In this document: positions 1 to 64,000 of the stretch, one piece after another | Layout: the number at the start of each line of letters is the position of its first letter | Position numbering within the stretch: position 1 is the stretch's first letter | IMG/VR virus record: IMGVR_UViG_3300030037_000008 | Coordinates: 47,072-111,071 of that record | DNA: 64,000 bases | Strand: one strand, 5' to 3' | DNA from: a virus | Lineage: Duplodnaviria > Heunggongvirae > Uroviricota > Caudoviricetes | Notes under the pieces: model-generated | Databases searched by the model: none | Told to the model about the DNA's origin: nothing | Seen by the model: the letters and a program-made list of their open reading frames with translations, nothing else | Position numbers and translations under genes: made by a program

Positions 1-252
1 AGAGATCTCTGGCTTAAGCATGTACCTGATGGACTATTAATTGACGAAGCTTTCCTTTTAATAAAGTACGGCAGTGAATACTTAGAAGATTGGTGGGACT
101 TTGACATGATAGAAGAAGGTGGAGACAGAGATGAGCCGGTTTATATTGAATATCTAATGCTATATGCTCCAGGTAAGATTGATATTTGGTATGATCAAAA
201 GTATTTCATGAAAACTAAATCTGAATTAATAGTGAGCATGTTATATGAGTAG
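1..252 (+). CDS. 3' portion of a WFDP/WWD-repeat family protein (gene begins upstream of the window)
   Basis: Frame open from base 1 to TAG at 250-252. Translation ...EDWWDFDMIEEGG...IDIWYDQKYFMKTKSELIVSMLYE carries the DxWWD / IDxWY repeat and the TK(x)ELIVxxMLY-x tail shared with 10 other ORFs. Stop overlaps the next start (ATGAGTAG). Confidence 0.55.
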   Translation, partial: RDLWLKHVPDGLLIDEAFLLIKYGSEYLEDWWDFDMIEEGGDRDEPVYIEYLMLYAPGKIDIWYDQKYFMKTKSELIVSMLYE

Positions 253-619
253 GAGATCAAACACGCCAAGTACAACAGTTCAACAATTCAGAGCTGTTAT
301 AGATTATTATGATATTTGGTTTGATCCGGATACATTTGATTGGGAGAATAATGCTAGATATCTAGCTAAACTTTACATGCATAAATACGACGATTGGGGC
401 AAACATTGTACTACTGAGCATATATCATATCATGTATTCTATTTTATTAAGTATGCTAATGAAACTATGGATGATTGGTGGGATGAAAGCTTTTTAGAAG
501 ACAGCTATTATGAGGAGAAACTACTTGATTATGCACTAGATCATATTGACGTCTGGTATAGCGATAAATATTTTACACAAACTAAGCAGACTATGATTGT
601 ACAAATGCTATATGTATAG
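245..619 (+). CDS. WFDP/WWD-repeat family protein
   Basis: 124 aa. Three degenerate ~28-aa repeats (DIWFDPDTFDWENNARYLAKLY..DDW / DDWWDESFLED..LLDYALDHIDVW / YSDKYFTQTKQTMIVQMLYV). Ends in LYV. Confidence 0.6.
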   Translation: MSRRSNTPSTTVQQFRAVIDYYDIWFDPDTFDWENNARYLAKLYMHKYDDWGKHCTTEHISYHVFYFIKYANETMDDWWDESFLEDSYYEEKLLDYALDHIDVWYSDKYFTQTKQTMIVQMLYV

Positions 620-657
620 TATATTGTTTAAACATTACTAAATAAGGAATAGTACAA

Positions 658-1467
658 ATGAATAAAACATTCAATTTTTTACCAGTAGCATGTCCCGCTT
701 GTAAGTCAAAACTTCAATGGGATGACAATGGAACTCATATCGTTTGTGTTTCTACTACGTGCTCTGCGCAAAATAGTAAAGGACTTCTTAACTTCTTTAC
801 AGTTCTTAAAGTAAAGCATGTTTCAATGGGAACGATCAATCGTTTGATTGAAGAAGGTCACACCTCGATTGAAGCAGTACTTCGTTTAGATGAATATGAA
901 ATTTCTCAAATGGATGGCTTAGGCAAATCAAAAGCAAAGCAAATTGTCAAAGGTCTTAAAGAAGCGGTTACTGATGTAGAACTTGCTACTATCCAAAAAG
1001 CAACTAACATCTTTGAAGGCTTTGGTGAACGTAAACTAAAATTGTTTAGTGACTATGTATGTCCATTAATGAAGCCTACTGAAGAAGACCTCCTCAAAAT
1101 TGAAGGTGTAGCTGGTGTTACTGCTAAAACGTTTGCTGATAACTATGATGAATTCTGGAAGTTCTTACAAAAGAATCCGATGATCAGAGTTAAGATGCCA
1201 GTTAAAGTAGTACAAGGATCTATTAACGAAGATCTCAACGGTGTAGTATTCACAGGTTTCAGAGATTCTGAATTGGAACAACAGATCATCGACAAAGGTG
1301 GTGTAATGAATTCAGGTGTATCGAAGAAAACAAAGATCCTCCTCTGTAAAGATCCTGATGGTAAGAGTAACAAACTCCAAGCAGCAAGAGAGAAAGGAGT
1401 TAAACTCATGACTAAACAAACCTTCATTGACACTTACATGTTAGAAGGTGGAATCATGGACATCTAA
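658..1467 (+). CDS. Stand-alone C-terminal module of NAD+-dependent DNA ligase (LigA-type Zn finger + HhH + BRCT), with no adenylation or OB domain
   Basis: 269 aa. Starts directly with the LigA Cys4 zinc finger (CPACKSKL...CVSTTCSAQ). Followed by helix-hairpin-helix-like GLGKSKAKQIV and a C-terminal BRCT signature (VFTGFRDSELEQQIIDKGGVMNSGVSKKTKILLCKDPDGKSNKLQAAREKGVKLMTKQTF). RBS AAGGAA is 7 nt upstream of ATG. Confidence 0.7.
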   Translation: MNKTFNFLPVACPACKSKLQWDDNGTHIVCVSTTCSAQNSKGLLNFFTVLKVKHVSMGTINRLIEEGHTSIEAVLRLDEYEISQMDGLGKSKAKQIVKGLKEAVTDVELATIQKATNIFEGFGERKLKLFSDYVCPLMKPTEEDLLKIEGVAGVTAKTFADNYDEFWKFLQKNPMIRVKMPVKVVQGSINEDLNGVVFTGFRDSELEQQIIDKGGVMNSGVSKKTKILLCKDPDGKSNKLQAAREKGVKLMTKQTFIDTYMLEGGIMDI

Positions 1468-2549
1468 TGGAAGCAATTCCAAATAGATTCAAGTTCACTA
1501 CTATTAAATCAAAGTTTAATAAAAGTGGGACTAGACATTTATCTTATTCTGATTCTCATATCATTATGTCTTATGGAAAGATCTTAGGATATTCTTTAGA
1601 AGATAGAGTTAATGTTTTGTATTCTGCTATTGATAAAGAGTACATCACTAAGTTTAAAACTCATTTTGAATTTGAAGGATACAACGAGAGAAATATATTC
1701 AATTCATTTAATAACTATGCCTTTAGTAATACTCAAATGTCCAAGGATGCTTTTAATTTTCGTTATAATGATCGCCTAGTACAAAAATCTTCTATGCGTC
1801 CAGACTATTCTAAGTTTATAGGATGTGAAAGTACAGAGACTATGTCAAAGAAGAACAAAGCTAAAGCTATGAAATATCTGCATAAATATCCTGACGACTT
1901 TTCTTACAATCTAATGCTAAGAAACCATGAAAACCTTGCATCACATCCTATTAATATGTATAGTAGTGATCTTCTTAACTATTATTTTGGAGCTCCTGGA
2001 ACTCTATCTACTGTAACAAAAACTTCTAGAATTATATTAGATAAGATATCTGATCCTAAGCTTATACAATCTTTTAAAGATTGTCCTTTCAGCAATTTGA
2101 TAAATGATAATACTGAATTGGAAACTACAATGGTAGTGTATAACTTTGATCAATATACAGGTAGACAAAGAAATCAGTCATCAGTAAGTCACTTCCATAC
2201 AGAAACCGATGATGCTAAAACAACTAGATTAAAACGACACGGTTCTTCTGGAGCATCGGTTATACAAGACTTGTATACAACCAAATGTATGCATCACTGT
2301 GATATTATTATGATGAGATTAGTTCTTGTTCAACTAGGAAAGTACAGTAGGTCTATTAAAAAACATATACAGATGCTACAACGAACAGATCAATATATAT
2401 TAGAAAGTTTAATTAGTAAGCTAATAATAATAAGAGGTGGTGTACAAAATGACATCCGTATATATAATAATAAAGTGAACGATTATTATACAGACTATAA
2501 TGAAAACATATTAAAAGGACAAGTAGGAGAACTATATGCAGATGATTGA
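1467..2549 (+). CDS. hypothetical protein (360 aa)
   Basis: Long ORF; ATG overlaps the preceding stop (TAATGG). Ends ...GELYADD. Confidence 0.5.
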   Translation: MEAIPNRFKFTTIKSKFNKSGTRHLSYSDSHIIMSYGKILGYSLEDRVNVLYSAIDKEYITKFKTHFEFEGYNERNIFNSFNNYAFSNTQMSKDAFNFRYNDRLVQKSSMRPDYSKFIGCESTETMSKKNKAKAMKYLHKYPDDFSYNLMLRNHENLASHPINMYSSDLLNYYFGAPGTLSTVTKTSRIILDKISDPKLIQSFKDCPFSNLINDNTELETTMVVYNFDQYTGRQRNQSSVSHFHTETDDAKTTRLKRHGSSGASVIQDLYTTKCMHHCDIIMMRLVLVQLGKYSRSIKKHIQMLQRTDQYILESLISKLIIIRGGVQNDIRIYNNKVNDYYTDYNENILKGQVGELYADD

Positions 2550-3723
2550 TCAAATAAATTCACGGCCGGCCCCTACGGATATGCTATACTGTAAAGGTGA
2601 TTATATTGTGCCTACATGTATGCTATCACTGAGAGACTTTTTTAAAAAACGACAATATGAAATGTCGTATGCTAACAATGGAAACAGTTTTAATTCTGAA
2701 TCTCTTGCTTCTCTTGCTATCAATATCTTAGATAAGATAAATTCAACTTTGTATTCAGATCAAGATCGATTTGGGATGGGCAAACATCTATACACGAATT
2801 TTGACTCAGATTACCGTACTATATTAGATATAGGAAATCCTGTATTTGATCATCTTATGTCAATGGGTTATGTATCATTTCAGAATTCTTATGATGAATC
2901 CAGTGTAGATAAACTTAGTAGCTTAGTATCAACATATCTAGATTCTACTGAATTTTTAGATTCGTTTTGTTTGGAACGGTTCTTATCTGGATTGGAAAAA
3001 TATGGGTTAGTTGCTCTACCGTTACTAGCAGATGCAAATTTGTTTATTGCTAACTGCGCATTAATTAACTCAACTTTAGAATACATTAATTCTACTCACA
3101 TGTCGTGTGGATATATTTCACCGGACACTTTTGAATTTGTAGTATTCATAGCAAAAATTATTAATGACTGTGACAATGCTTCAACATTAGGATCGTACAA
3201 CTATTCAAATAATACTTTTAATGAAATGATGTACGTATTATATCAATGCTCTTCTACTAATTGTGATTATAATATATCGTCCTTAGTATTAGAACACATC
3301 TTTGTTAAAAATCAAGTCAGTATGTGTAATACATTTAGATTGGGTGAAATAGTAAATAGATCAGCAAATGGTATAAGTAGTAACGCAGTAATTGAACTTT
3401 TAATGGAGTGTGAATATCTTATAAGTGATAATAACTTTTTCATACTATCAGAATCAGATATATCAACTGTATCTCGATTAATGAACATGGTAGAATTACA
3501 TCCAAGTGATTCATTAATGAATGATCGTTTATCTGATGTATTGATTAAAGATCTATTTAGTTTAGCTGATAATTATCCAGAAGTACCTTCATGGAAAACA
3601 TCAGTACTAGTAGAACTATTGTACAATAATCATGCAGAAGAAGTAATCACTCAAATGTCACCATGCGATTCTTATGAAGAAGTTAAAGAGGTATTAGATT
3701 CACGCAAATCTTTATACGCCTGA
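2536..3723 (+). CDS. hypothetical protein (395 aa)
   Basis: Long ORF overlapping the upstream gene by 14 nt. Ends ...RKSLYA. Confidence 0.5.
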   Translation: MQMIDQINSRPAPTDMLYCKGDYIVPTCMLSLRDFFKKRQYEMSYANNGNSFNSESLASLAINILDKINSTLYSDQDRFGMGKHLYTNFDSDYRTILDIGNPVFDHLMSMGYVSFQNSYDESSVDKLSSLVSTYLDSTEFLDSFCLERFLSGLEKYGLVALPLLADANLFIANCALINSTLEYINSTHMSCGYISPDTFEFVVFIAKIINDCDNASTLGSYNYSNNTFNEMMYVLYQCSSTNCDYNISSLVLEHIFVKNQVSMCNTFRLGEIVNRSANGISSNAVIELLMECEYLISDNNFFILSESDISTVSRLMNMVELHPSDSLMNDRLSDVLIKDLFSLADNYPEVPSWKTSVLVELLYNNHAEEVITQMSPCDSYEEVKEVLDSRKSLYA

Positions 3724-3782
3724 TCACTTAATACCACGTCCAACAAAAGGAGTATCAAATTAATGATACTCCTTTTTATTGT

Positions 3783-4601
3783 TTATTTAAAGATGCTTAA
3801 ATCTATTGGAGGAAGAGGACACATTAAATTGTCAACATCAGTAATACTAAGCATATCATCATTACCTAACATTACTAACTTATTAGATTGCATGTTAGTC
3901 TTTTCATGTACTGAGAATCGTTTCTTCATACTCTTAAGGTTTCTTAACATTGGATATATATGAGCAGTTCTAGAAGCTTCTAATGCTGCATTGTTATTGA
4001 ATATAGTATCTCCATCTTTAAGATCTTGGCAAATAAGATGTAAGTAAGAAAAAGTTTCATCGTCATCTTCAGTCTCAAATATTGTGTCATCTACTTGAGC
4101 ATTATACTTAAGTAGTACTTTAAATTTGAAGTAGTTTGGATATGTTTCTTTAAAGGTGCTCTCGGACGCTTTGTCTCTATTGACATATAGTCCTTCAAGT
4201 TCTTTAACTAATTCATCTATGTCCAACTTAGTAATGTCTCTAAGTTCATTAATGAACTGTATACGATCCAGTGGCTCAACATGATCCTTTTTAGCATACC
4301 AGTTTGAACACCATTTACTAGTTATATCAGTGTTATAACAATCAGTGGCATTATTAATAGAGTTCCACATGCAGATTGTTTTCCAACTAAAGAAGGACAT
4401 ATTATCTAGATCATCTAACCACTTAGTCAGACGTTCTTGCAGCAGTGGAAGTTCAAATGTTTTAAGATGATTAATGAACCTTAGGTTACGATCATCTAAA
4501 CACTTCTCAGCTTTAGTAATGCTTTGATCAATTACTTTAAGTAAATTACGAGTCTGATACTCATACTGTGTTGTATTGATTTCTACTTTACTTTTACTCA
4601 T
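3783..4601 (-). CDS. hypothetical protein (272 aa)
   Basis: Long minus-strand ORF. Stop overlaps the frd start region (ATGA-type junction at 4598-4601). Confidence 0.5.
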   Translation of the reverse strand: MSKSKVEINTTQYEYQTRNLLKVIDQSITKAEKCLDDRNLRFINHLKTFELPLLQERLTKWLDDLDNMSFFSWKTICMWNSINNATDCYNTDITSKWCSNWYAKKDHVEPLDRIQFINELRDITKLDIDELVKELEGLYVNRDKASESTFKETYPNYFKFKVLLKYNAQVDDTIFETEDDDETFSYLHLICQDLKDGDTIFNNNAALEASRTAHIYPMLRNLKSMKKRFSVHEKTNMQSNKLVMLGNDDMLSITDVDNLMCPLPPIDLSIFK

Positions 4602-5068
4602 CGTGTCATCTCCCAGAACTTAGCACGACCACAAGTTGATTCACCTAGCAGTGTTCTATTAGCCCATGGCATTTTTGGTTTATAGTAAGTGTCACCAGAA
4701 TAATCTCCGATAACTTCTGTCCAAATAATCTTTTGACAAATTGGTTCAAAGTGCTCATAAATCTGAGCTCCACCAATGATCATAAGTTCATCACATTCAG
4801 GAATCTCTTTGTATGAGTTGATGTAATGGAACCCGTCACTATGCGGACGACCATAATTTCTTAGACAGCGAGTAGTAAGAACGTAGTTAGTTCTATTAGG
4901 AAGTGGTCCATTAGGCAGTGTCTTAGCAGTAGTAGAACCCATAAGAACAGGCTTACCTTTAGTGTACTTTACGAAATGAGCAAAGTCTTCTTTGATATGC
5001 CATGGCAGTTTCATCCCGTCACCGATGAGACCGTCTGTAGTTGATGCATAAATCATTGTGACTTTCAT
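4598..5068 (-). CDS. frd: dihydrofolate reductase
   Basis: DHFR motifs MIYASTTDGLIGDGMKLPW ... LMGSTTAKTL ... LMIIGGAQIYEHF. Start trimmed to the internal ATG (MKVTMIYAS) preceded by AAAGGAAAATAT-ATG; the track ORF extends to 5101. Confidence 0.85.
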   Translation of the reverse strand: MKVTMIYASTTDGLIGDGMKLPWHIKEDFAHFVKYTKGKPVLMGSTTAKTLPNGPLPNRTNYVLTTRCLRNYGRPHSDGFHYINSYKEIPECDELMIIGGAQIYEHFEPICQKIIWTEVIGDYSGDTYYKPKMPWANRTLLGESTCGRAKFWEMTR

Positions 5069-5084
5069 ATATTTTCCTTTTGTT

Positions 5085-5855
5085 TTAGATAATTCTAGCA
5101 AAATCCCTAGATGTTAGATTAATAGTACCACCACATGAACTTAGCTTATTGCACATAGTGTGAGCTATGTTCAAGATGTTATTCTCAATGTAATACAGCT
5201 CATCATAAATAACACCCGTACTTTTGATATTTTCAGGTGCATCTTCTGTTACTAAACCAAAGCTAATTTTATGATCTTGATCAAGTCCGTGAAGTGCGAC
5301 ATAATTTAAAGATTGTACAAACGTTCTAGTATTAAATAGATCGCCATGTTTTTTATCATACATTTCTGCACTCATAACAAACATACCTCCAATAAAAGAT
5401 AGGAAATGTAAAGTGTCTTCTTTTCTACAATCACTAGTACTTAAAATGAAGTCATTGATATCAGCTTTGAGTTGGAGCTTATTTATTAAAGCACAATCAA
5501 GATTGTGTATCGCTTTCTCTAGAATTCTAGCGAATTCTTCTATATTCATAGTTTCATTTCGTAGATCAGCATTGTGTTTAATTTTAGTGAAAGTAGCTCT
5601 ATGTCTAAATGAATCATTAACTGTACCATGATAGATAACTTTCTTACTTCTAAACCAGCTAGCTGGCTTAACTTCAATGATACCGTTTTCACCTCGCAAT
5701 ATACCCAAAATCTCAGGTAGTTGAACATCTACAATAGAGTCTACTATAGCCTTTACATTATCATTCAATAGTTTATTAAGTGAATGTACTTTAGCTTGTG
5801 CTAGTACTAATACATCCTCTGCTTCTACTTCACACGTACTTAATTCTCTACTCAT
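5085..5855 (-). CDS. thyX: putative flavin-dependent thymidylate synthase (ThyX-like)
   Basis: 256 aa. RHR at residues 84-86 (FRHRATFT), matching the ThyX RHR position. A second ThyX-like block NTRTFVQSLNYVALH resembles NARSLMNFLNLRADSH. Sits immediately upstream of frd, the position td occupies in T4. Moderate confidence only. Confidence 0.5.
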   Translation of the reverse strand: MSRELSTCEVEAEDVLVLAQAKVHSLNKLLNDNVKAIVDSIVDVQLPEILGILRGENGIIEVKPASWFRSKKVIYHGTVNDSFRHRATFTKIKHNADLRNETMNIEEFARILEKAIHNLDCALINKLQLKADINDFILSTSDCRKEDTLHFLSFIGGMFVMSAEMYDKKHGDLFNTRTFVQSLNYVALHGLDQDHKISFGLVTEDAPENIKSTGVIYDELYYIENNILNIAHTMCNKLSSCGGTINLTSRDFARII

Positions 5856-5857
5856 AT

Positions 5858-6475
5858 TTAATCTCCATACATTCTGTTTATTATTGTTGTTCTTGTTAAT
5901 TTATTTTTTATGTTATCTGTAGATCTTTTATAAAACAAACTATGCCACTCGTCGATATCTTGAATTCTACATTTCTTTAATAGATCAATGTAATACATTC
6001 TAAAGTGTTTACATAAGTTGGTTTCAGCATACTTTGCATCTCCGTAAGTTTGTTCTAATAGAAAGTGTAAGTCTTTGTATTGTATAGTTTCTACTTGCTC
6101 AATTGCAGTACCCATACATCTAAGTAATCTTTGAGCATGTCCACCGTGATGTCCACGAGCACTACCTACTACAAAGAATGCAGGAGTTGTATATTTCAAA
6201 TGAATCATTTCACCAATTAGAATAGGCATCCAATATGCAGCATCATCACCTCTAAATTTACAGAAAGCGTGCATAATAGTACTAGGCCACATTGAATTTC
6301 CTTGGCGTCTGATATCATTAAAAACTTCAATAACAGAAGCATCTGTCATGAGTTCTTCAGTCGTATGATCTTTTCTTTCCAGATATTCTATTAAGAATTG
6401 GCGAGTCTTGATAGCTCCAGTTATGTTACTAAGTATTCCCATGTTAATCTTCTCCGAAAGATACGTTGGTAACAA
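5858..6475 (-). CDS. hypothetical protein (205 aa; His/Gly-rich segment GSARGHHGGHAQR)
   Basis: ORF tightly abutting the thyX-like gene. No assignable motif. Confidence 0.45.
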   Translation of the reverse strand: MLPTYLSEKINMGILSNITGAIKTRQFLIEYLERKDHTTEELMTDASVIEVFNDIRRQGNSMWPSTIMHAFCKFRGDDAAYWMPILIGEMIHLKYTTPAFFVVGSARGHHGGHAQRLLRCMGTAIEQVETIQYKDLHFLLEQTYGDAKYAETNLCKHFRMYYIDLLKKCRIQDIDEWHSLFYKRSTDNIKNKLTRTTIINRMYGD

Positions 6476-6698
6476 ATACAGTTTCTTTCGACTGATCCAT
6501 TGTAAATTCCATAAGCACTGTTATATCTTCGTTATCAACATGATTAGCATAATACTCGAAGGTTACGTTATCTATAGATAGTAGTTGACAAAATTCCCAA
6601 TCTTTAAGATATTTATTATGTACCGTTAACACATGTTCGAACTTTAAAGTTACACACAATGATACTTCATGTTCTTCGTAAATTTCTAACTTATACAT
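6444..6698 (-). CDS. hypothetical protein (84 aa)
   Basis: Small ORF in an overlapping gene train. Confidence 0.35.
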   Translation of the reverse strand: MYKLEIYEEHEVSLCVTLKFEHVLTVHNKYLKDWEFCQLLSIDNVTFEYYANHVDNEDITVLMEFTMDQSKETVFVTNVSFGED

Positions 6699-7098
6699 TT
6701 GTATTTCCTCTTAATGATATCTTCATCCAAAGATAAGGGTTAACTTCAGTATACAATTCATGTTCAAAATCGTCAATGTCAGGGCCTCCTTCTATATGAA
6801 ATACTTTAAGCATACGAGCAGCTTCGTTAATGCACATTTGTTTTCTATTGGGAGTTTCATTTTCAAATCCTTTCCATTCATGATTCCGTGCAATTTCAGG
6901 TACGAATAGTTGAATCCATAAGAATATCTGACATACATCTGTATTACCTGGATGTGAAGTCTGTAGAGCCATATTAAAATCTTGGCCTAGTAAGCATGTT
7001 ACATAACTTCCAGGTTCGAAACCGTACATTACATAATTCTTAATAGAAGACATAGTATTGACTTCTGCTCTATCAAATAAAGTTCTTGGTAATATCAT
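6691..7098 (-). CDS. hypothetical protein (135 aa)
   Basis: ORF in a minus-strand operon; overlaps both neighbours by 4-8 nt. Confidence 0.45.
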   Translation of the reverse strand: MILPRTLFDRAEVNTMSSIKNYVMYGFEPGSYVTCLLGQDFNMALQTSHPGNTDVCQIFLWIQLFVPEIARNHEWKGFENETPNRKQMCINEAARMLKVFHIEGGPDIDDFEHELYTEVNPYLWMKISLRGNTNV

Positions 7099-8648
7099 GA
7101 GTAAAGACTCTTTGAGCTGGTTAAAATTGAATTCAATTGCGAGTTAGATTCATTAGCAATTCGAGTTTTCCAATATACTGAATCATCTATTGTACCAGAC
7201 TCTATACCCTTAATCACAGTATAATACTTGCTAGGAGCAATATTTTTTAACAAAGCTTTATCCTTATAAGGATCTACATCATACAGAGACTTTGCTAATA
7301 CATCATACAATCCTTTGTCTTTAAGTAACTTACTATTCTTATTCAGAATATTATCTGACATAACAAATCTAACTGACTTAGCATAACTTATTCCATGTTT
7401 ATACACATAGGTACTGTAAGATTTAACAGCTTGTTTAGTTGAGTTGGATATCACATGGAAATATAAGAACAGTTCTAATGGTGTGATTAAGCCTCTGAAT
7501 TTTATAAGACGATAGTCTAATTGTTCAATGTCATCTTTACTAAATTTAGAGACAGCATTAATAACTTTAGATGTTGAAACAAATGAGTCAGTACCTTTTA
7601 TCATTAAACCATCTTCATAATGATTACTTACATCAATTGAACTACTAGAGTTGATACTTCCACTCCAACTGGTAGCATCCTTTGTAATCATATGAAATAT
7701 AATTTGCAAGGTCAGATCATTTACATTAGCAGAATGATTTACTTTAAAAGTATCTGATAGTTTTACATTTTTATTTGTAGCATACAATTTAGCAAACTGT
7801 TTGTACATTACATTAGTTCGATGTCCAAATAACTTAGTAGCTTCTTTGCATGAAATATCTAAAACTTCAAACTCCATCATATCATTTGCTTTACAAATTT
7901 CTTGTTGTATAGCAGTTTCTAATTGAAGTGTATACGATGTAACCATTTCGAACAAATCATCTTCTTTGTAATTGTAAGTAGCTGAGATTAAGTATGAATC
8001 AAATTGATGACGAGTTATTTTTAAATTTCTATTTGTATGAAATCTAATAAGTTGTTCTTTCAATTGCTTGTTAGAAAGTTTAACGTGTCTTACTCTGTTA
8101 TGAAAAGCATTTGACAAAGTGTTAAGTGAAGAGTACTCGTTTCTATTCTTATTGATCAATCCAGTAAGAGTCTCCATGTTATGATCATCTTCAATCATTT
8201 TGAATATAGCTAAGATGTTATCTATAAGATCGATAGCTTCTTCTTTACCATGTTGAAAAACATGTTGATTAATTGCTTTGATGCATGTATGTCTAACTAG
8301 AAGTTTAAGATGACTACTATTATAAGAAGTAGCTTTGTTTAAATCAATTAGATTAAGTAAGTTAAGAACAGTAGTATCTTTATTCTCTGTTTCTTTAAGA
8401 GAGTTTATGATAGGTAAGTTAATATCATCTTCAATAACACTTCTTAGCGCCTCGTCATCTAGCATTTTATCATAATGCTGAATTGCACTGACACTTGTTT
8501 GTTTAGATACCATGCGTAGTAGTAATTCGAATTTAGGTAAGTCTTCTGCTTCTACATACTTATCAAGTTTTTTGAATATGGAAGTTCGTGCCACTGTAGA
8601 AGTACTTAAAATATCTCGTACTTTCATGAATAATTCTGTTTCTGTCAT
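7095..8648 (-). CDS. hypothetical protein (517 aa)
   Basis: Long uninterrupted ORF, Lys/Asn/Ser-rich. No recognisable catalytic motif. Confidence 0.55.
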   Translation of the reverse strand: MTETELFMKVRDILSTSTVARTSIFKKLDKYVEAEDLPKFELLLRMVSKQTSVSAIQHYDKMLDDEALRSVIEDDINLPIINSLKETENKDTTVLNLLNLIDLNKATSYNSSHLKLLVRHTCIKAINQHVFQHGKEEAIDLIDNILAIFKMIEDDHNMETLTGLINKNRNEYSSLNTLSNAFHNRVRHVKLSNKQLKEQLIRFHTNRNLKITRHQFDSYLISATYNYKEDDLFEMVTSYTLQLETAIQQEICKANDMMEFEVLDISCKEATKLFGHRTNVMYKQFAKLYATNKNVKLSDTFKVNHSANVNDLTLQIIFHMITKDATSWSGSINSSSSIDVSNHYEDGLMIKGTDSFVSTSKVINAVSKFSKDDIEQLDYRLIKFRGLITPLELFLYFHVISNSTKQAVKSYSTYVYKHGISYAKSVRFVMSDNILNKNSKLLKDKGLYDVLAKSLYDVDPYKDKALLKNIAPSKYYTVIKGIESGTIDDSVYWKTRIANESNSQLNSILTSSKSLYS

Positions 8649-8746
8649 AGCGGTTTCCTTAATTGTTACTATAAGATAAACTACTAATATGATAAGTACA
8701 ACACAAAAGACCTAAATAAATAGATCTTTTGTTAAATTACTTTAAA

Positions 8747-9322
8747 TTAGATATTGTCTTCTGGCTCAATCTCTAACTTATCAATCTCTGTACGAATACC
8801 AGCGATTTCTTTTTCCATAGCTTCAGGATCTTCATTCTCAGAAAGAATAGAGTCACCATTGTCAGGTACTAAATCAAATTGATCGCCTGGCTTGTCAAAG
8901 AAAACTCCGTATTGATAAGTAGCATCAACTGGTGTAATTCTTACATAGGACATTAATGATTCACCTGCTCCTGGAGCTTCCATCTCTAAAACATCACTAA
9001 ATACTTTATCAGTTACATCTACTTCTGATTCAGAATAGTTAGCATCTTCAGGTTCATATGGATCACTATAATTAGAGTATTGGTATGTATGCTCAGCAGT
9101 AATTTCATTTGCAGAATCTACATCACTAAACACTCTAATGAATTGAACAGGATCACCGTGCTCATCTTCAATTGTAAATCTTTCTGTTTTGTATTCAGCT
9201 TCACGTTTTTCAGTCCAACCAACTCCGTAAATTTCAGAAATTGCAGTTGAAAGCAAACCGTTAAGAATTACAATATGCTCTTCATCTGATCTCTGTTGAG
9301 CTTCAGTTAAATCGTAATCCAC
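8747..9322 (-). CDS. highly acidic hypothetical protein (191 aa)
   Basis: Very D/E-rich, hydrophobic-poor ORF. Stop and start are adjacent to the next acidic ORF. Confidence 0.5.
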   Translation of the reverse strand: MDYDLTEAQQRSDEEHIVILNGLLSTAISEIYGVGWTEKREAEYKTERFTIEDEHGDPVQFIRVFSDVDSANEITAEHTYQYSNYSDPYEPEDANYSESEVDVTDKVFSDVLEMEAPGAGESLMSYVRITPVDATYQYGVFFDKPGDQFDLVPDNGDSILSENEDPEAMEKEIAGIRTEIDKLEIEPEDNI

Positions 9323-9822
9323 TAGTCTGCCATTGGTTGGTAATCATCTTCTGAATACTCGATAATAGAATTAGTAAGCTCAGCTTCAATTGAACTTTCT
9401 GGATCGATTGTAAATACGAATGTAGCTTGAGTTTTATCATCATTGAAGACTGTCTTCTGATCAGTAACATTAATACCTGCATTACTTAATTCATCAGCGA
9501 ATAATTCTAAATCACTATCAAGCATACTATCTTTATAATATGATGCATCATAATTATGTACGTCCAATGTCATTTCAGTGGCATCATCATTGTAATTAGC
9601 CGCACCCTCAATTGTAACTTCGTTACGAGGATCACCTGATTCCATGCCCATAACATCATCTGTTACAAGATCTATAAGTTGTTTTACCTGTTTAACTTTG
9701 CTACTAACTTCAGGAGCCTTTGGAGTTACTTCTTTCTTATCAGCTTCATCTCCGAAAATGATAATACTTCCATCTGTGTATTCTTGTTTAGTTGCTTCGT
9801 AAAGCTTCATGAATTTTGACAT
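9322..9822 (-). CDS. highly acidic hypothetical protein (166 aa)
   Basis: D/E-rich ORF with an RBS-like AAGGAATTAAAT-ATG upstream. Confidence 0.5.
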   Translation of the reverse strand: MSKFMKLYEATKQEYTDGSIIIFGDEADKKEVTPKAPEVSSKVKQVKQLIDLVTDDVMGMESGDPRNEVTIEGAANYNDDATEMTLDVHNYDASYYKDSMLDSDLELFADELSNAGINVTDQKTVFNDDKTQATFVFTIDPESSIEAELTNSIIEYSEDDYQPMAD

Positions 9823-9864
9823 ATTTAATTCCTTAAAATTGTTTTTATTTTATTTATCTTACTT

Positions 9865-10344
9865 TTAGGTATGTCTGCACCAGAAGTAATCTGATTCAGA
9901 AGTGTCAATGTCAATACCTTTGGTATGATATAAAACATCAATAAAGATAGAATCACTATCACCATTCCAGTAGTGTGGAATTACATTATCAAGTTTATGC
10001 CCGTTGTCATCTTCTGTTTCACTATTAGGTCTTAAGTAACCGAAGTGTCCACCATGAAAGAAAGTTTCATCATACTTAACTCCGTCAACATGGACAGTGT
10101 ATTCGTAATCTTCTATACCACCACAACATTCACAATCATATGAATCACGTTTAGTATCAATTTTAATATCAATACCTAACTTTGCTAGTATAGCTTTACC
10201 TACAATTTCTTCTGGATCTTTATCTTCTGCTACTGAGATGTTTTCAATTGTACCATCATCGTATGTAACTTTAAACTCTAGATTTTGAGGCCATTCATCT
10301 AAGTCAATATCCGGGTACTCTCCTTCTACTTTAATCTTTTGCAT
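9865..10344 (-). CDS. hypothetical protein (159 aa, Cys cluster CECCGG)
   Basis: ORF whose stop abuts the next gene start. Confidence 0.45.
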   Translation of the reverse strand: MQKIKVEGEYPDIDLDEWPQNLEFKVTYDDGTIENISVAEDKDPEEIVGKAILAKLGIDIKIDTKRDSYDCECCGGIEDYEYTVHVDGVKYDETFFHGGHFGYLRPNSETEDDNGHKLDNVIPHYWNGDSDSIFIDVLYHTKGIDIDTSESDYFWCRHT

Positions 10345-10586
10345 TAATGTCCCTTTAGTTTCATCATTCGTTTAATACTACTATCGCTAAAGATATGTTT
10401 CAAACAAATACCTGCTTGATCTCTAGGTTGTCCTGTACTCCAATCAATTTTCCATCCACCATGTGCAAGATTCTCGCATATACCAACATACGTACTTCTA
10501 TGATATTTGCCAATAAAATCGTTAGGCATGTCTGATACATTATCAATAGGATCATATAACTCTGTAACTGCTTTTTCAATATCCAT
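10344..10586 (-). CDS. YDPIDN-motif small protein, paralogue 1
   Basis: N-terminal ELYDPIDNVSDMPNDF and a central IDWSTGQPR block shared with 11158..11520. Confidence 0.5.
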   Translation of the reverse strand: MDIEKAVTELYDPIDNVSDMPNDFIGKYHRSTYVGICENLAHGGWKIDWSTGQPRDQAGICLKHIFSDSSIKRMMKLKGH

Positions 10587-10912
10587 TAATTAGTCCTTGC
10601 TCTAATAGCGGGTGCCATGTAATTAAGAACTTGCAATAAACGCGGATATCTAAAATGTACACTAAGCGATTCACCTGTAGAGTAAACAAATGCTTCTTCA
10701 TTTATCCAAGTAATCTGTACTTGATGTTTATCTTTAAACTCTTTAGAAATACGTATGTAATGATGTCCATACACGTTGTTTAATAAATTTTGAGGAATGT
10801 TGCTTATGTTGTCTATACAATCATATAAGCGATTGACACTCTCTAATAACTCTCTATCATCCGAGGACATAAGGACACCTATCAGTAGCAAGACTTGGTA
10901 ATGCTGTGACAT
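10586..10912 (-). CDS. YDPIDN-motif small protein, paralogue 2
   Basis: Contains RLYDCIDNISNIPQNL. Start may be the internal Met, because the track ORF overlaps its neighbour by 56 nt. Confidence 0.45.
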   Translation of the reverse strand: MSQHYQVLLLIGVLMSSDDRELLESVNRLYDCIDNISNIPQNLLNNVYGHHYIRISKEFKDKHQVQITWINEEAFVYSTGESLSVHFRYPRLLQVLNYMAPAIRARTN

Positions 10913-11165
10913 AGTACAAAGGTTTATGAAGTACTTCTATATGAAAGTACTTTGCAAGAGATCCAACACCTGGATCTTTACCTGCTATGTAAGGATGCAT
11001 GCAATCCCAATGAATATCAATTTCATACTTAGTAGCAAACTCTACTGCAACCTTTTTGTATAGAGAATACTTTGCATGAAATTTTAATTCTTCTGGTAAA
11101 TTAGAAACATTATCAATGTCTCCGTACATCTGACTTACCATTTCACGAACACTTTCGCTATTCAT
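10857..11165 (-). CDS. YDPIDN-motif small protein, paralogue 3
   Basis: Contains QMYGDIDNVSNLPEEL. Confidence 0.45.
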   Translation of the reverse strand: MNSESVREMVSQMYGDIDNVSNLPEELKFHAKYSLYKKVAVEFATKYEIDIHWDCMHPYIAGKDPGVGSLAKYFHIEVLHKPLYYVTALPSLATDRCPYVLG

Positions 11166-11520
11166 TATCGTGTCTTCCTATGTTCTCTTCTATAAAAGTA
11201 AAAGTTTCAGGATACATAAAGCAGACTGACATATCAACTCCTGGCATTCCATTCTCACTCTTTGTTCTAGGAGTTCCATCACTCCAATCTATTTCAACTC
11301 CTTGCTCTGCGAACTGTTCTGCTATGCCTCTGATGCCTTTATCAAAAGCTTGGTTGTTTTTGTAATTACTAGGCATTGATGATATGTTATCAATAGGATC
11401 ATATAGCTTTCTTACAGCGTCTTCAACTGAAGTATTATTCGCTGATTTAGTTCTTGTGGCAACTTCTTTCCAAAGTCTATCTACATGATCCTGGAGAAGA
11501 TCCTTTTCAGATTGTGTCAT
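11158..11520 (-). CDS. YDPIDN-motif small protein, paralogue 4
   Basis: Contains KLYDPIDNISSMPSNY and IDWSDGTPR. Confidence 0.5.
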   Translation of the reverse strand: MTQSEKDLLQDHVDRLWKEVATRTKSANNTSVEDAVRKLYDPIDNISSMPSNYKNNQAFDKGIRGIAEQFAEQGVEIDWSDGTPRTKSENGMPGVDMSVCFMYPETFTFIEENIGRHDNE

Positions 11521-11538
11521 ATCATCAATGCCTTTTAA

Positions 11539-11943
11539 TTAGATTGCTGATTCACCAGCAGCGATCAGAGCTTCTTGTGCCATTTGAGCTTTGAGTCTTG
11601 CTTCTTCTTTCTCGCGTTCAATCTGAGTCATGGATGCCCACTTCTCATTCTCGAGATTCTGCATTTTAGCTAATCGTTCAAGGCGCTGAGCATCAGTTAC
11701 AAATTCTCGTTGAGTGCCTTTAGCTGTATTGTGAGTAGTATGACTAAGCCATACTGAGTTGAAACGTTGTAAAGGAAGAGTTTGTACTTTACCAACTAGA
11801 CTTTCCTTAGGATGTTGAATAAATTTGTATGTAGCTTTGCCATTTTCATCCATAGCATTCTCACCAGTAGTTTCGATAACTTCGATAATAGAGTGCCAGT
11901 TTTCAGCTGATCTATACTTTGTTCCAACAATTGCATGTGCCAT
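11539..11943 (-). CDS. hypothetical protein (134 aa)
   Basis: ORF with an upstream promoter-like cassette (11988-12016) and RBS AAAAGGAATAAAGAAT-ATG. Confidence 0.5.
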   Translation of the reverse strand: MAHAIVGTKYRSAENWHSIIEVIETTGENAMDENGKATYKFIQHPKESLVGKVQTLPLQRFNSVWLSHTTHNTAKGTQREFVTDAQRLERLAKMQNLENEKWASMTQIEREKEEARLKAQMAQEALIAAGESAI

Positions 11944-11987
11944 ATTCTTTATTCCTTTTGTGTTTTGTTTAATAAGATGTTAGATCT

Positions 11988-12016
11988 AATATACACGTAC
12001 TTTAAGTATTGTACAA
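11988..12016 (-). promoter_or_regulatory. sigma70-type early promoter (TTGTAC-N17-TATATT), preceded by the shared AAGGATTGTACAAT element
   Basis: -35 is the reverse complement of gtacaa at 12011-12016. -10 is the reverse complement of aatata at 11988-11993. Spacer is 17 nt. Confidence 0.45.
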
Positions 12017-12045
12017 TCCTTTTATAAACTTTTTTACATTTAGTT

Positions 12046-12717
12046 CTACCAATCAACTCTACAACGAATATGTCCATTGTCAATAATCTCTTTCATAGTA
12101 AAGATTATTTGAAACATGTCATTAAAGTCTCCACTTTCATAATCACTTAGATTTTCGAATATATTACTGAAGTCTACTGCTTGGTGTCTATCATAGTTAT
12201 CTGTATAACGTCTGAGTAATTCATATTTTGAATCTACTATCCAGTAATCTTCAAGATCTTCGTCAATAGTTTCACGATACATACGTTCAATAACGTTAAA
12301 CATGTCATTAGGATAAGATTTATCTTCTTTCTTATCAGCACCAACTTGATAATAGCATGGAAGAAAATCATCAAATTCAAATGTTTCTTCAGTGTACGCT
12401 TCATTAATCAAAACGATAGTAAGCTCTTCTTTAGCTTTATCAATTGATATGATCTCATATAGATGATCGTACTTCTGATGAGTCTGTTCATTGACGAAGC
12501 CTTGCTTAGCAAAGAGCTCCCATTCAATGAACTTATCACCTACTGTTAGTGCATCTTTTCGTGATTGCCAGTAGCTATCTGATTCAATTTGTTCAGAGTT
12601 AAGTATGTTATCTAACTTCAATTGTAGTTCATCACCCTTGAACTTAGAGTGACAACATGAGATCATCTCAATACATTCTTTCGTAAGCTCAATTAGCTCT
12701 TCTTCTTTATTACGCAT
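12046..12717 (-). CDS. hypothetical protein (223 aa)
   Basis: ORF with no assignable motif. Confidence 0.5.
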   Translation of the reverse strand: MRNKEEELIELTKECIEMISCCHSKFKGDELQLKLDNILNSEQIESDSYWQSRKDALTVGDKFIEWELFAKQGFVNEQTHQKYDHLYEIISIDKAKEELTIVLINEAYTEETFEFDDFLPCYYQVGADKKEDKSYPNDMFNVIERMYRETIDEDLEDYWIVDSKYELLRRYTDNYDRHQAVDFSNIFENLSDYESGDFNDMFQIIFTMKEIIDNGHIRCRVDW

Positions 12718-12727
12718 TTGTTTTCCT

Positions 12728-13153
12728 TTATTTATGTAGTACCATTGTAGTAGATTCTATTTGAAATCCTAGAGACTTGTAAAAGTTTATTGCAACTAAG
12801 TTGTCTACATGACTTGAAATTTGAGGTAGCATATTATAATTGCTAAGTTGTTCTAGAACATGTAACATTAATTTACGCGCATATCCTTTTCTTCTATAGT
12901 TAGGCATAGTGTAAAGTGATCTTATATAACCGGTCTTGCTGCTCTTAAGAGCAGCAACATCACAGACGCATACTATCTTGTTATCAACTTCTATATACCA
13001 CGTGGTACTCTCAATAGGACTTGCTCCATGCTTAACTATATTAGTGTAATAAATTAATTCAGTCTCTCTTAAATCTTCTTTAAGAGAAGTCAATTGAACA
13101 TCTATTGCGCTATCATTGACTACATCTTTGTTTATTACGTTATGTATTTTCAC
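12728..13153 (-). CDS. GNAT-family N-acetyltransferase
   Basis: Acetyl-CoA-binding motif A YRRKGYARKLMLHVLE, in a ~140-aa protein of typical GNAT size. Confidence 0.55.
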   Translation of the reverse strand: MKIHNVINKDVVNDSAIDVQLTSLKEDLRETELIYYTNIVKHGASPIESTTWYIEVDNKIVCVCDVAALKSSKTGYIRSLYTMPNYRRKGYARKLMLHVLEQLSNYNMLPQISSHVDNLVAINFYKSLGFQIESTTMVLHK

Positions 13154-13207
13154 AGAGAAAAAAGGAGTACTACGCCACCTTCATAATTAGATGCTTCTTT
13201 ATTCATA

Positions 13208-13405
13208 TTACTCTCCTTTCATTGATTGAACTAAAGTTATTTCTTCACCACAGAATTTTTCTGGACATTCAGTATACCACTTATCACCCATGGCAGCCAC
13301 ATCCACATCATTATCATCACATTCTACTTCACAACCACATCCATTACATTTACCATGTAAGTACGTTACTACGCTTTTCTCTACACCACGCTTAGTTATT
13401 TTCAT
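13208..13405 (-). CDS. small Cys-rich zinc-ribbon protein (65 aa)
   Basis: Cys pairs CNGCGCEVEC ... CPEKFCG. Confidence 0.4.
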   Translation of the reverse strand: MKITKRGVEKSVVTYLHGKCNGCGCEVECDDNDVDVAAMGDKWYTECPEKFCGEEITLVQSMKGE

Positions 13406-13838
13406 TTTGTTCTTTCCATTTGTTAGTTACATTTCTAATAAATTCTCTACCGCATTGTGTGCCGAACCATTGTACTACACTTGCCGCAATCAATGCTTCA
13501 TGTTGAGTTGCTAGTTCAGGTTTATCTCCTTCATGAATAATATGTTCTAAAGCAGTGTACCCATTATTTCTCCCAGGAGATCTTTCGTTAAACTTATTCC
13601 ATTCTTCATAGTACAGTTTCTCAAATCCACCTGATGGTCCTAGAGTTCTATCAAACTTTACTCCTTTATGTATAGGTTCGGTCAGATCATCCATGATCTT
13701 GTATGCATTAGCAATTCTACATGAGTTACAATTACCGCATCTTTCTGAATAGGAATCTGTCTCATAGCATTCACCATGATTAGATCTCTCTAAGAGATTT
13801 AGAACATCATGTAACTTATCACGTTGAGAATCATGCAT
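13392..13838 (-). CDS. hypothetical protein (148 aa, Cys cluster CGNCNSC)
   Basis: ORF in an overlapping operon. Confidence 0.45.
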   Translation of the reverse strand: MHDSQRDKLHDVLNLLERSNHGECYETDSYSERCGNCNSCRIANAYKIMDDLTEPIHKGVKFDRTLGPSGGFEKLYYEEWNKFNERSPGRNNGYTALEHIIHEGDKPELATQHEALIAASVVQWFGTQCGREFIRNVTNKWKEQNENN

Positions 13839-14106
13839 CTAACATATCCAGTAAAGATTGAATGTATTCTCTTTTTAGAGTTGTAATACCTGGAGCAACC
13901 AAGTCTCTTGTTAATCTGATTTTAAGAGCTTTAATAATTTCTTTATCAGTGGTTGGCTTTACTTCTTTATCTAATGGAGGGAGTACTACCTTTACATTTG
14001 ATCTAGACGTTAACTGAACAAATACTTCTACTATACATGTTATTAATAGAATAAGTACTACAAACAATATTAATATTGAACATGGATTATTTAACATGGC
14101 TTCCAT
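13831..14106 (-). CDS. small membrane protein (91 aa, one TM helix)
   Basis: N-terminal hydrophobic segment ILILFVVLILLITCIVEVFV. Confidence 0.4.
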   Translation of the reverse strand: MEAMLNNPCSILILFVVLILLITCIVEVFVQLTSRSNVKVVLPPLDKEVKPTTDKEIIKALKIRLTRDLVAPGITTLKREYIQSLLDMLDA

Positions 14107-15050
14107 TAGGCATATCCATTTAAAGTATGAGAGAAAGATTCATAGTTCTGAACACCTCTGCCACCACAGCATTCACAATCTTTAAGAGGTTCATTGACAA
14201 CTTTCAGAATACTTTTTAAGTATACATCAAGTCTATCTTTAAGATCTTTTACATTGGAACCTTCCAGTGGTTCTACAGTGTGGTAGTCTTTGAGATATGT
14301 GGTAATACTAGGTGACTTAATTTTGAAGACACATGGAGTGTCACGTTGAGTTCTGAATGAAGTCGAGAATCTTGGTACTACATAAGGATCACCACCATTT
14401 TTCTTTTCTTCAGCCCAAATTTCTTCAGTTTTAATTTTAACAACTTTCTTAATAGCAATTGAAGATGAATCATCTCTATCAAATATTGCGTATCTAAGAT
14501 CCATGTTGTCACGTAAGAAAGATCTGATAACTTTCATTAGTTGAGCTGGTTTAATTGTACAAGGTTTGTTGTATAACAGAATGTCAGTATTCATTAAAGT
14601 CTGAAAGTCATTCCATGTTACGATGTCAGCAAACTTAAGTTTAACTGAGTGATCAGTCATGTTTGATACCTTTGGATCTAGTTGATATGCATCGTTAATG
14701 GGTTTAGAAAAATCACCAGCAGAAATTCTGCCTAAGCAAATGTCGGTAGCTTTAAGAACATGCCAAATTTGATCATGCATGGATTCTTTATACTCTAGCG
14801 ATTCAATTTTTGAAACACCTTTAATAATCATAAAGTCTTTAGAATTAAAGGTAGCAGTTGTTTCATAATCGTTTAGCACTTTACCGTTGATCTTTAGTGA
14901 CATTCGTTGTGACACAGCATTCATATCTTCATACTTTAAAACTGTTTGACCGGATGTAAAGTTATTTTCATACACGAATTTAGCTACGATCATGTCAGCA
15001 TCTTTAACTTCAAAGTATTGAATACTTTTAATATGTTGTATGTTACCCAT
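14106..15050 (-). CDS. hypothetical protein (314 aa)
   Basis: Long ORF; C-terminus carries CECCGG as in 9865..10344. Confidence 0.5.
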   Translation of the reverse strand: MGNIQHIKSIQYFEVKDADMIVAKFVYENNFTSGQTVLKYEDMNAVSQRMSLKINGKVLNDYETTATFNSKDFMIIKGVSKIESLEYKESMHDQIWHVLKATDICLGRISAGDFSKPINDAYQLDPKVSNMTDHSVKLKFADIVTWNDFQTLMNTDILLYNKPCTIKPAQLMKVIRSFLRDNMDLRYAIFDRDDSSSIAIKKVVKIKTEEIWAEEKKNGGDPYVVPRFSTSFRTQRDTPCVFKIKSPSITTYLKDYHTVEPLEGSNVKDLKDRLDVYLKSILKVVNEPLKDCECCGGRGVQNYESFSHTLNGYA

Positions 15051-15526
15051 TAGTCTTCTCCATAAAGTAAGTGTGAGTTAATTTGAGTTTGCCAATTGAA
15101 ATTGGATGGTAAGTAGATATGACAATAATCAGAGTTAGCTTCAAGCTTTCGGTATTGTTTAAACTTACTGCGTATACATTGTTTAATATCAGCGTGTCCT
15201 TTAATAACTTGAATAGGATCAAACCATTGTTCAGCTTTATCAGGAAAATGTGATACTAAAACTCTATGATCAATTGCCCATCTTAGGGTTTTTTTAGCAT
15301 AGAGATAATCAAAATGTTCAGGGTAATTAATTAAAACAGTATTGATAGTATCTGAATCAACCATCCATTTTGCTGGACCTTTAAACACTAAATCAAAATG
15401 TTTAGCATGAGGTTTAGCCATAAGAAGATAGATCTTATACTTACGCTTGAAAGTCAAAGGATTGAACCATTTATCGATTGAGTCGATATTTGATGCCATC
15501 CAGAATGATGTATAATTTACTTTCAT
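15050..15526 (-). CDS. divergent WFDP-repeat family protein
   Basis: IDKWFNPLTF and AEQWFDPIQV repeats. Ends LLYGED. Confidence 0.5.
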   Translation of the reverse strand: MKVNYTSFWMASNIDSIDKWFNPLTFKRKYKIYLLMAKPHAKHFDLVFKGPAKWMVDSDTINTVLINYPEHFDYLYAKKTLRWAIDHRVLVSHFPDKAEQWFDPIQVIKGHADIKQCIRSKFKQYRKLEANSDYCHIYLPSNFNWQTQINSHLLYGED

Positions 15527-15553
15527 TTATAATAGTCCTTATTTGTTTTATCT

Positions 15554-15582
15554 ATTATAACTCTACTACACACACTGTACAA
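15554..15582 (-). promoter_or_regulatory. early promoter cassette TAAAGTGATTGTACA-N17-TATAAT
   Basis: Reverse complement reads TTGTAC (15577-15582), a 17-nt spacer, then TATAAT (15554-15559). Lies within a ~55-nt near-identical repeat also found at 15906-15968. Confidence 0.55.
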
Positions 15583-15587
15583 TCACT

Positions 15588-15905
15588 TTATAGTTTATTT
15601 TCCCACTTTTGTAATTTAGCAAATGCAATCTCTTTAAAGTCTTTCATAGTGCCACCTCTTTTAAAGAATAGAGAAGCTACTACAATAAACATATCAACTG
15701 CTTCTGAATAAGAAGGCTCATCAAGTTTCTTATAGCCTTTTACTTTACTTCCATCTTCAATACAAACAGCAGTCGAAAACTCGCCAACTTCTTCCATAAG
15801 ATGCATTAGCATAGTGCCAGTATCTTCGTTAGGATCTTCTAACATTTTATCAGTGAGTCTTTCAATTTCTTTGAACATATTTTCTAATTCAATTGTTCCG
15901 GTCAT
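15588..15905 (-). CDS. MazG-like nucleoside triphosphate pyrophosphohydrolase (small all-alpha NTP-PPase)
   Basis: LMEEVGEFSTAV and EAVDMFIVVASL metal-binding E/D motifs with a KLQKW tail, in a 105-aa protein. Confidence 0.55.
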   Translation of the reverse strand: MTGTIELENMFKEIERLTDKMLEDPNEDTGTMLMHLMEEVGEFSTAVCIEDGSKVKGYKKLDEPSYSEAVDMFIVVASLFFKRGGTMKDFKEIAFAKLQKWENKL

Positions 15906-15929
15906 AGTATTTCCTTATTTGTTTTATCT

Positions 15930-15958
15930 ATTATAACTCTGTTATACACACTGTACAA
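15930..15958 (-). promoter_or_regulatory. early promoter cassette (second copy of the 15554 repeat), TTGTAC-N17-TATAAT
   Basis: Sequence ttatttgttttatctattataactct..cacactgtacaatcacttta is duplicated from 15530-15590. Followed by an identical RBS plus the first 5 codons (ATGACCGGAACAAT) shared by 15588..15905 and 15964..16416. Confidence 0.55.
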
Positions 15959-15963
15959 TCACT

Positions 15964-16416
15964 TTAGGAACTAAATTTAGACTTAAGCAATATAGGTGAA
16001 TTCTGTAAGTATATGCGTGAAGCAGCTGAATTCCAATCACCTCTTATACCAGGATAATTAGATCTATGCTCACCGTTCCATGCTACAATAGCGAATAGAT
16101 GGAAGTTAGGACGTGATGCGTAACTAATGAATTCAGTAATGTAATCTTTATTCAAGAGTCTGAGATGCCCGGCTTGGGCAATGTAATCTTCGCCTGATAT
16201 TTCGCACTTATGCCGCTGAATACAAGCTAGCATGTTAGTAGTACGAGTAGGAGGAATCCATTTAGTGAATTCATCTAGATAGCCAAGTAGTTCTTCTTCG
16301 GTACCTAAATGAGTTGCTCCATTTTTAATAGAGTTTCTGTACTGTTCTATACTATTAGTTCTTAGTATGTCAATTGAAAACTTATTAGAATGATTCAATT
16401 TTATTGTTCCGGTCAT
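15964..16416 (-). CDS. hypothetical protein (150 aa)
   Basis: N-terminus MTGTIKL is identical to that of the MazG-like gene, a duplicated 5' end. No clear domain. Confidence 0.45.
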   Translation of the reverse strand: MTGTIKLNHSNKFSIDILRTNSIEQYRNSIKNGATHLGTEEELLGYLDEFTKWIPPTRTTNMLACIQRHKCEISGEDYIAQAGHLRLLNKDYITEFISYASRPNFHLFAIVAWNGEHRSNYPGIRGDWNSAASRIYLQNSPILLKSKFSS

Positions 16417-16425
16417 AGTATTTCC

Positions 16426-16962
16426 TTAGTTGTATAAGTGTTTAGTTATTAGTTCTTGTTTTGAATAAACATCTTTGTATGCTTCTATACCTAGCTGTGC
16501 ATAATAAAGTAATAAATCATCTGAATACCAAAGGTCAATATCTTTGATACAATATTGAAGTAATAAATCTCCATCTTCCTGATCTGCAGAGTTGACATAC
16601 TTCTTTTCTAGAAGTCCAGGAATGAACCAATCTTCTATTCTATCAGGTACTCGTCTTATAACATGTCCCATATAGTTTAAGTTAAACATCATAGGATCCC
16701 ACCAAAGATCAAAGTATTGAGGAAAGTACTTAGGTAGAATGTGAGAGTAACTATGATAGCCAAATTGCTCCTTTGAAAATGTAGTTGGAAACATGTCAGT
16801 TACATATTCTTTGATTACTTTAGATTGTTCAAAGTATATAACTAAGTTTGCTAGTGGCTCAGTCTTGCATTGTTCCAAGTTAGATTCAATACGTTCTATT
16901 TCTTTGTCTACTCTAGCTTGTCTTACTGAGTTGTAGCCTACTGAAAATGATGATGTACTCAT
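16426..16962 (-). CDS. WFDP/WWD-repeat family protein
   Basis: FDLWWDP and IDLWYSDD repeats. C-terminus KQELITKHLYN. Confidence 0.55.
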   Translation of the reverse strand: MSTSSFSVGYNSVRQARVDKEIERIESNLEQCKTEPLANLVIYFEQSKVIKEYVTDMFPTTFSKEQFGYHSYSHILPKYFPQYFDLWWDPMMFNLNYMGHVIRRVPDRIEDWFIPGLLEKKYVNSADQEDGDLLLQYCIKDIDLWYSDDLLLYYAQLGIEAYKDVYSKQELITKHLYN

Positions 16963-17543
16963 GAGTAAAGCCTATCTGTCATATGCCAATTGACAATTTC
17001 TTCTTTAGTCATGTGAATCAGGGCATTGTATTTAGCTCCATCTTCGTTGTCTTTACGTTTTAGTGCGTGACACATTATAAATCTGTTTAGTGATTCAGGT
17101 GAGTACCAAATATCAATTTTATGTAGAGCGTTATCAAGTAACAGATAAAGCATATCACTTTCAATATATCTAATGTCTTTAAGCTTGGATCTATTCCACC
17201 ACTGTTCCATGTGGTCAGAACAATAGATAGTTAGCATTCTGTAATTTGCTTTAAAACAAACTTTACTTGGATCATACCAAATATCAAAGAAACGATTAAA
17301 GTGTATTAGCAAGTTGTTCATATGATTTTCAAAGTTATATGTGTCTTTATGAAGTGCCCACTGTTCTTCAAAGTTTTCATCCCACCATTTTCTAACAACT
17401 TCTGAAGTACTTTGAACTTGTCCTAATACAGAGAATACATTAGTACGTGAATATTGAATTTCAGCGTTTACTTTATCATATCTTCTGAGATAATCTTCTG
17501 TGAAGTCTTCGTATGATTGTTCTTGTTTTAAATTTTCATCCAT
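16959..17543 (-). CDS. WFDP/WWD-repeat family protein
   Basis: Repeats WWDENFEEQW, FDIWYDPSK, WWNRSK and IDIWYSPES. Ends RLYS. Confidence 0.55.
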   Translation of the reverse strand: MDENLKQEQSYEDFTEDYLRRYDKVNAEIQYSRTNVFSVLGQVQSTSEVVRKWWDENFEEQWALHKDTYNFENHMNNLLIHFNRFFDIWYDPSKVCFKANYRMLTIYCSDHMEQWWNRSKLKDIRYIESDMLYLLLDNALHKIDIWYSPESLNRFIMCHALKRKDNEDGAKYNALIHMTKEEIVNWHMTDRLYS

Positions 17544-17545
17544 AG

Positions 17546-17770
17546 CTATTCCTTATATTTTACCATTGCTTGATAAAAAGAGCTACAGTTATATCCGCTT
17601 GAATTAGTTCCTTGTAATACACCAAGAACTCCAAGTAGTTCATATCCACGTGCTGAAAGTTTAACAATTTGTTCAGGTATGCTTTGATGCATATTGGCTT
17701 GTACTATTTTGTAATCAAGTAATTCTTTCATAAAAAATCCTATTGCTGTTATCTTTATAATAACAAACAA
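17546..17770 (-). CDS. hypothetical small protein (74 aa)
   Basis: ORF only. Confidence 0.3.
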   Translation of the reverse strand: MFVIIKITAIGFFMKELLDYKIVQANMHQSIPEQIVKLSARGYELLGVLGVLQGTNSSGYNCSSFYQAMVKYKE

Positions 17771-17791
17771 TAGGATTATGTAAACCTCTAT

Positions 17792-17995
17792 TTAGTAAAT
17801 ACTGTGCATAAATGTTGATAAATAGTTTAATTGAGTTGGAGCTAATGTAATATCAGATCCATCAAAGTTTAAGTATTTACAATTTATATCTTCTACAACT
17901 GTACCTACTAGAACTTCTGACTTATCGTAGCTAATAAAGTATACTTTATCTTGCACGAGTTTGAATAACGGTGGTGCTTCTTTCTTTTTACTCAT
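17792..17995 (-). CDS. hypothetical small protein (67 aa)
   Basis: ORF only; stop overlaps the methyltransferase start (ATGA). Confidence 0.35.
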   Translation of the reverse strand: MSKKKEAPPLFKLVQDKVYFISYDKSEVLVGTVVEDINCKYLNFDGSDITLAPTQLNYLSTFMHSIY

Positions 17996-19197
17996 TTTTT
18001 CATTTCAGTCCATGTTGATGTTACTTTAGAGAGATCGCTGATTGAATCAAGATCTTCATATGTTAACTGGAAGCGCTGCATTTTAGTATGCTGTTGGTAT
18101 ACTAAGCTACAATCTTCTACCATATCTAGCTTGCCTTCTAATGCATCTATAGCTTGGCGTACAATGTATTCAACAGTAGAAGCTGCTACACCTTGAGCAA
18201 TACATTGTACTACAGAAGTTTTACATTCGTCTTGATAGAACTTGAAGTCTTTAGGATAACCCATAAGAGCTTTGAATTCTGCAATGTTTAAATCGCGATC
18301 TTCATGTGGGTGGATGTATTCTACCATAGAAGTAATAGAGCAACAATTCGAATCACCTCTCATCTTATATTTACCATGACCAAAGTACCGTTTACCTTCT
18401 TTAAGACATTGTGCAATACGTTTAACATTCTTATAGTTAGATGCATGCGATTCTTTAATAGATTCAATATCTACATTATTCATAGCAAGTGATTCAAACA
18501 TTGCTTTCTTAGGAAGAACATCTTTATAGAAAGGAACTAAAGCTGGATCAACATGGCCTTTGATGTATTCTCCCCAACCTTCATGACTAGAATCAACATT
18601 AACTAGAATATCATCTACTACGCATTTAGGATTTTTCATTGCATTAACGAGAGGTACTTTGTTATCAAACTCAGATTTCAACCAAGCAACAAACAAAGTT
18701 CTTTGGCGAATCATTGGAACACCGTGAGTATCATTAGTAAGACGAATAGCAGTGAAGTTATATTTTTCTTTCATAACATCAATAGCTTCTTTAAGAACAG
18801 GATAACCTTTTGAAATTAAAGCGGGCGCATTCTCGAGAATAAGTACCTTAGGTTCTAAGAGATTAGCTGTATGCGCTGATTCTACAATGTAGTTATTAAT
18901 TGAAGCATCAGCAGAAGCATGTCTATTAACAGAAGATAATCCAGAACAAGGAGCATTGGAAAACATAATATCAATCTTTCCTTTGTACTTCGCTTCTATA
19001 TCAGTTTCAGTCCATTCAGTTCTTCCAATAACATTTAGATCTTTTTCATTTTTAATCAAATGATATGAATTTTGTGTTAGAATATCATCTGAAATTTCCA
19101 GAATATCATTTACTTGGAGTCCAGCATTTTTCATTCCGAAGTATGCTGACCCGCCAAATATGAATTGACCGATGCCTGTGTATTTTTTCTTACTCAT
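17992..19197 (-). CDS. DNA (cytosine-5)-methyltransferase-like protein
   Basis: Motif I-like FIFGGSAYFGMKNAG. Catalytic motif IV PC, NAPCSGLSS. Motif VI ENV-like LILENAPAL. 401 aa. Confidence 0.65.
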   Translation of the reverse strand: MSKKKYTGIGQFIFGGSAYFGMKNAGLQVNDILEISDDILTQNSYHLIKNEKDLNVIGRTEWTETDIEAKYKGKIDIMFSNAPCSGLSSVNRHASADASINNYIVESAHTANLLEPKVLILENAPALISKGYPVLKEAIDVMKEKYNFTAIRLTNDTHGVPMIRQRTLFVAWLKSEFDNKVPLVNAMKNPKCVVDDILVNVDSSHEGWGEYIKGHVDPALVPFYKDVLPKKAMFESLAMNNVDIESIKESHASNYKNVKRIAQCLKEGKRYFGHGKYKMRGDSNCCSITSMVEYIHPHEDRDLNIAEFKALMGYPKDFKFYQDECKTSVVQCIAQGVAASTVEYIVRQAIDALEGKLDMVEDCSLVYQQHTKMQRFQLTYEDLDSISDLSKVTSTWTEMKK

Positions 19198-19237
19198 ATA
19201 TGTCCTTTATTTAGGTTTATCATTAAGAAACAACTAA

Positions 19238-19732
19238 CTATCCATACATGGATTCTGCTATATATTCTTGTTCTGTTTTATCAAAGAAGTTTTCTGATGG
19301 AGGATTTCTATGCCAAGTACTTATATTACTTATACAATACTTTACTAAGTATTCTGTTCTACATTTATCAGAATTATCTTTACTGTCAGTAAAGATATCA
19401 CTAAAATACAAACTAGGATTATACCATTCTCTGAAATACTCATTACAATATCTAGCTAATGCTTTAGCATACCTCCAAGTATAGTCTACATTCTTAACAT
19501 AAGGCCACCATTTTTCAAAATGTTCGGAACAGAATTCGAATAAGAATTCTACATCAGAAAAACAATATACTTCAGGGTCCCACCAATCATCAAATCTATC
19601 TGAACAGAATTCTGCTAAGTAAAGAGAGTAGTACCACTGAAATGTATCAGGATCAAACCAATCATCAAAGTACTTAGCATTATCTATCCACCAAAGATCT
19701 TCAAATACAATATCTTCGTTAGTTAGTTTCAT
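19238..19732 (-). CDS. WFDP/WWD-repeat family protein
   Basis: DDWFDPDTFQW, FDDWWDPEVY, FEKWWPYV and FREWYNPSLY repeats. Ends SMYG. Confidence 0.6.
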   Translation of the reverse strand: MKLTNEDIVFEDLWWIDNAKYFDDWFDPDTFQWYYSLYLAEFCSDRFDDWWDPEVYCFSDVEFLFEFCSEHFEKWWPYVKNVDYTWRYAKALARYCNEYFREWYNPSLYFSDIFTDSKDNSDKCRTEYLVKYCISNISTWHRNPPSENFFDKTEQEYIAESMYG

Positions 19733-20232
19733 TCGTACATTACATTTGATAGAATTGAAAGTTTAGATTCGCCATGCATATAAATAGAAGCATCATCAAA
19801 CCAAGTGTCAATGTCTTTTATACAATGCTCTACTAAATGAGTAACTTTGGTTGCAGATTCATATATATGAATCGATCTGTCATCCTCGCAGTAATATTTT
19901 ATATGGTACCAAAGATCAAAGTTATCAGCACAGAATATAGCAAGCAATCCGGAATATCTCCAATTGTACTTATCAGCATTCCACCATGTTTTTATATTAT
20001 CGTAGCAGTGTCGTGTTAATGCATCAGATTCATGGTAATCATAAAGATCTTTGTCCCACCAAAATTCAAAATATTGAGAACAATACTCTGCTAGATATCT
20101 ACAGTTACGCCATTCGAATAAGTCAGGATCAAACCAAGTATGAAACAACTTTCCATTCTCTTCGAACCAATCATCGTTATACTCGATTTCCCATCTTTCT
20201 CTAAGTACATTGTATTCTAATTTATTACTCAT
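19729..20232 (-). CDS. WFDP/WWD-repeat family protein
   Basis: HTWFDPDLFEW, FEFWWDKDLY, IKTWWNADKY, FDLWYHIKYY and IDTWFDD. Ends VMYE. Confidence 0.6.
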   Translation of the reverse strand: MSNKLEYNVLRERWEIEYNDDWFEENGKLFHTWFDPDLFEWRNCRYLAEYCSQYFEFWWDKDLYDYHESDALTRHCYDNIKTWWNADKYNWRYSGLLAIFCADNFDLWYHIKYYCEDDRSIHIYESATKVTHLVEHCIKDIDTWFDDASIYMHGESKLSILSNVMYE

Positions 20233-20264
20233 AATGTCTCTGATATATTTTTAAAATAATATCT

Positions 20265-20292
20265 ACTATACTACACTATTAAGAGATGTAAA
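20265..20292 (-). promoter_or_regulatory. promoter TTTACA-N16-TATAGT with conserved GTTTTACATCTC(T/A)TTAAT element
   Basis: Reverse complement of tgtaaa (20287-20292) and actata (20265-20270). The same -35 context recurs at 21747-21774. Confidence 0.45.
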
Positions 20293-20295
20293 ACT

Positions 20296-20820
20296 CTAGT
20301 TGTATAATGATGCAGTTATAAGTTCTTGTTTAGATTGAGTGAATATATCCGAGTCATACCAAGTATCGATAGCATACATAGCACTTAAAGTTAATGTCTT
20401 TGTTTTCTTTATCATGAGTCTTCTAAGATTCATCTTCTCTAGATTACTAACTGAATTAAAACTATACTTATCTAAATCGAAATACAACTTATGATCATAC
20501 CAATCATCAAATCTGTCGGCACAGTATATCATCATCAGTTCATTAGGTTTGATCTCATTCCAATTATGTCGCATAGGATTCCACCAAACATCTAGATAAT
20601 CATGACAATAATAAGGCAGATGATTATAACTAGACATATCAAACAAATCTATATCATACCACTTCTCTATATCTTTAGTGCAATATTTAGCTAGTAGATT
20701 ACATCCCCAGCGATCCCACTTAAAGGTCTCTATATCAAACCACTCATCAAATCTATCGGCATTACATCTGAACCAACTATGACTGTAATATAATTCTCTT
20801 CCTTCATCATCATTATGCAT
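20296..20820 (-). CDS. WFDP/WWD-repeat family protein
   Basis: FDEWFDIETFKW, IEKWYDIDLF, LDVWWNPMRH, FDDWYDHKLY and IDTWYDSD. Ends SLYN. Confidence 0.6.
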   Translation of the reverse strand: MHNDDEGRELYYSHSWFRCNADRFDEWFDIETFKWDRWGCNLLAKYCTKDIEKWYDIDLFDMSSYNHLPYYCHDYLDVWWNPMRHNWNEIKPNELMMIYCADRFDDWYDHKLYFDLDKYSFNSVSNLEKMNLRRLMIKKTKTLTLSAMYAIDTWYDSDIFTQSKQELITASLYN

Positions 20821-21253
20821 ACATAGAATCCACTATGATTTCTTGTTTAGTATGTACTAATCTTTCTTCACAATACCATACATCTATCCTGTCAATACAA
20901 TGGTCTTTTAGATAACACCACATATACCAATCAAACTTATCAGGATTCCACCATACATTAAAGTTCTTAGAATTAAACTGTGCTAAGTATTTAGAATATC
21001 CTTGGTAGTCAAATCTAGTATGATTCCACCAACTTGCAAAGTGTTCAGGACAATACTTAGCCAATTGACTATATGCTAAATCAGAAATAAGTCCAGGTCT
21101 ATACCACTTACCAAAATGATTAGAACAATTAACTATAAGTAGTTCAATACAATCCCAATCAAAAGTCTCTAGATCAAACCACTCATCAAATCTATGTTCG
21201 TTAGCCCCGAACCACATTTTGCTGTAATAAGGTTCGTACTTATCAGTTTCCAT
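20813..21253 (-). CDS. WFDP/WWD-repeat family protein
   Basis: FDEWFDLETFDW, FGKWYRPGL, FASWWNHTRF, FNVWWNPDKF and IDVWYCEE. Ends SMYA. Confidence 0.6.
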   Translation of the reverse strand: METDKYEPYYSKMWFGANEHRFDEWFDLETFDWDCIELLIVNCSNHFGKWYRPGLISDLAYSQLAKYCPEHFASWWNHTRFDYQGYSKYLAQFNSKNFNVWWNPDKFDWYMWCYLKDHCIDRIDVWYCEERLVHTKQEIIVDSMYA

Positions 21254-21710
21254 ACATACTCTCTACTATAAACTCTTGCTTAGTTTTCTCAATGTTTAAG
21301 TAAGGATACCACATATCTATATGACTAATAGTCCTACTTGCAAATAACTTTAAGGCGCTTCTTACGCATATGTCATGTATAATGGTGTGAGGATCGCATC
21401 TGAACCATGTAGGAAAGTTATCTGAACAGTGTCTAAGTAAACCATCTACTTCGAAATATCTAAAGTATTCAGGATCCCACCAAATATCAAAATGATCAGA
21501 ACAGTATCTAGCAAGTCGGTTACAATGTCTCCAATAGAACTTATCAGGATACCACCAAGTTTCAATCTTGCTACTACAGTGACTAGCTAGATAATGTGAT
21601 TCACTCCACATGTACATATCAGGATCGAACCATTCGTCGAATCTATGAGAATTGTTAATGAACCAAAGTTCTGTGTATGTAACATCAGAGGGGTCTAATT
21701 TATTAGGCAT
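21243..21710 (-). CDS. WFDP/WWD-repeat family protein
   Basis: FDEWFDPDMYMW, IETWWYPDKF, FDIWWDPEYF, FPTWF and IDMWYPY. Ends SMYGN. Confidence 0.6.
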   Translation of the reverse strand: MPNKLDPSDVTYTELWFINNSHRFDEWFDPDMYMWSESHYLASHCSSKIETWWYPDKFYWRHCNRLARYCSDHFDIWWDPEYFRYFEVDGLLRHCSDNFPTWFRCDPHTIIHDICVRSALKLFASRTISHIDMWYPYLNIEKTKQEFIVESMYGN

Positions 21711-21746
21711 GTTATGTTATAGTATCCTTGTTATTATGCTTAAGAT

Positions 21747-21774
21747 AAGATAACACACATTAATGAGATGTAAA
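21747..21774 (-). promoter_or_regulatory. promoter TTTACA-N16-TATCTT upstream of the five-gene WFDP-family operon
   Basis: Reverse complement TTTACATCTCATTAATGTGTGTTATCTT. Shares its 5' part with the 20265-20292 promoter. Confidence 0.4.
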
Positions 21775-21779
21775 CAAAC

Positions 21780-21811
21780 AAATGGACTAAATTTAATTAT
21801 TTAGTCCATTT
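21780..21811 (-). terminator. rho-independent terminator candidate downstream of a-gt
   Basis: Perfect 13-bp inverted repeat AAATGGACTAAAT / ATTTAGTCCATTT with a 6-nt loop. On the minus-strand RNA it is followed by GUUUGUUUAC. Confidence 0.45.
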
Positions 21812-21831
21812 GATTACCAGGAAGTTATATC

Positions 21832-23043
21832 TTAGATAGTCAAGTCTTTAAGAATGATATCATAAACTAATGGAGCATCTGCATGAGATTTCCAGAAAGC
21901 GAATGATTCTTCTCTCATCTTATCTCTTGCAATTGGATCGTTAGCAAGTTTTTCCATGAGTTGTGCAGTCTCTTCTAAGTTATTCTCATCTACCCAAATT
22001 GTACCATTGTTTGGACAATCGATAAGTGGAATATCTTTAGTAAGGTGCATAGTATGCTGACCAAAATGCTTGTGGAATACTGGAATAGTACCGGATGCAA
22101 TTACATCTGCATGGCAATATTCAAAGCTCTTACCATATTTCTGAGGTTTGAGATTATAGAAGTCACAACCAAATGCTGTCTTGGAAAGACGATGCATACA
22201 TTCTACATATTTGTAATCACCAAAGACATAAGCATTTTCTCCAACTACCATGTCATCTGGACCAATGCCACATTTCTTGTAGTTAAGGCATTCTTTAATA
22301 TCAGGGCGTTGACCATTTGCACGTTGACCATCATTGAAGAAGAATCGCAATCCACCAATAGATAGTTCCATACCTTCTAAAGAAGTTTTGAATCCCTGTG
22401 CCTTGAGGTGTTCACGGTGAAGGTCATAGACTTGTTCAGGACCTTTCCACATTGCAGATCGACCAATGAATTTGAAAGTCTTATCATCTTGTTCTTCAAT
22501 GGGTTTCCAATAGTTAGCACGATGTTCATCAAAGTTAAAGCCTACTGGAAAGACTTTCATTGGAGTAGTGACACCTTCACGCGCCATCTTCTTAGCCAAG
22601 TCACCTTCAGTAGAGTGAGCAAAGATAGTATGCATCTTACTACATATTTCCATCATACGAGCATTTCGAACAATTGAATGAACTGAATGGTCTACACAAA
22701 TCATAATCTGTTTAGTAGTAAGACCATCAATCATCGCCATGAAGTTATCAACTGATTCATCCGGAGTTTTCTTGGGTGGCTGAGAGAAATGAATGACTAG
22801 ATCATAGTCACTATTAAGACGAGCAGTAAGAGCTTCACATTCATCTTTGTTCTTCATTCCCCATTCTTCTATTTCGATAGGTTGAGCATTACGTCTGCCC
22901 CATTTTTTATCGTTAGTAGCAAAGATGTCACAATTGACACCAATAGTTCTACAGTACTTTTGCATTTCAATACAGTTCTTTGTATTGCCTACACCTGGAA
23001 TACCGCGCGCCATGATGAGTGCTACTGATTTATAATTTGACAT
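21832..23043 (-). CDS. a-gt: DNA alpha-glucosyltransferase homologue (T4 a-gt / AGT-like, GT-B fold)
   Basis: Block-wise identity to T4 AGT. LIMARGIPGVGNTK matches IFMARGLEGCGVTK. FIGRSAMWKGPEQVYDLHREHLK matches WIGRTTTWKGFYQMFDFHEKFLK. SFEYCHADVIASGTIPVF matches SLEYTHLELGACGTIPVF. NGTIWVDENNLEET matches SGIIWFDENDMEST. The RBS AACAAAAAGGAAAAAT-ATG is shared with frd and uvsX. Confidence 0.8.
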   Translation of the reverse strand: MSNYKSVALIMARGIPGVGNTKNCIEMQKYCRTIGVNCDIFATNDKKWGRRNAQPIEIEEWGMKNKDECEALTARLNSDYDLVIHFSQPPKKTPDESVDNFMAMIDGLTTKQIMICVDHSVHSIVRNARMMEICSKMHTIFAHSTEGDLAKKMAREGVTTPMKVFPVGFNFDEHRANYWKPIEEQDDKTFKFIGRSAMWKGPEQVYDLHREHLKAQGFKTSLEGMELSIGGLRFFFNDGQRANGQRPDIKECLNYKKCGIGPDDMVVGENAYVFGDYKYVECMHRLSKTAFGCDFYNLKPQKYGKSFEYCHADVIASGTIPVFHKHFGQHTMHLTKDIPLIDCPNNGTIWVDENNLEETAQLMEKLANDPIARDKMREESFAFWKSHADAPLVYDIILKDLTI

Positions 23044-23090
23044 ATTTTTCCTTTTTGTTTTGTTTTTGTTTAATAATAAGAAACAAGCTT

Positions 23091-24539
23091 TTATAGATTT
23101 AACAATCTTTTAACTTCTTTTTCCCAATACAATTTATCTTCTCTTATCTTAAATAAAATTCGCAATTCTAAAATAAGTAAGTATTGTTCTTGAGGGTTGC
23201 TGTTGTAGTATTCAATTTTGTCTTTGATATCTTGACCATTTTCTACTCTTAACTTATCCTGAATCTCTCTAGGAATCTGTAAGTAATCAGGATCATACTC
23301 TGAATCAATGAATGGAAGTACTCCTGCCATTGCATAAAATGCTGGTCTGAAGTTAAGAGAATCATAGCTACTAGTACATCGTAGTAAGAGAGAATATTTA
23401 TATTCAGATACTACCTTAAATTGTTCAGTTGGTAAGAAGGATCCTTTATAAAGAGGGTTAGCTTCGATCTCATCTTTAAGTTCTTTGAGGTGAGCATACT
23501 TCTCATCAGCCATGTACTTAGCCATCATAGTAGTCTTACGCTTAGCTTCTTTCTGGTTACATATGATACCATTAAGCGTTGTAGGAATGTACATAGAGTT
23601 CTTTTCAGGATCCAATCCTTCTAATCCTTTAAGGAATTTCTCGTACATCTTGTGACGTTCTCCTTTGCCGTAGAAGATAGAACCATAGAAGCAAAAGTCT
23701 TTAGGACATTCAATGTCTTCTTTGACTTGATACTCCGATCCAAACAAACATTGCATTTCACCCATTGGCATGTGAGTAAAATCACGAGTACCGCGATGGT
23801 CATCTGCAAAGTAAAATTTAGTACTCTTATAGCCAAGATGATCTGCGTAAGTCCAGTGATAGACAGGATCGATAATGTAGTTATAAGAAAGGCAACCTGG
23901 ATTGTTATTGATGATACATTCTAATACTCCAGCATGAGCAGCATTTTCATTTTGAGAGAATGCAAGTGGAGACATACCAGTAAGTGGTACAGCATTAACA
24001 CGATCATTAGTTTGATGTATAGCTTTAATAACATTTAGATCTGATCCAACATAATCAAAGTATTCATTTTGTAGATCTTTAAGAACTGGATTAGCATCTT
24101 TCTCAGGTTTGAGTACATGTTCCATTAGAGGAAGCATGAAACTAGGAAGTCCAATTGATACTGCTTTGATTTTGATATCACCAAGAACTTTACTGATAGA
24201 GTCTACTACAACAGTTTGGTTATGAACTCTAAACCAATCACATTCAGGGGTAGGAACAAAGTCTTTACTTCTGATAAGTTTCTCTGTAATGCCAGGGTTA
24301 TTTGAAATGTTAACAATGTTTCTGTATCCACGATCTTGGAAGTATTTGATATCATCCTTGTTTAACATACCAACAATGATTATGTTGTAATCTTTAGCTA
24401 CAGTATCCATGATGAACTTGTTAACAAATCCATGAGTGTATTCATACTTAACTGCTTTGCTTGTTAAAAATACAACATTCTCCTTTGAGCCGTCAAGCTC
24501 CATGTATTCGATGACTTCTGCATATTCATATTTTTTCAT
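23091..24539 (-). CDS. DNA beta-glucosyltransferase-like protein (T4 b-gt / BGT homologue) with a ~100-aa N-terminal extension
   Basis: FCFYGSIFYGKGERHKMYEKFL matches T4 BGT DVIYGGSFRSGQRESKMVEFL. NFRPAFYAMAGVLPFIDSEYD matches LRVWETMASDAVMLIDEEFD. 482 aa versus 351 in T4. Confidence 0.6.
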   Translation of the reverse strand: MKKYEYAEVIEYMELDGSKENVVFLTSKAVKYEYTHGFVNKFIMDTVAKDYNIIIVGMLNKDDIKYFQDRGYRNIVNISNNPGITEKLIRSKDFVPTPECDWFRVHNQTVVVDSISKVLGDIKIKAVSIGLPSFMLPLMEHVLKPEKDANPVLKDLQNEYFDYVGSDLNVIKAIHQTNDRVNAVPLTGMSPLAFSQNENAAHAGVLECIINNNPGCLSYNYIIDPVYHWTYADHLGYKSTKFYFADDHRGTRDFTHMPMGEMQCLFGSEYQVKEDIECPKDFCFYGSIFYGKGERHKMYEKFLKGLEGLDPEKNSMYIPTTLNGIICNQKEAKRKTTMMAKYMADEKYAHLKELKDEIEANPLYKGSFLPTEQFKVVSEYKYSLLLRCTSSYDSLNFRPAFYAMAGVLPFIDSEYDPDYLQIPREIQDKLRVENGQDIKDKIEYYNSNPQEQYLLILELRILFKIREDKLYWEKEVKRLLNL

Positions 24540-24817
24540 TTATTCTTATACTCCTCGTATAATTTGTGGTACGTACCATTTTGTATTAAAATTGTATGCT
24601 CAGCTTGTCCTTTAAAAGTAAGTCTATGCTCAACGTATTGTAAGAGTTCACATGTTCTAAGAGCTAGATCTAAGCTTGTATCATGTAGTTCTGGTCTAAG
24701 AAACTTTGACTGTTCTACAATATCTTTGCACATGTCTGTTTGTGTTACTACTTCGCTAGTGAAATTCATCAGGTGTCTCCAACATGGCCATTTCAATATT
24801 GTACATGAAGTTTCCAT
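24536..24817 (-). CDS. hypothetical small protein (93 aa)
   Basis: ORF whose stop overlaps the b-gt-like start. Sits between the glycosyltransferases and the sugar-activation genes. Confidence 0.4.
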   Translation of the reverse strand: METSCTILKWPCWRHLMNFTSEVVTQTDMCKDIVEQSKFLRPELHDTSLDLALRTCELLQYVEHRLTFKGQAEHTILIQNGTYHKLYEEYKNK

Positions 24818-25238
24818 ATTCGTCTAACTCTAAAAGTTCATTTCCAATTGTATCTGCTGAGAATACTCGAGTTCCTTTATATGTCATCATAGGTTCAATG
24901 ATATCTGACATTGATCCAACCGTGTCAGTAAGTCCTACGATGATATATTTAGGAGCTACGGTTATGTTATTCTTGAAATACTCTTTAAGTTCTCTAAGTT
25001 TATCACCAAAGAATCCAGTAGTATTGACTATAACAGTGTCAGGATAAATTCCATGAAGTCTTAACAAATTTTCTGGCTTTTCATACAGATTATCAATAAG
25101 TTTAAAAGTAGCAGCAGGATATAACTTTCTTACTACTGCAATTGTTTCATCAGTGAATTTGTCTACACTTATGTTAGATGACTCGCAATCTCCGCCACAG
25201 TCTTCACCGTCAAGTACTACTACTTTTAAAATATTCAT
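24756..25238 (-). CDS. hypothetical protein, possibly a small sugar-phosphate isomerase (weak RpiB/LacAB-like resemblance)
   Basis: 160 aa, about RpiB size. IVGLTDTVGSMSDI weakly resembles the RpiB ICGTGVGISIAANK loop. Call is driven mainly by context. Confidence 0.25.
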   Translation of the reverse strand: MNILKVVVLDGEDCGGDCESSNISVDKFTDETIAVVRKLYPAATFKLIDNLYEKPENLLRLHGIYPDTVIVNTTGFFGDKLRELKEYFKNNITVAPKYIIVGLTDTVGSMSDIIEPMMTYKGTRVFSADTIGNELLELDEYGNFMYNIEMAMLETPDEFH

Positions 25239-25280
25239 TTGATTTCCTTTATTAGCTTATGCTATACAATACCACACTAA

Positions 25281-27119
25281 CTAATTATTGACACCTGTGT
25301 TATTAACTTTAATTGAATTAAATATCTCTACTGCCTTTATATAAAACATCATACAACGATTTATATTATCTTTATGTAAAGGAATCATAGATAAAAATAA
25401 TGTTGCAGTAATGAACTTGATTTCTCTAAGATCAAAACTACATTCTACTAACTTCTTTTCAAATGCATCTATAATAGATTGATTCTGATTGGATGTAAGT
25501 ATTTTATATTGAAAGTCTTTAGGATCATTGTTATAAATCATGTATACATCATTTGAAATGTAGTCATAGTTACCTACAATAGAATGATAAAGTTTGGCTA
25601 CATCATATCGTACATCTCCATAGATAGTCGGAACAGATGAATCATAATGTCCCTTAGGATCAATAACTTTCAAAGTATCTGAGTTAGAATCAAACAACAT
25701 GTTACCGAAGAATAAGTCGCCATGAACTATCTGATAGTACTTGTTATAATTAGATCCTTTGAATATTTCATCATACTGTTCTGCTATATAATCATAGTTA
25801 CTAACTCTTCCATCAAGTTCCTTGCCATTTACAGTTATTGCATTATTTAAATAAAGACTAAGGAATTCTGTATCATTACATATACCAGTACTTGAATCCA
25901 TAGTATCTGCAATACGATTATTTAGTTTAGTTAGTATAGCATCCTTAAACATTTTGTTTGCAGGTATTAATGGGACACTATTAATTGATTCTGACTTAAA
26001 TCTTCTTAACATAGTAAATGTAGTTTCAAACAATCTATTCCAGTACTTAACGTCATTATTGTCATACATAAACTTACTAGCACATGTTACATGATTGATG
26101 TATTCTAACTCATATTGTTTATGCTCAGAGAAGAATGAACTGTCGGCATTATAATCAATAAATTGCGGAGTAAAGATTCTTAGTCTATTAGGAAGATTAA
26201 GATACCATGCAATTTCCTTTTCAATTTTGTCTGCATTCTCTTTGGATGATTTGACAATTGTATTATGATCTGTTACAGATATCTCATTAAAGTACCGAGT
26301 CATGTTCTTCTTACATTTAATGTAAGTATCAATCTCACCAACATCTTCCCAATTCTTAGCACGTACTGTTCTAATTTTAAATCCTATCGCAATGTACTTC
26401 TCCATGATAGTAGAGATTTGAAATTCGCCGGCAATAGTCTTACCCGATTCTTTAGCCATCTTAATAGCTTTACGAAACATCATTGGGTTAGTAAAATTGT
26501 ATGCTCCAATAAGAGCTCCATTGTCAGTAGGAGTAACATCTTCCATAGAAGGTTTATCTAAGAATTCTGTAACGTGAGTAATATGTTTAGGACCTTCCAT
26601 CTCACCATTAGCACCAAATCTTACATGGCCAGTAAACATCATGTTAGTATCATCACCTTTGAGAATACACCAACGTGATTGATCTCCGTGTTCTACTTCT
26701 CTATAATAGATAGCATCATCAAAATCTTCAGGACTTTCATTAAGTAAAGTATCGCCTAAAAGAATGAACATGTTTCTAATGTTTGCAAACTTATCAATAA
26801 CTTTATCTACTGCTAGTTCAACTGCACCGCCTAATCCGCTCAGAGTGTCTTGAGTAACATAAGTAATCGAGTCAAATTGATCCTTATAGATAAGATCTAC
26901 GTACTCTTTAATGCTGTCTTCGTTATATCCAGTGACGATGCAGATATCTTTGTAATCATGCTTTTTAAAGTAATCTAACTGATGTCCAATGATCGGCTTA
27001 CCTTCAATTGGCACTAGACACTTAGCAAAGTTATCAGTCAGACTCAGCATTCTACTACCTCTACCAGCTGCAGGTATAATTGCTACTTTAACTCCGTTAT
27101 TAGAAATTAAGTTTATCAT
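25281..27119 (-). CDS. bifunctional sugar-1-phosphate nucleotidyltransferase (N-terminal) / APH-choline-kinase-fold sugar anomeric kinase (C-terminal)
   Basis: N-terminus KVAIIPAAGRGSRMLSLTDNFAKCLVPIEGKPII is the G-x-G-(T/S)-R-(L/M) signature of RmlA/GalU/GlmU-type NDP-sugar pyrophosphorylases. C-terminal region has the Brenner kinase motif IVHGDLFFGNMLF and a downstream IDPKG (D-x-G). 612 aa. Confidence 0.7.
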   Translation of the reverse strand: MINLISNNGVKVAIIPAAGRGSRMLSLTDNFAKCLVPIEGKPIIGHQLDYFKKHDYKDICIVTGYNEDSIKEYVDLIYKDQFDSITYVTQDTLSGLGGAVELAVDKVIDKFANIRNMFILLGDTLLNESPEDFDDAIYYREVEHGDQSRWCILKGDDTNMMFTGHVRFGANGEMEGPKHITHVTEFLDKPSMEDVTPTDNGALIGAYNFTNPMMFRKAIKMAKESGKTIAGEFQISTIMEKYIAIGFKIRTVRAKNWEDVGEIDTYIKCKKNMTRYFNEISVTDHNTIVKSSKENADKIEKEIAWYLNLPNRLRIFTPQFIDYNADSSFFSEHKQYELEYINHVTCASKFMYDNNDVKYWNRLFETTFTMLRRFKSESINSVPLIPANKMFKDAILTKLNNRIADTMDSSTGICNDTEFLSLYLNNAITVNGKELDGRVSNYDYIAEQYDEIFKGSNYNKYYQIVHGDLFFGNMLFDSNSDTLKVIDPKGHYDSSVPTIYGDVRYDVAKLYHSIVGNYDYISNDVYMIYNNDPKDFQYKILTSNQNQSIIDAFEKKLVECSFDLREIKFITATLFLSMIPLHKDNINRCMMFYIKAVEIFNSIKVNNTGVNN

Positions 27120-27528
27120 TCTCGCATATCTCCTTTAATTCTTCGTAAGTACTTGTAACAAATTCACGTGGGCGTATAGCTTTGTCATCCACATAGAATC
27201 CTTCCTTTGCCCAGGGCTTTCCTATCATTAACTGATCGTATTGTACATTGTACTTAGTTAGCCATGCTTCTAGAACAGGTACTGTATGTTCTGTTATCTT
27301 TTCTATGTCTCCATCAAAAGATCTCATGTTTCTTGCAGTAAACAGAACTATTTGAAATCCTGAATCTTTATAAAGTTTTATCTTAGTTATCATATCATGA
27401 TTAGGAACTGCGTTAACATAGTCTCCATTGTATGTTGTACAAATCGTATCATCAATATCCATAACAATTGTCTTTTTGTTTATTGGCATATTATTATCTT
27501 CTTTAAGTTTATTACTTTTAAGAAACAC
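27100..27528 (-). CDS. HAD-superfamily phosphatase
   Basis: Motif I DxDxT in IVMDIDDTIC, motif II LFTARN, and C-terminal GKPWAKEGFYVDDKA (K and DD motifs). 142 aa. Overlaps the upstream gene by 20 nt. Confidence 0.65.
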   Translation of the reverse strand: MFLKSNKLKEDNNMPINKKTIVMDIDDTICTTYNGDYVNAVPNHDMITKIKLYKDSGFQIVLFTARNMRSFDGDIEKITEHTVPVLEAWLTKYNVQYDQLMIGKPWAKEGFYVDDKAIRPREFVTSTYEELKEICENDKLNF

Positions 27529-27549
27529 AGTTTAGTTGATTCTCAGATC

Positions 27550-28155
27550 TTAACTGTTATCATCTCCCCATTTAGTATTTTTCTTAAATACTTTTACACA
27601 TATAACGTTAAACCAAAATACTATAAATATTGATACAGTAATTACTGCAGGGCTTTTGGTAATTGTAAGTATGTTAATACAGTGGAGTATTGACATGATC
27701 ATTAGATATGGCATGAATGCTGAGTATATATAATGTCTGGCGCCCTTTTCGAATAAAATAGGAAGAAATGCTACTCCGCCTAATGCAAGACTAGTTAACA
27801 TAAACGCGCCTACCATCCACATAGCCGGACCTGACTTGTCAGGTCCAATGGCAATAGAAACTACCGCGATTACTACTGTTAAGAATCCTGCCCAACATGC
27901 ACCTAAAACTCTATGTAGCCATTCTTTATTAAACGCTCTAATATCTTCCGCTGATGGTTTATAGTCATCTGAATCAGACTGTGATAATCTAGATTCTACT
28001 CTAGCTAATCTTGCTTCAGACTTAGCAGCTTCAGATTCTCTTGTTCTACATTCGCTTGAACAGTATCCGCCATAGTAACTTTCACTAGCATCGTCACAAT
28101 GTCTATTAGCGCATTTAGAATAACCTCCATCTTGGTATAATCCATGTTGTCGCAT
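27550..28155 (-). CDS. integral membrane protein (Cys-rich N-terminus + 4 predicted TM helices)
   Basis: N-terminal CANRHCDD..GGYCSSEC, then four hydrophobic helices (AGFLTVVIAVVSIAIG, MWMVGAFMLTSLALGGVAFLPILF, IYSAFMPYLMIMSIL, ITVSIFIVFWFNVICV). Confidence 0.5.
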   Translation of the reverse strand: MRQHGLYQDGGYSKCANRHCDDASESYYGGYCSSECRTRESEAAKSEARLARVESRLSQSDSDDYKPSAEDIRAFNKEWLHRVLGACWAGFLTVVIAVVSIAIGPDKSGPAMWMVGAFMLTSLALGGVAFLPILFEKGARHYIYSAFMPYLMIMSILHCINILTITKSPAVITVSIFIVFWFNVICVKVFKKNTKWGDDNS

Positions 28156-28168
28156 ATTACTTTCCTTT

Positions 28169-28333
28169 ATTTGTTTAGACTTTTCTTAATACTAACAAAC
28201 TGTTCTTCGTTATTATCAAAGAATTCAAGTACTATTTTTCTACGTAAGTTTTTGACAAACGGATCTGTTTCGTTATCCATTTCTTTACGGAGTGTCATGA
28301 CCTTATTATATAATTCATCAGGTGTATATTTCA
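28169..28333 (-). CDS. small ORF (about 55 aa) not in the supplied track
   Basis: Reading the reverse complement gives MKYTPDELYNKVMTLRKEMDNETDPFVKNLRRKIVLEFFDNNEEQFVSIKKSLNK. Its TAA lies within the AGGAAAG RBS of the next gene, and it has its own AAGGA RBS. Coordinates are approximate. Confidence 0.35.
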
Positions 28334-28400
28334 TTTAATGATCCTTGTTATTGATTAATATAGTCTAACAGTAATCCAAGAATCACTAATGTACAATCAT

Positions 28401-29078
28401 CTAATCATAAAGTTTAGTCATCTTTCCTAGATTGAATGCTACATCAATAAGCTTAGTAGCATCCAAAGGTTCGGTATCATCTACAATAGGAGAAGAAAGA
28501 ATCATATCTACTGAAGCTCCACTACGTAATGCTATGTTAGTTGCCATGTTTCTAACATCACATTTAAATAGTTTAGGAATATCTTCAGGCTTTGGAGAGT
28601 TTTTACATTTAGCACAAGCTAATACGATTGTCATTTCAGATGAGGTAATAAGATCTACATCTATACAACATAACAACTCTGATTTATAAGAAGTTACTAA
28701 TGATGCAATACCCATTAAGATATCAGTTTCACGAAAGAAGTTAAATAAATCACCTGTATAAGAATGAACATCTACACAAGCTTTAACATAATTCCATGCA
28801 TCTTTCTGACAAGAAATTCCTATTATAGAGTTTTTATAAATCAGAGTACTATCATCAGCTTCAGTAACAAGAATTCTTATTTTAGCAGCTAGTTCTTTGT
28901 CAGTAAATCTACCAAGTAAATCATTGACTGATTCGTTTCCGTCAATCTTCATATCGCAATCTATTACTCTATTAATATGAGCTGAACCTATTGCTATATC
29001 ACTAAGGGCTCCTTGAACTCCAGTAGCACCAGATCCATATGGTATCGATGCTGCAGCATAACTCATAATATTACCCAT
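28401..29078 (-). CDS. hypothetical protein (225 aa)
   Basis: ORF with no confident motif. Ends TKLYD. Confidence 0.45.
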   Translation of the reverse strand: MGNIMSYAAASIPYGSGATGVQGALSDIAIGSAHINRVIDCDMKIDGNESVNDLLGRFTDKELAAKIRILVTEADDSTLIYKNSIIGISCQKDAWNYVKACVDVHSYTGDLFNFFRETDILMGIASLVTSYKSELLCCIDVDLITSSEMTIVLACAKCKNSPKPEDIPKLFKCDVRNMATNIALRSGASVDMILSSPIVDDTEPLDATKLIDVAFNLGKMTKLYD

Positions 29079-29331
29079 TATGCTTTTCGTACAGAGCTCT
29101 TAATCTAGCAATGCCATCGATGTAAGTCTTCTCTAACTCGTCTATAGATTCTTTAGTTACTAATTCGACATATACTTTGCTACAAGAATCTTTGCCACTA
29201 GACTTAGCAAGTTTAGCATTCAATACTTTTGATGACATAACGTGAGCACCATGAGCTCCACCGATAACTTCTTTTACTACATAATAGCCTTTAGTGTACG
29301 ATGTAACTAATCTACCTTCCTTTACTATCAT
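29071..29331 (-). CDS. hypothetical small protein (86 aa)
   Basis: ORF in an overlapping operon. Confidence 0.4.
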   Translation of the reverse strand: MIVKEGRLVTSYTKGYYVVKEVIGGAHGAHVMSSKVLNAKLAKSSGKDSCSKVYVELVTKESIDELEKTYIDGIARLRALYEKHNG

Positions 29332-29344
29332 TATAACTCTCCAA

Positions 29345-29581
29345 TCATTTGGTTAAGTGAGCATTACCCCACCATTCTTTTCCATCAATAACTTCTTCTA
29401 AAACTTTAGAATAATCTTCTTTAACTAACTTAACTAGTAAGTCTCTCATTTTATCATCACACTTAGTTTTTCTAAGAGTCTTCATAAATCTATAAGTACC
29501 TTTCGGCATGAAATCGAATCTAAATAGTATTCCGTCTTTAGTACTTTCTTTAATTTCAGATTGAGTCATTACGTTTTTCAT
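29345..29581 (-). CDS. hypothetical small protein (78 aa)
   Basis: ORF only. Confidence 0.4.
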   Translation of the reverse strand: MKNVMTQSEIKESTKDGILFRFDFMPKGTYRFMKTLRKTKCDDKMRDLLVKLVKEDYSKVLEEVIDGKEWWGNAHLTK

Positions 29582-29655
29582 ATTATATCTCGTTGTTAAT
29601 TAGTTTAGATAAAGATATACTACTAAAACATAATGTACAATCATTTATTAATATT

Positions 29656-30588
29656 TTATTTTGATTCTCCAATGATAGCATTAATTTTATCTCTAAGATC
29701 AGCGTTATGCTGAGTAACAGCGATACCATATTGTTGTGGTAAGTAAACATCTTTTAGTACTTTGTAATCATCTTTAACATAATCATTCAAAACACATTCA
29801 TCATACATTACAGAATCTACTTCCCCTTTGTACAGAGCTACCATACACTTATCAATATTGTCATATAGTTTAGGTTCATTACCAGCATGGGTCATTAAGT
29901 TATGTGAAGAAGTATTTCTAATAGTAGCAACCTTTTGTTGTTTAAGTTCTCCCATTGAATATGATTGTACTGAAGCTTTATTCCATGATGCAGCAGAGAT
30001 ACCAATGATAGCTCCGAAGTACATAATACCACTCATCATGATGAATGCTGCAAATATTCTACCTGATATAGTTTTTGGAGCTACATCACCTAGACCTGAT
30101 GTTGATGATAAATTAAGACTTAGCCATATACCATGTCCGGCTCCAGCCAAAAATCCTTCATCGTTATTATCTCCATTGAGATCTTTTTCTAATACAGAGA
30201 ATATCATTCCTGATATGATCAAGAACACTACGAAGAGTGCTGCTGGAATAATCATATTACCAAAGAAGTTACAACACTTATTCCACATGCCAGTAGTATC
30301 TTTCTTAAGGAGTTTAACTGGAGAGTTGTTATAAGGAATTGTAAAATCAATCACTGATTCTCGTTGAGCATTAATAGTGATGTTACCAATAGCTATATCG
30401 GAAACACCTGTCTGAACATTGTTTAACGCTGTTGCAAGATCTACGTTCTGCATCTTAACATCGAACTGTTTGGATAATTCAACAATAAGATTCTTATCTT
30501 TCTGTGAGGCGTCATGTGTCATAGAAACGTTTAAAGTCTCTGCGTTTAGTGAAACCATTAACGATAGTAATAGGGCGAGGTATTTCAT
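29656..30588 (-). CDS. ionotropic-glutamate-receptor-like (GluR0-type) ligand-gated K+ channel: periplasmic-binding domain split by a 2-TM pore with a TxGxGD selectivity filter
   Basis: Signal peptide MKYLALLLSLMVSLNA. S1 lobe with the family-3 solute-binding-protein motif DIAIGNITINAQRESVIDFTIPY. M1 helix IIPAALFVVFLIISGMIFSVL. Pore loop WLSLNLSSTSGLGDVAP, where TSGLGD matches T(V/I)G(Y/F/L)GD. M2 helix ISGRIFAAFIMMSGIMYFGAIIGI. S2 lobe KVATIRNTSSHNLM...YDNIDKCMVALYKGEVDSVMYDECVL, which resembles GlnH/HisJ. Confidence 0.65.
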   Translation of the reverse strand: MKYLALLLSLMVSLNAETLNVSMTHDASQKDKNLIVELSKQFDVKMQNVDLATALNNVQTGVSDIAIGNITINAQRESVIDFTIPYNNSPVKLLKKDTTGMWNKCCNFFGNMIIPAALFVVFLIISGMIFSVLEKDLNGDNNDEGFLAGAGHGIWLSLNLSSTSGLGDVAPKTISGRIFAAFIMMSGIMYFGAIIGISAASWNKASVQSYSMGELKQQKVATIRNTSSHNLMTHAGNEPKLYDNIDKCMVALYKGEVDSVMYDECVLNDYVKDDYKVLKDVYLPQQYGIAVTQHNADLRDKINAIIGESK

Positions 30589-30944
30589 TAGAGTAGTTCC
30601 TTTTTGTCTACGATTGGGCTAATTGTTATTGAGCATACAGTATGGAATCCATACTCACCATGATTACAATATTCTTCGAATTCTTCACAAAGTTCTTCTG
30701 AAACTCCATAATGTTCACTTGGACTTAATTGACCAAGATCATCTCTTAAACAATCTCCTGTTGGATAGTTATTACCATGCGTCCAGTCAGATCCAGATTT
30801 TGACGTAGTCTTATATGGTTCGAAGTTTTTGATCTTAATGATTAGCGGCATTAGCTCAGCTAACTTTTCATCAGTGATAGTACTAATTCGAATTAATTCA
30901 TCACCATCGTTGCAATCTACTGTTACCGTAATTTCATGTGTCAT
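30588..30944 (-). CDS. hypothetical protein (118 aa)
   Basis: ORF only. Confidence 0.4.
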   Translation of the reverse strand: MTHEITVTVDCNDGDELIRISTITDEKLAELMPLIIKIKNFEPYKTTSKSGSDWTHGNNYPTGDCLRDDLGQLSPSEHYGVSEELCEEFEEYCNHGEYGFHTVCSITISPIVDKKELL

Positions 30945-31468
30945 TTTATCTTACCTTCTTTTGTTAGATGTTGGCAAAACAATTGTTGTTTTGCATATTC
31001 TTTGAAACCTTTCTTATGAATAATAAACTTAGCTTTGATTGTAGAAATACGCCCAATCAAATCAGTTAACTTCGAATCGTATTGAACTAAAGCTTTCTGA
31101 TTAACTATTATAATGTCAATTACATCCGAAGTCTTATAAGAATCTTTAGTATTGATCATTACAGATGGATTAAAAGGATTTTCAATTAAGTAATCTATAT
31201 CGTTATAAAATAATTGTAAGTAGTTCTTATACAGATAACCTAGCTTTGTCGCATCAGTACCGTCATGTGCTTTGAGCCTTCCATTAATACTAGCTGTCAT
31301 AACTACATTGGATCCCATTATCTCAGTTGAATGAAATTTTCCACATGCAGATGTATAGGTGTTTTCTTTATAGACACTAAGTCTCATACTGAACTTTGGA
31401 AACTTAAGATAATCTAGTTCAGATTCATCTCCATACATTCTTAAACAATCTAATTTACTCATAATCAA
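30941..31468 (-). CDS. hypothetical protein (175 aa)
   Basis: ORF only. Confidence 0.45.
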   Translation of the reverse strand: MIMSKLDCLRMYGDESELDYLKFPKFSMRLSVYKENTYTSACGKFHSTEIMGSNVVMTASINGRLKAHDGTDATKLGYLYKNYLQLFYNDIDYLIENPFNPSVMINTKDSYKTSDVIDIIIVNQKALVQYDSKLTDLIGRISTIKAKFIIHKKGFKEYAKQQLFCQHLTKEGKIK

Positions 31469-31481
31469 TTCCTATGAAAAT

Positions 31482-31512
31482 CGGGTTAGTAGAATCTAAT
31501 CTATCTAACCCG
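31482..31512 (-). terminator. possible hairpin/attenuator (8-bp stem CGGGTTAG/CTAACCCG, 15-nt loop) followed by AUUUUCAU on the minus strand
   Basis: Inverted repeat between the SPFH gene stop and the next start. Overlaps a weak TTGTAC-N17-TAGATT promoter-like element, so its role is ambiguous. Confidence 0.25.
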
Positions 31513-31538
31513 CTTGTACAATCTATTTAGGAACTAAT

Positions 31539-32453
31539 TTACTTTTTAGTTTCTACAATTTCTTTGGTAGCTTGTAACTGTACTGCTTGGTTCATTGTGC
31601 TTTGTCCCATTGCTTCGTATGGAAGTACAAAGATTGTATTACTTTCACCTTTAGCTAATGCAATAGTTGTTTCTTCCATTACTTCTAATTGGCGCCATTT
31701 GACGAATGCTGGAGTTAATGAGTCAGCAAGTATTTGATTTTCTCTTGCTTGGCTCGTAGCTTTCAAGACTCTAACTTTATTCAATTCAGTAATTACGGTT
31801 ACTTGGCGAGCAGCATCGATAATATCAGCCTTTGCTTTAGCAGCTTTCAATTCATCTTGAAGTTGAGCGTGTTTGATCTCTTCTCGAAGTAATTTAATTG
31901 AAGCAGGGTGATCAAGATTACTAAGCATTACGGCAGAGATTTTGACTGGCATATTAAGTTGTTTGATTCTTTCTAGAACAATTGTACCGATCTTAGCTTC
32001 AATATTTTCTCGTTCATTACGAATATCATTGGTGTTATATTTACCAACTACATTCCTAGCAGTATTCCTTACAATATCTCGTATCACCATTGTATAGAAA
32101 TCTGCAATGCTCATTTCATTTTTATTATCAACCTTTTTTGTAGGTACTTTATTGATAAGGAATCCTACAGATGTAGTATCAACTTGGAATGATAAAACTG
32201 TCTTAACATCTACATCCATGTTAATTTCATCAGTACAAAGAATTTGAAGTTTCTCTGTATATGAACTGAGTTTTCCATCAACATAGAAGGCAACATCACG
32301 GCCAACTACTGTGTAGTAACCTTTATCATGGATAGTAGTTGCGCCATCAGGTTTCATGACAATAACAGTCTTGCCGGGTGGAACGATTTCACCACAACCC
32401 GCACAAACTAACATGATAGCAGCTAATAGTAATGTCTTAATAATTTTATTCAT
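31539..32453 (-). CDS. SPFH/band-7 (stomatin/prohibitin/HflKC-like) domain lipoprotein
   Basis: Signal peptide with a lipobox-like LVCAGC. Band-7 core LQILCTDEINMDVDVKTVLSFQVD, which matches T-x-D-x-V-x-V-D-x-V-V-x-Y-x-V. C-terminal coiled-coil region with AAKAKADIIDAARQ. Confidence 0.55.
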   Translation of the reverse strand: MNKIIKTLLLAAIMLVCAGCGEIVPPGKTVIVMKPDGATTIHDKGYYTVVGRDVAFYVDGKLSSYTEKLQILCTDEINMDVDVKTVLSFQVDTTSVGFLINKVPTKKVDNKNEMSIADFYTMVIRDIVRNTARNVVGKYNTNDIRNERENIEAKIGTIVLERIKQLNMPVKISAVMLSNLDHPASIKLLREEIKHAQLQDELKAAKAKADIIDAARQVTVITELNKVRVLKATSQARENQILADSLTPAFVKWRQLEVMEETTIALAKGESNTIFVLPYEAMGQSTMNQAVQLQATKEIVETKK

Positions 32454-32459
32454 ATTCTT

Positions 32460-32825
32460 TTATTCCTTTTTTGTGAATTCTAAGAATTCATTTATTGTTT
32501 TATCTCTTAATTCTTCTGTATCATTTAATGCTTTCTTTGAAGTAACATCATCAGTATTAGAAGGGTTGTAGATTATTGATCCTGCTTGGTTTTCTTTTGG
32601 TACTATCTGTCCTGCTTTATTAGATTCTTTGAAGTCTTTAAAAGTTCCAAAGTATAATAAAGATGTTACTGTACAGAACATAGAAAATAACAAGAATCTT
32701 AGTAGGTAGGACTTTGCTAATTTTTGAACATACTTATATTTGTCTAAATCATTTAAAACAATATGGAATGATGTAGCCATTATAATAATAAAGAAATATA
32801 AGAATAGTGTTAAACCGTGAATCAT
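32460..32825 (-). CDS. small membrane protein (2 predicted TM helices)
   Basis: Hydrophobic stretches LTLFLYFFIIIMATSF and LLFSMFCTVTSLLYFG. Confidence 0.45.
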   Translation of the reverse strand: MIHGLTLFLYFFIIIMATSFHIVLNDLDKYKYVQKLAKSYLLRFLLFSMFCTVTSLLYFGTFKDFKESNKAGQIVPKENQAGSIIYNPSNTDDVTSKKALNDTEELRDKTINEFLEFTKKE

Positions 32826-32893
32826 TTTGACACCTTAGAATTTAATCTCCTTGGTCACTATAATAGTAACCAAGGAGATCGTTTATACTTTAC

Positions 32894-33580
32894 TTACTTC
32901 TTAGTATTCTTTGCTTCTTCTTTCTTTGCTTTCATAGCTTCTGCAAAGGAAGGTTTGCTAGAAGAATTGATGTAAGTATCTTCAAGGTTCTGAACTTCAG
33001 CTCCGGCACTTGCAATTTCTTCGTAAGCTTCTGCTTCAGCTTCGTTGGAATTGACATGTTCTTCGAATGCTTTGAGTTTACCAAGAGCTGAATTCTCACC
33101 GTTAAGTGCTTCAGAGTCAGCAGCCATTTCTTTGCGAATCTCAGCAGATTCATTTCGAGCTTTAAGAGTATTGAGACCAGAAGCTGCAGAGTTAATTGCA
33201 TTTTCATACTTCTGAATATCAGCGCGGAGGCGATTTTCAATTTTCTGATTTTCATCAACTTGCTTAGTGAATGCTTTTACTTGTTTAGTAGCATCCTCAA
33301 GTTTGCCGATTGCGATATTGTAATGATCTTCGTTACCAGCTTCGAGAGCACCGTCAACGATAGTTTGATACTTGCCTTCGTTAACCTTAGCATCTTTGAG
33401 TTGGCGTTCAAGAAGATTAGTATTTGTCATAATCTTTGCCAACTTGTGTTTGCTTTCTTTAACTTTAGCTTTACCATCTTCGAGGCCAAGTTCTCCCTCT
33501 AATTCTTGATTTTTGATGCTGTTATCGAGATCTCTGATTTTACCGCGAAAAAGATTTTTCAATGTATTGAATAGTCCCAT
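32894..33580 (-). CDS. PspA/IM30 (phage-shock protein A / Vipp1) family coiled-coil protein
   Basis: N-terminus MGLFNTLKNLFRGKIRDL matches the PspA start MGIFSRFADIVNANINALL. The remaining ~220 aa is charged, heptad-rich coiled coil of PspA length. RBS AAGGAATACATATT-ATG. Confidence 0.55.
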   Translation of the reverse strand: MGLFNTLKNLFRGKIRDLDNSIKNQELEGELGLEDGKAKVKESKHKLAKIMTNTNLLERQLKDAKVNEGKYQTIVDGALEAGNEDHYNIAIGKLEDATKQVKAFTKQVDENQKIENRLRADIQKYENAINSAASGLNTLKARNESAEIRKEMAADSEALNGENSALGKLKAFEEHVNSNEAEAEAYEEIASAGAEVQNLEDTYINSSSKPSFAEAMKAKKEEAKNTKK

Positions 33581-33634
33581 AATATGTATTCCTTATTTTT
33601 ATTTTTATTAAAGATCGTTATTGATCCTTTATCT

Positions 33635-33663
33635 AAGATACAACACTTAAAGTGTTTGTACAA
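33635..33663 (-). promoter_or_regulatory. early promoter cassette AAAGCGATTGTACA-N17-TATCTT
   Basis: Reverse complement of gtacaa (33658-33663) and aagata (33635-33640). The spacer contains the palindrome ACACTTAAAGTGT. Confidence 0.45.
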
Positions 33664-33678
33664 TCGCTTTTATAACTT

Positions 33679-34095
33679 TTATGAATATAATTTACAAGCG
33701 CTATAAATCAATTCAATTTGTTTGTAGTTTAGTGAAGTGTCAGGTATTTCAAAGGTTCTACCAGGATCATCCAGCATGTCTAATAAGCTTTCTTCAGACA
33801 TAACTTGTAGCGCCATAGTTTTACAATCGTTAACTCTCATATGATAGTTAGAAGGCTTCTTAGAAAACCAATTCTTTTTATGAGGTTTAATATGAAATAT
33901 ATAAAAGCTATCTCCATTAACTCTTACTATGTATCTATTTAAGAATTGTTCTAATAAGAAGTTAGGAGTTTGCCAATTACCTTCACCACACGCGGTACAT
34001 CTAATTGTTCTACTTGCGTCACATCCAAAACAATGACTACTCATTAATATCCTCCTTCTACTACATGAGACATTAAATATCTTCATAGGTTTCAT
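33679..34095 (-). CDS. hypothetical protein with an N-terminal Cys4 zinc-finger-like cluster (138 aa)
   Basis: CFGCDASRTIRCTACGEG. Ends CKLYS. Confidence 0.45.
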   Translation of the reverse strand: MKPMKIFNVSCSRRRILMSSHCFGCDASRTIRCTACGEGNWQTPNFLLEQFLNRYIVRVNGDSFYIFHIKPHKKNWFSKKPSNYHMRVNDCKTMALQVMSEESLLDMLDDPGRTFEIPDTSLNYKQIELIYSACKLYS

Positions 34096-34342
34096 ATACT
34101 CTTACAGCTTTACAATCAAAGCCATTATCTCTAAGAGCTTGTGCTTTATCTAACACACTTTTCTTATTGACATATACTTTACCAGATTGATCAAATCGTG
34201 CTGACCATGCAGGCTCACCTGACTTATAAAACCATCCAATATCTGGTGAGTTATACTTTTTAGGTGATGTACCTTCAACTGCGATAATTTTATAAGTAGG
34301 TTTCATTTGACTAGTCGTTCTCGATAGTGTCATAGAGTTCAA
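34073..34342 (-). CDS. hypothetical small protein (89 aa)
   Basis: ORF only. Confidence 0.4.
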   Translation of the reverse strand: MNSMTLSRTTSQMKPTYKIIAVEGTSPKKYNSPDIGWFYKSGEPAWSARFDQSGKVYVNKKSVLDKAQALRDNGFDCKAVRVYETYEDI

Positions 34343-34952
34343 TATCAGATTCAGTAATGGTATTACCTTTAAAGATATTGATTACGCCAGCGCCATCTTC
34401 TTCAATATTAGGACCATAGCTTTCATCGATTACAATAACTGTATCATATTCAATGTCATCTTCTGTAACATATTCAGAGATAGTTAGAATGCCTTGACCA
34501 TCAAATTCTGAGTTAGTAACCGTACATTGCATTTCAGCATGTTTCTGAATAAACTCTGAATCATCACCATCAGTAATTGAATTAGTGAAACTGATATCAT
34601 CAAGTTGAGTATCTTCAAGATCTAAACCTTCAGTATCAAATAGGAATGTACAATCTTGTTCGAAGTAATCTGCTCTACCCCAATTTTCAAAATCATTGGT
34701 GTCATTGAATACTACGAAGATTGATTCTTCGTTGTCGATTGTTTTGTAGATGAGCGAGAGATCCTGTTCAGGATGATGAAGATCAATAATATCATAAGTT
34801 ACCATGTCTTCTAATTGAACGATTGAACGTTTACTTTTTACTTGAAATACAATGCCGTCTGGATTTGATCCGAATTCATGTGCATCCATCTGGCTTCTTG
34901 GGTCTTTAAGGAGAATGAAGTCTGTAATATCAATATGATTCTTGTTCACCAT
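34311..34952 (-). CDS. acidic hypothetical protein (213 aa)
   Basis: D/E-rich ORF. Confidence 0.45.
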   Translation of the reverse strand: MVNKNHIDITDFILLKDPRSQMDAHEFGSNPDGIVFQVKSKRSIVQLEDMVTYDIIDLHHPEQDLSLIYKTIDNEESIFVVFNDTNDFENWGRADYFEQDCTFLFDTEGLDLEDTQLDDISFTNSITDGDDSEFIQKHAEMQCTVTNSEFDGQGILTISEYVTEDDIEYDTVIVIDESYGPNIEEDGAGVINIFKGNTITESDIELYDTIEND

Positions 34953-35026
34953 TGGTGTGTTCCTTTTTAAATAGATATATGTAATAAAAGAGAGACCATA
35001 ATTGATCTCTCTAAGGTGTTAGTGTA

Positions 35027-35821
35027 TTAGTTTCGTGATTGTGTGATGCCTACACCAATGATAATTAGAATAAGGATTACTAAAACAATCGCCATTCCAT
35101 TTCCACTGGAAGTTCGGTGCACTACTACTGGTTGTTGTTGATGATGTACTGGAGCATAGATAGGAGCTGGTTGAACATAATATCCTGCGTTTCTCATAAG
35201 AATAGCAGTCATTGCTACATCAGCTAGAGAGTTATATGGAGAGAAGATTCCGCCATGATGATAACCGTATGAGAGAGTAACGGGGTTCCATCTTACATCG
35301 TAACTTCTACCACCTGATGAGTAAGTAGAAGGAATGTGGCTAGGTCGAGTTGCTGGTTTAGTTGCATAGGTTGATTTGTATTTAGTAGCATTTTTAGATT
35401 TGAAATCTGCCATGGCAGCTTTCTTGGTTTTGAATGAAGTACCAGAGGCTTTGGCCTTAGCTGCTAATTTAGCATCAGCTGGACTCAATTTCTTTGGTGG
35501 CATTAATTTCTTTTTAGGTGCAGGTTTTTTAACTGCAGTTGGAGTCTTTTTGACTGATGTTTTAGGGGCGGTTGTTTTTGGTTTTGTTGCATATCCAGAT
35601 GAAGCGGACTTTCGTGGAGCAGGTGTTGCTTTTGGTTTGGGTTTTGCTACCGGCTTTGCTTTGTACGGTGTGGATTTTGGTTTAGATGCCCGGTAAGGAC
35701 TGGATGAACTCGATCGTGATGAACTTGAGCGAGATGAAGAGGAGCCACGTTTAGCTTCTACGGAGGGAGCAATAAGAATTGCGAATGCGATAGCAAATGT
35801 TGCTAGTAGGTTTTTAACCAT
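35027..35821 (-). CDS. secreted/membrane-anchored low-complexity Ser/Lys/Pro/Ala/Thr-rich protein (264 aa)
   Basis: N-terminal signal peptide LLATFAIAFAILIAPSVEA. Long basic low-complexity core (SSSSRSSSSRSSSSS, KPKPKATPAPRK, AKLAAKAKA). C-terminal TM helix MAIVLVILILIIIGVGI. The coding DNA is locally GC-richer than the rest of the window. Confidence 0.5.
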   Translation of the reverse strand: MVKNLLATFAIAFAILIAPSVEAKRGSSSSRSSSSRSSSSSPYRASKPKSTPYKAKPVAKPKPKATPAPRKSASSGYATKPKTTAPKTSVKKTPTAVKKPAPKKKLMPPKKLSPADAKLAAKAKASGTSFKTKKAAMADFKSKNATKYKSTYATKPATRPSHIPSTYSSGGRSYDVRWNPVTLSYGYHHGGIFSPYNSLADVAMTAILMRNAGYYVQPAPIYAPVHHQQQPVVVHRTSSGNGMAIVLVILILIIIGVGITQSRN

Positions 35822-35868
35822 TTGTATATTCCTTTTTGTTTTTTTTTGTTTTTTTGTTTTTGTGAAAA

Positions 35869-36153
35869 TTATTTTGAATAGTTGTAGTAAAATCTTACAA
35901 TGTTACTGAATTGACTTGCATCATTAGAAGCACCGTAAGGATTCTGTAAGTACATGTTACAGTAGCTTGAGTTAATTTCAAGTAGAGTTTCTTTAGTTGA
36001 TCTAGATCCAACTTGTGAAGCATTACTAATAATATCAATTCCTAAATCATACTCACCTTTACATGTTGAAATAGAAGTTTTAGATTCAGAGTAGCAATCA
36101 GTTTGGATATTGTTGTCTTTCAGATGTTTTAAAACTTCTTGTAAATTTTTCAT
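35869..36153 (-). CDS. hypothetical small protein (94 aa)
   Basis: ORF downstream of the promoter cassette at 36194-36222. Confidence 0.4.
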   Translation of the reverse strand: MKNLQEVLKHLKDNNIQTDCYSESKTSISTCKGEYDLGIDIISNASQVGSRSTKETLLEINSSYCNMYLQNPYGASNDASQFSNIVRFYYNYSK

Positions 36154-36193
36154 ATTGTAAAGATTCCGTTAAGTTGTAATAAGTTGATATTAG

Positions 36194-36222
36194 AAGATAT
36201 ACCAATTTTAGTTATTGTACAA
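36194..36222 (-). promoter_or_regulatory. early promoter cassette AAAGTGATTGTACA-N17-TATCTT
   Basis: Reverse complement of gtacaa (36217-36222) and aagata (36194-36199). Confidence 0.45.
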
Positions 36223-36263
36223 TCACTTTACCATAAAATTTTAATTTATTTTTTACCTCATAC

Positions 36264-36617
36264 TTAGTCATACATTTCTTCTACTGCTACAGGGTTAACT
36301 GGAAGGCAATCTAAACTTTGCCATGCGACTATATTTTCATGAATACATGGCCCACAATCACTAATTGATCCTCTATCATCGTGATCATATCCAAGAAGAT
36401 AACGTTCAACTTTTTTATCATCAGTAGAATGCAATAGAGGCGTGTCTATATGTCTAACATCACCAAGTCTTCCTAAGACAACTATACCTGATGATAACGC
36501 AAGTACTACATTATCACCAAGTGGCGGAAGGTTCTTATCTTTAAATGCTACTGAATCTTTTTCTACAATGATTGTATGAGATAGAGTACCTAAGATGTAA
36601 TTCCATTCATACTTCAT
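36264..36617 (-). CDS. hypothetical protein (117 aa)
   Basis: ORF only. Confidence 0.4.
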   Translation of the reverse strand: MKYEWNYILGTLSHTIIVEKDSVAFKDKNLPPLGDNVVLALSSGIVVLGRLGDVRHIDTPLLHSTDDKKVERYLLGYDHDDRGSISDCGPCIHENIVAWQSLDCLPVNPVAVEEMYD

Positions 36618-36820
36618 TAGTCAATTTCCTTCAATTCGAATTTAGCTAACTTAGCATCAGGAAAGCCATGTGATTTAACATAGTTAAGTTTCTTCTGAGC
36701 AAATACTTCTTTAACATAGAGTTGACCATTCTGAGTCCATGCGATGTATGAATACTTTCCTTTGTCGAAATAGAGATCTTCATCAGGACTCTTCTTTACT
36801 TTGAATAGAATTTGAGACAT
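36617..36820 (-). CDS. hypothetical small protein (67 aa)
   Basis: ORF only. Confidence 0.35.
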   Translation of the reverse strand: MSQILFKVKKSPDEDLYFDKGKYSYIAWTQNGQLYVKEVFAQKKLNYVKSHGFPDAKLAKFELKEID

Positions 36821-37197
36821 TATAAAGCCTCCATTGATATTTTGATGGGCTTTACTACTACACCTTTAATTTCTGCTGAACATATGTCAGCGAACTTTCT
36901 ATGTTGGGCTGCTTTCCATTCTTCACTTTCATTAGCATAGTACTCGTCGTTTGAATCGATTTTCTTAATACATTCTTCTGCTCTTTTAAATGCAGGTAAT
37001 GAATTTGATTTAAGTAACTTATTAAGTCTTTTGCATGCTTTATTAGCATTAGCTTTACTTACATAGAATGACTTGTCTGAAAGTGTATAGAAATCTGCAT
37101 ACTGAGATATTAGGCGTGTCTCATCACAGGAATCTTTGAATGCCAGCACATACATGGTTATTTCTAATTCCATTTTACTATCCTTGACATCTGTCAA
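36820..37197 (-). CDS. hypothetical protein (125 aa)
   Basis: ORF only. Confidence 0.4.
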   Translation of the reverse strand: MTDVKDSKMELEITMYVLAFKDSCDETRLISQYADFYTLSDKSFYVSKANANKACKRLNKLLKSNSLPAFKRAEECIKKIDSNDEYYANESEEWKAAQHRKFADICSAEIKGVVVKPIKISMEAL

Positions 37198-37480
37198 TTA
37201 TCTGTTGTTTGAATTCTTTATAAGAATAGTTAAATTCATCTTTGTCAATTACTTCTACTAAGATGTTAACGGATGATTCCATGTAGACTACGTTACTAAC
37301 TACTTCACAACCTTCTAAAAGGTAAGTAGCTTTTATAGCTTCATGCCTATAAAGATAAGCTGCATCGTACTGAGATAGATTTTTAAATTTAGCATGCTTT
37401 CCTGTAATACGGATGATACCCATTCCAGTTAAACTATCAAGTTCTTTGCTAATACCGAATCTGTTTGATGTTCTAGACAT
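37178..37480 (-). CDS. hypothetical protein (100 aa)
   Basis: ORF with RBS AAAGGAGTAGCAC-ATG, downstream of the promoter cassette at 37507-37535. Confidence 0.45.
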   Translation of the reverse strand: MSRTSNRFGISKELDSLTGMGIIRITGKHAKFKNLSQYDAAYLYRHEAIKATYLLEGCEVVSNVVYMESSVNILVEVIDKDEFNYSYKEFKQQIIDRCQG

Positions 37481-37506
37481 GTGCTACTCCTTTAGTTGAT
37501 AGATAT

Positions 37507-37535
37507 AAGATACTCTACATTTAGGAGATGTACAA
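37507..37535 (-). promoter_or_regulatory. early promoter cassette AAAGTGATTGTACA-N17-TATCTT
   Basis: Reverse complement of gtacaa (37530-37535) and aagata (37507-37512). Confidence 0.45.
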
Positions 37536-37547
37536 TCACTTTAGGAA

Positions 37548-38048
37548 TTAAAATGGAATATCATCTTGAGCTATATCATTGATGTTGTGAAGACTTGATC
37601 GAATAGGAACTTCTTCTACTTTAACATCTACTAAATGATCATCTTCTTGAGCATCACCAGATAACCATCTGTCTTGTACAAATCTATTCTGAGTGTTTTC
37701 ATGCTCATGTAGATTGTTAATCTCTTCAGCAAATGTTTGATTCCATTTATGATTAAGATCATCCATCTTCTTGATAAATTGAATAGCAGATCTAAGATCA
37801 TTCATGTTAGTTTGCTTAGTAGGATCAGGTTTAAGTTTATTTGATACGCCACATCCCATACAATGGTATATGTCTTTTCTTGGAGTTATTCTTAGACTAG
37901 GAGTTCTTTCGTTATGAAATGGGCATATTGCTAAATAGTGTCCATCACCCTGTCTCTTTACTGGAAGATCCTTAATGAATGTTGGGATAATTTCTGATCC
38001 TTTGAATGGCTTTAAGAATCTCTTTCTACTTCTAATATAAAATTTCAT
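37548..38048 (-). CDS. CHC2-type (DnaG-primase-like) zinc-finger protein, 166 aa, no primase catalytic domain
   Basis: CPFHNERTPSLRI..YHCMGCGVSN matches the DnaG N-terminal zinc-ribbon signature CPFHxExTPSF...hCFGCG. Confidence 0.45.
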   Translation of the reverse strand: MKFYIRSRKRFLKPFKGSEIIPTFIKDLPVKRQGDGHYLAICPFHNERTPSLRITPRKDIYHCMGCGVSNKLKPDPTKQTNMNDLRSAIQFIKKMDDLNHKWNQTFAEEINNLHEHENTQNRFVQDRWLSGDAQEDDHLVDVKVEEVPIRSSLHNINDIAQDDIPF

Positions 38049-38296
38049 TTCTTTTCCTTTTTGTTAAAGAATCTTCTAACTGTGTATCCTCTAATAAAGC
38101 TTACTACAGAAAATCCTAAGCACATAGCAAAGTTCTGATTCATAGTAGATTCTACTCCACATAACGGGAGTATTAACAACTGAGCATAAAATGATATTAT
38201 GAATCCACTACAGATGTTAACAAGAGATTCTTTTGCTGATTCGAATTTAGTTTGCATTTGTGTTAGTTCTAATATGTGGTAGAACTTTATTATCAA
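38045..38296 (-). CDS. small membrane protein (83 aa)
   Basis: Hydrophobic core ICSGFIISFYAQLLILPLCGV. Confidence 0.35.
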   Translation of the reverse strand: MIIKFYHILELTQMQTKFESAKESLVNICSGFIISFYAQLLILPLCGVESTMNQNFAMCLGFSVVSFIRGYTVRRFFNKKEKK

Positions 38297-38477
38297 TTAC
38301 TTCTACCGTGTCCGACGGACAGTCACCAATTCTGCCATATTGATCGACATATCTAATATTGTCTTCCACCTTGCTTGAATTGCTATTTCTCTCGAATTTA
38401 TAAATGTCAATGATAGTTATGACTTCGTCGTATCTTCCATACTTGTCGTTTTTAATCTTTGCTAATATGTTTAACAT
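38247..38477 (-). CDS. hypothetical small protein (76 aa)
   Basis: ORF; ATG immediately follows the terminator-like hairpin and AAAAGGGAAAAACC RBS. Confidence 0.4.
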   Translation of the reverse strand: MLNILAKIKNDKYGRYDEVITIIDIYKFERNSNSSKVEDNIRYVDQYGRIGDCPSDTVEVIDNKVLPHIRTNTNAN

Positions 38478-38486
38478 GGTTTTTCC

Positions 38487-38537
38487 CTTTTAAAATGAAA
38501 GGTGGAAGATACAAATGAATGTACGCTTTCCACCCCT
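38487..38537 (-). terminator. rho-independent terminator candidate (stem GGUGGAAG/CUUCCACC with a one-base bulge, ~17-nt loop, then UUUCAUUUUAAAA) downstream of 38661..38993
   Basis: Inverted repeat ggtggaag (38501-38508) / ctttccacc (38526-38534). The T-run on the minus strand is the plus-strand aaaatgaaa at 38492-38500. Confidence 0.35.
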
Positions 38538-38660
38538 ATTGATTTGTTGCAGATCCGCCATAGAGGAGAGAAGACACTACAATCTTAACACTGTTAAGAT
38601 CTACTAGATTTTCAAACGTACTTCGAATCTAATTAGTAATAAACAACTTTTTATAATTTA

Positions 38661-38993
38661 TTATTCTTCCTCATCCTTTTTGTCTAAGTCGAAGCGTTCA
38701 GCTTCTAATAATCTTGCATAGCCAGGAGATACTAATTCATGCTTTAAGTAGTACATGAAATCATCACCACATTCCAATTCATCAAAGAACATAGTGATGA
38801 CATCTCGTGCATCGAAATCATCAAATCTGGTGTAAGTCATTAACTTAGCTTCTTCATCAGCATGGTGCATTACCACTCTGAAGAATTCTTTACTTTCTAA
38901 TAAGAAGTCTATTAAACGTTGCTTTTCCTCTGAGAATTCGCGTTCATCTTTTCTTCTTTCATATTCTGCAAATACTGACGATTTAAGTAACAT
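38661..38993 (-). CDS. acidic hypothetical protein (110 aa)
   Basis: ORF only. Confidence 0.4.
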   Translation of the reverse strand: MLLKSSVFAEYERRKDEREFSEEKQRLIDFLLESKEFFRVVMHHADEEAKLMTYTRFDDFDARDVITMFFDELECGDDFMYYLKHELVSPGYARLLEAERFDLDKKDEEE

Positions 38994-39076
38994 AATGTTG
39001 ATCCTTTATTTAGTTGATAGTCTTAGTATAAACCAACTAACAGGAAAGTAAACCGCTATACAGAAATAAATTGCAA

Positions 39077-39367
39077 TTATTCTTTCTCCTCTAATAATTT
39101 ACATTGAACTTCAAATCCAGATAATCCAGTGAGACCACTTACCCAATCTATTAATACTTCTCTTTCTTCAGTAAGAAACTTGAGTTCAGTATCATTTTCA
39201 TGAAGTTCATCAAGTATAGATTGCTTATATTCAGATTCATTCTCTTTGCTTAGTCCTACATAGAACATAGGAGGTAAGTCATCAGGAATAGGATCTATAT
39301 AATTGGAGAAGTAACTTTTAATCTTTTTCATCTTTATTTCCTGATGCTTTAATTTTTTTATAAACAT
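39077..39367 (-). CDS. hypothetical small protein (96 aa)
   Basis: ORF only. Confidence 0.4.
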   Translation of the reverse strand: MFIKKLKHQEIKMKKIKSYFSNYIDPIPDDLPPMFYVGLSKENESEYKQSILDELHENDTELKFLTEEREVLIDWVSGLTGLSGFEVQCKLLEEKE

Positions 39368-39554
39368 AAATTATTAATTTATTTAACCAAAATGCAATCC
39401 AACCAAGGAATCCTATAGAGTTAATTAGCAGTTTTTGTTTTAATGTCGGAGGCTTCATATCAGGAAAGGACCATAAAGTATTAACTACAAATCCAATTGC
39501 TAATGAAGTTCCACAAAAAATAATTGTACATGCTATTATCGTATAGAATTCCAT
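39318..39554 (-). CDS. small membrane protein (78 aa, 2 TM)
   Basis: IIACTIIFCGTSLAIGFVV and LINSIGFLGWIAFWL. Confidence 0.4.
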   Translation of the reverse strand: MEFYTIIACTIIFCGTSLAIGFVVNTLWSFPDMKPPTLKQKLLINSIGFLGWIAFWLNKLIIYVYKKIKASGNKDEKD

Positions 39555-39563
39555 GATTGTCTC

Positions 39564-41048
39564 TTAGGTTGTTGCTACGTTGTGGCGAATCTCTTTATAA
39601 GAGTATTTCTTTAAGAGCACTCCATTTTCAAAGATAGGTACCATGAGATCTTCCAATTCAGGATACTCTTCTAATCTTACAGTAGTAATCACACCATCAA
39701 TTTTGACATTTTTAAGTCTGCCTCTCATAGAAGCTTTTGACTTATCTGCAGGTTCTTTGTAAACATCATGCCAATCTTCGCCAATCTTACGTTGTGCACT
39801 ACATTTGAAAGCAGAGCGCTGAGAGTCTCTATTTCCTGATGCCAAGTGGAGATTACCACCTTGTCCAACTAAGCAATTCTCCGCTGACCATTTATTCTCT
39901 AAGAGCATGTCATAGATGTTAATGATGTCATCATCTTTAAGACCGTCACCGTAAATGCATCCAACTGACGGGTGCAATACTTTATAGCCTTTATCATTTG
40001 TAGTATAACCAAATGTTTCTGATAGAGTTTCTACAATCCATAGTACTTGATCTTCTGCAGTGTCGCCCTTGAATCTTGGTGAATCCGGACGAACTACAAA
40101 TTTAGTAAGTGAATCTTTTGGGGCATGTTCCCAACGTTTAATGATAGCATCTTTGAAGGTGCCACATATCATGTTAGTTAGAGTTTCAACTACACCATAA
40201 GAATCTGATACATAACTGAGTACACCAGTAGGACTAACTTTGATGTTATGTGCCATGACAAGATGTTCTTTGCCTTTGCCTTCTGATGTAGTAATGCTGT
40301 GTTCATTTGCTCGTACTGAAAAGCAATAAGGTTCATTAATGAAGTCACCTTCATAGTGGCCATCGATCATATCAAGTGTCGGACCTAATGTGTCAGTACC
40401 CATTCCACCCGCTAGAATGTGAGCTGCTCCACAAATGGCAGCTTGTTCGTAACAGCTTGATCCTCTCATTCCAAAATCATGGAGCATAAATGGAGCAACA
40501 TCTTCAGCATAGTCACAACTTTCTTGAAGAGCTTTAAGAATAATCTTTTGTGTTACAGCTGACTTAGTAATTGTAAGACTGCCACCCCAAACCCATGTTG
40601 AAATTGTTTCAAAGTGATTAGTGATATCACGGAAAGCATCTAATGAAAGATTATCAGGATCCATGTTCTCTACTACAAATAAAGCATTACCTTTTCCTAC
40701 TGGTACAGCTACACCTTCAGGCATTGCTTTAATACGGATAGATAGTTTGCCACCATTCAAATCAACCAATTCTTGCCATGGACGAAATTTGAATGCTTCT
40801 TCTAAAGGTTTATTGAAGTGAAGCGGAAGAACTAATTTAGCTTCATCGATATGCTCTTGGAATACTACTCTGCCTGCCATATATTCTTCAATAGTATATT
40901 GGAGACCCATGAGACGTGTGTGATCATATTGAGCACCGGGGCGAGATGCAAAGTATGCACTTACACCATTGACATTGTCAAATCGAAGGAAGGGTTGTTG
41001 CAATTTATACGAGTCGCTTCCTAGGATTAGGTTTTTCTGTTTACGCAT
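39564..41048 (-). CDS. nadV: nicotinamide phosphoribosyltransferase (NAMPT/NadV, NAD+ salvage)
   Basis: 494 aa with NAMPT-family blocks: GSDSYKLQQP (the N-terminal substrate-binding SxSYK), FMLHDFGMRGSS, SVRANEHSITTSEG and VVRPDSPRFKGD. Strong promoter (TTGTAC-N17-TATAAT) and RBS AAGGAGTTAAA-ATG upstream. Confidence 0.8.
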   Translation of the reverse strand: MRKQKNLILGSDSYKLQQPFLRFDNVNGVSAYFASRPGAQYDHTRLMGLQYTIEEYMAGRVVFQEHIDEAKLVLPLHFNKPLEEAFKFRPWQELVDLNGGKLSIRIKAMPEGVAVPVGKGNALFVVENMDPDNLSLDAFRDITNHFETISTWVWGGSLTITKSAVTQKIILKALQESCDYAEDVAPFMLHDFGMRGSSCYEQAAICGAAHILAGGMGTDTLGPTLDMIDGHYEGDFINEPYCFSVRANEHSITTSEGKGKEHLVMAHNIKVSPTGVLSYVSDSYGVVETLTNMICGTFKDAIIKRWEHAPKDSLTKFVVRPDSPRFKGDTAEDQVLWIVETLSETFGYTTNDKGYKVLHPSVGCIYGDGLKDDDIINIYDMLLENKWSAENCLVGQGGNLHLASGNRDSQRSAFKCSAQRKIGEDWHDVYKEPADKSKASMRGRLKNVKIDGVITTVRLEEYPELEDLMVPIFENGVLLKKYSYKEIRHNVATT

Positions 41049-41081
41049 TTTAACTCCTTTTAGTTTATTTACGTTATATCA

Positions 41082-41110
41082 ATTATAATACAACAATAAA
41101 GATTGTACAA
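41082..41110 (-). promoter_or_regulatory. sigma70-type promoter TTGTAC-N17-TATAAT driving nadV; the -35 lies in the palindrome ATTGTACAAT of a divergent intergenic region
   Basis: Reverse complement of gtacaa (41105-41110) and attata (41082-41087). Confidence 0.5.
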
Positions 41111-41127
41111 TTAAATATCAATAAATA

Positions 41128-41156
41128 GTGTACATTTTTATTTGTGGTGGTATCTT
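41128..41156 (+). promoter_or_regulatory. plus-strand promoter GTGTAC-N17-TATCTT for the 41186-44779 plus-strand island
   Basis: gtgtac at 41128-41133 and tatctt at 41151-41156, then AAGGAATAACTAA-ATG. Confidence 0.4.
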
Positions 41157-41185
41157 GTTAATATTAACTAATAAGGAATAACTAA

Positions 41186-41731
41186 ATGACTAAAGAATAT
41201 TTGGAATGCATGTTTCAAGATAAAAAGAATTTACGATTAGATATTACATTCTTAGAAGCAAACATTAACACTTTTGAAGAGTGGTATCCTAAACATAAGA
41301 GAGTTGCACTATGTGGCAAAAATAGTATCGCATTAATCACAAAGGCTTTTTATTATTTCGATACATGGTTCTATAAGAGTTCTTATAACTACGAGTCATG
41401 GTCAGATAAGCTACCTGTATTCGCTGCTGATAAATTTGATAGATGGTGGGATGAAAAGCAATATGATATGATTGGATGTTGGAGTGTTTTAGTTCAACTG
41501 TGTCCTGAAAAGTTTGATATTTATTGGCCAGCACTCCAACGAGAACTTCTTATATCACTTAATGATCCGGAAATTCATACTATGTATGGAAGAAAGGAAG
41601 GTTACGTGACAATAGATAACGTAATAGGTCTTTTATCTAACGTACTTCCTAGTAAAATAGATACGTGGTATAGTGAAGAATGGTGCGATAAAACTAAACA
41701 TGAAATAATTATAGATAATTTATATAGTTGA
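41186..41731 (+). CDS. WFDP/WWD-repeat family protein
   Basis: FEEWYPKHKR, FDTWFYKSSY, FDRWWDEKQY, FDIYWPAL and IDTWYSEEW. C-terminus KTKHEIIIDNLYS. Confidence 0.6.
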   Translation: MTKEYLECMFQDKKNLRLDITFLEANINTFEEWYPKHKRVALCGKNSIALITKAFYYFDTWFYKSSYNYESWSDKLPVFAADKFDRWWDEKQYDMIGCWSVLVQLCPEKFDIYWPALQRELLISLNDPEIHTMYGRKEGYVTIDNVIGLLSNVLPSKIDTWYSEEWCDKTKHEIIIDNLYS

Positions 41732-41732
41732 G

Positions 41733-41761
41733 GTGTACATTAGCTTTTAGTGTAGTATTGT
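41733..41761 (+). promoter_or_regulatory. promoter-like GTGTAC-N17-TATTGT
   Basis: Same architecture as 41128-41156, upstream of 41793. Confidence 0.3.
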
Positions 41762-41792
41762 GTATAAACAATAAAACTAAGGAATATGAATT

Positions 41793-42185
41793 ATGTTTAA
41801 ACTTTTAAAGCTAATGTTTGGTCCAAATGAACCTAAGCCTAAGCAAAAGACAGTTGAAGTTGAACGTTATGAGCCAACTGAAAAACAACTCAATCATAAA
41901 GTAAAAGTTGAACCTGATATTGAAACTAAACCTGAACCATCAAACGATTATTGGATTGACTACTTTCCAGTTAGAGACAAACATTATCCACGTTACAAAC
42001 AATCATGGCTCAAAACATGTCATCAAACTGGTATCATTAAATTAGATAGTGATGAATTTTCTGGAATGCTTTATGGTGATGCATACTCTGGTGTAGAAGG
42101 TAAAGAACAGGCTATCAAAAAACTTAAAGAGTATCAAGAACAAGCAAACATTACATTACGTAAACGAATTGAGGTAGATATCTAA
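41793..42185 (+). CDS. hypothetical protein (130 aa)
   Basis: ORF with RBS AAGGAATATGAATT-ATG. Confidence 0.45.
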   Translation: MFKLLKLMFGPNEPKPKQKTVEVERYEPTEKQLNHKVKVEPDIETKPEPSNDYWIDYFPVRDKHYPRYKQSWLKTCHQTGIIKLDSDEFSGMLYGDAYSGVEGKEQAIKKLKEYQEQANITLRKRIEVDI

Positions 42186-42409
42186 TGGAAAATCCACCAA
42201 CCAAAGCAACAACACTGGTTATGATTAACCAAATGCTATCAGAAGTAACTGACCAAGAAGGTCTTAATTACATGGCTAAGTTTAAGTTCTTAGATGTCAG
42301 ACTTCAAATTGACACTACTATCTTAATGGCAAAGGTTTATAGTGTTGAACGAAAACGTGAAGAGTATCATACTCTTGGAGCTTATCTACTTAATGCAAAG
42401 GCTATCTGA
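42185..42409 (+). CDS. hypothetical small protein (74 aa)
   Basis: ATG overlaps the upstream stop (TAATGG). Confidence 0.4.
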   Translation: MENPPTKATTLVMINQMLSEVTDQEGLNYMAKFKFLDVRLQIDTTILMAKVYSVERKREEYHTLGAYLLNAKAI

Positions 42410-43668
42410 TGGATGCTACTAAATTTTTAAAGAAGTATAAAACTGATCAGATTGTAGATCTATCTAAGCTATTCAGTAATTGTAAACTCAGATTTGATTT
42501 AGATGAAGTTCTAAATTTACAGAAGATTACTAAAACGGTAGGATCCTCACATTTCAAAAATGTAATGGTATGTTTAGATCAACATAACATATCAGAAGAA
42601 ACTTTACTTCGTTGGAAAGAAAAGGGTGCACTTAAACAAGCAATTGATTTTTATGCTTCATTAATGTGTATTGAATTAGGATACGAAGAAGATTACTGGT
42701 GTGATATCTTAGATAAGTTAAGTAATGCACTTGATAACAAACCTTTATTAGCCAAGAAAAACACATCTTCTACTATTAAACTTAATGCAATGCAAATCAT
42801 TGTTACTAACAAAATAATGGAAGATACTAAATCTCTTGGTATTTCTGAAACTGCTACAAAGTACTTAAGCAATCCTACTCCTGCTACATGCTTTTTCTTA
42901 CATTACTCAGAAACTAACATATCTGTGGCTGATCTATTATCTCAGATATTTAGAAACTCGAGATCAAGTGGCGGCAAATGTGGAGACAGATATTTAAAAG
43001 GTAATGAAAGTATAGTCAAGAGTTTAGGCGTCCTAGCAATGTTACCATCAAACGATATTTATATGAGAACTTCTGGTAATGTATTCACTGAAATTAATAG
43101 AAGAGGTCGAACTGTTAACTTCCTTGACATTGAAACTAGAGCTGATGAAATTTCAGGAGGAAGTAATGCTAGAAGTAATTTCGCTAGACACTGCTACACT
43201 TCAGCATATAACTATGCTCTTACTGAATTTAACTCTACTGACATATTCTTTGCTCATGCTGCTAAGTATCAAAAGGATGATGATCTAAACAAGACCATGA
43301 CTCATTACTTACGATACATTAAGAGATGGAAACATGTTGATTTAGATGTGTTCTTCAGTAAGAACTTATTAAAGATTTTATCTCTTACTTTAGTAAATAA
43401 ATACGGAGATTATGGATTCCCTTTATATTCATATACAACTAATGTAATCCGTCAAGAATCTAAAGAGATTAGTGACTATATGCTAAACTTATTAGATGAT
43501 CATCCTTATATATCATGTGAAGTATTACATGCTCTCGTAGAATGCAAGAAGAAAGATGTGTATGTACCTGAAGTGATATTCGAATTCATAGACAACAATA
43601 AACGTGATTATAATTTAAAAGAATTGATAATACTAATTGTCAAGCAATCAAAGGATTTATATGCATAA
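42409..43668 (+). CDS. hypothetical protein (419 aa)
   Basis: Long ORF. Ends KDLYA. Confidence 0.5.
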   Translation: MDATKFLKKYKTDQIVDLSKLFSNCKLRFDLDEVLNLQKITKTVGSSHFKNVMVCLDQHNISEETLLRWKEKGALKQAIDFYASLMCIELGYEEDYWCDILDKLSNALDNKPLLAKKNTSSTIKLNAMQIIVTNKIMEDTKSLGISETATKYLSNPTPATCFFLHYSETNISVADLLSQIFRNSRSSGGKCGDRYLKGNESIVKSLGVLAMLPSNDIYMRTSGNVFTEINRRGRTVNFLDIETRADEISGGSNARSNFARHCYTSAYNYALTEFNSTDIFFAHAAKYQKDDDLNKTMTHYLRYIKRWKHVDLDVFFSKNLLKILSLTLVNKYGDYGFPLYSYTTNVIRQESKEISDYMLNLLDDHPYISCEVLHALVECKKKDVYVPEVIFEFIDNNKRDYNLKELIILIVKQSKDLYA

Positions 43669-44779
43669 CCCAAGTACATCGAAACTAAGTTCATTTCTTT
43701 ATACAATGTTTCAAACTTATTATAGAGACGATGCTGTCTGTATGCTTAAGCAATCTAACTTAGATAGATTTGATGACTACAACAAAATTCAAGATGTAGT
43801 AGACTTTACATTAGATCATAAAGAAGATCCTGTTTTAGTATGTCTAATAGGATGGGAGTTTGGATTAAACTCTGAAGATCTTTCCTATGCAAAAACTCTA
43901 GGACAAGATCTCTATGATGTAGTACTTATTGAAGTTATGAAAGCTATTAAAATGGATTCTGCTGAATACATCAAGTTAGCTAGTGGTATTGAATGGAATG
44001 CTTCAAGCAAAATAACTTTATTCATTATGCTTCTGAATAATGCGTACAGATCTAAGAATTTAGTTAAAGCAAGACTCAATAAGGCTTTTGATTCTTTACT
44101 TTACATCCAAAGATTAAGTCGTTCTAGATTGTATACAACTGATAGCATAAAAGGTAACTATCATTGCTTTGATATTGAAATTCCTAAAAGTAAAAGTTAT
44201 GCTTACTTCGGTCTTAAAGATGGTAGAGTAGATAACTTCCTTATAGATACAAACAACAAGAATTTGATTGATGTCGATTATATCTTATCTACTCGCATTG
44301 GTTTTAGTCAAGGTGATGCAGAAGCTGATTTCACCGCAGTTAAATTCTACGAAGAGATAAAGGTAGAAGAGCCACCTAACGCATGGAATAATGATCCTAC
44401 TTCTATAAATGCTATTTATAACAGCTATAATTATACTCGCTCTTCTTACAACGACGATTATCAACAAAGGCAATATAGCAATCAAATTCAAATGATAATG
44501 AATGGGAATAATAGTTTGAATGCTGTAGCTTTAATGTTAGCTTTCGATTTTCCTGATACAGCCATTGAAGCTATTAAAGTTCAATTAGATAGATTAAAAC
44601 CTGATGTTAATTACAATGAAATTCAAATTGAGTATATGTTTAATTGTGCAGTTAATGATAGATATATTCCTTCAGTAGTATTTGAAGAAAGATTAACCAG
44701 TTACGAAAATATAACAAAAGCCATAGCAAAAGATGCTATGGCTCTCTACGGAGATCATGATGAAGAGCCTCCTTTCTAA
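43637..44779 (+). CDS. hypothetical protein (380 aa)
   Basis: Long ORF. C-terminal ...MALYGDHDEEPPF. Confidence 0.5.
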   Translation: MSSNQRIYMHNPSTSKLSSFLYTMFQTYYRDDAVCMLKQSNLDRFDDYNKIQDVVDFTLDHKEDPVLVCLIGWEFGLNSEDLSYAKTLGQDLYDVVLIEVMKAIKMDSAEYIKLASGIEWNASSKITLFIMLLNNAYRSKNLVKARLNKAFDSLLYIQRLSRSRLYTTDSIKGNYHCFDIEIPKSKSYAYFGLKDGRVDNFLIDTNNKNLIDVDYILSTRIGFSQGDAEADFTAVKFYEEIKVEEPPNAWNNDPTSINAIYNSYNYTRSSYNDDYQQRQYSNQIQMIMNGNNSLNAVALMLAFDFPDTAIEAIKVQLDRLKPDVNYNEIQIEYMFNCAVNDRYIPSVVFEERLTSYENITKAIAKDAMALYGDHDEEPPF

Positions 44780-45927
44780 GAATAGAGTGTATATGACTTG
44801 ACTATAAACTCAAGTCTTTCAGCATATTCTTCATCACTGACACTAATATCAAATAATTCTTGGTATTGGTGTCTTTCTATTATGTCTATAACATTCATTT
44901 TGCCATAGTCATATTGATCCATACATACTTCTTTAATTCGTACGAGAGCACTTGGATAAGTGGTTACAAGTTCTTTAACCTTATCTAACTTATGGTATTC
45001 TGCTAATGACAGAAAGAACTCTTCTAGTACCGACGGGAGTGAATAGCTAAATGCTTGACTAAACTTAGTCGTATCTAATACCAATGACTCGGTTTTGTCA
45101 GAAGCCCAATCCGCATCACTATCATCATACAAATCATTAACATAGTTAGAAACTTTAAAGTGTTCAACTTTGTCAAGATCGTTGGTTGCTAGGAATTCCG
45201 GATTGATATCAATACACATTTTATCAATGATGGATCCTATACAGTTCTCTTTAAAGTTCTTTACTCCATGAGTTATAGGTGAAGCTGATAAATTGTAGAC
45301 ACCATATTTGTTTAATTCATTATCTACTATATGAGCTATAGCTTTAGCTACTGTCCTAGTTCGAGTATAACTTTTAGATGTACTCGCAGTATAATCATAC
45401 CCAATCATTCTAGTATTCGATAACGCACCACGTAATAATGAGTCAAACTCCTCTTGTATTTTAGTGGAATAGTCAAAGTCTAACGGGTTTGTTGTTGATA
45501 ATCTTAGAATAATAGATTGAGGATTATAAACTTGTACAATATCTTCAGCTAGCTTAGTAGGACATTGCTCAGCCATTGATTCATTCTTCAGTTCATTCTT
45601 GTTGCTGTTATATACTTTATCATTACTGAGATGTATTAACACCTGATCTTTATTGTTAGTCGTTTCTGCTATACTTCCAGTGATTACATTACTATTTATA
45701 AATTTACTAGGACATACATTAAAGTCATTATCGTGCAGTAGAGTGTTGATAACGTATTCATAGTTCTTTTTTCTTAGATCACTGTTAATACCGTTTATCA
45801 GTAAAGAACAGTCGTCATCTAACATGTTGTTAGTTACTTCAATCACATCATACATAGCATCAAGAGATTCCTCTAGACATTTAAGTATCCATGATCCTGG
45901 TTCTGCTATTATTGCTACTGTTGACAT
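44776..45927 (-). CDS. hypothetical protein (383 aa)
   Basis: Long ORF immediately downstream of uvsX. Its stop overlaps the convergent plus-strand stop at 44776-44779. Ends YTLYS. Confidence 0.5.
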   Translation of the reverse strand: MSTVAIIAEPGSWILKCLEESLDAMYDVIEVTNNMLDDDCSLLINGINSDLRKKNYEYVINTLLHDNDFNVCPSKFINSNVITGSIAETTNNKDQVLIHLSNDKVYNSNKNELKNESMAEQCPTKLAEDIVQVYNPQSIILRLSTTNPLDFDYSTKIQEEFDSLLRGALSNTRMIGYDYTASTSKSYTRTRTVAKAIAHIVDNELNKYGVYNLSASPITHGVKNFKENCIGSIIDKMCIDINPEFLATNDLDKVEHFKVSNYVNDLYDDSDADWASDKTESLVLDTTKFSQAFSYSLPSVLEEFFLSLAEYHKLDKVKELVTTYPSALVRIKEVCMDQYDYGKMNVIDIIERHQYQELFDISVSDEEYAERLEFIVKSYTLYS

Positions 45928-45950
45928 ATTAATTCTTTATTTAAATTTAT

Positions 45951-45984
45951 AATTAAAAGAGGGTAGAAATTAATTTCTACCCTC
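45951..45984 (-). terminator. rho-independent terminator downstream of uvsX
   Basis: Perfect 13-bp inverted repeat GAGGGTAGAAATT/AATTTCTACCCTC (45959-45984), followed on the minus-strand RNA by UUUUAAUU. Confidence 0.6.
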
Positions 45985-45991
45985 AATTAAA

Positions 45992-47965
45992 TTAACCTAG
46001 CAGTAAGCTAGGATCAATTACTACTTTACCACCATCAAGTTCAGCAACAGCCAAATCATTAGCGGCATCAATTTCAGCTTCCATTTCAGCGTCAGTTAAT
46101 CCAGAAGAATATCCACGATCTTTAGCATAAGACTTATTAAGCTCTGTAATGATCGGTGCCCACATTTCAGTGTCATCAATAAATTGAGATAGTCTGCGTT
46201 TCTTTTCAGGATCCGGACTAGACGGAACAGTATAGAAACTACCATGTTGAACAATATGTCCAAAACGTTTAGCATCTTCTACTAATCCAAAGTACTTCTT
46301 AGGACCTTGAGCATAGGAGAGGAACATTTCCGATTGATAGAAAGGTTTAACAATTCTGTTCTTAACTGTCAAGAATCTAAGGATAGATGCATTGAAGTGT
46401 TGACCTTCAGCTTTACCATTAGCATTCTTTTCATTTTTCTTAGAACATTGGATGATTAAGTGAGCAGCATAAACTACACCTCTACCACCACCCATTGGTT
46501 TAACTTTAGTAGCATGCATTGCAGCAGGATCATCATAAGTGTGGTTAATAAGAATACAAGAAGTATCTGATTTGAGAGCAGGAATAATAAGAGCTTTAAC
46601 TAAAGAGTTAATTTTCTTTGCTCTGCCACCCATCTCTGAAACTTGCTTACCTTTTTCAACAGCATCAACCATTGTCTTATCAGTTACTAGCATACCAAGT
46701 GAGTCAAGAATACAAAGGAACTTCGCATCTGGATTATCTTTCTTATATTCACTAAGCTTCTTATAAGTAGTTAGAAGTTTAACTGCACAATCTTCTACAG
46801 ATTCTACTAACACATGTTCGATCTTATCAGGATCACAACCACGTGATTCAAAGAATTCAACCAAGCCACCACCTTCAGAGTCGAAGTAGAAGATAACATC
46901 ATAGTCTTCTTCGTTCAATGCATTAGCTGCAATGTTAGCTGCGATAAAAGATTTACCTGAGTTGTGTGAAGCAATTCCACCAGCAAAGTATCTATGATTC
47001 TCATGAGCAACTTCGATATCATAGCACATCTCTTTTGTTTTTAGATCTTCTATGTGAGTAACTGCAGCAGGATATACTGATCCTTCAAGTTCAACTTTAG
47101 TAATGTCATACTCATTAAGATCTTTAACAAAGACGAATTTTTCAATACCTTCGTTTTCAGTATCAGTAAGTTGTAAAGCATGTTCAGCGGCACATTCAAG
47201 TGTAAGCTTACGTTCCTTTTCTTCAAACGTTCCATCTTCTTGTTCAACACTAAACTTGCTAGTAGTTGTAACAGACCAGATATCTTGTTCACCTTTCTCA
47301 AAGAAATTTGCTATACGAACTAAACCATCAGGACTTGATACAAATAATCCTTCATGGTTTCCATTTGCTAATAGCTTAATAGGAAGTTCTTTCTCACACA
47401 TCTGAGACATAAGCATTACTTTAATAAGAGTAAGGTTAGTAAGGTTTCTACCAATCCATTCATATAGAGTAATGTCTTTAGGACGATCTTTACTAAAACT
47501 TGCAGATAATAGTTTATTTGGGATAGAAGTTTGAGAAACAATCTCATCTGAAGTAAAACCAAATTCTACTAAAGTTTCAACTGCATGCATAAATGATTGA
47601 CCTTTACTAATATCAGAATGTTCAGCATAACCTTCTTGGTTCATATTTGCAAGATCTTGTTTATCTGAGTCAGCGACTACGTTAAGGTAGTGATCACTTG
47701 CGATAGCTTCAGTGTAATGATCCTCATTAAATAAAGATTTACCATACACATGGAGAAGAGTGTCTCCAGTGATACACTGTGATTCACCAGCAAGAATTAT
47801 AATTTTACCGGATGGAACACCTCTATCAGTACTACCAGAGATGATAGAGTTTAGAGCCATGTCTCCTGTGGAGATCCAATTCTTAATTACACCATAAGAT
47901 GATTCAGTGAATGATGCAGAATCTGTTTTCTTGCGGATGTCTTTCATTAGACTTTTTATAGACAT
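45992..47965 (-). CDS. uvsX: UvsX-type RecA-like recombinase interrupted by an intein
   Basis: Extein portions total ~385 aa. Walker A is split as ...IIILAGESQ | intein | SGKSFIAANIA. RecA-fold C-terminal half follows. Start taken at the ATG (MSIKSLMKD) with RBS AAAAAAGGAAAATAT-ATG, the same as frd and a-gt; the track ORF begins at a TTG at 48010. Confidence 0.75.
   Translation of the reverse strand: MSIKSLMKDIRKKTDSASFTESSYGVIKNWISTGDMALNSIISGSTDRGVPSGKIIILAGESQCITGDTLLHVYGKSLFNEDHYTEAIASDHYLNVVADSDKQDLANMNQEGYAEHSDISKGQSFMHAVETLVEFGFTSDEIVSQTSIPNKLLSASFSKDRPKDITLYEWIGRNLTNLTLIKVMLMSQMCEKELPIKLLANGNHEGLFVSSPDGLVRIANFFEKGEQDIWSVTTTSKFSVEQEDGTFEEKERKLTLECAAEHALQLTDTENEGIEKFVFVKDLNEYDITKVELEGSVYPAAVTHIEDLKTKEMCYDIEVAHENHRYFAGGIASHNSGKSFIAANIAANALNEEDYDVIFYFDSEGGGLVEFFESRGCDPDKIEHVLVESVEDCAVKLLTTYKKLSEYKKDNPDAKFLCILDSLGMLVTDKTMVDAVEKGKQVSEMGGRAKKINSLVKALIIPALKSDTSCILINHTYDDPAAMHATKVKPMGGGRGVVYAAHLIIQCSKKNEKNANGKAEGQHFNASILRFLTVKNRIVKPFYQSEMFLSYAQGPKKYFGLVEDAKRFGHIVQHGSFYTVPSSPDPEKKRRLSQFIDDTEMWAPIITELNKSYAKDRGYSSGLTDAEMEAEIDAANDLAVAELDGGKVVIDPSLLLG
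46961..47776 (-). mobile_element. intein (~272 aa) inserted in the uvsX P-loop
   Basis: Block A CITGDTLL begins with the required Cys. Block F/G MCYDIEVAHENHRYFAGGIASHN ends in HN followed by the Ser nucleophile of SGKS. The insertion splits the Walker A box GESQ/SGKS. No LAGLIDADG motif was recognised. Confidence 0.7.
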
Positions 47966-48011
47966 ATATTTTCCTTTTTTGTTATTGGTTTCATATAGTA
48001 TATAAAACAAA

Positions 48012-48043
48012 AAAAGGCGCCGTTAGGCACCTCTTCTCTTATT
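48012..48043 (-). terminator. rho-independent terminator between 48071..48604 and uvsX
   Basis: Minus-strand RNA: GGUGCC-UAAC-GGCGCC (6-bp GC-rich stem with one G-U) followed by UUUUUUUGUUUUAU. Confidence 0.6.
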
Positions 48044-48070
48044 GATTTGCAACTATTTTAAGTTACTTTA

Positions 48071-48604
48071 TTAAGCACTCACTGTCTCAATAAACTCAGC
48101 CATAGCTGCTTCATTAATAGCAAGGAGTTCATCAATATTACCAGCATGTCGTTTAACAGATTCTTTAGCCAGAGCTTTCATCATAGCTAAATCGTCGTCT
48201 TCATCTTCTTGAATAACAACAGAAGCTTCTTTACTTGGATTAGCTACTGCGTTAAATGTTGCAACTTGATGAGTCATAACATCAGCTTCTTCTTTAATTT
48301 CTACAAGAACCTTTTGAGTTTTGTCATTCAATTTAGTAAGAGCAGTTGCCCATAGTTTAGCATAGGAAGGGTTCTTAAGTTTATCATGGCTTTTACGCTT
48401 GATAGTAAGTACGGCATCTTTAGTTGATATAATTTTCTCACCATGCTCTTCCATATCTTTTACTACTTCTGCTACGATAGCTTCAGAGTTTTTAGCTTTT
48501 GCTTTAAGAGCTTTAAGACTAGCATTAAGAGCTTCAATCTCTTTGGTATAAGCTTCGTACTCTGCAATTGCAGCTTCTTGTTCTTTAGTAATTGTGATTG
48601 CCAT
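48071..48604 (-). CDS. hypothetical coiled-coil protein (177 aa, Ala/Lys/Glu-rich)
   Basis: ORF; its stop precedes the terminator. Confidence 0.5.
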   Translation of the reverse strand: MAITITKEQEAAIAEYEAYTKEIEALNASLKALKAKAKNSEAIVAEVVKDMEEHGEKIISTKDAVLTIKRKSHDKLKNPSYAKLWATALTKLNDKTQKVLVEIKEEADVMTHQVATFNAVANPSKEASVVIQEDEDDDLAMMKALAKESVKRHAGNIDELLAINEAAMAEFIETVSA

Positions 48605-48605
48605 C

Positions 48606-49856
48606 TTACAGTTCCTCTACTTCGATGTTATGTTTCTTGACCAGCTTGGCGAGTTTTGCATCGATTTGGCTATCTGACATGTCAGAGAACTCATCTTTAG
48701 ATTCTAGAAGGTAACCTTCATATTCTTTAACTTTTTCTAGAAATTCAGAATAAGTATCAACTGCGAATAGCCAATCATCTGATGAATTGTTGAATGCTCC
48801 ACTTTCTGGAATATCTTGTACAAACAATTGACCTGCATTAGTATCAATTGTTAGTTTTGGATATTTAGAAGCATTAGTAAAAAGACCAATGCCGTGAGTT
48901 TCTTCCCATCCATCATCAACCATTTCTTGTTCAGAGTCAGTAAAAGAACGAGTAAATGGCTTGTTTTTAGCATTGTTATAATACATACTGATAAGCTCTT
49001 GCTTCTCTTCTTCTGTCATGCTGTACTCTACCCAAAGATCTTCTTGAGCTTTGACAAAATCGGCACCTGGAATGTAAGCGTTAAAGCCTTCTTCGTCGAA
49101 TACAATATCACTAAACTTCTTATAGATTTCTGACATTCTTTCAGAGCTAGGTTCTTGATAATTTGCATTGTCTTCTGATTCATTAATCGTGGAAGTTAAG
49201 TCTCTAAGTTCTTGAACTTTAGGATCGTCCGCAAACTCTTCAGTAACATCTGAGTCATAATCTAACATATCATCATTTCTTATTGCTGCTGTTACCGCAT
49301 TAATAACGTTATCAATTTTTGATGTATGATAATCACTACTCATTTCATAGTACGTACGGATAGGTCCAGTTGAATCAGTCTTACCTGTCCAATCAAATAC
49401 AGTTAAACGAGCTTTCTCATCATCTTTATATGAAGGAGAAATCTTTACTCTGTTAGGCCAATCTGAGCTACTCTCATTAAGATTAGAAGTAGTTTCAATT
49501 TCTGTAACAAGCTTATCAGTTTTGATTTCAAATTCATTCAGATTAAGAACGAAAATAGCGCCATCAGATAGGGCGTCAATTTCTACTTCTTTATCTGCTG
49601 AAGCTTTGAGCTTTTCTAGAACATCAGTACCAGATGATTCGTTGTCTTGTGCTTCTACACCATTAACTGTCATATTGCTAAGTGACTCTATATTGTCACC
49701 CCAATCTTTGCCTTCTGCCCATGTCATAACAGCATCAACGGTAGCTACTAATGGACCATCTTCATTCATCAGATGTTTACGAGTATCAGAAGTCCTAGAC
49801 TCCAAAAGCTCTTTCTTTGTAGACTCTAATAGAGTCTTGAATTTTGTTTCTTTCAT
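48606..49856 (-). CDS. acidic hypothetical protein (416 aa)
   Basis: Long D/E-rich ORF. Confidence 0.5.
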   Translation of the reverse strand: MKETKFKTLLESTKKELLESRTSDTRKHLMNEDGPLVATVDAVMTWAEGKDWGDNIESLSNMTVNGVEAQDNESSGTDVLEKLKASADKEVEIDALSDGAIFVLNLNEFEIKTDKLVTEIETTSNLNESSSDWPNRVKISPSYKDDEKARLTVFDWTGKTDSTGPIRTYYEMSSDYHTSKIDNVINAVTAAIRNDDMLDYDSDVTEEFADDPKVQELRDLTSTINESEDNANYQEPSSERMSEIYKKFSDIVFDEEGFNAYIPGADFVKAQEDLWVEYSMTEEEKQELISMYYNNAKNKPFTRSFTDSEQEMVDDGWEETHGIGLFTNASKYPKLTIDTNAGQLFVQDIPESGAFNNSSDDWLFAVDTYSEFLEKVKEYEGYLLESKDEFSDMSDSQIDAKLAKLVKKHNIEVEEL

Positions 49857-49874
49857 ATAAGTTCCTGTTGTCGT

Positions 49875-50420
49875 TTAATTATTAAAAATTTTATCATTAG
49901 CATCAGCCATTTCTTCAGGAGTAGAAGAATATGTTATGCCATATTTTGTCATATCAGATGCGATATTATCTGAGTAAGATATTAGATGTTCTAGTTCAAG
50001 CAATTGCTCGAATTCCCATTTAGTATCAAGTAAAATAGTTGGATCTTTCTCAGATTCAAGTACAGATACAATAACACTCATATGTCCAGCATCATACTTA
50101 GGATCGTTGAATAGTTTAACTTCATCCACAGTAAGATCATCTTCAAGTGCAAACTTAATTGCCATCATCTGATCTGTATCAAACTCAGGGTCAGCATACA
50201 TTTCAACTGGGAGTTCTTGTTTAATGCCATCAATTAAGAGATGCATTTTACGTGAAGTATAATTACCAGAAGTCTTGTACTTATTGATCTCTGCTAGTAT
50301 TTCTTCTTCTGTTCTAGTACCTTTGTACTCATCCATCCAAGCCAATGAGCCTGATTCATTGAGCTCTTGTCTAATAGACTCAACAAATGATTTGAACTGA
50401 AGCTTTCGTTTCTTACTCAT
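49875..50420 (-). CDS. hypothetical protein (181 aa)
   Basis: ORF only. Confidence 0.45.
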   Translation of the reverse strand: MSKKRKLQFKSFVESIRQELNESGSLAWMDEYKGTRTEEEILAEINKYKTSGNYTSRKMHLLIDGIKQELPVEMYADPEFDTDQMMAIKFALEDDLTVDEVKLFNDPKYDAGHMSVIVSVLESEKDPTILLDTKWEFEQLLELEHLISYSDNIASDMTKYGITYSSTPEEMADANDKIFNN

Positions 50421-50462
50421 TAGTTATCGTTTCCTTTTTCATTTTCATTATTATATTTATCT

Positions 50463-51269
50463 CTAAAATAGATGTAAGAAGATATATAAATCCTCTTCCA
50501 TGCCACCCATAGATATGAATTCATCTAGAATGTCATACACCCTGTCAACAGGGTATTCATTAAGATTTTTAAAGCACGTTTGAAAGTCTTCAAACATCTG
50601 ATGTATATTATCTGCGACAGGAATAGAAGCACTACGTTCACTAATATTTACACATACTGAATTGAATGCATTAATATAACTATCAATCACGTACATAATA
50701 CTAGCACGACAATCATCAGATTCTTTTAAGTGTTCTTCATAATTTTTATCTTCACCATCAGATGATCTACAATTTAAATAAGCATGAGCCTTAAAGAAAT
50801 CAGTGATGTATTTGTTAATATTACGTCTCTGTTTAAAGACACCTAGCTTAAAGTATGATTCTTCTATTAGACTAAGTTTAAAGTTAGATCCAAGTTTAGC
50901 ATTACGTACTTTAGTGACAGCAGTGATCTCTTCTTCATATACTAAGGTTGGATTAATAGCACCTTCATTAAACTCTTTCTCGGTACACTTGAGTGGTAGT
51001 GTGTAGATCTGATACTTAGTTTCGTGATACTGTTTGAATTGAATAATTTTCTCTTTACGTTTAACAACTAAATCTCTACCAAGCCATGCTGCATATAGAA
51101 TAGGAATAGAAAGCCTAACTGTATGTTTATACTCCTTATCTTTTAATTGTTTATTCTCTTTTAAATAGAAAGCAAATTTGGCATTAGGAATATCTACGAA
51201 TCGATTTACAAGAGACCAGATCTCCATACACTCAGGAAACTCTACTGAACCATCTTTATTTACTATCAT
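50463..51269 (-). CDS. hypothetical protein (268 aa)
   Basis: ORF only. Confidence 0.45.
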   Translation of the reverse strand: MIVNKDGSVEFPECMEIWSLVNRFVDIPNAKFAFYLKENKQLKDKEYKHTVRLSIPILYAAWLGRDLVVKRKEKIIQFKQYHETKYQIYTLPLKCTEKEFNEGAINPTLVYEEEITAVTKVRNAKLGSNFKLSLIEESYFKLGVFKQRRNINKYITDFFKAHAYLNCRSSDGEDKNYEEHLKESDDCRASIMYVIDSYINAFNSVCVNISERSASIPVADNIHQMFEDFQTCFKNLNEYPVDRVYDILDEFISMGGMEEDLYIFLHLF

Positions 51270-51742
51270 TATACTCTTTCCATTTGCATGATTGAAATTG
51301 CATTTTTAATTGACCATGGGTTTTCTTTAATTATCTTAACTGTTTCTGCTAAATATCTTACAACATCTGCTTGAATATCTATAGCATCTTTAAGTTTTTT
51401 AATTGATACATCTTTTTCAGCTGCAGCAATAGTAACATACTTAGGAACATGATCTCCTCCGTATTGTTCTACATAAGCATCTTGTAAAGTGTCCAATTTG
51501 TTTTCTAATTTCTTGAGGACATGCTGTTCTGTGTGGTGTTTAGTTACCCATGTGAGTGCTATTCTACTTGCAGCCATTGACCTTTCTTGTATATTAAATT
51601 CAGATAAATCAAGAGACTCGATAAGAGCTTGGTGTAACTTCTGCATCTTATCTGGTAATACGCTTTCGTAATTACTTTTGAGTATGTCAACTGATGCATC
51701 TGATAGACCTTCTATCTGGTCCATAGCGTGTTTATCTTCCAT
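51269..51742 (-). CDS. hypothetical protein (157 aa)
   Basis: ORF only. Confidence 0.45.
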   Translation of the reverse strand: MEDKHAMDQIEGLSDASVDILKSNYESVLPDKMQKLHQALIESLDLSEFNIQERSMAASRIALTWVTKHHTEQHVLKKLENKLDTLQDAYVEQYGGDHVPKYVTIAAAEKDVSIKKLKDAIDIQADVVRYLAETVKIIKENPWSIKNAISIMQMERV

Positions 51743-51764
51743 TGCAAAAATCTCTTTTTAGTTT

Positions 51765-52100
51765 CTAAGAAACATTAATCCAGTTATCATCTAAAATTTT
51801 GTTAAGATACTCTATATGTTTTATAAAGTTTTCACTACGTTCATGATATTTAACGTACTTCTGTCTTTGTGTAATAGAAGAACTTTCAATAGGATGTCTA
51901 AGATACTTATGTTGTTCTACTGATTCACCGTCACTTAATTGAAATAACCAAAAGAGTTTCATACCTTTAGTTCTTCTCTTGATAAGCAATAAATCAAATA
52001 CTTGGTATATATCTCCGTCAGAATATCTTACTAGTCTAGTACGAGTCTCGTATGCTAATATTCGATCTCGTTCTTCGCCATTCATATACATCATATCCAT
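51765..52100 (-). CDS. hypothetical protein (111 aa)
   Basis: ORF only. Confidence 0.4.
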   Translation of the reverse strand: MDMMYMNGEERDRILAYETRTRLVRYSDGDIYQVFDLLLIKRRTKGMKLFWLFQLSDGESVEQHKYLRHPIESSSITQRQKYVKYHERSENFIKHIEYLNKILDDNWINVS

Positions 52101-52106
52101 GATGAT

Positions 52107-54092
52107 CTATCCTTTTAATGCCGTATGAATAATTGAATCGTAGATTTCGTCTTCACTTAATACATTGATGTTGAGACCTTTTATATCTGGAAAGGTGCTA
52201 TAATCTTTGAAGTGGGTAAAGTTTAGACTGTTGATTGCCATTTCAGGTTTCATCTGTCCTTTGATTTTTTTGTATCTGCTATAGATCATATTGTAATCAC
52301 TGATAGGATTTGTTAAGTCTCTTTCAGGTGTAAGAGAGTTACTAAACTTTGCTCTGTATGTATAACCATGTTGAACAATTGGCATGACCGGATTGTAATG
52401 TTCGTTCTGTTCGTATAAGAAACCTGCCATTGAAATTCGCATTCGCTTTGATAAGTCAAGAATGAATTCATATCTACCTTCAGACATATCATATTTCTTA
52501 ATAACTGATTCAATATGTGGCTTAATCTTTTTCTCTAGCATGAAATGATCTTTCACTTTTCTAAGAAAGCTAGTCTGGGAGAATATCATATCATTTGTAG
52601 AAAGACCATTCATAAATCTCATAACATGGGCATGTGAGGTAATAAGAATGTCAGTTGAATCAAGACTATCTAATCCTTTTATAATTGATGATTTTTTATC
52701 AGGGGCATATACAACTGTATTTTGAGTTTTAGTGTTGTGAGTTCTGAATTCATTTGATACTGCTATAATAAAAATAGCTAGATCAATTGAGCTACAGTAA
52801 TAATAAGGGATATTAGAAGAGGCACATTGAAAGGTAGTAGTGCTATACGGATCTGGTTGAGATACTAGAACATCATAGTTCTTAATAGATTCAACTGTTT
52901 TATTAACAGTTCGTCTTAGCATACATGTATTATCAATACCTTTAAACTTTTCGTTAATAAGCTTACCGAATTCATAAACTTTGTGAAGTTCAGGTTTACT
53001 CTTTTTAAGTTCAGCAAGAATATCTACTTCTGATTCACTACTGTAATAAGATTCTGTTCCTGTTAGTCCAATAAGCCGTGATGTCTGTATGATGATTGCT
53101 TTCTTATATTCCTTAAAAGATTCGAATAAGCGTTTCTCAATCACTGTTTCATTTGTTAAGTAGCGTTCTTCTATATCATAGCTGATAGATTTGCTTGTTA
53201 AAGCAATGTAAGTTGAATCTGATTTGTTGGTATACTCTTCGATAAAGAACTTATGTAGATTGAGATAGGATTCTTCTAATGTACATGCAGTTAGTAAATT
53301 GTTATGTGTGTCAGAGATATGCGATGTTGCTTCAGATAGAATTTTCATTTTACCTGTAAGTTCTGTGTAGCCATTGAACGATACTGTCCATTCTAATAAA
53401 GAAGATACAATTGTTGTAATGTCTTCATCACCTGTACTATCAGCAATTGCTGTTGCTAAATCTCCAATAGTAGTAAGCTCTCCGTAACCTTCGCCATGAA
53501 ATAAATCATAGTTATCAAACGTTTCAATTACAGACTCTAATGAAAACATAATTTCTTTAGTATCACCTGTTGAGTTGTGACTTTTAATAAGTTCTTTAAG
53601 AGAGTGATTAGCATTTACGAATGGGTTAATATCATCTACTCTAGTAGTGTTAATAATGCATGATGGTTTAATAATATCTAAGCGATCTTTAATAGATGTT
53701 AGACTATGTTTCATTGTCTTTTTGAATGCTTTCATTAGAGTTTGAGAGGCTCCAATACTTTGTTCTACTTCTGCTTTGTAATAGTCTACAAATTCTTTAA
53801 GAGTAGTAGTGTGATCAAATCTTTCATTGTAATTAAGAAAAGTGTTATCATAATCAAATGAAAGATCTAATGCATCTACATTATCAGATCCATAAGAGTA
53901 ATCATAGAATCTGAAGGTTGTTTCATTCAGCTTGAAAACTTGACCGTTAACCCATGGTGATGTTTTTTGATTAAGACTAAATACATGCACATCTTCATAT
54001 AAATAGTTTGACTCGGTACCTAAAGTTGCTAATAAACTTTGTGCCGTAAAATTATCACCAATAATTGCAAGAGTTGCGGGTTTCGTTTTCAT
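52107..54092 (-). CDS. large hypothetical protein (661 aa)
   Basis: Long uninterrupted ORF, RBS AAAAGGAAATTAAACATA-ATG. No motif recognised. Not obviously the gp52 topo subunit, as no GyrA-like active-site RY block was seen. Confidence 0.55.
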   Translation of the reverse strand: MKTKPATLAIIGDNFTAQSLLATLGTESNYLYEDVHVFSLNQKTSPWVNGQVFKLNETTFRFYDYSYGSDNVDALDLSFDYDNTFLNYNERFDHTTTLKEFVDYYKAEVEQSIGASQTLMKAFKKTMKHSLTSIKDRLDIIKPSCIINTTRVDDINPFVNANHSLKELIKSHNSTGDTKEIMFSLESVIETFDNYDLFHGEGYGELTTIGDLATAIADSTGDEDITTIVSSLLEWTVSFNGYTELTGKMKILSEATSHISDTHNNLLTACTLEESYLNLHKFFIEEYTNKSDSTYIALTSKSISYDIEERYLTNETVIEKRLFESFKEYKKAIIIQTSRLIGLTGTESYYSSESEVDILAELKKSKPELHKVYEFGKLINEKFKGIDNTCMLRRTVNKTVESIKNYDVLVSQPDPYSTTTFQCASSNIPYYYCSSIDLAIFIIAVSNEFRTHNTKTQNTVVYAPDKKSSIIKGLDSLDSTDILITSHAHVMRFMNGLSTNDMIFSQTSFLRKVKDHFMLEKKIKPHIESVIKKYDMSEGRYEFILDLSKRMRISMAGFLYEQNEHYNPVMPIVQHGYTYRAKFSNSLTPERDLTNPISDYNMIYSRYKKIKGQMKPEMAINSLNFTHFKDYSTFPDIKGLNINVLSEDEIYDSIIHTALKG

Positions 54093-54150
54093 TATGTTTA
54101 ATTTCCTTTTAGTTTTAGTTAGTACTTACTATACCACACTAATAGAAAAT

Positions 54151-54768
54151 TTACACTGCTATATTGTACTTTTTAAACATTTTTATTTGGTTATGTTCAG
54201 GTGAACACTCGAACAGTTCATCGATTCTTTTAAGTGATTGAATTGGAACATAGTCTTCAAACTTTTTAGTTTCGTCTTTAGCGTTCTTCAATAGCATTAT
54301 GATATCAAATAGATCTTGATTATCTGCAATTAGTTGTTCGTTAAGTCTTGGAATTTTCTCAGAAAAGATTAAAGACATGTTACTACCTGAACTGATGTAA
54401 GTACCAGACTCGAGTAACATTGCTTCAATAGCAGAATGTACTCGAGTTCTATCTGATGTATCCAATGGAATGAGATGTTGAACTACCTTTGATAAAGTAT
54501 AATCAGTTAATGCATCGATAACATAACTAGGATCAATTGTTGGATGTTGTCTAACACCATTCTTTACTTCTTTGACAGGTGTTAGTAATTGTTTAATGTA
54601 TTTAGCTACTTCTTCTCTGTCAGGCATATCATTTGGAAAAATCGATTGCATGGTTGCATCTTGTACTTTCTCTTTAGCTTGTTCTTTAGGGAAGTACTCT
54701 ACATTAGTAAATCTATTTAGCATTTCTTCCAATGCTTTCTTTCCGTCACGTTTTTGGTGTATCGACAT
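54151..54768 (-). CDS. hypothetical protein (205 aa)
   Basis: ORF only. Confidence 0.45.
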   Translation of the reverse strand: MSIHQKRDGKKALEEMLNRFTNVEYFPKEQAKEKVQDATMQSIFPNDMPDREEVAKYIKQLLTPVKEVKNGVRQHPTIDPSYVIDALTDYTLSKVVQHLIPLDTSDRTRVHSAIEAMLLESGTYISSGSNMSLIFSEKIPRLNEQLIADNQDLFDIIMLLKNAKDETKKFEDYVPIQSLKRIDELFECSPEHNQIKMFKKYNIAV

Positions 54769-54866
54769 AATTTATATCCTTTATAAGTTTTTTGTATTTT
54801 GAATGACTCAACAGTCCAACCTTATTAGCTCTAAGAGTGCGGGCTGCGAGTCTATCAACGGTTGTA

Positions 54867-56768
54867 TTACTTTTCTTCAAGTGCTAACCACTCTTTTCTA
54901 TCATCAGCTCTACCAGAATTAAATCCTAGATCTAAAAGCTCTACAGTTTCTTTAACATTGGAGTGAGTGATATCATATAAGTAGCTATCAATATTTTTAA
55001 AGTAATGTTTGAAGTCTTTAGATGTATGACCACCTAGACCTTTAAAGTATTTAGAAACAAACTTGAGATCAGGATTTTTCTCTTTCCATGCTTCGAAATC
55101 TGGTTCTGTTAAGAATTCTGCCATTGGTTCCTTAGCACTCCAAGTTTTCATTACTTTAATAAGAGGTAATCTTAAGTCTTGGAAGAAGTTAAGTTCCATT
55201 AATTCAGGCCAGAATTTTACGAACATATTAATCAACAAGAATTTAATGTGAGTTCCATCTACATCCGCATCACAGCAAATGATAAATTTGTTATATCGAA
55301 GTTGATCAAGTGATTTAACTTCTATACCAATCTTAAGGCCAATGATAACAATAAGATTTTTGAATTCTTCATTAAGAAGTAGTTTGTTTGGATCAATTCC
55401 ATTTACATTTACGAACTTACCTCTTAAAGGATAGCCTCCGTAAATAGATTTATCACAACTACCAATGAGACCACTGAGTGCTGATAGACCTTCTGTTGTT
55501 AATAGCTTTGCTTTAGTTCTATCTTTAGTTTCAGCATCAATAAGTTTAGCAATTTTACGAGGATTGAATCCATCTACATTCTTATTAAGTTTTCTAAGTT
55601 TAGCATTCTCTTCTTGTTTAGCTTTAAGCTCTACATAATCTACAATAGATTGAATAACATCAGTCTTAAGAATGTTTCTCATGAATGACTTAGGAAGTTC
55701 GAATGTAGTACCAAAGTTAGCTACTGTAGTAGTTAAAAGTGATTTAGTTTGAGAATCAAATTCAGGGTTAATGATTGTAGCATCAATGTAAAGTTTAATA
55801 AAGTTACGAATGATATTTGGCTTAACATCAATTTTATATTTCTTCTTTAGATAAGGTCTAACTTCTGCTATAATCTGATTGATAACATACTGTACGTGAG
55901 TTGAACCTGTGTCTGAACATGCAGATCCATTAACAAATGATACTACGTCAAATGATCCATTACTTGGAGCAATCGCAACTTTAAATCTACGATCTTCTGA
56001 TTCTTCATAGTAGAAGTCATCGATGAATAGTGATACATAATCTTTAAATGATTTGATTCTAATAAGATGTCCATTAATCTTGACTTGAATATTTGAATTA
56101 AGACCAGCCATGTCATATACACGCTTAGTAATTGCAGCTACAGTATCTTCATCAAGTTTAGTTCCAAGTCTTTCAAGATCTGGATAGAAAGTAATTTTAG
56201 TAAATCCTTTACAATCTTTAGCATCTTTTATTTGAGCTTCATCTCTTTCAAATAGATTGTTCTTGAATGTTTGTTTGAAATGTTTCTTTCCATCAGATGT
56301 TTCTACAGTAAATTTAGTAGAGAAGATATTAGTAAGAGTACTACCAACACCATTTGTACCAATCTGAGTACGCTCTTCATCATCGTTATAATTAGAACCA
56401 CATCGGAGACTAGAGAAGATCATTTCAGGAATCCATTGATCATACTCTTCATGCATTTCTACCGGTATGCCACCATTATCAAAGATAGAAATCCAACCTT
56501 TATCAATATCAAAATCTACTTTAATACGATTGAGATCTTTATTTCTTTTAGATTCATCTACGCTATTATCTAGAACTTCGGCTACCATTTTAATTAGAGC
56601 AGGGTTATATGTAAGATTTTTCTTTACGAACTTGTTAGATTCTTTATCCATCACCAGAGAATTCTCAAACTTAGTATCGTTAGTATTACCAAGATACATG
56701 TTACTTCTTTGTAGTACATGCTCAATGTCAGTAAGTTTTTTATACTTATCTTGATTAGATTTACTCAT
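54867..56768 (-). CDS. DNA topoisomerase II large subunit (GyrB-like ATPase + Toprim; T4 gp39 fused with the gp60 equivalent)
   Basis: GHKL ATPase motifs AEVLDNSVDE, FDNGGIPVE and QIGTNGVGSTLTN. Toprim EGxSA in LLTTEGLSALSGLIG. Also DADVDGTHIKFLLINMF. 633 aa. Confidence 0.8.
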   Translation of the reverse strand: MSKSNQDKYKKLTDIEHVLQRSNMYLGNTNDTKFENSLVMDKESNKFVKKNLTYNPALIKMVAEVLDNSVDESKRNKDLNRIKVDFDIDKGWISIFDNGGIPVEMHEEYDQWIPEMIFSSLRCGSNYNDDEERTQIGTNGVGSTLTNIFSTKFTVETSDGKKHFKQTFKNNLFERDEAQIKDAKDCKGFTKITFYPDLERLGTKLDEDTVAAITKRVYDMAGLNSNIQVKINGHLIRIKSFKDYVSLFIDDFYYEESEDRRFKVAIAPSNGSFDVVSFVNGSACSDTGSTHVQYVINQIIAEVRPYLKKKYKIDVKPNIIRNFIKLYIDATIINPEFDSQTKSLLTTTVANFGTTFELPKSFMRNILKTDVIQSIVDYVELKAKQEENAKLRKLNKNVDGFNPRKIAKLIDAETKDRTKAKLLTTEGLSALSGLIGSCDKSIYGGYPLRGKFVNVNGIDPNKLLLNEEFKNLIVIIGLKIGIEVKSLDQLRYNKFIICCDADVDGTHIKFLLINMFVKFWPELMELNFFQDLRLPLIKVMKTWSAKEPMAEFLTEPDFEAWKEKNPDLKFVSKYFKGLGGHTSKDFKHYFKNIDSYLYDITHSNVKETVELLDLGFNSGRADDRKEWLALEEK

Positions 56769-56813
56769 TTATTTTCCTTGTAAGTTTTTCTTTATTTATC
56801 ATAGTAAACAATA

Positions 56814-57182
56814 CTAAGAGTAAAGTTTCAATGCTATTGAAATATTCTGTAATTCTTTTAGTGTAGTCTTTTTATAATAGCCAGATTGTACTAAATTCTT
56901 GAAAGTTAAGTCGCAGCATTTTGATATCATATATTTACTTGAGTCAAGTCTCATATCTTCTCGGCAACTATCATATGAATCAAGTACTTGAGGTTCAGAT
57001 ACTGCGTGTAATACTAGATCATAGATATATCCATCACGTTTAGGAATAGCAAATACAACTGTAACAAAGTTCTGCATAGAAGTTTCCATTGGCAGGTAAT
57101 ATAGATCTTCAATTAGGTTTATGTTTTCTATTTTTTCACTCATGCGTATAAGCTCCTTAGTTATAAAGTATTGATGACGCAA
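56814..57182 (-). CDS. small protein with conserved C-terminal LYx tail (array member 1)
   Basis: C-terminus GYYKKTTLKELQNISIALKLYS parallels the next-but-one gene (GEYTETTLEELEHLLIVRSLYS). Confidence 0.45.
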   Translation of the reverse strand: MRHQYFITKELIRMSEKIENINLIEDLYYLPMETSMQNFVTVVFAIPKRDGYIYDLVLHAVSEPQVLDSYDSCREDMRLDSSKYMISKCCDLTFKNLVQSGYYKKTTLKELQNISIALKLYS

Positions 57183-57480
57183 ACAATGTAGCTATATCAT
57201 CAAGCTTAATTATTATTAGTTCACCACTATCAACAGCATCAAAAAATGAAGGAGTGGATCTATATGGGTGCTTTCCTGTAGTTTTGGTAGATATCAATTC
57301 AGGGTTTGCATCTGAGCATAGATGAACGTCATATGATGATATAGTATGCTTAAGCATTTCTATACAATTTTCTACATGTTCACAGTAATAAACATGCATG
57401 ACAGCCCATCCAAATTCAAATTTAAGCGAAGACTTACTATACGCATAGAACTTAGAATCATAGTCACGATAATTTTTCAA
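57157..57480 (-). CDS. small protein (array member 2)
   Basis: Ends SILYN. Confidence 0.4.
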   Translation of the reverse strand: MKNYRDYDSKFYAYSKSSLKFEFGWAVMHVYYCEHVENCIEMLKHTISSYDVHLCSDANPELISTKTTGKHPYRSTPSFFDAVDSGELIIIKLDDIATLFASSILYN

Positions 57481-57821
57481 GAGTATAAGCTCCTTACTAT
57501 TAATAGATGTTCCAGTTCTTCTAAAGTTGTCTCAGTATATTCTCCTGAAGAGATCTTCTCTTGCAAGAAAGCATTTGTCATAGCAGTAACCATGAGACCC
57601 ATAGCTTCTCTATATAAGTATCTATTAAAGTTAGCATGAAGTCTGTCAATATTTTCATTGTCTAGGTGATGTTCAATTAGATCTGTTGCGTTATCTGTTC
57701 TTCTTATACAGTAATACACAATAGCATGTGTATGTTTTGATGCATCCATCGTTTCCGTTTTGTATAGATAAGTAGGATCTTTGTCTGGTTTACCTAATGC
57801 AAATTGTGGGTGACTAATCAT
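57477..57821 (-). CDS. small protein (array member 3)
   Basis: Ends ...LLIVRSLYS; C-terminal 22 aa are paralogous to member 1. Confidence 0.45.
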   Translation of the reverse strand: MISHPQFALGKPDKDPTYLYKTETMDASKHTHAIVYYCIRRTDNATDLIEHHLDNENIDRLHANFNRYLYREAMGLMVTAMTNAFLQEKISSGEYTETTLEELEHLLIVRSLYS

Positions 57822-58086
57822 AAAGCTTGAATGCCCTTCTTCTAAGTGTTATTAAATTGTCCATCTCTTCTTTTGATTCTAATCTACGATAAGTACCATT
57901 CATTTCTTTTATAGAAATAGCTATGAAGTGTTCTGATTGTTTTATCATAGTTACAACATTAATCATTTCTAAATTTTCACTACCAAATGTTTTAGGCATC
58001 GATGTTACTTCATAGTAATTGTAATGAAAAGATCTTGTGTTGAAATTATCTATCTCAGTTTCTTCAATGTAAAAATGACTATCCAT
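57814..58086 (-). CDS. small protein (array member 4)
   Basis: Ends RRAFKLYD. Confidence 0.4.
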   Translation of the reverse strand: MDSHFYIEETEIDNFNTRSFHYNYYEVTSMPKTFGSENLEMINVVTMIKQSEHFIAISIKEMNGTYRRLESKEEMDNLITLRRRAFKLYD

Positions 58087-58363
58087 ACAACTTACTCGTT
58101 AACATTTCTACTCTCATTTCATCTTCATCTTTAAACATGACAACTTTTCTTGCCATAGCTTTTCTAGAAGTAAAGTGATTCCAAACCAGGAAAAAATCGT
58201 CTGTATGCAAAGTGTCATCTACATATCTAGATACAAGCCATTCATGTCTACCTTCACATTTATAATGTCCTGACATATAAGTATCAGGACCAGCATCAGG
58301 AGAATAAGGAGCAGGCTGAAGAAGATCAGTTAGTTTAAAATAGTAAGTCTTATCTTTATTCAT
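58079..58363 (-). CDS. small protein (array member 5)
   Basis: Ends MLTSKLYG. Confidence 0.4.
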   Translation of the reverse strand: MNKDKTYYFKLTDLLQPAPYSPDAGPDTYMSGHYKCEGRHEWLVSRYVDDTLHTDDFFLVWNHFTSRKAMARKVVMFKDEDEMRVEMLTSKLYG

Positions 58364-58655
58364 ATAACTCTCTACACATTACTTTATTCTGTAAAGCTTC
58401 TATATCTAAGTGTTCTTTAAACTTTCCTGTCATTATCTTAATATTTAGAGTATGAGATCCAACTATGAAATTATCACTATCATCCATCATATTACAACAG
58501 TCATAATTATCCAGAGTTGAATGTACATCACTGAGATTAAGTGTAGCTTTATAGTATTGCATTTTAGATTCACCGGTGAACCCATTTCCATACCCCTCGA
58601 ATTCAAAATAAACTATGTCTTTATTCATCGCCATACAACCTTGACACTTCATCAT
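58356..58655 (-). CDS. small protein (array member 6)
   Basis: Ends VMCRELYE. Confidence 0.4.
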   Translation of the reverse strand: MMKCQGCMAMNKDIVYFEFEGYGNGFTGESKMQYYKATLNLSDVHSTLDNYDCCNMMDDSDNFIVGSHTLNIKIMTGKFKEHLDIEALQNKVMCRELYE

Positions 58656-58968
58656 GCAATTTGAACAAATTGTAGTTTTCCCATGAAGGAAAACATTCCA
58701 ACGCTTCTATATTTAAATGCATCATTGATAAGACGTCTTTAGAATTATGTAAATGATTATAATATGTAACGGATAAATCATCAAGTGATTCTGCTACATA
58801 GCATTTATAAGTATCTAAATGAGTCTGTTCGGGTAGCTTCTTTATATAGCATGTTGGATAGTTAGCCATCAGCATTTGGAGAGATTTAGTCGTTCTTAAT
58901 AATTTTTCATATACCATTTCAGATTTTTCATACTTAATCATATCTGCTTTAGAAATTCTATACCACAT
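58621..58968 (-). CDS. small protein (array member 7)
   Basis: Ends VSRLYGDE. Confidence 0.4.
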   Translation of the reverse strand: MWYRISKADMIKYEKSEMVYEKLLRTTKSLQMLMANYPTCYIKKLPEQTHLDTYKCYVAESLDDLSVTYYNHLHNSKDVLSMMHLNIEALECFPSWENYNLFKLHDEVSRLYGDE

Positions 58969-59411
58969 TATGAGTACATCCTCGTTGTACTAATATAAGT
59001 ATACAGCTCTTCATATTTTATTTCTTTTGACATACTCAGTATAGTTTTAAGTTCAAAGTCAAGCTCTGTCTCATTCATAGTAACAGTATAGTAGACATCA
59101 GATTCATCGATGCTACAATCAGGTGATGCTAGAATACTTGACATTTTGTAGTATTTTAAATGTAACTTACCTGGCATATATTTAATAAGACTTACGATTA
59201 CAACAGATTCTATTTTAGTGTTTATATATTCTGTTGTCTTGACATCTGTTATAAATACTCTGTCGGTTGAATGATCAGTTTTAGAGATTTCATCTATATC
59301 AATATCATCTAAGAAATCTTTCTGATTTAGATAATAAGGTTGTTCAATAGCTGGGTCTGTCATCTGTCTCTCCGTATAATTGTTCACATGATGTATAAAG
59401 TTCAGCAGCAT
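58968..59411 (-). CDS. small protein (array member 8)
   Basis: Ends ISTTRMYS. True start may be the internal Met (MTDPAIE). Confidence 0.4.
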   Translation of the reverse strand: MLLNFIHHVNNYTERQMTDPAIEQPYYLNQKDFLDDIDIDEISKTDHSTDRVFITDVKTTEYINTKIESVVIVSLIKYMPGKLHLKYYKMSSILASPDCSIDESDVYYTVTMNETELDFELKTILSMSKEIKYEELYTYISTTRMYS

Positions 59412-59649
59412 CCTTTGTATTAAAAAGTATTATTTTATTTGTCACACTTAGTGCTAGTAAATCAGCTTCAGAGAAACGAGTAACTTTACTTGTGGTACCA
59501 GGAGCATCCCACTTAATAAAGTATTCTAGAACTCCGTCAGAATATCTAATCTTTCCTGAATACAATTTTTCAGGATCAGCCATCTTAGAATAATCTCCAA
59601 TGACTAACTTAGCTTTTGCTACTACGTATTTATTTACGAAATCAGTCAT
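59344..59649 (-). CDS. small protein (array member 9)
   Basis: ...CEQLYGETDDRPSY. Confidence 0.4.
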   Translation of the reverse strand: MTDFVNKYVVAKAKLVIGDYSKMADPEKLYSGKIRYSDGVLEYFIKWDAPGTTSKVTRFSEADLLALSVTNKIILFNTKDAAELYTSCEQLYGETDDRPSY

Positions 59650-59998
59650 ATAAATCCTTGCATAAGTAATGAGTTTTAAGAACTTCTATGCTCTCATGTA
59701 TTATAAGACTGTTGAAGCAATCATCGCGAGTATCTTCATCCAGCATAAGATTAATTGTACATTCATCTATAGTTTGACTGCATGTCATATGATCATCTTC
59801 CACGAAATGCCAATCAGTATAATATCTTCCGTCGTATGATGTCCATTTAGAGCTGGATGGAGGTATATATTTTAGAATACAATAACATATAGATTGCGAT
59901 TCATATTCACGTCTACCTTCATATATTTTAGCATGTGAATCATAATCTCTTAGTATTCCATATCTTGCAGACACTATCGCTTTATCGTATTTAGGCAT
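59642..59998 (-). CDS. small protein (array member 10)
   Basis: Ends YLCKDLYD. Confidence 0.4.
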   Translation of the reverse strand: MPKYDKAIVSARYGILRDYDSHAKIYEGRREYESQSICYCILKYIPPSSSKWTSYDGRYYTDWHFVEDDHMTCSQTIDECTINLMLDEDTRDDCFNSLIIHESIEVLKTHYLCKDLYD

Positions 59999-60362
59999 AT
60001 AGAGCCTTGCAATCTAGATACTTCTGAGCTTCGAATAGATCATTAAGTTTTAAATCACCTTCGCATGCTACATTATATAATGATCCAATATTTCCGTGAA
60101 TTTTATACAAACGATAAGGCATTTCAAATAAAGCTACACTACCTACTTCTTCAGGTAATTGTAAATGTTTAGCTGGATCAATGAAGTAATTTGCAACTAC
60201 ATAACATCCATCAGTGTCCATGAAATATTTAGCACAAGCATCATATTCAGGAGCTACTTTGCTGTATTTAAAGAGTACAATAAACTCAGCTTTAGTGGCA
60301 AGCAATTCTAAATAATCATCTGGAACTATAGCAGATTTATCTCTAAGTTCTTCTCTATCCAT
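59991..60362 (-). CDS. small protein (array member 11)
   Basis: Ends LDCKALYA. Confidence 0.4.
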   Translation of the reverse strand: MDREELRDKSAIVPDDYLELLATKAEFIVLFKYSKVAPEYDACAKYFMDTDGCYVVANYFIDPAKHLQLPEEVGSVALFEMPYRLYKIHGNIGSLYNVACEGDLKLNDLFEAQKYLDCKALYA

Positions 60363-60687
60363 ATAATTTTCCTACTGTTACATGTTGTATAGCATCTTCT
60401 CGATTATCATACTGAGTATAAGCCCACATAGTTTCAAAGGCATCATGGAGTTCATCTTTCAGAGCTCTGGTAAATAAATCAGTATGATGTATTTCTTGTG
60501 GTTCAGCATCTCCGTAAGTGGACCATTTGTACCATCTACATACATACCAATTAGTTACAGAAGGACATTGATGAGCTACTAGCATATAAGTACCGATAGC
60601 GTTATCTTCTAATCTATATCTGATGTACAGCGGATCAGGCATAGTGCTACTGTGTATTGTTAATTTTTCTCTATCCGTATAATTCAT
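60355..60687 (-). CDS. small protein (array member 12)
   Basis: Ends VTVGKLYG. Confidence 0.4.
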   Translation of the reverse strand: MNYTDREKLTIHSSTMPDPLYIRYRLEDNAIGTYMLVAHQCPSVTNWYVCRWYKWSTYGDAEPQEIHHTDLFTRALKDELHDAFETMWAYTQYDNREDAIQHVTVGKLYG

Positions 60688-61039
60688 AAGCTATTCCTTG
60701 TTCAACTAATATATCCATCGAAGTACTAATTGACACTATCTTTTCAAAAAAACCATAACAATCTTCTATTTCATCTGAATTGAAAACAAACTTAGAAGTT
60801 GTATACAATTGAATATTATTATCACTATAGAAATTTATATCATATACTGACATGAAAGAACTACGATTAGCTTTAACTTGTAGTACATCATTAAATACAC
60901 AGACATCTATAATTCTATAATAAACGAATCTATTTTTACTAATCTGATCCGGGTGATGTACTAAAACATGACATATTTCATAAGGATCTAATTCAGTGAA
61001 TAATTTTTTATAGTCTTTCATGCGTACATCTTGTTGCAA
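60671..61039 (-). CDS. small protein (array member 13)
   Basis: Ends GIAYELYG. Confidence 0.4.
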   Translation of the reverse strand: MQQDVRMKDYKKLFTELDPYEICHVLVHHPDQISKNRFVYYRIIDVCVFNDVLQVKANRSSFMSVYDINFYSDNNIQLYTTSKFVFNSDEIEDCYGFFEKIVSISTSMDILVEQGIAYELYG

Positions 61040-61470
61040 GTTAATTTATACAAACATTCTTCCATGTCTTTTCCTACTGCTCCAATAAACCAATTAGATT
61101 TAATGAATTCATCCTTTATTGAATACTCCAATTCAATTGAATGTGACATGTGTTTAGTGTTTGGTAGTGTTTGAAAATTTGTCCATGTGTCTGGATTAGA
61201 AGTTAACTTATCATAAGGTCCAACATCTAATTTAACTGTTAAAATTTTATGACTAATTGTTGTTACTGAGTAGTTTGATGGATCGCGTGAAGAGAAGACC
61301 GGATAGTCAGTGCTATATTTAGAAGAATAATCTAATCCTAGTACTATACCAAAACCAAATTTCTTACTAGAATCAAATGACTTAAAATCCATAATAACTC
61401 TATTATCATCAGATGCATAAGCTAATACCATTCCTGGTACTAGATTAATCATGAAGTCGTTAGGATGCAT
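61018..61470 (-). CDS. small protein (array member 14)
   Basis: Ends LTCNKMYA. Confidence 0.4.
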   Translation of the reverse strand: MHPNDFMINLVPGMVLAYASDDNRVIMDFKSFDSSKKFGFGIVLGLDYSSKYSTDYPVFSSRDPSNYSVTTISHKILTVKLDVGPYDKLTSNPDTWTNFQTLPNTKHMSHSIELEYSIKDEFIKSNWFIGAVGKDMEECLYKLTCNKMYA

Positions 61471-62081
61471 TAGATTGAAATGTATCTAAAACAACAATAA
61501 TCTTCTTCTTCATCTTTGTCGGTAATGTATGCTGATTGGCGACCTACCCAAACTTTAATAGTTCGCTCGACTTCTTTAACTTCGCATTCAGATTTAGTGA
61601 GATTAAAGTTAGCAGCTTTTCGAAGATCTTGCACTTCATGCCATTTCTTAAATCGAAGTTTGATATCAAGAATAAATTCATCTACATCAATTTTATTTTT
61701 ATTTTCTTCTAAAAAGTCATCGGTATGCATACTGTTGATATATAAGCTTCCAATTGGACCAATCTTAAATTTGTAATCATCCATGTAGACATATACAAAT
61801 TCGCCTGTCTCGTGGTTGGTTTGTTTTAGAAATATTTCAGTAATGTCTTTTTCATATCTTTCATAAACATTGTTACTGAAATATTCTCCATATTTGTAAT
61901 CATCATCTAGATCTTCTAACATATGATCTTTAGGTGTAATACCTTTAATAGCAAATGTGTTACACTGATTCACTGTAAATAGTTTAGTTTTCCATGGAGC
62001 CCATTTAAAAAATTTATCAGGACCTCTGAAGTAAAATTTGATTTTATTTTTATAAAATCTAGTAATGTAATATTCTTTCAT
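61470..62081 (-). CDS. hypothetical protein (203 aa)
   Basis: ORF only. Confidence 0.45.
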   Translation of the reverse strand: MKEYYITRFYKNKIKFYFRGPDKFFKWAPWKTKLFTVNQCNTFAIKGITPKDHMLEDLDDDYKYGEYFSNNVYERYEKDITEIFLKQTNHETGEFVYVYMDDYKFKIGPIGSLYINSMHTDDFLEENKNKIDVDEFILDIKLRFKKWHEVQDLRKAANFNLTKSECEVKEVERTIKVWVGRQSAYITDKDEEEDYCCFRYISI

Positions 62082-62425
62082 TAGAAAAACACCGATTTAG
62101 TACGAGTTAGTTTAAACCATGTTCGATCTTCGATAGGACCAGTTTTTGTATTGTCAAGAATATACAAGGTGCGATTATCAAAATCAGAACGTGAACGGAA
62201 TACATCTATAGTATCATCAACAATAAAGTATACTTCATCATCACCATGTTCAGGTGCTAGATAGACACTGTAATCAACAAGACCACCAAGACCACCAATC
62301 ATACGCTGACCATCTACGTAAATAGTTTCAGCTCCTTCAAACCAGAGTTTAAGTTGTCTGCGATTTTGTTTAACGAATGTTGATTTGGGTGGGGCGGTTC
62401 GTATATGTGGTCGAGGTTTACTCAT
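62081..62425 (-). CDS. hypothetical protein (114 aa)
   Basis: ORF with the promoter cassette at 62457-62485 upstream and RBS AATGGAAACGCTAAT-ATG. Confidence 0.45.
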   Translation of the reverse strand: MSKPRPHIRTAPPKSTFVKQNRRQLKLWFEGAETIYVDGQRMIGGLGGLVDYSVYLAPEHGDDEVYFIVDDTIDVFRSRSDFDNRTLYILDNTKTGPIEDRTWFKLTRTKSVFF

Positions 62426-62456
62426 ATTAGCGTTTCCATTTATTAATTGTTATTAG

Positions 62457-62485
62457 ATAATAAACCATCTAAAAGAAATGTACAA
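62457..62485 (-). promoter_or_regulatory. early promoter cassette AAAGTGATTGTACA-N17-TATTAT
   Basis: Reverse complement of gtacaa (62480-62485) and ataata (62457-62462). Confidence 0.45.
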
Positions 62486-62497
62486 TCACTTTATGAA

Positions 62498-62824
62498 CTA
62501 AATAGCAATTCCAAAGCTAAAAACTATCCTATTTCCTTTAATCACTTCTGTCACTTCATGGCGCTCTTTGTCTGGTCTGAATATGTATATACGATTAAAC
62601 AGACTAAGTATATTTCTAGTACATACAAAGTCACCACCTTCTTTAGCAGGCTTAATTATTATGTTACATCTGAAATGAGATTTATTTGATACTTCATCTA
62701 CATGTGGAGATATAGAAGAACCTTCTTTGAATTTAATTAGGTATGCATCAAAGAACCAGAAATATACTAAGCACAGTTTAGAATATCCTGATTCTTGTCT
62801 TCCTTTGATCCATTTGAACATCAC
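62498..62824 (-). CDS. possible small 2OG-Fe(II) oxygenase-fold protein
   Basis: HxD...H arrangement: SPHVDE ... KERHEVTEV, then RIVFSF. 108 aa. Weak. Confidence 0.3.
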   Translation of the reverse strand: MMFKWIKGRQESGYSKLCLVYFWFFDAYLIKFKEGSSISPHVDEVSNKSHFRCNIIIKPAKEGGDFVCTRNILSLFNRIYIFRPDKERHEVTEVIKGNRIVFSFGIAI

Positions 62825-63258
62825 GTGGAATGGAATCTTAAAAGTAAACCAAAGTCATCAGTTGTTTTATAAATCTTATCTGGTTCTAATGGAGCTAATA
62901 TAAGATCGCATACATTAACTAATTCACAATCACCGTATAGTAATATAACAGAAAGCCATGTCTCTAATACTTCATATGAACCGAATCTAATTGTTCTGCA
63001 TTCATGAACACTTGATGACATATATGCGTTGTTTGCACTAAAGCATCGTATTACTGAATTAGGATCATGTGGAATTCTATTAGCTTCAAGCAAAGGGCAT
63101 ATTTTATCAAGTACAGCATGGAGTATTGTAGGTAGACTTAAACTTTTAAGTTCATCTGACAATGTATGTTCAAAGCTATAGTAAGTTTTTAAATATTTCT
63201 TAAATGAATGTTCTTTAAACTTTTCCGCGTGTCCTTCTTTATAAATAGTTGCCAACAT
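62821..63258 (-). CDS. hypothetical protein (145 aa)
   Basis: ORF only. Confidence 0.4.
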   Translation of the reverse strand: MLATIYKEGHAEKFKEHSFKKYLKTYYSFEHTLSDELKSLSLPTILHAVLDKICPLLEANRIPHDPNSVIRCFSANNAYMSSSVHECRTIRFGSYEVLETWLSVILLYGDCELVNVCDLILAPLEPDKIYKTTDDFGLLLRFHST

Positions 63259-63674
63259 TAGTAATATACCAGTTCGTAGGTTAAGTCTTCTGGCTTGCTA
63301 TAAAATTCATAGCCAACTATTGGATGTATTCCTATATGAGAAATTCTATGAATATCAGAACAGTCTCCACCATACATAGAATAAGTAGTAAAAAATAGTA
63401 GAAGTTCATCGGAAGTTTTAAACTTTTTCCATTTCTTTTCTAGTATCAAATATTCATCAGTGCCTGGTACTATATGTTTAATTACACTTAATGTTGCTTT
63501 ACTATGTATAGCTTCTAACGTAAATAACATCGGCTTAATAGCTACAAACGTCTTGTCCATAAATTTAAACAGTGCTTTTTCTGACATCATATCACGCAAA
63601 TTTGTACTATTTAAAAAGCGCCTAAAGCTAGAATATGTAGAGTTATAAAAGTCGCTTATATCAGGATGCCTCAC
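63258..63674 (-). CDS. hypothetical protein (138 aa)
   Basis: ORF only. Confidence 0.4.
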   Translation of the reverse strand: MRHPDISDFYNSTYSSFRRFLNSTNLRDMMSEKALFKFMDKTFVAIKPMLFTLEAIHSKATLSVIKHIVPGTDEYLILEKKWKKFKTSDELLLFFTTYSMYGGDCSDIHRISHIGIHPIVGYEFYSKPEDLTYELVYY

Positions 63675-63877
63675 GGGTAATCTGAATTGTCAGTATCACG
63701 ATCAATCTCTTTACCTACAATAATAAGTCTTGCTATACAATAAGTCATGTTCATACCAATGATAATTACAACGGCAATCATCAGTTGAACTAATAATTCT
63801 TGCTTAGTGAACCAATTTAAATATTCCATCATTTTTTTACCTCTTCTCTTAATCGTTTTAATTCGCAACCTGAGCAC
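63671..63877 (-). CDS. small membrane protein (TM helix LLVQLMIAVVIIIGMNMTYCIARLIIV). Start probably the internal ATGATG at about 63832
   Basis: ORF; hydrophobic core. Confidence 0.35.
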   Translation of the reverse strand: MLRLRIKTIKRRGKKMMEYLNWFTKQELLVQLMIAVVIIIGMNMTYCIARLIIVGKEIDRDTDNSDYP

Positions 63878-63930
63878 TCGGTAATTCTACCGTCACCAGT
63901 CAAAGCACCACAAGTTCTACATGGTGTCAT
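63829..63930 (-). CDS. tiny zinc-ribbon ORF (~33 aa) not in the track
   Basis: MTPCRTCGALTGDGRITECSGCELKRLREEVKK. GGAG lies 9 nt upstream of ATG. Stop TGA overlaps the ATGATG start of the next gene. Coordinates approximate. Confidence 0.3.
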   Translation of the reverse strand: MTPCRTCGALTGDGRITECSGCELKRLREEVKK

Positions 63931-64000
63931 TATGCCATTCTCCATTTATTTTATAGTCTTCTTCTTTATAGATCATGAGCGATGTTCCTTGTCCGCAGAT

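What the first reader, a model, noticed from the sequence alone, without database searches (positions are those of the whole stretch)
658..1467. Orphan C-terminal half of an NAD+-dependent DNA ligase (Zn finger-HhH-BRCT) with no adenylation domain
The ORF begins directly at the LigA Cys4 zinc finger (CPAC...C..CSAQ) and ends with a canonical BRCT domain, but lacks the Ia, nucleotidyltransferase and OB domains. The upstream gene is an unrelated repeat-family protein, so the ligase catalytic half is not simply upstream. Possibilities: a split ligase with the N-terminal half elsewhere in the genome, a nick-sensing or DNA-clamp adaptor, or a remnant. The presence of nadV (NAD+ salvage) in the same window makes a functional NAD+-ligase system plausible.
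Basis: partly seen in the sequence, partly recalled or inferred. Interest (0 to 1): 0.55.

Follow-up and report, generated by a model that had tools for sequence, protein, structure and literature searches.

The report
Phage split DNA ligase, DNA-binding subunit
This gene encodes only the DNA-gripping back half of an NAD+-dependent DNA ligase in a large T4-like phage; such two-piece ligases are already known from phage T5 and recur in many phages, and the catalytic front half most likely lies just beyond the left edge of the window, so the case is fairly ordinary.

Summary
ORF 658..1467 (+, 269 aa) is a Cys4 zinc finger, a helix-hairpin-helix (HhH) domain and a BRCT domain, equivalent to residues ~400-671 of E. 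coli LigA. It has no Ia, adenylation or OB domain, and none occurs elsewhere in the 64 kb. It is not a relic: a 66%-identical marine relative keeps the same upstream neighbour and ribosome-binding site, and dN/dS is 0.27. "Orphan" is not justified, because only 657 bp of upstream sequence are visible. This architecture is already known as subunit B of the heterodimeric NAD+ ligase of T5-like phages (PDB 9HU3). I examined 16 truly split ligase loci, including the three nearest stand-alone relatives. In every one the adenylation/OB gene lies upstream on the same strand, 0-1.1 kb before the C-half. The gap holds nothing, a homing-endonuclease-like gene, or small genes of unknown function. In locus L094, three small genes fill the gap and nadV sits 1.6 kb downstream. 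The window's layout fits this pattern. The source contig (255,591 bp) could not be read, so the partner is inferred, not shown. Verdict: LigB-type subunit of an independently split ligase, a new member of a known kind. Interest is low to moderate.

The parts
658..1467 (+). ligB-like gene: stand-alone C-terminal module (Zn finger-HhH-BRCT) of an NAD+-dependent DNA ligase, 269 aa
644..648 (+). AAGGA ribosome-binding site 9 nt before the ATG. It overlaps the in-frame TAA stop at 643-645. The motif AAATAAGGAATA is conserved in relative L008.
691..762 (+). Cys4 zinc finger (C12, C15, C30, C35), aligning with E. coli LigA C408/C411/C426/C432
   Evidence: weak Pfam DNA_ligase_ZBD hit
778..1173 (+). 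helix-hairpin-helix DNA-binding domain (about residues 41-172)
   Evidence: Pfam HHH_5, HHH_2 and HHH hits; AF2 helices with pLDDT about 88-95; Foldseek matches to LigA structures
1225..1440 (+). BRCT domain (about residues 190-261)
   Evidence: Pfam BRCT above its cut-off; AF2 model
1..252 (+). 3' part of a multigene-family gene that runs off the left edge of the window. It occupies the space where the ligase N-half would otherwise be adjacent.
245..619 (+). second tandem copy of the same multigene family (124 aa, no known domain). A relative of this family also lies upstream of the ligB-like gene in L008.
1467..2549 (+). 360-aa ORF of unknown function whose ATG overlaps the ligB-like stop (TAATG), so it is probably translationally coupled
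   Evidence: No family or PDB hit. AF2 was uninformative.
2536..3723 (+). 395-aa ORF of unknown function, last gene of the short plus-strand block
3745..3776 (+). hairpin terminator-like site (13-bp stem followed by a T-rich tail) that closes the plus-strand block
Its link to the ligase is contextual only.
   Evidence: A NAMPT gene also sits 1.6 kb downstream of the split ligase in L094.

Best explanation
The ORF encodes the DNA-binding subunit ("LigB-type") of a two-polypeptide NAD+-dependent DNA ligase in a large (~256 kb) AT-rich T4-like or jumbo phage. An ancestral full-length phage ligA was cut exactly at the boundary between the OB domain and the zinc finger, and the two parts are now separate genes. 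The partner gene (Ia + adenylation + OB, about 350-415 aa) should react with NAD+ to form the enzyme-AMP intermediate. This subunit supplies the Zn finger and HhH domain, which in full-length LigA complete the protein clamp around nicked DNA, plus a BRCT domain. The two chains would assemble on the nick to seal Okazaki fragments and repair nicks.

Shown here: the domain content, the exact split point, purifying selection, and the absence of the partner from this 64 kb.

Inferred: that the partner exists, and that it lies upstream on the same strand just beyond window position 1, separated by members of an expanded multigene family; also the assembly and the activity.
For: Architecture and split point.

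Precedent: T5-like phages encode ligA (323-333 aa, aden+OB) followed by ligB (250-260 aa, starting at the Zn finger). 923 phage records hold a LigB relative. PDB 9HU3 is a "heterodimeric DNA ligase in complex with nicked DNA". See also PMC3632103 and PMC4319617.

Functional constraint: a 66%-identical relative (L008) keeps the four Cys, the start, the RBS and the upstream family gene, and dN/dS is 0.27 over 155 codons.

Comparative rule: in all 16 true split loci the N-half is upstream on the same strand, and the OB-encoding piece ends 0-1.1 kb before the C-half. These are L004, L005, L006, L007, L010, L012, L057-L060, L073, L083, L092, L094, L095 and L096.

Closest analogue: in L094, which carries the ORF's nearest stand-alone relative in a rough NJ tree without support values, a 413-aa N-half is followed by three small same-strand genes of unknown function (966 bp) and then the C-half, with nadV 1.6 kb downstream.

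Fit to the window: the visible 657 bp plus the remainder of the truncated gene imply a gap of about 0.8-1.0 kb (an inference from the gene lengths). That is inside the observed range.
Against: The partner was not seen. It is absent from the window, including 62.5 kb downstream. The rest of the 255,591-bp source contig could not be retrieved. A profile search meant to flag an N-half on a contig of that length listed only the 120 best hits, none of them from it. The upstream genes are not recognisable mobile endonucleases, unlike most inserts in relatives. The Pfam zinc-finger hit is below its threshold, and AF2 confidence for that region is low.
Confidence: 0.75

Rival explanations
1. Dispersed split: a cognate adenylation/OB gene exists in the phage genome but far from this gene (more than 10 kb away), so the two subunits are expressed from unlinked loci.
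For: No N-half lies within 62.5 kb downstream. The immediate upstream neighbours belong to a family that has spread across the genome, which hints at rearrangement.
Against: None of the 16 split loci examined shows unlinked halves. All have the N-half no more than 1.1 kb upstream of the C-half, or 3.4 kb for the whole three-piece gene.
Confidence: 0.1
2. True orphan: the genome has no cognate N-half, and the protein acts alone. It could be a nick- or DNA-binding adaptor recruited through its BRCT domain, a partner for the host LigA catalytic core, or a competitor that blocks host LigA at nicks.
For: The protein is under purifying selection yet shows no partner in 64 kb. It is translationally coupled to two ORFs of unknown function rather than to a ligase half.
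Against: No relative with enough upstream sequence lacks an N-half. From my own knowledge of LigA biochemistry, not tested here, the C-terminal module has no catalytic activity. A T4-like replisome needs a ligase, and none of the window ORFs scanned against Pfam matched a ligase family, nor did the NAD-ligase probes; not every ORF was scanned and no ATP-ligase probe was run.
Confidence: 0.1
3. Non-functional remnant of a ligase gene destroyed by insertion of the upstream gene family.
For: The catalytic half is missing from the window, and members of an expanded gene family sit where it would be expected.
Against: The ORF is intact with its own RBS. dN/dS is 0.27 against a 66%-identical relative, which conserves the start codon, the RBS and all four Zn-finger cysteines. 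Those cysteines have been lost in several full-length relatives, so keeping them here points to selection.
Confidence: 0.04
4. Second exon or extein of a ligase gene interrupted by a self-splicing intron or an intein.
For: T4-like phages carry group I introns and inteins. The UvsX-like gene in this window has an insertion of about 260 aa with a weak intein-domain hit.
Against: No Rfam family, group I/II introns included, reaches its threshold anywhere in the window. An in-frame stop lies 12 nt upstream, and the gene's own conserved RBS and ATG follow it. The upstream sequence is filled by two independent protein-coding paralogues. No intein motifs occur at the N-terminus.
Confidence: 0.01

Closest known systems
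Heterodimeric NAD+-dependent DNA ligase of T5-like phages (LigA + LigB subunits; PDB 9HU3/9I5I, "PR1 phage heterodimeric DNA ligase"; chain B is 100% identical over the 232 residues searched to the Providencia phage PSTCR5 protein)
   Same: The subunit B architecture is the same: it begins at the Cys4 zinc finger immediately after the OB boundary, continues through the HhH domain and ends in BRCT, at about 250-270 aa.
   Different: Sequence relatedness is weak (phmmer E 1.4e-4 to 9hu3_B, about 24-26% identity). The ORF is closer to full-length ligases of huge and jumbo phages (PHROG 3869 at 2.6e-41 against PHROG 3498 at 1.5e-19; 33% identity to the LR756502 ligase), so the split is probably independent. 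In T5-like phages ligA sits about 200 bp upstream. Here at least 657 bp of unrelated genes intervene, and the partner is unseen.
Full-length bacterial and phage LigA (TIGR00575; E. coli LigA, PDB 2OWO)
   Same: The Zn finger, HhH and BRCT domains are homologous and collinear with residues ~400-671. The four Zn-ligand cysteines align exactly.
   Different: It lacks domain Ia, the nucleotidyltransferase domain with its K-x-D-G lysine, and the OB domain. Its NCBIfam score is 73.7 bits against a cut-off of 444. On its own it cannot be a ligase.
"Genes in pieces" of T4-like phages created by inserted genes (Aeh1 nrdA split by mobE, T4 topoisomerase genes 39/60 with mobA, split gene 43 of Aeromonas phage 25; review PMC2988022)
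   Same: An essential replication enzyme that is contiguous in related phages is divided into separately translated polypeptides at a domain boundary. In relatives of this ORF the insert is a free-standing endonuclease-like gene, either DUF723-type or GIY-YIG.
   Different: In this window the visible intervening genes belong to a multigene family with no recognisable nuclease domain. Reassembly of the pieces has not been demonstrated for this ligase lineage.

Membership tests
NAD+-dependent DNA ligase LigA (full-length enzyme) | Nucleotidyltransferase (adenylation) domain with the K-x-D-G active-site lysine, plus domain Ia and the OB fold | tested here: not met
   There is no such domain in the ORF. 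LigA models match only positions ~390-655. There is none elsewhere in the window either.
NAD+-dependent DNA ligase LigA (full-length enzyme) | C-terminal Cys4 Zn finger, HhH domain and BRCT domain | tested here: met
   HHH_5 and BRCT pass their Pfam cut-offs. The cysteines align with E. coli C408/411/426/432. The fold matches 2OWO, 5TT5 and 1DGS.
Subunit B of heterodimeric phage NAD+ ligase (T5 LigB type) | A separate polypeptide that starts at the OB/Zn-finger boundary and carries Zn finger-HhH-BRCT | tested here: met
   The alignment with Bf23 and PSTCR5 LigB is in the same register ("M..IPTxCPxCGS" against "MNKTFNFLPVACPACKS"). PHROG 3498 matches at 1.5e-19 over positions 5-252 of 256. 9hu3_B is the best PDB sequence hit and the second-best fold hit.
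Subunit B of heterodimeric phage NAD+ ligase (T5 LigB type) | A cognate subunit A gene (adenylation + OB) in the same genome, normally just upstream on the same strand | not testable with these tools
   It is absent from the 64-kb window. Only 657 bp of upstream sequence are available, and the source contig could not be retrieved. It is present in all 16 split relatives examined.
Subunit B of heterodimeric phage NAD+ ligase (T5 LigB type) | Descent from the same split event as T5-like LigB (membership of that clade) | tested here: not met
   The ORF is closer to full-length huge- and jumbo-phage ligases than to T5-type LigB. In a rough NJ tree without support values, split forms are scattered among full-length forms, and the ORF groups with P0172 rather than with the T5-like sequences.
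Subunit B of heterodimeric phage NAD+ ligase (T5 LigB type) | Forms a complex with subunit A and supports NAD+-dependent nick sealing | not testable with these tools
   This needs the partner sequence and biochemistry.
Genes in pieces created by insertion of a mobile endonuclease gene | A contiguous orthologue exists in related phages | tested here: met
   68 of 80 related IMG/VR loci, and most of the 150 best representatives, are full-length at about 600-700 aa.
Genes in pieces created by insertion of a mobile endonuclease gene | A free-standing homing-endonuclease gene lies between the pieces | tested here: inconclusive
   Relatives carry DUF723-type or GIY-YIG genes between the pieces. The two visible upstream genes here have no nuclease signature, and the rest of the gap lies outside the window. 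L094 and L096 show that non-endonuclease inserts also occur.

The most novel reading that the evidence does not exclude
The phage genome contains no adenylation/OB partner at all, and this conserved Zn finger-HhH-BRCT protein works on its own. It might be a nick sensor or clamp adaptor. It might complement or hijack the host LigA catalytic core. It might act as a dominant-negative competitor that occupies nicks and blocks host ligase during infection. It could do any of these together with the two translationally coupled ORFs of unknown function downstream.
Probability: 0.1. Interest if true: 0.65.

Novelty: new member of a known kind. Interest (0 to 1): 0.3.

Why it matters
For this window alone it matters little. 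It corrects an apparent "orphan" into the DNA-binding subunit of a split ligase, a class already known from T5-like phages and already solved structurally.

The wider comparison made along the way is of modest interest. NAD+ ligase genes of marine T4-like, jumbo and T5-like phages appear to have been split repeatedly, and probably independently. The cut falls at the same OB/Zn-finger junction each time. The halves are separated by different inserts: DUF723-type and GIY-YIG endonuclease genes, small genes of unknown function, or nothing. In one case (L010) a second cut inside the adenylation domain gives three pieces. That makes LigA another natural example of an essential enzyme that tolerates fragmentation at a domain boundary. 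This is useful for annotation, because half-ligases should not be called pseudogenes, and for engineering split ligases.

Tried and rejected
(1) Retrieving the source contig to read upstream of position 1. The exact-protein look-ups failed for the ORF, for its identical database entry P0001 and for the upstream gene. Scans of IMG/VR, JGI metagenomes and GTDB genomes with peptides from the ORF found nothing. Scans with sub-clade patterns built from the ORF+P0002 alignment also found nothing. Megablast of the first 20 kb against the phage collection found nothing.

(2) Looking for an N-half protein on a contig of 255,591 bp by a profile search. Only the best 120 of 2,829 hits are listed, and all came from the huge-phage clade.

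(3) Looking for a diverged catalytic domain in the window by K-x-D-G motif scan, Pfam on the candidates, tblastn and a profile HMM. All were negative.

(4) Asking whether the translationally coupled downstream ORFs could be an unrecognised nucleotidyltransferase. There were no Pfam, PHROG, NCBIfam or PDB hits. Single-sequence AF2 gave pLDDT 31, which is uninformative.

(5) The intron hypothesis: no Rfam hit.

(6) L011 looked like a split locus, but it is an assembly gap. The N-half ends in masked residues and the C-half starts in the middle of the Zn finger, so it was excluded. P0005 and its cluster are contig-edge fragments of a full-length bacterial LigA, not stand-alone proteins.

(7) Homology between the window's upstream family and the inserts in other split loci: none found.

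(8) Mapping E. coli HhH residues (G455, R487, G521, G553, recalled from memory) onto the ORF. The alignment is unreliable in that region, so I make no claim from it.

(9) The primary paper for 9HU3 was not found in the searchable library.

Full report
**What is there**

The window is 33% G+C and densely packed with genes. It carries T4-type replication and DNA-modification genes:
- DHFR and a topoisomerase II large subunit
- a UvsX-like recombinase
- an alpha-glucosyltransferase and a C5 DNA methylase
- NadV

The topoisomerase is at most 44% identical to those of jumbo and T4-like phages, and no phage record shares near-identical DNA. A database protein identical to the ORF sits on a single contig of 255,591 bp. 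The window therefore comes from a large, poorly sampled T4-like or jumbo phage.

ORF 658..1467 (+) encodes 269 aa. An AAGGA site lies 9 nt upstream of its ATG, and an in-frame TAA lies at 643-645. Its stop overlaps the ATG of the next ORF (TAATG). The short plus-strand block 1..3723 ends at a strong hairpin terminator-like site at 3745-3776.

**Check of the observation**

- Pfam finds HHH_5 and BRCT above their curated cut-offs, and the LigA zinc-finger model below its cut-off.
- PHROG 3869, the full-length NAD-dependent ligase family, matches at 2.6e-41 but only over profile positions 390-654 of 656.
- NCBIfam LigA equivalogs match only their last ~260 positions, at 73.7 bits against a cut-off of 444.
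- C12, C15, C30 and C35 align exactly with E. coli LigA C408, C411, C426 and C432.
- An AF2 model built on 32 sequences has mean pLDDT 81: high for the HhH and BRCT parts, low for the Zn finger.
- Its best PDB matches are the C-terminal half of bacterial LigA (2OWO, 5TT5, 1DGS and others) and 9HU3 chain B.
- No adenylation or OB domain exists anywhere in the 64 kb. tblastn with three full-length phage ligases hits only 646-1446. A profile HMM of six phage N-halves against all six-frame ORFs gives a best E of 1.3. The few K-x-D-G ORFs belong to other families or have no Pfam hit.

**Is it a live gene?**

A 766-bp marine metagenome contig (L008) encodes a relative that is 66-68% identical. It has the same start, all four cysteines and the same AAATAAGGAATA ribosome-binding region. 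The gene upstream of it ends with the same C-terminal signature as the window's upstream genes. Nei-Gojobori dN/dS over 155 aligned codons is 0.27, with dS 0.94. The Zn-finger cysteines are kept here although several full-length relatives and some split ones have lost them. This argues against a decaying remnant.

**Is the architecture known?**

Yes. The best PDB sequence hit is "DNA ligase subunit B" (9hu3_B, 248 aa). The entry is titled [quoted passage not shown]. The chain is 100% identical, over the 232 residues searched, to a protein of the T5-like Providencia phage PSTCR5, and 923 phage records hold a relative.

In Bf23 and PSTCR5, ligA (323-333 aa, adenylation + OB) is followed about 200 bp later by ligB (250-260 aa, starting at the Zn finger). 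T5 ligA and ligB are cited in PMC3632103. PMC4319617 links the A and B subunits with phage-encoded NAD+ synthesis genes.

The ORF is only distantly related to T5-type LigB (E 1.4e-4, about 25% identity). It is closer to full-length ligases of huge and jumbo phages, for example 33% identity to the 620-aa ligase of LR756502. The split here is therefore probably an independent event.

**How common are stand-alone C-halves, and where is their partner?**

An exhaustive HMMER search of 1.84 billion representatives shows that most of the 150 nearest relatives are full-length, at about 600-700 aa. At least five are true stand-alone proteins that start at the Zn-finger position: P0156, P0172, P0180, P0181 and P0277. 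The other short hits carry the tail of an OB domain and are contig-edge fragments.

Among 80 related IMG/VR loci:
- 68 are full-length
- 7 are split
- 5 are cut by contig ends

I then examined the contexts of the split forms:

| Locus | Layout |
|---|---|
| L004, L005, L012, L057-L060 | aden+OB, then an opposite-strand DUF723-type endonuclease-like gene, then the C-half |
| L010 | three pieces: aden, DUF723 gene, remainder of NTase + OB, DUF723 gene, C-half |
| L092 | a 273-aa gene between the halves, possibly an endonuclease (my reading of its sequence motifs; not tested) |
| L095 | an opposite-strand gene with a weak GIY-YIG hit between the halves |
| L096 | a 339-aa gene of unknown function between the halves |
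| L094 | three small same-strand genes of unknown function (966 bp) between the halves |
| L073, L083 and the T5-like phages (L006, L007) | no gene inserted |

In all 16 loci the N-terminal piece lies upstream on the same strand. Wherever I read the junction, that piece ends just after the OB strand "...G(D/S)VIPxI". The C-half starts 0-1.1 kb further on. No locus with adequate upstream sequence lacks the N-half.

A rough NJ tree, without support values, scatters split forms among full-length ones and pairs the window ORF with P0172 from L094. L094 also has a NAMPT (nadV) gene 1.6 kb downstream of the split ligase.

**Applying this to the window**

Only 657 bp precede the ORF. They hold one complete gene (245..619) and one truncated gene (1..252) of a multigene family with at least 10 copies in the window. 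The family has no hit in Pfam, PHROGs, NCBIfam or the phage collection.

Family members here are 124-194 aa. I infer that the truncated copy starts roughly 130-320 bp left of the window edge, so an upstream N-half would end about 0.8-1.0 kb before the ORF. That is within the observed range and is the same kind of layout as L094. It is also not disproved, because I could not reach the source contig.

**Mechanism**

Part of this rests on established knowledge of LigA, not on tests made here. In E. coli LigA bound to nicked DNA (2OWO), the nucleotidyltransferase, OB and HhH domains encircle the duplex. The N-terminal Ia and adenylation domains suffice for self-adenylation with NAD+, while nick sealing needs the C-terminal DNA-binding domains.

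A split at the OB/Zn-finger linker leaves two folded modules that can reassemble on DNA, as the solved heterodimeric phage ligase bound to nicked DNA indicates. T4-like phages tolerate comparable splits of nrdA, topoisomerase and DNA polymerase (PMC2988022). I therefore assign this ORF as the DNA-clamp subunit. I give 0.75 to the full statement, which includes the partner lying just upstream.

**Rivals**

- A partner far away in the genome: 0.10.
- A true orphan that acts as a nick-binding adaptor or a competitor of host LigA: 0.10.
- A decaying remnant: 0.04. dN/dS and the conserved start argue against it.
- An intron- or intein-interrupted exon: 0.01. There is no Rfam hit, an in-frame stop and the gene's own RBS lie directly upstream, and the upstream space is filled by independent genes.

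**The nadV argument**

nadV is present, but it lies 38 kb away on the opposite strand. From my own knowledge, NAD+ salvage genes are common in large phages for other reasons. The closer linkage in L094 and the remark in PMC4319617 make a functional connection plausible but not specific.

**Verdict**

This is a new and probably independently derived member of the split NAD+-ligase class. Interest is 0.3. That score rests mostly on the side observation that phage ligA has been split repeatedly at one junction by different inserts, once into three pieces.

Noticed in passing
window 1-252, 245-619, 16426-16962, 16959-17543, 19238-19732, 19729-20232, 20296-20820, 20813-21253, 21243-21710, 41186-41731: An expanded multigene family has at least 10 copies, partly in tandem arrays. 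The proteins are 124-194 aa, rich in W, Y and D, and share a C-terminal motif of the form "IDxWYxxKYF...K...IVxMLY". The family has no hit in Pfam, PHROGs, NCBIfam or the phage collection. A possible relative, recognised only by the shared C-terminal motif (pairwise E about 0.005-0.2), also sits upstream of the ligB-like gene in L008.
   Followed up: partly
L010 6623-10783 (110-kb marine T4-like contig, Logan ERR7850085): An NAD+ ligase gene is in three pieces: adenylation part (239 aa), a DUF723 gene, the rest of the NTase domain plus OB (160 aa), a second DUF723 gene, then HhH-BRCT (260 aa). One cut therefore lies inside the nucleotidyltransferase domain. Whether the enzyme is still active is unknown.
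   Followed up: partly
L004 9143-9952, L012 9167-9928, L010 7323-8489 and 8942-9922, L057 9118-9876: DUF723 (PF05265) genes recur between the ligase halves. They have repeated CxxC modules, and most (not the L010 7323-8489 copy) also have a C-terminal "DFY(I/L)P...(I/V)E(Y/F)DGxxH" motif. To my eye that motif looks like a PD-(D/E)xK or Vsr-like nuclease. They behave like a family of free-standing homing endonucleases that target phage ligA.
   Followed up: partly
window 29656-30588 (-): A 310-aa protein combines a periplasmic solute-binding/glutamate-receptor ligand-binding domain with a two-TM potassium-channel pore (SBP_bac_3, Lig_chan-Glu_bd, Ion_trans_2). This looks like a phage-encoded GluR0-like ligand-gated ion channel.
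   Followed up: no
window 45992-47965 (-): A UvsX-like recombinase of 657 aa. The recombinase homology covers only about residues 335-609, and there is a weak Intein_splicing hit around residues 184-335. This may be an intein-containing or otherwise interrupted uvsX.
   Followed up: no
window 14106-15050 (-): A homologue of Gad1, the Gabija anti-defence protein (Pfam PF25705, E 7.6e-28).
   Followed up: no
window 17992-19197 (-), 21832-23043 (-), 4598-5101 (-): A C5 cytosine DNA methylase, a T4-type DNA alpha-glucosyltransferase and DHFR occur together. This suggests a modified-cytosine (glucosyl-hmC-like) genome.
   Followed up: no
window 25281-27119 (-): A 612-aa protein has an N-terminal sugar-nucleotidyltransferase domain and a weak C-terminal aminoglycoside-phosphotransferase-like kinase hit. 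It may be a bifunctional sugar-activating enzyme.
   Followed up: no
alignment A2: L003, L002, L001, P0004, P0180, P0277: Many phage NAD+ ligases, both full-length and split, have lost all four Zn-finger cysteines while keeping the surrounding fold region ("W(N/T)(D/E)xxV(D/E)"). The window ORF, P0002, P0156, P0172, P0181 and the T5-type LigB proteins keep them.
   Followed up: partly
window 1467-3723 (+): Two ORFs of unknown function (360 and 395 aa) appear to be translationally coupled to the ligB-like gene, with overlaps of 1 nt and 14 nt. No homologue was detected in any family library or in PDB sequences. Their connection with the ligase subunit, if any, is unexplained.
   Followed up: partly

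Follow-up and report, generated by a model that had tools for sequence, protein, structure and literature searches.

Analysis of a 64,000-nucleotide stretch of DNA from a large uncultivated phage (referred to here as the window) revealed 11 ORFs that constitute a previously unnamed family of small proteins (124 to 194 amino acids [aa]), mostly acidic and Trp-rich throughout. The proteins contain a tandem repeat that is predicted to fold into an alpha-solenoid, and the paralogues are candidate early-expressed protein-binding adaptors or inhibitors, a reading to which a probability of about 40% is assigned. The label of a binding module fits almost any alpha-solenoid, so that this reading is weakly specific. 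The earlier note on this DNA had described an 11-member tandem-repeat multigene family in 64 kb, and profile searches and BLASTP confirmed all 11 coordinates as ORFs of one family (Table 1). In a six-frame translation of the window, a profile built from 10 members recovered the divergent 11th member and matched no ORF beyond the 11. The five tandem genes matched each other in pairwise BLASTP with E values of 1e-14 to 2e-27. The member truncated at the window edge is complete in P0059 (127 aa), which is encoded on the same contig and includes the truncated sequence. With P0100 (151 aa), which sits outside the window, the family total on the 255,591-bp contig is at least 12. The 205-aa protein that lacks repeat units gave a marginal match to the family profile (E = 0.018).

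Table 1. Family genes, promoters and related features of the window
Position	Strand	Feature	Remarks
1..252	+	Family member truncated at window edge	C-terminal 83 aa; profile E = 3.5e-25
245..619	+	Family member, 124 aa	2-3 units, C-cap and tail ...TKQTMIVQMLYV
5858..6475	-	205-aa protein without repeat units	Only last-unit/tail motif in common: ...IDEWH...TRTTIINRMYGD
15050..15526	-	Divergent basic family member, 158 aa	pI 9.2; left-out profile match E = 3.7e-10
15554..15582	-	Early-type promoter TTGTACA-N16-TATAAT	Upstream of 15050..15526
16426..16962	-	Family member, 178 aa	Non-repeat N-terminal ~70 aa, 3 units, tail
16959..17543	-	Family member, 194 aa	N-terminal extension, 4 units, longer tail
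17757..17785	-	Early-type promoter	Upstream of small ORF and the pair 16959..17543 / 16426..16962
19238..19732	-	Tandem array gene 5, 164 aa	pI 4.3; 5 units
19729..20232	-	Tandem array gene 4, 167 aa	5 units; would open the second transcription unit
20265..20292	-	Internal promoter-like TTTACA-N16-TATAGT	In 63-nt array gap
20296..20820	-	Tandem array gene 3, 174 aa	5 units
20813..21253	-	Tandem array gene 2, 146 aa	5 units
21243..21710	-	Tandem array gene 1, 155 aa	5 units; protein modelled with AlphaFold2
21747..21775	-	Early-type promoter GTTTACA-N16-TATCTT	Upstream of array gene 1
21779..21812	-	14-bp-stem hairpin, terminator-like	PeSL-like arrangement; directly upstream of promoter 21747..21775
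41128..41156	+	Early-type promoter GTGTACA-N16-TATCTT	Upstream of 41186..41731
41186..41731	+	Singleton family member, 181 aa	Divergent from NAMPT gene (39564..41048)
56814..61470	-	13 consecutive small non-family genes	Carry the family's [LM]-Y-x tag

The repeat unit has the consensus S-x-Y-L-A-x-Y-C-S-x-x-F-D-x-W-W-D-P-x-x-F-x-W. Its existence had been recognized previously with a length of about 25 to 30 aa; the measured period narrows this to a mode of 25 to 26 aa (468 of the unit spacings in 158 proteins). Comparison of 829 units from 158 proteins revealed the strongest conservation at W15 (100%), L4 (92%), F12 (88%), and W23 (81%). Each window protein contains 2 to 5 units by motif, in place of the 3 to 6 copies counted before, and all five tandem genes encode 5. 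The Trp content of the members is 5 to 7.5%, compared to a background of 1.2%, and their pI lies between 4.3 and 5.5 with the sole exception of the divergent member.

Structural models were generated with AlphaFold2 for the product of array gene 1 (pLDDT 89.5, pTM 0.81) and for the canonical homologue P0161 (pLDDT 93.7, about 98 in the repeats). In both models, the unit consists of a helix of 10 residues, a helix of 7 residues, and a loop of 7 residues. The units are predicted with high confidence to stack as an alpha-solenoid, with an N-terminal cap unit (W-F-x-x-N...F-D-x-W-F-D), 2 to 3 internal units, a C-terminal cap (I-D-x-W-Y), and a terminal helix. The earlier note had posed the choice between a solenoid and a beta-propeller; the two models favor the alpha-solenoid, showing the tandem helix-turn-helix units and elongated superhelix of this class and no strands in the repeat region, as a beta-propeller or beta-solenoid would have. 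The predicted solenoid core would consist of the conserved residues L, C, F, W, W, F, and W, and the predicted surface of the remaining dozen or so positions per unit, which vary freely among paralogues. Core and surface positions of the five tandem genes differ in variability. The best structural matches were importin-beta, the PP2A A subunit, designed ARM proteins, and CLASP TOG. Like the HEAT, Armadillo, and TOG alpha-solenoids, whose usual role is protein binding, the family is predicted to be elongated and built from stacked antiparallel helix pairs. HEAT, ARM, ankyrin, TPR, and PPR repeats, however, are defined by a unit of about 33 to 42 aa and a sequence signature, and the family has neither.

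Database searches agreed with the earlier failure to place the repeat in a named family. The ten window members searched had no Pfam match above the curated cutoff, even at E values up to 1, and no PHROG match; sixty homologues matched no Pfam repeat family. NCBIfam, PADLOC, and PDB sequences yielded nothing for the family, and a BFVD fold search gave nothing below E = 0.8. Searching 50,697 GenBank phages with three family proteins (tblastn) or with positions 17000 to 24000 (megablast) returned zero matches; the topoisomerase II of this phage reached at best 44% identity, to Ralstonia RsoM2USA and Pseudomonas pf16. A literature search produced nothing relevant on the repeat, on DUF2201/MoxR, or on shared C-terminal motifs in phages. 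The profile search that the earlier note had proposed matched no library family, yet it recovered 351 relatives (clusters) among 1.84 billion proteins, cellular metagenome-assembled genomes (MAGs) included. Because these clusters match elsewhere, the family is, judged by sequence, not an invention of the window phage. Alpha-solenoids as a fold class were already known, as were large viral genomes with expanded families of paralogous repeat proteins. The 25-residue Trp-rich repeat, absent from every searched library although phage and cellular metagenomes contain hundreds of its relatives, is new and represents a compact, highly regular scaffold.

Transcription signals were searched with the early-type promoter motif [GT]T[GT]TACA-N15-17-TAnnnT. 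Thirteen of the 19 matches fell in intergenic DNA, which makes up 7.6% of the window (9-fold enrichment), and the early-type promoters were all located 25 to 55 nucleotides (nt) upstream of starts. As supposed before, the family lies behind such promoters, with sigma70/T4-early-like sites serving four family transcription units. T4-type early genes are likewise preceded directly by a sigma70-like promoter with a GTTTAC-type -35 and a TATAAT-type -10 element. The promoter of the divergent member belongs to a duplicated 57-nt promoter/leader cassette, and that of the singleton is arranged back to back with the minus-strand promoter of NAMPT (41082..41110). The array at 19238..21710 had been taken for a five-gene operon. 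The five tandem genes, on the minus strand, were confirmed; the single operon was not. Three of the junctions are overlaps of 4, 8, and 11 nt, and the other is a 63-nt gap (20233..20295). The array is probably divided into two transcription units because this gap contains the promoter-like sequence listed in Table 1.

According to the preferred reading, the host polymerase would transcribe the family genes from these promoters in accessory regions that adjoin DNA-modification and counter-defence genes. Each paralogue would grip a partner of its own among host or phage proteins at an early stage of infection and might act by sequestration, blocking, or bridging, because the phage versions carry no enzyme domain. 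The family would provide candidate early host-interaction proteins of T4-like and jumbo marine phages. Multigene families of ankyrin-repeat proteins in poxviruses and giant viruses (for example, vaccinia K1L and ASFV MGF360) are a possible functional analogy. They belong to eukaryotic viruses, however, have a 33-aa repeat with a beta-hairpin finger, and bear no sequence relation to the family.

Analysis of the genomic neighbourhood revealed several genes connected with counter-defence. The stop codon of the divergent member overlaps the start of a Gad1-like gene (14106..15050; Pfam Gad1, PF25705, E = 7.6e-28) in the sequence TAATG, and the two genes would be translationally coupled. The singleton is divergent from the gene for NAMPT, which belongs to NARP2, a pathway by which phages reconstitute NAD+ (PMC13464706). 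The array is flanked by DNA methyltransferase and alpha-glucosyltransferase genes. This neighbourhood would agree with a role in host interaction or in counter-defence. Together with the early-type promoters and the multicopy arrays in several large phages, it also speaks for the more specific proposal that the paralogues are anti-defence inhibitors or decoys, each neutralizing a different host immune sensor or effector. This proposal is rather unlikely, and a decoy or anti-defence function, read from the neighbourhood only, is a guess. The argument is guilt by association in one genome: in a second phage, no known counter-defence neighbours were seen and the genes adjoining the family are mostly unannotated. 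This weighs against the preferred reading too, as does the comparison of the window with other loci, in which no neighbours are conserved beyond one weak pair. The family itself resembles no known defence or anti-defence protein in Pfam, PHROGs, or PADLOC; the Gad1 match concerns the neighbour only. Further points against the anti-defence proposal are the presence of the family in Desulfobacterales MAGs, where it is a single-copy gene in a chromosomal operon, and the ancient divergence of the paralogues, which show no recent turnover of the arms-race kind.

The paralogues are 23 to 39% identical and no nearer each other than homologues from other genomes, and DNA-level repeats are merely 60 to 80% identical over less than 80 nt. 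This divergence at the protein and DNA levels rules out recent duplication or gene conversion. No close relative genome was available for dN/dS. The rapid diversification suggested in the earlier note was not borne out, because the paralogues are as diverged mutually as they are from outside homologues.

Related loci were sought with a degenerate DNA pattern, for which chance accounted for 6 of the 18 viral and 45 of the 70 genome matches. Tandem arrays were also found in other large phages (L009, L020, and L022), and a second phage contig of 257 kb carries at least 11 family copies in about 30 kb. Fusion of the repeat array to an N-terminal domain, a candidate ADP-ribosyltransferase (ART)-like fold, occurs in at least 21 clusters, all of one subfamily (P0161 type); ART folds are defined by a beta-sandwich with an H-Y-[ED]-type triad. 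This domain is absent from the window. Pfam gave no informative match for the fused domains of the long homologues. In 16 MAG loci of Desulfobacterales/Thermodesulfobacteriota, a family gene is the first of a conserved operon, followed by a DUF2201_N+DUF2201 gene, whose product is metallopeptidase-like plus VWA-like, and a gene for an AAA_5-like ATPase (AAA matches at or under Pfam thresholds). The cellular proteins are single copy. The arrangement resembles that of third components of MoxR-type AAA+/VWA systems, whereas the window phage encodes neither a VWA nor an AAA+ partner homologue. PADLOC does not list these partners as a known defence system. Both points count against the preferred reading. 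The ART-like fusion and the VWA/AAA+ operon would fit a role of the array in target recognition within a larger machine and are testable hints of such a module.

The family tail had been described as common to every member. It was found in 10 of the 11, being degenerate in the divergent member, and did not hold as a family signature, since the ending [LM]-Y-x(0-3) occurs on 32 of the 103 window genes (2.35 expected; P = 3e-27). These tags end in G, S, A, D, E, N, or V and never in H, with D or E in about a quarter. Their synonymous codons vary freely, as do the distances to the next gene, and no recognizable enzyme is among the tagged window genes. On the second 257-kb contig, 22 of 77 genes (P = 8e-39), family and non-family alike, carry another tag, M-x-x-[HY]-[LMIF], in the form ...K-M-x-x-H-L-x. 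Other contig-specific tags occur in L008, L011/L022, and L101, and forms seen elsewhere are ...F-K-I-E-H-D-I, ...W-K-L-E-Y-G-I, or ...K-L-x-x-I-K. Global homology was rejected as the origin of the tag: a profile built from the 13 small tagged genes recovered neither family members nor other tagged proteins. Four tagged non-family proteins had no homologues in GenBank phages. An overlapping-start-codon artefact was likewise rejected as the general cause because the L and Y codons occur at the genome-wide ratio and 14 tagged genes precede gaps of 2 to 245 nt. The tail is thus a phage-wide tag common to many unrelated accessory proteins, which points to a single partner that would act on every tagged protein, whether by docking, targeting, or turnover. 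It is possible, if doubtful, that large, mostly marine, uncultivated phages mark many lineage-specific accessory proteins in a phage-specific way for a co-evolving phage-encoded receptor. This would be an unrecognized sorting, docking, or turnover system, with the Trp-rich solenoids as one cargo class. If a common receptor reads the tag, it would be a new way in which phages organize their accessory proteome, and the tag may outrank the repeat as a lead.

The number of tagged genes in both phages, the variation of codons and gaps, the further contig-specific tags, and the absence of the tag from recognizable enzymes also agree with an unlikely alternative, in which the tag sends proteins to the capsid interior for co-injection or to another phage-built compartment, with the solenoid as payload. 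In encapsulin systems, the C-terminal peptides that load cargo are short and occur on otherwise unrelated proteins of one system. They are disordered and Gly/Ser-rich, and the T4 capsid-targeting signal is N-terminal. The likeness to both lies in the short terminal peptide, and a signal of this kind could account for the phage-specific tags. Against cargo stand the promoters, which are early type rather than late, and the AlphaFold model of array gene 1, in which the tail is a packed terminal helix and not a free peptide; packaging the products of a third of all genes also seems excessive.

It is very unlikely that the proteins are nucleic-acid binders of the PPR/PUF/TAL kind, with one base per unit and a role in controlling phage or host RNA: 10 of the 11 members are acidic with net charges of -7 to -18, no basic stripe is evident, and PPR, PUF, and OPR proteins, with units of 35 to 38 aa and basic surfaces, differ from a family that has no Pfam match to RNA-binding repeats. 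A degron function of the tail, by which a host or phage protease would clear tagged early proteins at the late switch, is equally improbable. The Lon substrates SulA (...HSYLYH) and Smg (...DGLYH) do carry autonomous C-terminal degrons (PMC11986505), and both these and the window tag place ...L-Y-x at the extreme C terminus of unrelated proteins. The Lon H-degron, x-[LI]-[LIV]-H, however, requires its terminal His, which is present in 0 of the 32 window tags, and Lon and ClpXP disfavour acidic C termini (PMC11986505) such as those of the tags that end in D or E. A tag that differs between phages is also unexpected for a conserved host protease. At several tagged junctions, the sequence TAT-Gnn forms the ATG of the next gene.

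All eleven ORFs previously assigned to the repeat family are real and present in the window. A profile built from the other ten members recovered the divergent ORF 15050..15526 at E=3.7e-10 in the six-frame translation of the window, and no further member passed the inclusion threshold of the ten-member profile. On the same contig, P0059 (127 aa), which reaches past the window edge, is the untruncated version of the first window member, and P0100 (151 aa), outside the window, is a twelfth member. The family genes do not differ from the window in G+C content. The window has 33% G+C, dense gene packing and a predominance of minus-strand genes. Its recognizable genes include those for a topoisomerase II large subunit, UvsX-like recombinase, alpha-glucosyltransferase, DNA methyltransferase, nicotinamide phosphoribosyltransferase (NAMPT), GNAT acetyltransferase, nucleotidyltransferase and a primase-type zinc ribbon. 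The window family proteins are recorded on one 255,591-bp contig only, which places the window in the genome of a large T4-like or jumbo phage. No close relative of this phage was found among 50,697 GenBank phage records.

Window features (positions are those of the window)
Feature	Coordinates	Strand	Details
Family ORFs	1..252; 245..619		
Divergent family ORF	15050..15526		predicted promoter-class site upstream
Two family ORFs within one operon	16959..17543; 16426..16962		predicted promoter-class site upstream
Family ORF	41186..41731		predicted promoter-class site upstream, back to back with NAMPT promoter
Array gene 1	21243..21710	minus	predicted promoter-class site upstream, preceded by 14-bp-stem hairpin
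Array gene 2	20813..21253	minus	
Array gene 3	20296..20820	minus	
Array gene 4	19729..20232	minus	slightly weaker promoter-like site upstream
Array gene 5	19238..19732	minus	
Hairpin plus promoter	21747..21812		
Duplicated promoter and leader cassette	15554..15610; 15930..15986	minus	57 nt, 53/57 identical; ahead of 15050..15526 and 15588..15905
Gad1-like gene	14106..15050	minus	314 aa; Pfam PF25705, E=7.6e-28
NAMPT gene	39564..41048	minus	phrog_448, E=5e-102; divergent from 41186..41731
Back-to-back early-type promoters	within 41082..41156		
Thirteen consecutive small tagged genes	56814..61470	minus	
Untagged gene	61470..62081	minus	
Tagged genes (examples)	1467..2549; 2536..3723; 5858..6475; 7095..8648; 28401..29078; 33679..34095; 36264..36617; 42409..43668; 44776..45927		
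UvsX-like recombinase gene	45992..48010	minus	672 aa
HHH_5 and BRCT gene	658..1467	plus	269 aa
Second paralogous set	10344..11520	minus	four tandem genes, 80-120 aa; BLASTP 1e-5 to 1e-12

The five tandem genes match one another at 1e-14 to 2e-27. The earlier note had described them as a five-gene operon; they lie on the minus strand. Neighbouring genes overlap at three junctions, by 4, 8 and 11 nt, but genes 3 and 4 are separated by 63 nt containing a promoter-like site, and the array is therefore probably arranged as 3+2.

An iterated unit profile detected 829 units in 158 family proteins; unit starts are most often 25-26 residues apart, and the consensus is S-x-Y-L-A-K-Y-C-S-D-H-F-D-K-W-W-D-P-D-K-F-N-W-x-x. 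Conservation over these units was 100% for W15, 92% for L4, 88% for F12, 81% for W23, 74% for D17, 72% for W16 and 67% for C8. Trp makes up 5-7.5% of the family proteins (background, 1.2%), and every member but one is acidic (pI 4.3-5.5). The AlphaFold2 model of the array gene 1 product (alignment of eleven paralogues; pLDDT 89.5, pTM 0.81) is all-helical, each unit being predicted to form a 10-residue helix, a 7-residue helix and a 7-residue loop, with the C-terminal tail modelled as a final helix. The model of P0161, a canonical homologue from elsewhere, reached a pLDDT of 93.7 (about 98 over its seven identical units). Between the solenoid and beta-propeller considered earlier, both models indicate an alpha-solenoid. 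As modelled, the fold has an unusually short unit and no close counterpart among solved repeat families. Best supported is this structural description: a new family, predicted to be a short-period, Trp-cored alpha-solenoid with conserved caps and variable surfaces.

The earlier note could not place the repeat in a named family, and no named family matched here. The window members had no match in Pfam (E<=1) or PHROGs, 60 homologues had none in Pfam, and the family had none in NCBIfam or PADLOC. Neither the family profile, run against the whole of the PDB sequences, nor tblastn of GenBank phages with three family proteins gave a match. In 1.84 billion representative proteins, the family profile revealed 351 relatives at E<=1e-3, of which 210 reach E<=1e-10 and 32 reach E<=1e-30; some are from Tara Oceans samples. 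The family is present at twelve IMG/VR loci from other large phages, where tandem arrays of 3-5 family genes occur. Genes nearby encode QueC, gp32, ribonucleotide reductase, family-B DNA polymerase, multisubunit RNA polymerase and phiKZ-type internal head protein, among others. A second large phage contig (L095 and L098; ERZ4200886 NODE_1 = IMG 3300037804 Ga0427872_0000001; 257,096 bp, 33% G+C) has at least 11 members in ~30 kb; apart from the family, just one gene is detectably common to this contig and the corresponding part of the window.

The family was also found at 25 GTDB loci, the majority in Desulfobacterales, Deltaproteobacteria or Thermodesulfobacteriota MAGs. At 16 of these, the family gene (175-240 aa) directly precedes a DUF2201_N+DUF2201 gene (metallopeptidase-like and VWA-like; about 480-510 aa) and then an AAA_5-like ATPase gene (about 380 aa). 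The operon loci are L028, L032, L035, L036, L038, L039, L044, L047, L048, L062, L064, L083-L087 and L090 on GTDB MAG contigs, and also L005. DUF2325 or a hybrid histidine kinase is often encoded upstream, and ordinary chromosomal genes, e.g., for a hybrid histidine kinase or DtxR-type repressor, lie nearby. The two operon partners are absent from PADLOC and have no homologues in the window.

Without exception, the first unit of each gene in the five-gene array carries W and N at positions 4 and 8, and the last is I-[DS]-x-W-[YFH]. The units are therefore position-specific, and the genes originated from duplication of whole genes and not from separate amplification of their units. Rapid diversification, as proposed previously, was not demonstrated: the paralogues are 23-39% identical within the genome, and each window member scores about equally against proteins of other genomes and its own paralogues. 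Repeats at the DNA level within the array reach 60-80% identity over <80 nt, and DNA tandem repeats are absent. In a 15-billion-protein collection, orthologues of the window members do not exceed about 50% identity. Old duplications, since retained, fit these data.

The motif [GT]T[GT]TACA-N15-17-TAnnnT has 19 matches in the window, 13 of them in intergenic DNA (7.6% of the window), each of the 13 lying on the same strand 25-55 nt upstream of a start. Because this class resembles sigma70 and T4 early promoters, it is reasonable to infer that the family genes would be transcribed early by the host polymerase; the predicted sites agree with the early-type promoters noted before. The duplicated cassette and the hairpin plus promoter resemble the mobile promoter/stem-loop cassettes (PeSL) known from T4-type phages.

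The stop codon of the divergent ORF overlaps the start of the Gad1-like gene (TAATG); Gad1 has been described as a Gabija anti-defence protein (bioRxiv 10.1101/2023.05.01.538930). NAMPT is a component of a phage NAD+ reconstitution pathway, NARP2 (PMC13464706). DNA methyltransferase and alpha-glucosyltransferase genes flank the five-gene array.

Binding is what solenoids generally do. For this reason, and because of the acidity of the proteins, the promoter type, the fusion to an enzyme-like domain in one subfamily elsewhere and the VWA/AAA+ operon, the most likely of the functions considered (probability roughly 0.4) is that of a binding module that would serve as an adaptor or inhibitor early in infection. 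A specifically anti-defence role is doubtful; the neighbourhood, seen in one genome only, is compatible with counter-defence. Overall, the earlier observation stands with corrections and its interpretation is partly supported.

The most surprising result concerned the C-terminal tail, which had been regarded as a family feature. A marginal profile match, 5858..6475, brought to light that many unrelated window ORFs end alike: the products of 32 out of 103 genes terminate in [LM]-Y plus 0-3 residues, with 2.35 expected from the internal [LM]-Y frequency (binomial P=3e-27), and 22 of 93 do so without the family (P=2e-16). The tagged non-family genes comprise the thirteen small genes and nine others (117-517 aa); no recognizable enzyme is among the tagged genes, and four tagged non-family proteins had no homologue in GenBank phages. 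Upstream of L-Y, acidic residues occupy -11/-10, L/I -9, hydrophobic residues -6/-5 and K/S/E -1. The tag Leu uses five different codons, the tag Tyr has the genome-wide TAT:TAC ratio (21:11), and the next gene lies at -35 to +245 nt. Therefore, the constraint acts on the protein, despite several junctions at which TAT-Gnn provides the next start codon. Global homology does not account for the shared ending, because searching with the thirteen small genes as a profile failed to recover the repeat family.

The tag differs between phages. On the second contig it is M-x-x-[HY]-[LMIF]-x(0-4), typically K-M-K-E-H-L-x (22 of 77 genes, 0.2 expected, P=8e-39), and both family and non-family genes carry it. 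No such endings occur in the window, and one L-Y ending occurs on the second contig. Other loci carry F-K-[IL]-E-[HY]-D-[IL], e.g., L-F-K-I-E-H-D-I (L011 and L022), [FW]-[KR]-[LI]-E-[HY]-G, e.g., W-K-L-E-Y-G-I (L008), or K-L-x-x-I-K (L101), the last agreeing with the ...L-L-I-K-S-I-K ends of short family homologues. At these loci too, the tags are common to family and non-family ORFs. We know of no description of such a contig-specific pattern, and no account of a shared C-terminal tag was found in the literature. A SulA-type Lon degron was rejected as an explanation, since in that degron the last residue must be histidine and acidic ends are disfavoured (PMC11986505).

That the family proteins are cargo targeted via the tag is unlikely, and turnover mediated by the tag is highly improbable. 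RNA binding has an equally slight chance, as the acidity of the proteins argues against nucleic-acid binding.

Several further observations were made in the window. The recombinase match of the UvsX-like protein spans residues 350-620 only, leaving an N-terminal extension of roughly 340 aa. The HHH_5 and BRCT protein resembles the C-terminal part of NAD-dependent ligase without the adenylation domain. The second paralogous set is unrelated to the repeat family. The thirteen small tagged genes show hardly any pairwise likeness (one pair at 2e-5). Their profile also matches the adjoining untagged gene (E=5.5e-10), which suggests that the genes of 56814..62081 may form a very diverged third multigene family.

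What the first reader, a model, noticed from the sequence alone, without database searches (positions are those of the whole stretch)
21832..27528. Phage-encoded sugar-activation pathway adjacent to tandem DNA glucosyltransferase homologues: candidate non-glucose hypermodification of hydroxymethyl-cytosine DNA
21832..23043 is an unmistakable T4 alpha-glucosyltransferase homologue (multiple conserved blocks). 23091..24539 carries the T4 beta-glucosyltransferase signature blocks plus a 100-aa N-terminal extension. T4 itself uses host UDP-glucose and encodes no sugar-activation enzymes. Here the transferases are followed on the same strand by three further genes. A fused NDP-sugar pyrophosphorylase (G-x-G-S-R-M) / APH-fold anomeric kinase (HGDLFFGN). 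A HAD phosphatase (DIDDT). A small possible RpiB-like isomerase. Together these could convert a sugar 5-phosphate into free sugar, then sugar-1-P, then NDP-sugar, supplying a phage-specific donor, for example a pentose such as arabinose. The implication is that the DNA carries a glycosyl-hmC other than glucosyl-hmC, an anti-restriction hypermodification.
Basis: partly seen in the sequence, partly recalled or inferred. Interest (0 to 1): 0.85.

Follow-up and report, generated by a model that had tools for sequence, protein, structure and literature searches.

The report
Phage DNA sugar-coating operon with own donor supply
A large uncultured phage carries one operon with two DNA sugar-transferases related to those of phage T4 and a two-enzyme unit that makes its own activated sugar, so it probably coats its modified cytosines with a sugar the host does not supply; this is a new combination of parts that are each already known.

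Summary
On the minus strand, 27528 to 21779 is one tightly packed operon. In order it holds a HAD phosphatase, a fused sugar-1-phosphate nucleotidyltransferase/kinase, two ORFans, a 482-aa GT-B transferase, a T4 alpha-glucosyltransferase homologue and a strong terminator.

The HAD plus NTase/kinase pair is a remote homologue of the characterised AfhF/AfhE pair, which makes UDP-arabinose in RB69-type phages. That idea is therefore already known.

What is new is the pairing. Here the module sits with T4-type transferases, and no arabinose-5-phosphate isomerase is present in the window or in 80 related viral loci. The thymidylate-synthase homologues next to related modules carry the T4 gp42 signature for 5hmC, not the RB69 signature for 5-hydroxycytosine.

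A C5-methyltransferase-like gene at 17992..19197 is a conserved partner of this transferase family.

The sugar is unknown and could still be glucose. No hydroxymethylase lies in the window, and the rest of the 255-kb genome could not be reached.

Verdict: a real feature, a new variant of a known kind, of moderate to good interest.

The parts
27100..27528 (-). HAD-superfamily phosphatase, AfhF-like (EcbF/BcbF 'capsule biosynthesis phosphatase' family). The likely true start is the ATG at 27489 (129 aa). Its 3' end overlaps the next gene by 20 nt.
   Evidence: TIGR01689 E 1.2e-43 at 148 bits, just under the curated cut-off of 162. PDB 1xpj E 7.6e-35 and 9iqw E 2e-11. It is 40% identical to the HAD of Enterococcus phage 9183, with the DxDxT, TAR, GKP and DDK motifs aligned, and 35% identical to the RB69 and WG01 AfhF-type HADs. 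A HAD sits next to the NTase/kinase in 72 of 80 related loci. Start site read from the sequence.
25281..27119 (-). Bifunctional enzyme, AfhE-like. The N-terminal domain is a sugar-1-phosphate nucleotidyltransferase (residues ~13-274). The C-terminal domain is an APH/choline-kinase-fold kinase (~300-612).
   Evidence: PF00483 E 5.7e-23; weak APH hit at residues 462-512. NCBIfam hits to RmlA-, GalU- and GlmU-type NTases. The family profile hits RmlA and GalU structures at 1.8e-20 across the whole domain, but LicC only over the first ~60 residues. Full-length homologues: Enterococcus phage 9183 (30% identity, E 1e-66), L009 (27%), DLP_6 (24%) and WG01 AfhE-type (20%, E 2.6e-10). Invariant G-x-G-x-R, HGD...N and IDPxG motifs.
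24756..25238 (-). ORFan of 160 aa inside the operon. Function unknown. It is not an RpiB or SIS isomerase by any test run here.
   Evidence: Strong RBS (AAAGGAAA) 6 nt before the ATG. No family or structure hit. It matches only itself among 5.8e9 proteins. It is absent from all 160 related loci.
24536..24817 (-). Small ORF of unknown function: 93 aa as listed, more likely 77 aa from the ATG at 24769. It overlaps the stop of the 160-aa gene and the start of the transferase (ATGA).
   Evidence: GGAG lies 7 nt before the ATG at 24769, and the gene overlaps its neighbours. No hits. Absent from related loci.
23091..24539 (-). GT-B glycosyltransferase of a phage family remotely related to T4 beta-glucosyltransferase. 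It is the probable cognate transferase for the phage-made NDP-sugar.
21832..23043 (-). T4 alpha-glucosyltransferase (AGT) homologue; last gene of the operon.
   Evidence: PF11440 E 3.1e-32; phrog_2888 E 1.2e-74. 28% identical to T4 a-gt over the full length, E 2e-46. 52% identical to the closest IMG/VR relative, L092.
21779..21812 (-). Intrinsic-terminator-like hairpin (14-bp stem followed by a T-run), 20 nt after the AGT stop codon. It marks the end of the operon.
   Evidence: only 2 terminator-like sites were found in the 12 kb scanned, and this is the strong one.
17992..19197 (-). C5-cytosine-methyltransferase-like gene. It is a conserved partner of AGT and BGT-like transferases in related clusters. 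Here it is separated from AGT by five W/D-rich paralogue genes (19238..21710).
   Evidence: PF00145 E 3.2e-20. The catalytic PC, ENA and RxR motifs are kept; motif I is non-canonical. Homologues lie directly downstream of AGT in 47 of 80 AGT loci and near the NTase/kinase in 32 of 80 loci. L020 has the same order as the window: HAD, NTK, BGT-like GT, AGT, C5MT.

Best explanation
This is a DNA-cytosine glycosylation operon that carries its own sugar-nucleotide supply.

Working model by homology (inferred steps are marked):
1. The kinase domain of the 612-aa enzyme phosphorylates the anomeric C1 of a sugar omega-phosphate taken from host metabolism, giving a 1,omega-bisphosphate (inferred from AfhE).
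2. The HAD phosphatase removes the distal phosphate, giving a sugar-1-phosphate (inferred from AfhF).
3. The N-terminal nucleotidyltransferase domain condenses this with an NTP to give an NDP-sugar. The domain identity is shown; the substrate is inferred.
4. The BGT-like 482-aa GT-B enzyme transfers this sugar onto 5-hydroxymethylcytosine in phage DNA. In relatives this enzyme type travels with the NTase/kinase.
5. The AGT homologue adds a second glycosyl group. It may use host UDP-glucose, because its closest relatives lack any sugar module. The second group goes either on other hmC residues or on the first sugar (inferred).

The 5hmC itself is predicted to come from a gp42-type dCMP hydroxymethylase encoded outside the window. 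This follows from the fact that the relatives of this cluster sit next to such genes.

The biological role is protection of phage DNA from restriction and other DNA-targeting defences. This is established for T4 and RB69-type modifications and inferred here.
For: - Operon structure: the genes overlap or are closely spaced, and a terminator follows AGT.
- Domain and family assignments.
- Homology to the characterised AfhE/AfhF pair: with the biochemistry reported in PMC13326640.
- BGT-like fold. AGT homology.
- Comparative genomics of 80 IMG/VR loci with NTase/kinase relatives (51 clusters at 90% identity): a HAD is adjacent in 72, some glycosyltransferase in 69, and a BGT-like GT in 39.
- L020 reproduces the window's gene order, preceded by a gp42-like gene.
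- Thymidylate-synthase homologues in these loci, and in 44 of 47 AGT loci that have one, carry the T4 gp42 residue pattern. In E. coli ThyA numbering this is L143D, H147T, Q165M, C168N, D169 kept and N177D. The RB69-type D169N pattern is not seen.
- None of the 80 closest AGT relatives has an NTase/kinase or a HAD. This argues that the BGT-like enzyme, not AGT, is the partner of the sugar module.
Against: - No pyrimidine-C5-modifying enzyme other than the C5-methyltransferase-like gene is present in the 64-kb window. The rest of the 255,591-bp contig could not be retrieved.
- The sugar and the nucleotide are unknown. Identity to the biochemically characterised AfhE lineage is only ~20%, and RB69's split AfhE halves do not hit the window at E<=1e-3.
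- Two ORFans of unknown role sit in the middle of the operon.
- The division of labour between the two transferases rests on co-occurrence only.
- The locus counts are not phylogenetically independent, and labels rest on tblastn at E<1e-4 on contigs that are often truncated.
Confidence: 0.7

Rival explanations
1. The machinery is the same but the sugar is glucose. The module would be a host-independent route to UDP-glucose (glucose-6-P to glucose-1,6-bisphosphate to glucose-1-P to UDP-glucose). The DNA would then carry ordinary alpha/beta-glucosyl-hmC as in T4, and the phage would simply be immune to host galU or pgm loss.
For: - Both transferases are of the T4 glucosyltransferase types.
- The NTase domain is closest to the glucose-1-P thymidylyl- and uridylyltransferases RmlA and GalU.
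- No dedicated sugar isomerase, epimerase or mutase lies in the operon, and no A5P isomerase is found in any of 80 related loci.
- The module also occurs in Enterococcus phages, whose hosts are not expected to make arabinose-5-P (the host point is my own knowledge).
Against: - The only biochemically characterised members of this kinase/NTase plus HAD architecture make UDP-arabinofuranose.
- The HAD belongs to the TIGR01689 family of 'capsule biosynthesis phosphatases' rather than to hexose-phosphate phosphatases.
- 80 of the 80 closest AGT relatives manage without such a module, which suggests UDP-glucose is normally not limiting.
- Related clusters add UDP-galactopyranose mutase, epimerases or a second NTase/kinase, which points to donor diversification.
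Confidence: 0.25
2. The acceptor is made after replication. The C5-methyltransferase-like enzyme writes 5mC at specific motifs, and a TET/JBP dioxygenase encoded elsewhere oxidises it to 5hmC, which is then glycosylated. This is the MT-5mYOX-GT pathway of Burke 2021 and Pyle 2023. Modification would then be partial and sequence-specific.
For: - A C5-MTase homologue with the catalytic Cys, Glu and Arg motifs lies 2.6 kb downstream of AGT.
- No gp42-like gene lies in the window.
- Relative L006 has the order HAD, BGT-like GT, second GT, C5-MTase, then two TET-associated glycosyltransferases.
- NTase/kinase plus HAD modules do occur beside TET in 30 of 80 loci.
Against: - In the 80 NTase/kinase loci, TET never co-occurs with this C5-MTase-like subfamily or with gp42-like genes (0 of 30). 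In contrast, 28 of the 32 C5-MTase-like loci also carry a gp42-signature hydroxymethylase.
- The same holds around AGT: 47 loci carry the C5MT-like gene and 47 a gp42-like gene, and none has TET.
- No Tet_JBP domain is found in the window.
Confidence: 0.12
3. It is an RB69/DLP3-type system: arabinofuranose placed directly on 5-hydroxycytosine made by a D169N thymidylate-synthase homologue.
For: The module architecture is that of AfhE/AfhF, and the HAD is 35% identical to the RB69 and WG01 HADs.
Against: - The transferases are AGT- and BGT-type, not the GT4-like arabinosyltransferases of RB69 and DLP3.
- Thymidylate-synthase homologues linked to the closest relatives of the NTase/kinase and of AGT all keep D169 and match gp42.
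- No A5P isomerase is found in the window or in 160 related loci, although the control detects RB69's at E 7e-30.
Confidence: 0.06
4. The operon does not act on DNA. It would make an NDP-sugar or CDP-choline-type donor for decorating host surface polymers or virion proteins (a LicA/LicC-like or capsule-like function).
For: The best single-sequence PDB hit of the NTase domain is LicC (E 7e-9). The C-terminal domain has a choline-kinase/APH fold. The HAD family is named after capsule loci.
Against: - The LicC match covers only the first ~90 residues, whereas profile hits to sugar-1-P NTases cover the whole domain at E 1e-20.
- One transferase is a clear homologue of T4 a-gt, a DNA glucosyltransferase, and the other has T4 b-gt as its closest solved structure.
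- Relatives are embedded beside dCMP hydroxymethylase, TET, dCMP deaminase, MazG and DNA-replication genes.
Confidence: 0.03

Closest known systems
Afh / arabinosyl-5-hydroxycytosine pathway of Escherichia phages RB69 and HY126 and Acinetobacter phage DLP3 (AfhE kinase/pyrophosphorylase, AfhF HAD phosphatase, arabinose-5-P isomerase, GT4-like arabinosyltransferases, D169N ThyA homologue); PMC13326640 and PMC6024577
   Same: The architecture is the same: an N-terminal sugar-1-P nucleotidyltransferase fused to a C-terminal APH-fold kinase, with an adjacent small HAD phosphatase of the 1xpj type. Both lie next to DNA glycosyltransferases in a phage replication or nucleotide-metabolism region.
   Different: - Only ~20% identity to the RB69-group enzyme.
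- No arabinose-5-P isomerase is present.
- The transferases are T4 a-gt and b-gt types.
- The linked thymidylate-synthase homologues of relatives have the gp42 (5hmC) signature, not the 5hoC signature.
- A C5-MTase-like gene is part of the conserved set.
T4 hmC glucosylation (gp42 dCMP hydroxymethylase, alpha- and beta-glucosyltransferases using host UDP-glucose)
   Same: The window has a full-length a-gt homologue (28% identity) and a structurally BGT-like second transferase arranged in tandem. Relatives carry gp42-signature hydroxymethylases.
   Different: - T4 encodes no sugar-activation enzymes (established knowledge).
- The second transferase is 130 aa longer and falls outside the Pfam BGT family.
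- A C5-MTase-like partner is present here and absent from T4.
ADP-heptose pathway: GmhA isomerase, bifunctional HldE kinase/adenylyltransferase, GmhB HAD phosphatase (established biochemistry)
   Same: The reaction logic is the same: sugar omega-phosphate to 1,omega-bisphosphate to sugar-1-phosphate to NDP-sugar. Both use a bifunctional kinase/NTase and a separate HAD phosphatase. The PHROG name 'phosphoheptose isomerase' for the HAD, and the GmhB-like fold hit reported for DLP3 gp81, reflect this resemblance.
   Different: The kinase fold differs (APH-like here, ribokinase-like in HldE), as does the NTase fold family. The acceptor here is DNA, not LPS.
Phage MT-5mYOX(TET)-GT hypermodification gene clusters (Burke et al. 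2021, PMC8256090; Pyle et al. 2023, doi 10.1101/2023.12.21.572611)
   Same: These are phage clusters that combine a C5-MTase-family gene with DNA glycosyltransferases and, in some cases, 'APH phosphotransferase' and epimerase genes. NTase/kinase plus HAD modules also occur next to TET and TAGT in 30 of 80 loci.
   Different: No TET lies in the window. The C5-MTase-like subfamily found here co-occurs with gp42-type hydroxymethylases and never with TET in the loci examined.

Membership tests
T4 DNA alpha-glucosyltransferase family (Pfam PF11440) | Full-length match to the family profile above the curated threshold | tested here: met
   112.5 bits against a cut-off of 25, covering profile positions 55-353 of 355; phrog_2888 E 1.2e-74
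T4 DNA alpha-glucosyltransferase family (Pfam PF11440) | End-to-end alignment with T4 a-gt, including the C-terminal nucleotide-sugar-binding blocks (IGR..WKG, EY.H....GTIPVF) | tested here: met
   28% identity over 410 columns, E 2e-46; the blocks are invariant in the 5-sequence alignment
T4 DNA alpha-glucosyltransferase family (Pfam PF11440) | Transfers glucose from UDP-glucose to 5hmC in duplex DNA | not testable with these tools
   Needs an enzyme assay
T4 DNA beta-glucosyltransferase family (Pfam PF09198) | Match to the family sequence profile | tested here: not met
   The Pfam scan at E<=0.1 returned no BGT family. None of 69 family members hit it at E<=0.01. Pairwise BLASTP E 0.21.
T4 DNA beta-glucosyltransferase family (Pfam PF09198) | Remote homology of the nucleotide-sugar-binding C-terminal domain | tested here: met
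   hhalign of the family profile against T4 BGT: probability 92.2%, E 5.9e-7, BGT residues 155-329. The GxR of BGT 'SGQRE' aligns with the nearly invariant R295.
T4 DNA beta-glucosyltransferase family (Pfam PF09198) | The closest solved structure is BGT (two-Rossmann GT-B fold) | tested here: met
AfhE-type bifunctional sugar-phosphate kinase / NDP-sugar pyrophosphorylase | N-terminal NTP_transferase domain fused to a C-terminal APH-fold kinase with the HxDxxxxN and DxG motifs | tested here: met
AfhE-type bifunctional sugar-phosphate kinase / NDP-sugar pyrophosphorylase | Detectable full-length sequence homology to the RB69/HY126-group enzymes | tested here: inconclusive
   WG01 ORF46: 20% identity over residues 10-593, E 2.6e-10. 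The two halves of RB69's split gene do not hit the window at E<=1e-3. No AfhE structure was found in the PDB copy by phmmer or by a family profile.
AfhE-type bifunctional sugar-phosphate kinase / NDP-sugar pyrophosphorylase | Adjacent AfhF-type HAD phosphatase | tested here: met
   The two genes overlap in the window, and a HAD is adjacent in 72 of 80 related loci
AfhE-type bifunctional sugar-phosphate kinase / NDP-sugar pyrophosphorylase | Companion arabinose-5-phosphate isomerase (SIS/KdsD-like), as in RB69 and DLP3 | tested here: not met
   No SIS hit in the window. Neither KdsD (in the 80 NTase/kinase loci) nor RB69 API (in the window and all 160 related loci) finds a match. The control detects RB69 API at E 7e-30. 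WG01 also shows none within the 15 kb fetched.
AfhE-type bifunctional sugar-phosphate kinase / NDP-sugar pyrophosphorylase | Arabinose-5-P kinase and UDP-arabinose pyrophosphorylase activity | not testable with these tools
   Needs biochemistry
AfhF / TIGR01689 (EcbF-BcbF) HAD phosphatase | Family profile match and HAD catalytic motifs (DxDxT, S/T, K, DD) | tested here: inconclusive
   E 1.2e-43, but 148.1 bits is below the curated cut-off of 162. The motifs are present and aligned with homologues. PDB 1xpj E 7.6e-35, the same structure reported as top hit for DLP3 gp81 and RB69 gp51.
RpiB/LacAB or SIS sugar-phosphate isomerase (for the 160-aa ORF) | Any profile, sequence or structure-database similarity | tested here: not met
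   No Pfam, PHROG, NCBIfam or PDB hit. BLASTP against E. coli RpiB gives E 11.
C5-cytosine DNA methyltransferase (Pfam PF00145) | Profile match plus the catalytic motifs IV (PC), VI (ENV) and VIII (RxR) | tested here: met
   73.3 bits against a cut-off of 22; the motifs read APCSGL, ENAP and RQRTL
C5-cytosine DNA methyltransferase (Pfam PF00145) | Canonical AdoMet-binding motif I (FxGxGG) and motif X (GNxV) | tested here: inconclusive
   The Pfam alignment starts only at profile position 30.
Phage MT-TET(5mYOX)-GT post-replicative pathway | A Tet_JBP dioxygenase in the cluster | tested here: not met
   No Tet_JBP among 66 ORFs of >=110 aa. tblastn with a phage TET from L027 finds nothing in the window.

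The most novel reading that the evidence does not exclude
The phage DNA carries a glycosyl-5hmC that has not been chemically described. One possibility is a pentofuranosyl-hmC; another is a mixed disaccharide built by a BGT-like and an AGT-like enzyme from a phage-made donor. In addition, the C5-methyltransferase-like protein may not be an ordinary methyltransferase. It is conserved immediately downstream of AGT homologues, together with gp42-type hydroxymethylases, in dozens of environmental phage contigs. It could be an enzyme that acts on hmC or glycosyl-hmC DNA, for example by C6 covalent activation of a 5-substituted cytosine.
Probability: 0.1. Interest if true: 0.9.

Novelty: new variant of a known kind. 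Interest (0 to 1): 0.6.

Why it matters
Phage DNA glycosylation decides which restriction, CRISPR and type IV systems can attack a phage, so it bears on phage therapy and on enzymes used to map 5hmC.

So far, phage-made sugar donors for DNA have been shown only for arabinose on 5-hydroxycytosine.

This locus and its metagenomic relatives indicate that the same kinase/NTase plus HAD "donor cassette" is a mobile module. It is plugged into at least three acceptor systems: gp42-type 5hmC, TET-type, and RB69-type 5hoC.

Here the cassette is combined with T4-type alpha- and beta-like transferases. If the sugar is not glucose, this would be a new hmC hypermodification and a new set of DNA-glycosylating enzymes with altered donor specificity.

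The tight and unexplained conservation of a C5-methyltransferase-like gene beside AGT in hmC-type clusters is a separate, directly testable question.

Tried and rejected
- Near-identical DNA in 50,697 phage records: none. tblastn of the 482-aa protein in phages: none.
- The word-indexed protein search found only 4 members of the 482-aa family, and a profile built from them found nothing more. The exhaustive HMMER search was needed and found 111 representatives.
- AlphaFold2 with the 4-sequence alignment gave pLDDT 46.6 and was discarded.
- The profile of the small alignment against PDB sequences gave nothing.
- The 160-aa ORF had no Pfam, PHROG, NCBIfam or PDB hit, no similarity to RpiB, and no homologue in 5.8e9 proteins.
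- Attempts to reach the rest of the 255,591-bp source contig all failed. Exact-protein look-ups were not on record. Exact 48-50-mers were absent from viral, metagenome and genome contig collections.
- Regex searches for DHFR motifs failed.
- The sigma-70 promoter scan was uninformative: 59 sites found against 63 expected.
- Literature searches gave nothing on DNA modification in Enterococcus phage 9183-type phages, nor on gp42, AGT and C5-MTase clusters.
- The LicA/LicC choline reading was considered and rejected (see the rival explanations).

Full report
**What is in the sequence**

All genes of the finding lie on the minus strand. In order of transcription they are:
- a HAD phosphatase (27528/27489..27100)
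- a 612-aa fusion protein (27119..25281), which overlaps the HAD gene by 20 nt
- a 160-aa ORF (25238..24756) with a strong ribosome-binding site
- a small ORF of 77-93 aa (24817/24769..24536), which overlaps both neighbours
- a 482-aa protein (24539..23091)
- a 403-aa protein (23043..21832)
- a 14-bp-stem hairpin with a T-run (21812..21779), 20 nt after the last stop codon. It is the only strong terminator-like site in the 12 kb scanned.

This is therefore one operon.

**The source of the window**

The window comes from a 255,591-bp contig known to NCBI, JGI, Logan and ENA. It has no near relative among 50,697 deposited phages. Its topoisomerase II large subunit is about 44% identical to those of jumbo phages such as RsoM2USA and pf16. 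The window also encodes UvsX, UvsY, a primase, an NAD-dependent ligase and DHFR.

**The individual genes**

*The 403-aa protein* is a clear T4 alpha-glucosyltransferase homologue. Pfam PF11440 gives E 3e-32, and it is 28% identical to T4 a-gt end to end with E 2e-46.

*The 482-aa protein* gave no Pfam BGT hit, and pairwise BLASTP against T4 b-gt gave only E 0.21. An exhaustive HMMER search showed that it belongs to a family of at least 111 representative proteins of about 460-480 aa. The evidence that it is BGT-like is:
- A 69-member profile aligns to the C-terminal, UDP-binding domain of T4 BGT with 92% probability.
- Half of the members hit the generic GT-B domain PF13524.
- An AlphaFold2 model built on that alignment is confident (pLDDT 92.4, pTM 0.92).
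- The best viral predicted structure is named "DNA beta-glucosyltransferase".

By the sequence-profile criterion the protein is not a member of the Pfam BGT family.

*The 612-aa protein* has a sugar-1-phosphate nucleotidyltransferase domain (PF00483, E 6e-23). Profile hits to RmlA and GalU structures reach E 2e-20 across the whole domain. It also has a C-terminal APH-fold kinase domain with invariant HGDxxxxN and IDPxG motifs.

*The HAD* carries the DxDxT motif. It matches TIGR01689 (E 1e-43) and PDB 1xpj (E 8e-35).

*The 160-aa ORF* is an ORFan with no detectable relative anywhere and no similarity to RpiB. The isomerase idea is not supported.

**What the sugar module is**

The literature held in the paper library shows that this architecture is known. 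In phages HY126, RB69 and DLP3:
1. A bifunctional AfhE (N-terminal NTase, C-terminal kinase) phosphorylates arabinose-5-P to the 1,5-bisphosphate.
2. The HAD phosphatase AfhF removes the 5-phosphate.
3. AfhE then makes UDP-arabinofuranose.
4. GT-B enzymes place the sugar on 5-hydroxycytosine, which is made by a thymidylate-synthase homologue with a D169N signature (PMC13326640).

The structural neighbours reported there for the RB69 and DLP3 proteins (1xpj for the HAD, LicC 1jyk/1jyl for the NTase) are the same entries I find for the window proteins.

The window's fusion protein aligns over its full length with several relatives:

| Relative | Identity | E-value |
|---|---|---|
| AfhE-type protein of the RB69-related phage WG01 | 20% | 2.6e-10 |
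| Stenotrophomonas phage DLP_6 | 24% | — |
| Metagenomic contig L009 | 27% | — |
| Enterococcus phage 9183 | 30% | 1e-66 |

In each case a homologous HAD is adjacent.

**Comparative genomics of the NTase/kinase**

A scan of IMG/VR with the NTase/kinase alignment found 241 relatives. I analysed the best 80 loci, which form 51 clusters at 90% identity. A HAD is adjacent in 72 and a glycosyltransferase in 69. The loci fall into two mutually exclusive cluster types.

- **Type A** contains:
  - a thymidylate-synthase homologue (35 loci)
  - the HAD and the NTase/kinase
  - a BGT-like GT of the 482-aa superfamily (39 loci)
  - a C5-cytosine-methyltransferase-like gene (32 loci, 28 of them with the thymidylate-synthase homologue)
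- **Type B** contains a Tet_JBP dioxygenase (30 loci; Pfam E 4e-14), the NTase/kinase, the HAD and a TET-associated glycosyltransferase. TET never co-occurs with the type A genes.

The window is type A. Contig L020 has exactly its order (HAD, NTase/kinase, BGT-like GT, AGT, C5-MTase-like), preceded by a thymidylate-synthase homologue.

**Which base is the acceptor**

I aligned all thymidylate-synthase homologues from these loci with E. coli ThyA, T4 gp42 and the RB69-type enzyme of WG01. Nearly all of those in the gene cluster itself match T4 gp42 at every diagnostic position: L143D, H147T, Q165M, C168N, D169 retained and N177D, giving the motif "MRSND...D". WG01 instead shows the published 5-hydroxycytosine signature "MRSQN". 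Relatives of this cluster therefore make 5-hydroxymethyl-dCMP, not 5-hydroxy-dCMP.

**No arabinose-5-P isomerase**

No arabinose-5-phosphate isomerase is present in the window, in the 80 NTase/kinase loci or in 80 AGT loci. As a positive control, the KdsD query finds the RB69 isomerase at E 7e-30.

**The AGT side**

The 80 closest AGT relatives in IMG/VR reach up to 52% identity. They show a different conserved set: a gp42-signature hydroxymethylase (47 loci), a dCMP deaminase (45), AGT, and the same C5-MTase-like gene directly downstream (47), often overlapping AGT. None of them has an NTase/kinase or a HAD.

Three conclusions follow:
- AGT plus C5-MTase-like plus gp42-like is a widespread 5hmC cluster that normally needs no donor cassette.
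- The NTase/kinase plus HAD cassette travels with BGT-like or TAGT transferases.
- The window, like L020, L026 and L079, combines the two.

In the window the ancestral AGT/C5-MTase adjacency has been split by five copies of a W/D-rich paralogue family. Other copies of that family lie elsewhere in the window, and none occurs in any related locus.

**Most likely mechanism (confidence about 0.7)**

1. A host sugar omega-phosphate is phosphorylated at C1 by the kinase domain.
2. The HAD removes the distal phosphate.
3. The NTase domain makes an NDP-sugar.
4. The BGT-like enzyme puts that sugar on 5hmC in DNA.
5. The AGT homologue adds a second glycosyl group, plausibly from host UDP-glucose.
6. 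The 5hmC itself comes from a gp42-type enzyme encoded outside the window.

*Shown:* gene identities, operon structure, homology and co-occurrence. *Inferred:* substrates, the division of labour between the two transferases, and the presence of a hydroxymethylase elsewhere in the genome.

**What remains open**

- *The sugar.* Arabinose is the only precedent. Against it, the missing isomerase and the presence of the module in Enterococcus phages argue for a universally available sugar phosphate such as ribose-5-P or a hexose-6-P. Glucose itself, in the form of a host-independent UDP-glucose supply, remains a serious rival (about 0.25).
- *A post-replicative C5-MTase plus TET route.* This is disfavoured by the strict separation of TET from this C5-MTase subfamily (about 0.12).
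- *The rest of the genome.* I could not inspect the other 190 kb. Within the window there is none, and no dCTPase or TET either.

**Novelty and score**

The principle of a phage-encoded donor synthesis for DNA glycosylation is published. So is the survey-level observation that GT clusters carry "APH phosphotransferase", epimerase and methyltransferase genes.

I found no description of three things in the searched library:
- the coupling of an AfhE/AfhF-type cassette to gp42-type 5hmC chemistry with T4-type alpha and beta-like transferases
- the 482-aa BGT-like family
- the conserved gp42 / AGT / C5-MTase-like cluster

I therefore rate this a new variant of a known kind, with interest 0.6.

The most novel reading not excluded has probability about 0.1. 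It is that the DNA carries an undescribed glycosyl-hmC and that the conserved C5-MTase-like protein performs non-canonical chemistry on 5-substituted cytosines. Its catalytic Cys, Glu and Arg motifs are intact, but its AdoMet motif I is atypical.

**Caveats**

- Locus labels come from tblastn or blastp at E<1e-4 on contigs that are often truncated.
- The 80-locus sets are not phylogenetically independent.
KdsD and ThyA were validated by the hits they produced.

Noticed in passing
window 17992..19197 (-); loci L092-L171 and L017-L091: A distinct C5-cytosine-methyltransferase-like subfamily (motifs PLIGG / PCxGL / ENAP / QxRxRTF / QNVP) is conserved directly downstream of AGT homologues. It occurs together with gp42-signature dCMP hydroxymethylases: 47 of 80 AGT loci, and 28 of the 32 NTase/kinase loci that carry it. 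It never occurs with TET. Its role in phages whose cytosines should already be 5-substituted is unexplained.
   Followed up: partly
window 19238..21710 (-), 1..~600 (+), ~16200..17000 (-), 41186..41731 (+): A multigene family of ~150-175-aa proteins rich in repeated W..D/WW.D motifs. Five copies are in tandem between AGT and the C5-MTase-like gene, and at least four more lie elsewhere in the window. There is no Pfam or NCBIfam hit for the copy tested and no homologue in any related locus.
   Followed up: partly
L027-L066 (IMG/VR contigs), e.g. L027:7590-8972: The same NTase/kinase plus HAD cassette is found in 30 of 80 loci next to a 461-aa Tet_JBP dioxygenase and a TET-associated glycosyltransferase. 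MazG and DUF6433 genes are often present, and there is no C5-MTase. This suggests a phage-made sugar donor for TET-dependent (possibly 5hmU) glycosylation.
   Followed up: partly
L003 and L007 (Logan/ENA contigs); L009/L010: Relatives of the 482-aa transferase sit beside a gp42-like gene and a UDP-galactopyranose mutase (L003, L007). Others sit beside a HAD-kinase fusion, a small cytidylyltransferase-like protein and, in L010, an epimerase. These are alternative donor-making cassettes. L026 carries two different NTase/kinase genes.
   Followed up: partly
L002 / L018 (Enterococcus phage 9183, MT939241.1 28.0-34.5 kb): A cultured Enterococcus phage carries this gene run: thymidylate kinase-like, gp42-signature 'thymidylate synthase', dUTPase, HAD, NTase/kinase, BGT-like GT, RNase H, 'nucleotide sugar synthetase-like'. 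This implies an undescribed glycosyl-hmC DNA in a phage of a Gram-positive host. I found no paper on it.
   Followed up: partly
window 14106..15050 (-): A homologue of the Gabija anti-defence protein Gad1 (PF25705, E 7.6e-28).
   Followed up: no
window 29656..30588 (-): A 310-aa protein with a signal peptide, a periplasmic solute-binding-like part, transmembrane segments and a GLGD pore-like motif. It is probably the source of the SBP_bac_3, Lig_chan-Glu_bd and Ion_trans_2 hits in the survey. That would make it a phage-encoded glutamate-receptor-like ligand-gated channel. The assignment of the hits to this ORF is my inference.
   Followed up: no
window 39564..41048 (-); 4598..5101 (-); 31539..32453 (-): Auxiliary metabolic or host-takeover genes: nicotinamide phosphoribosyltransferase (NAMPT), dihydrofolate reductase and an SPFH/Band-7 protein. 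The ORFs flanking DHFR (3783..4601 and 5085..5855) have no Pfam hit, and there is no adjacent thymidylate synthase.
   Followed up: no
window 27550..28155 (-): A 201-aa ORF immediately upstream of the HAD gene. It has a Cys-rich N-terminus and a hydrophobic, apparently membrane-spanning C-terminal half. It has no family hit and no homologue in related loci. Whether it belongs to the operon is unknown.
   Followed up: no
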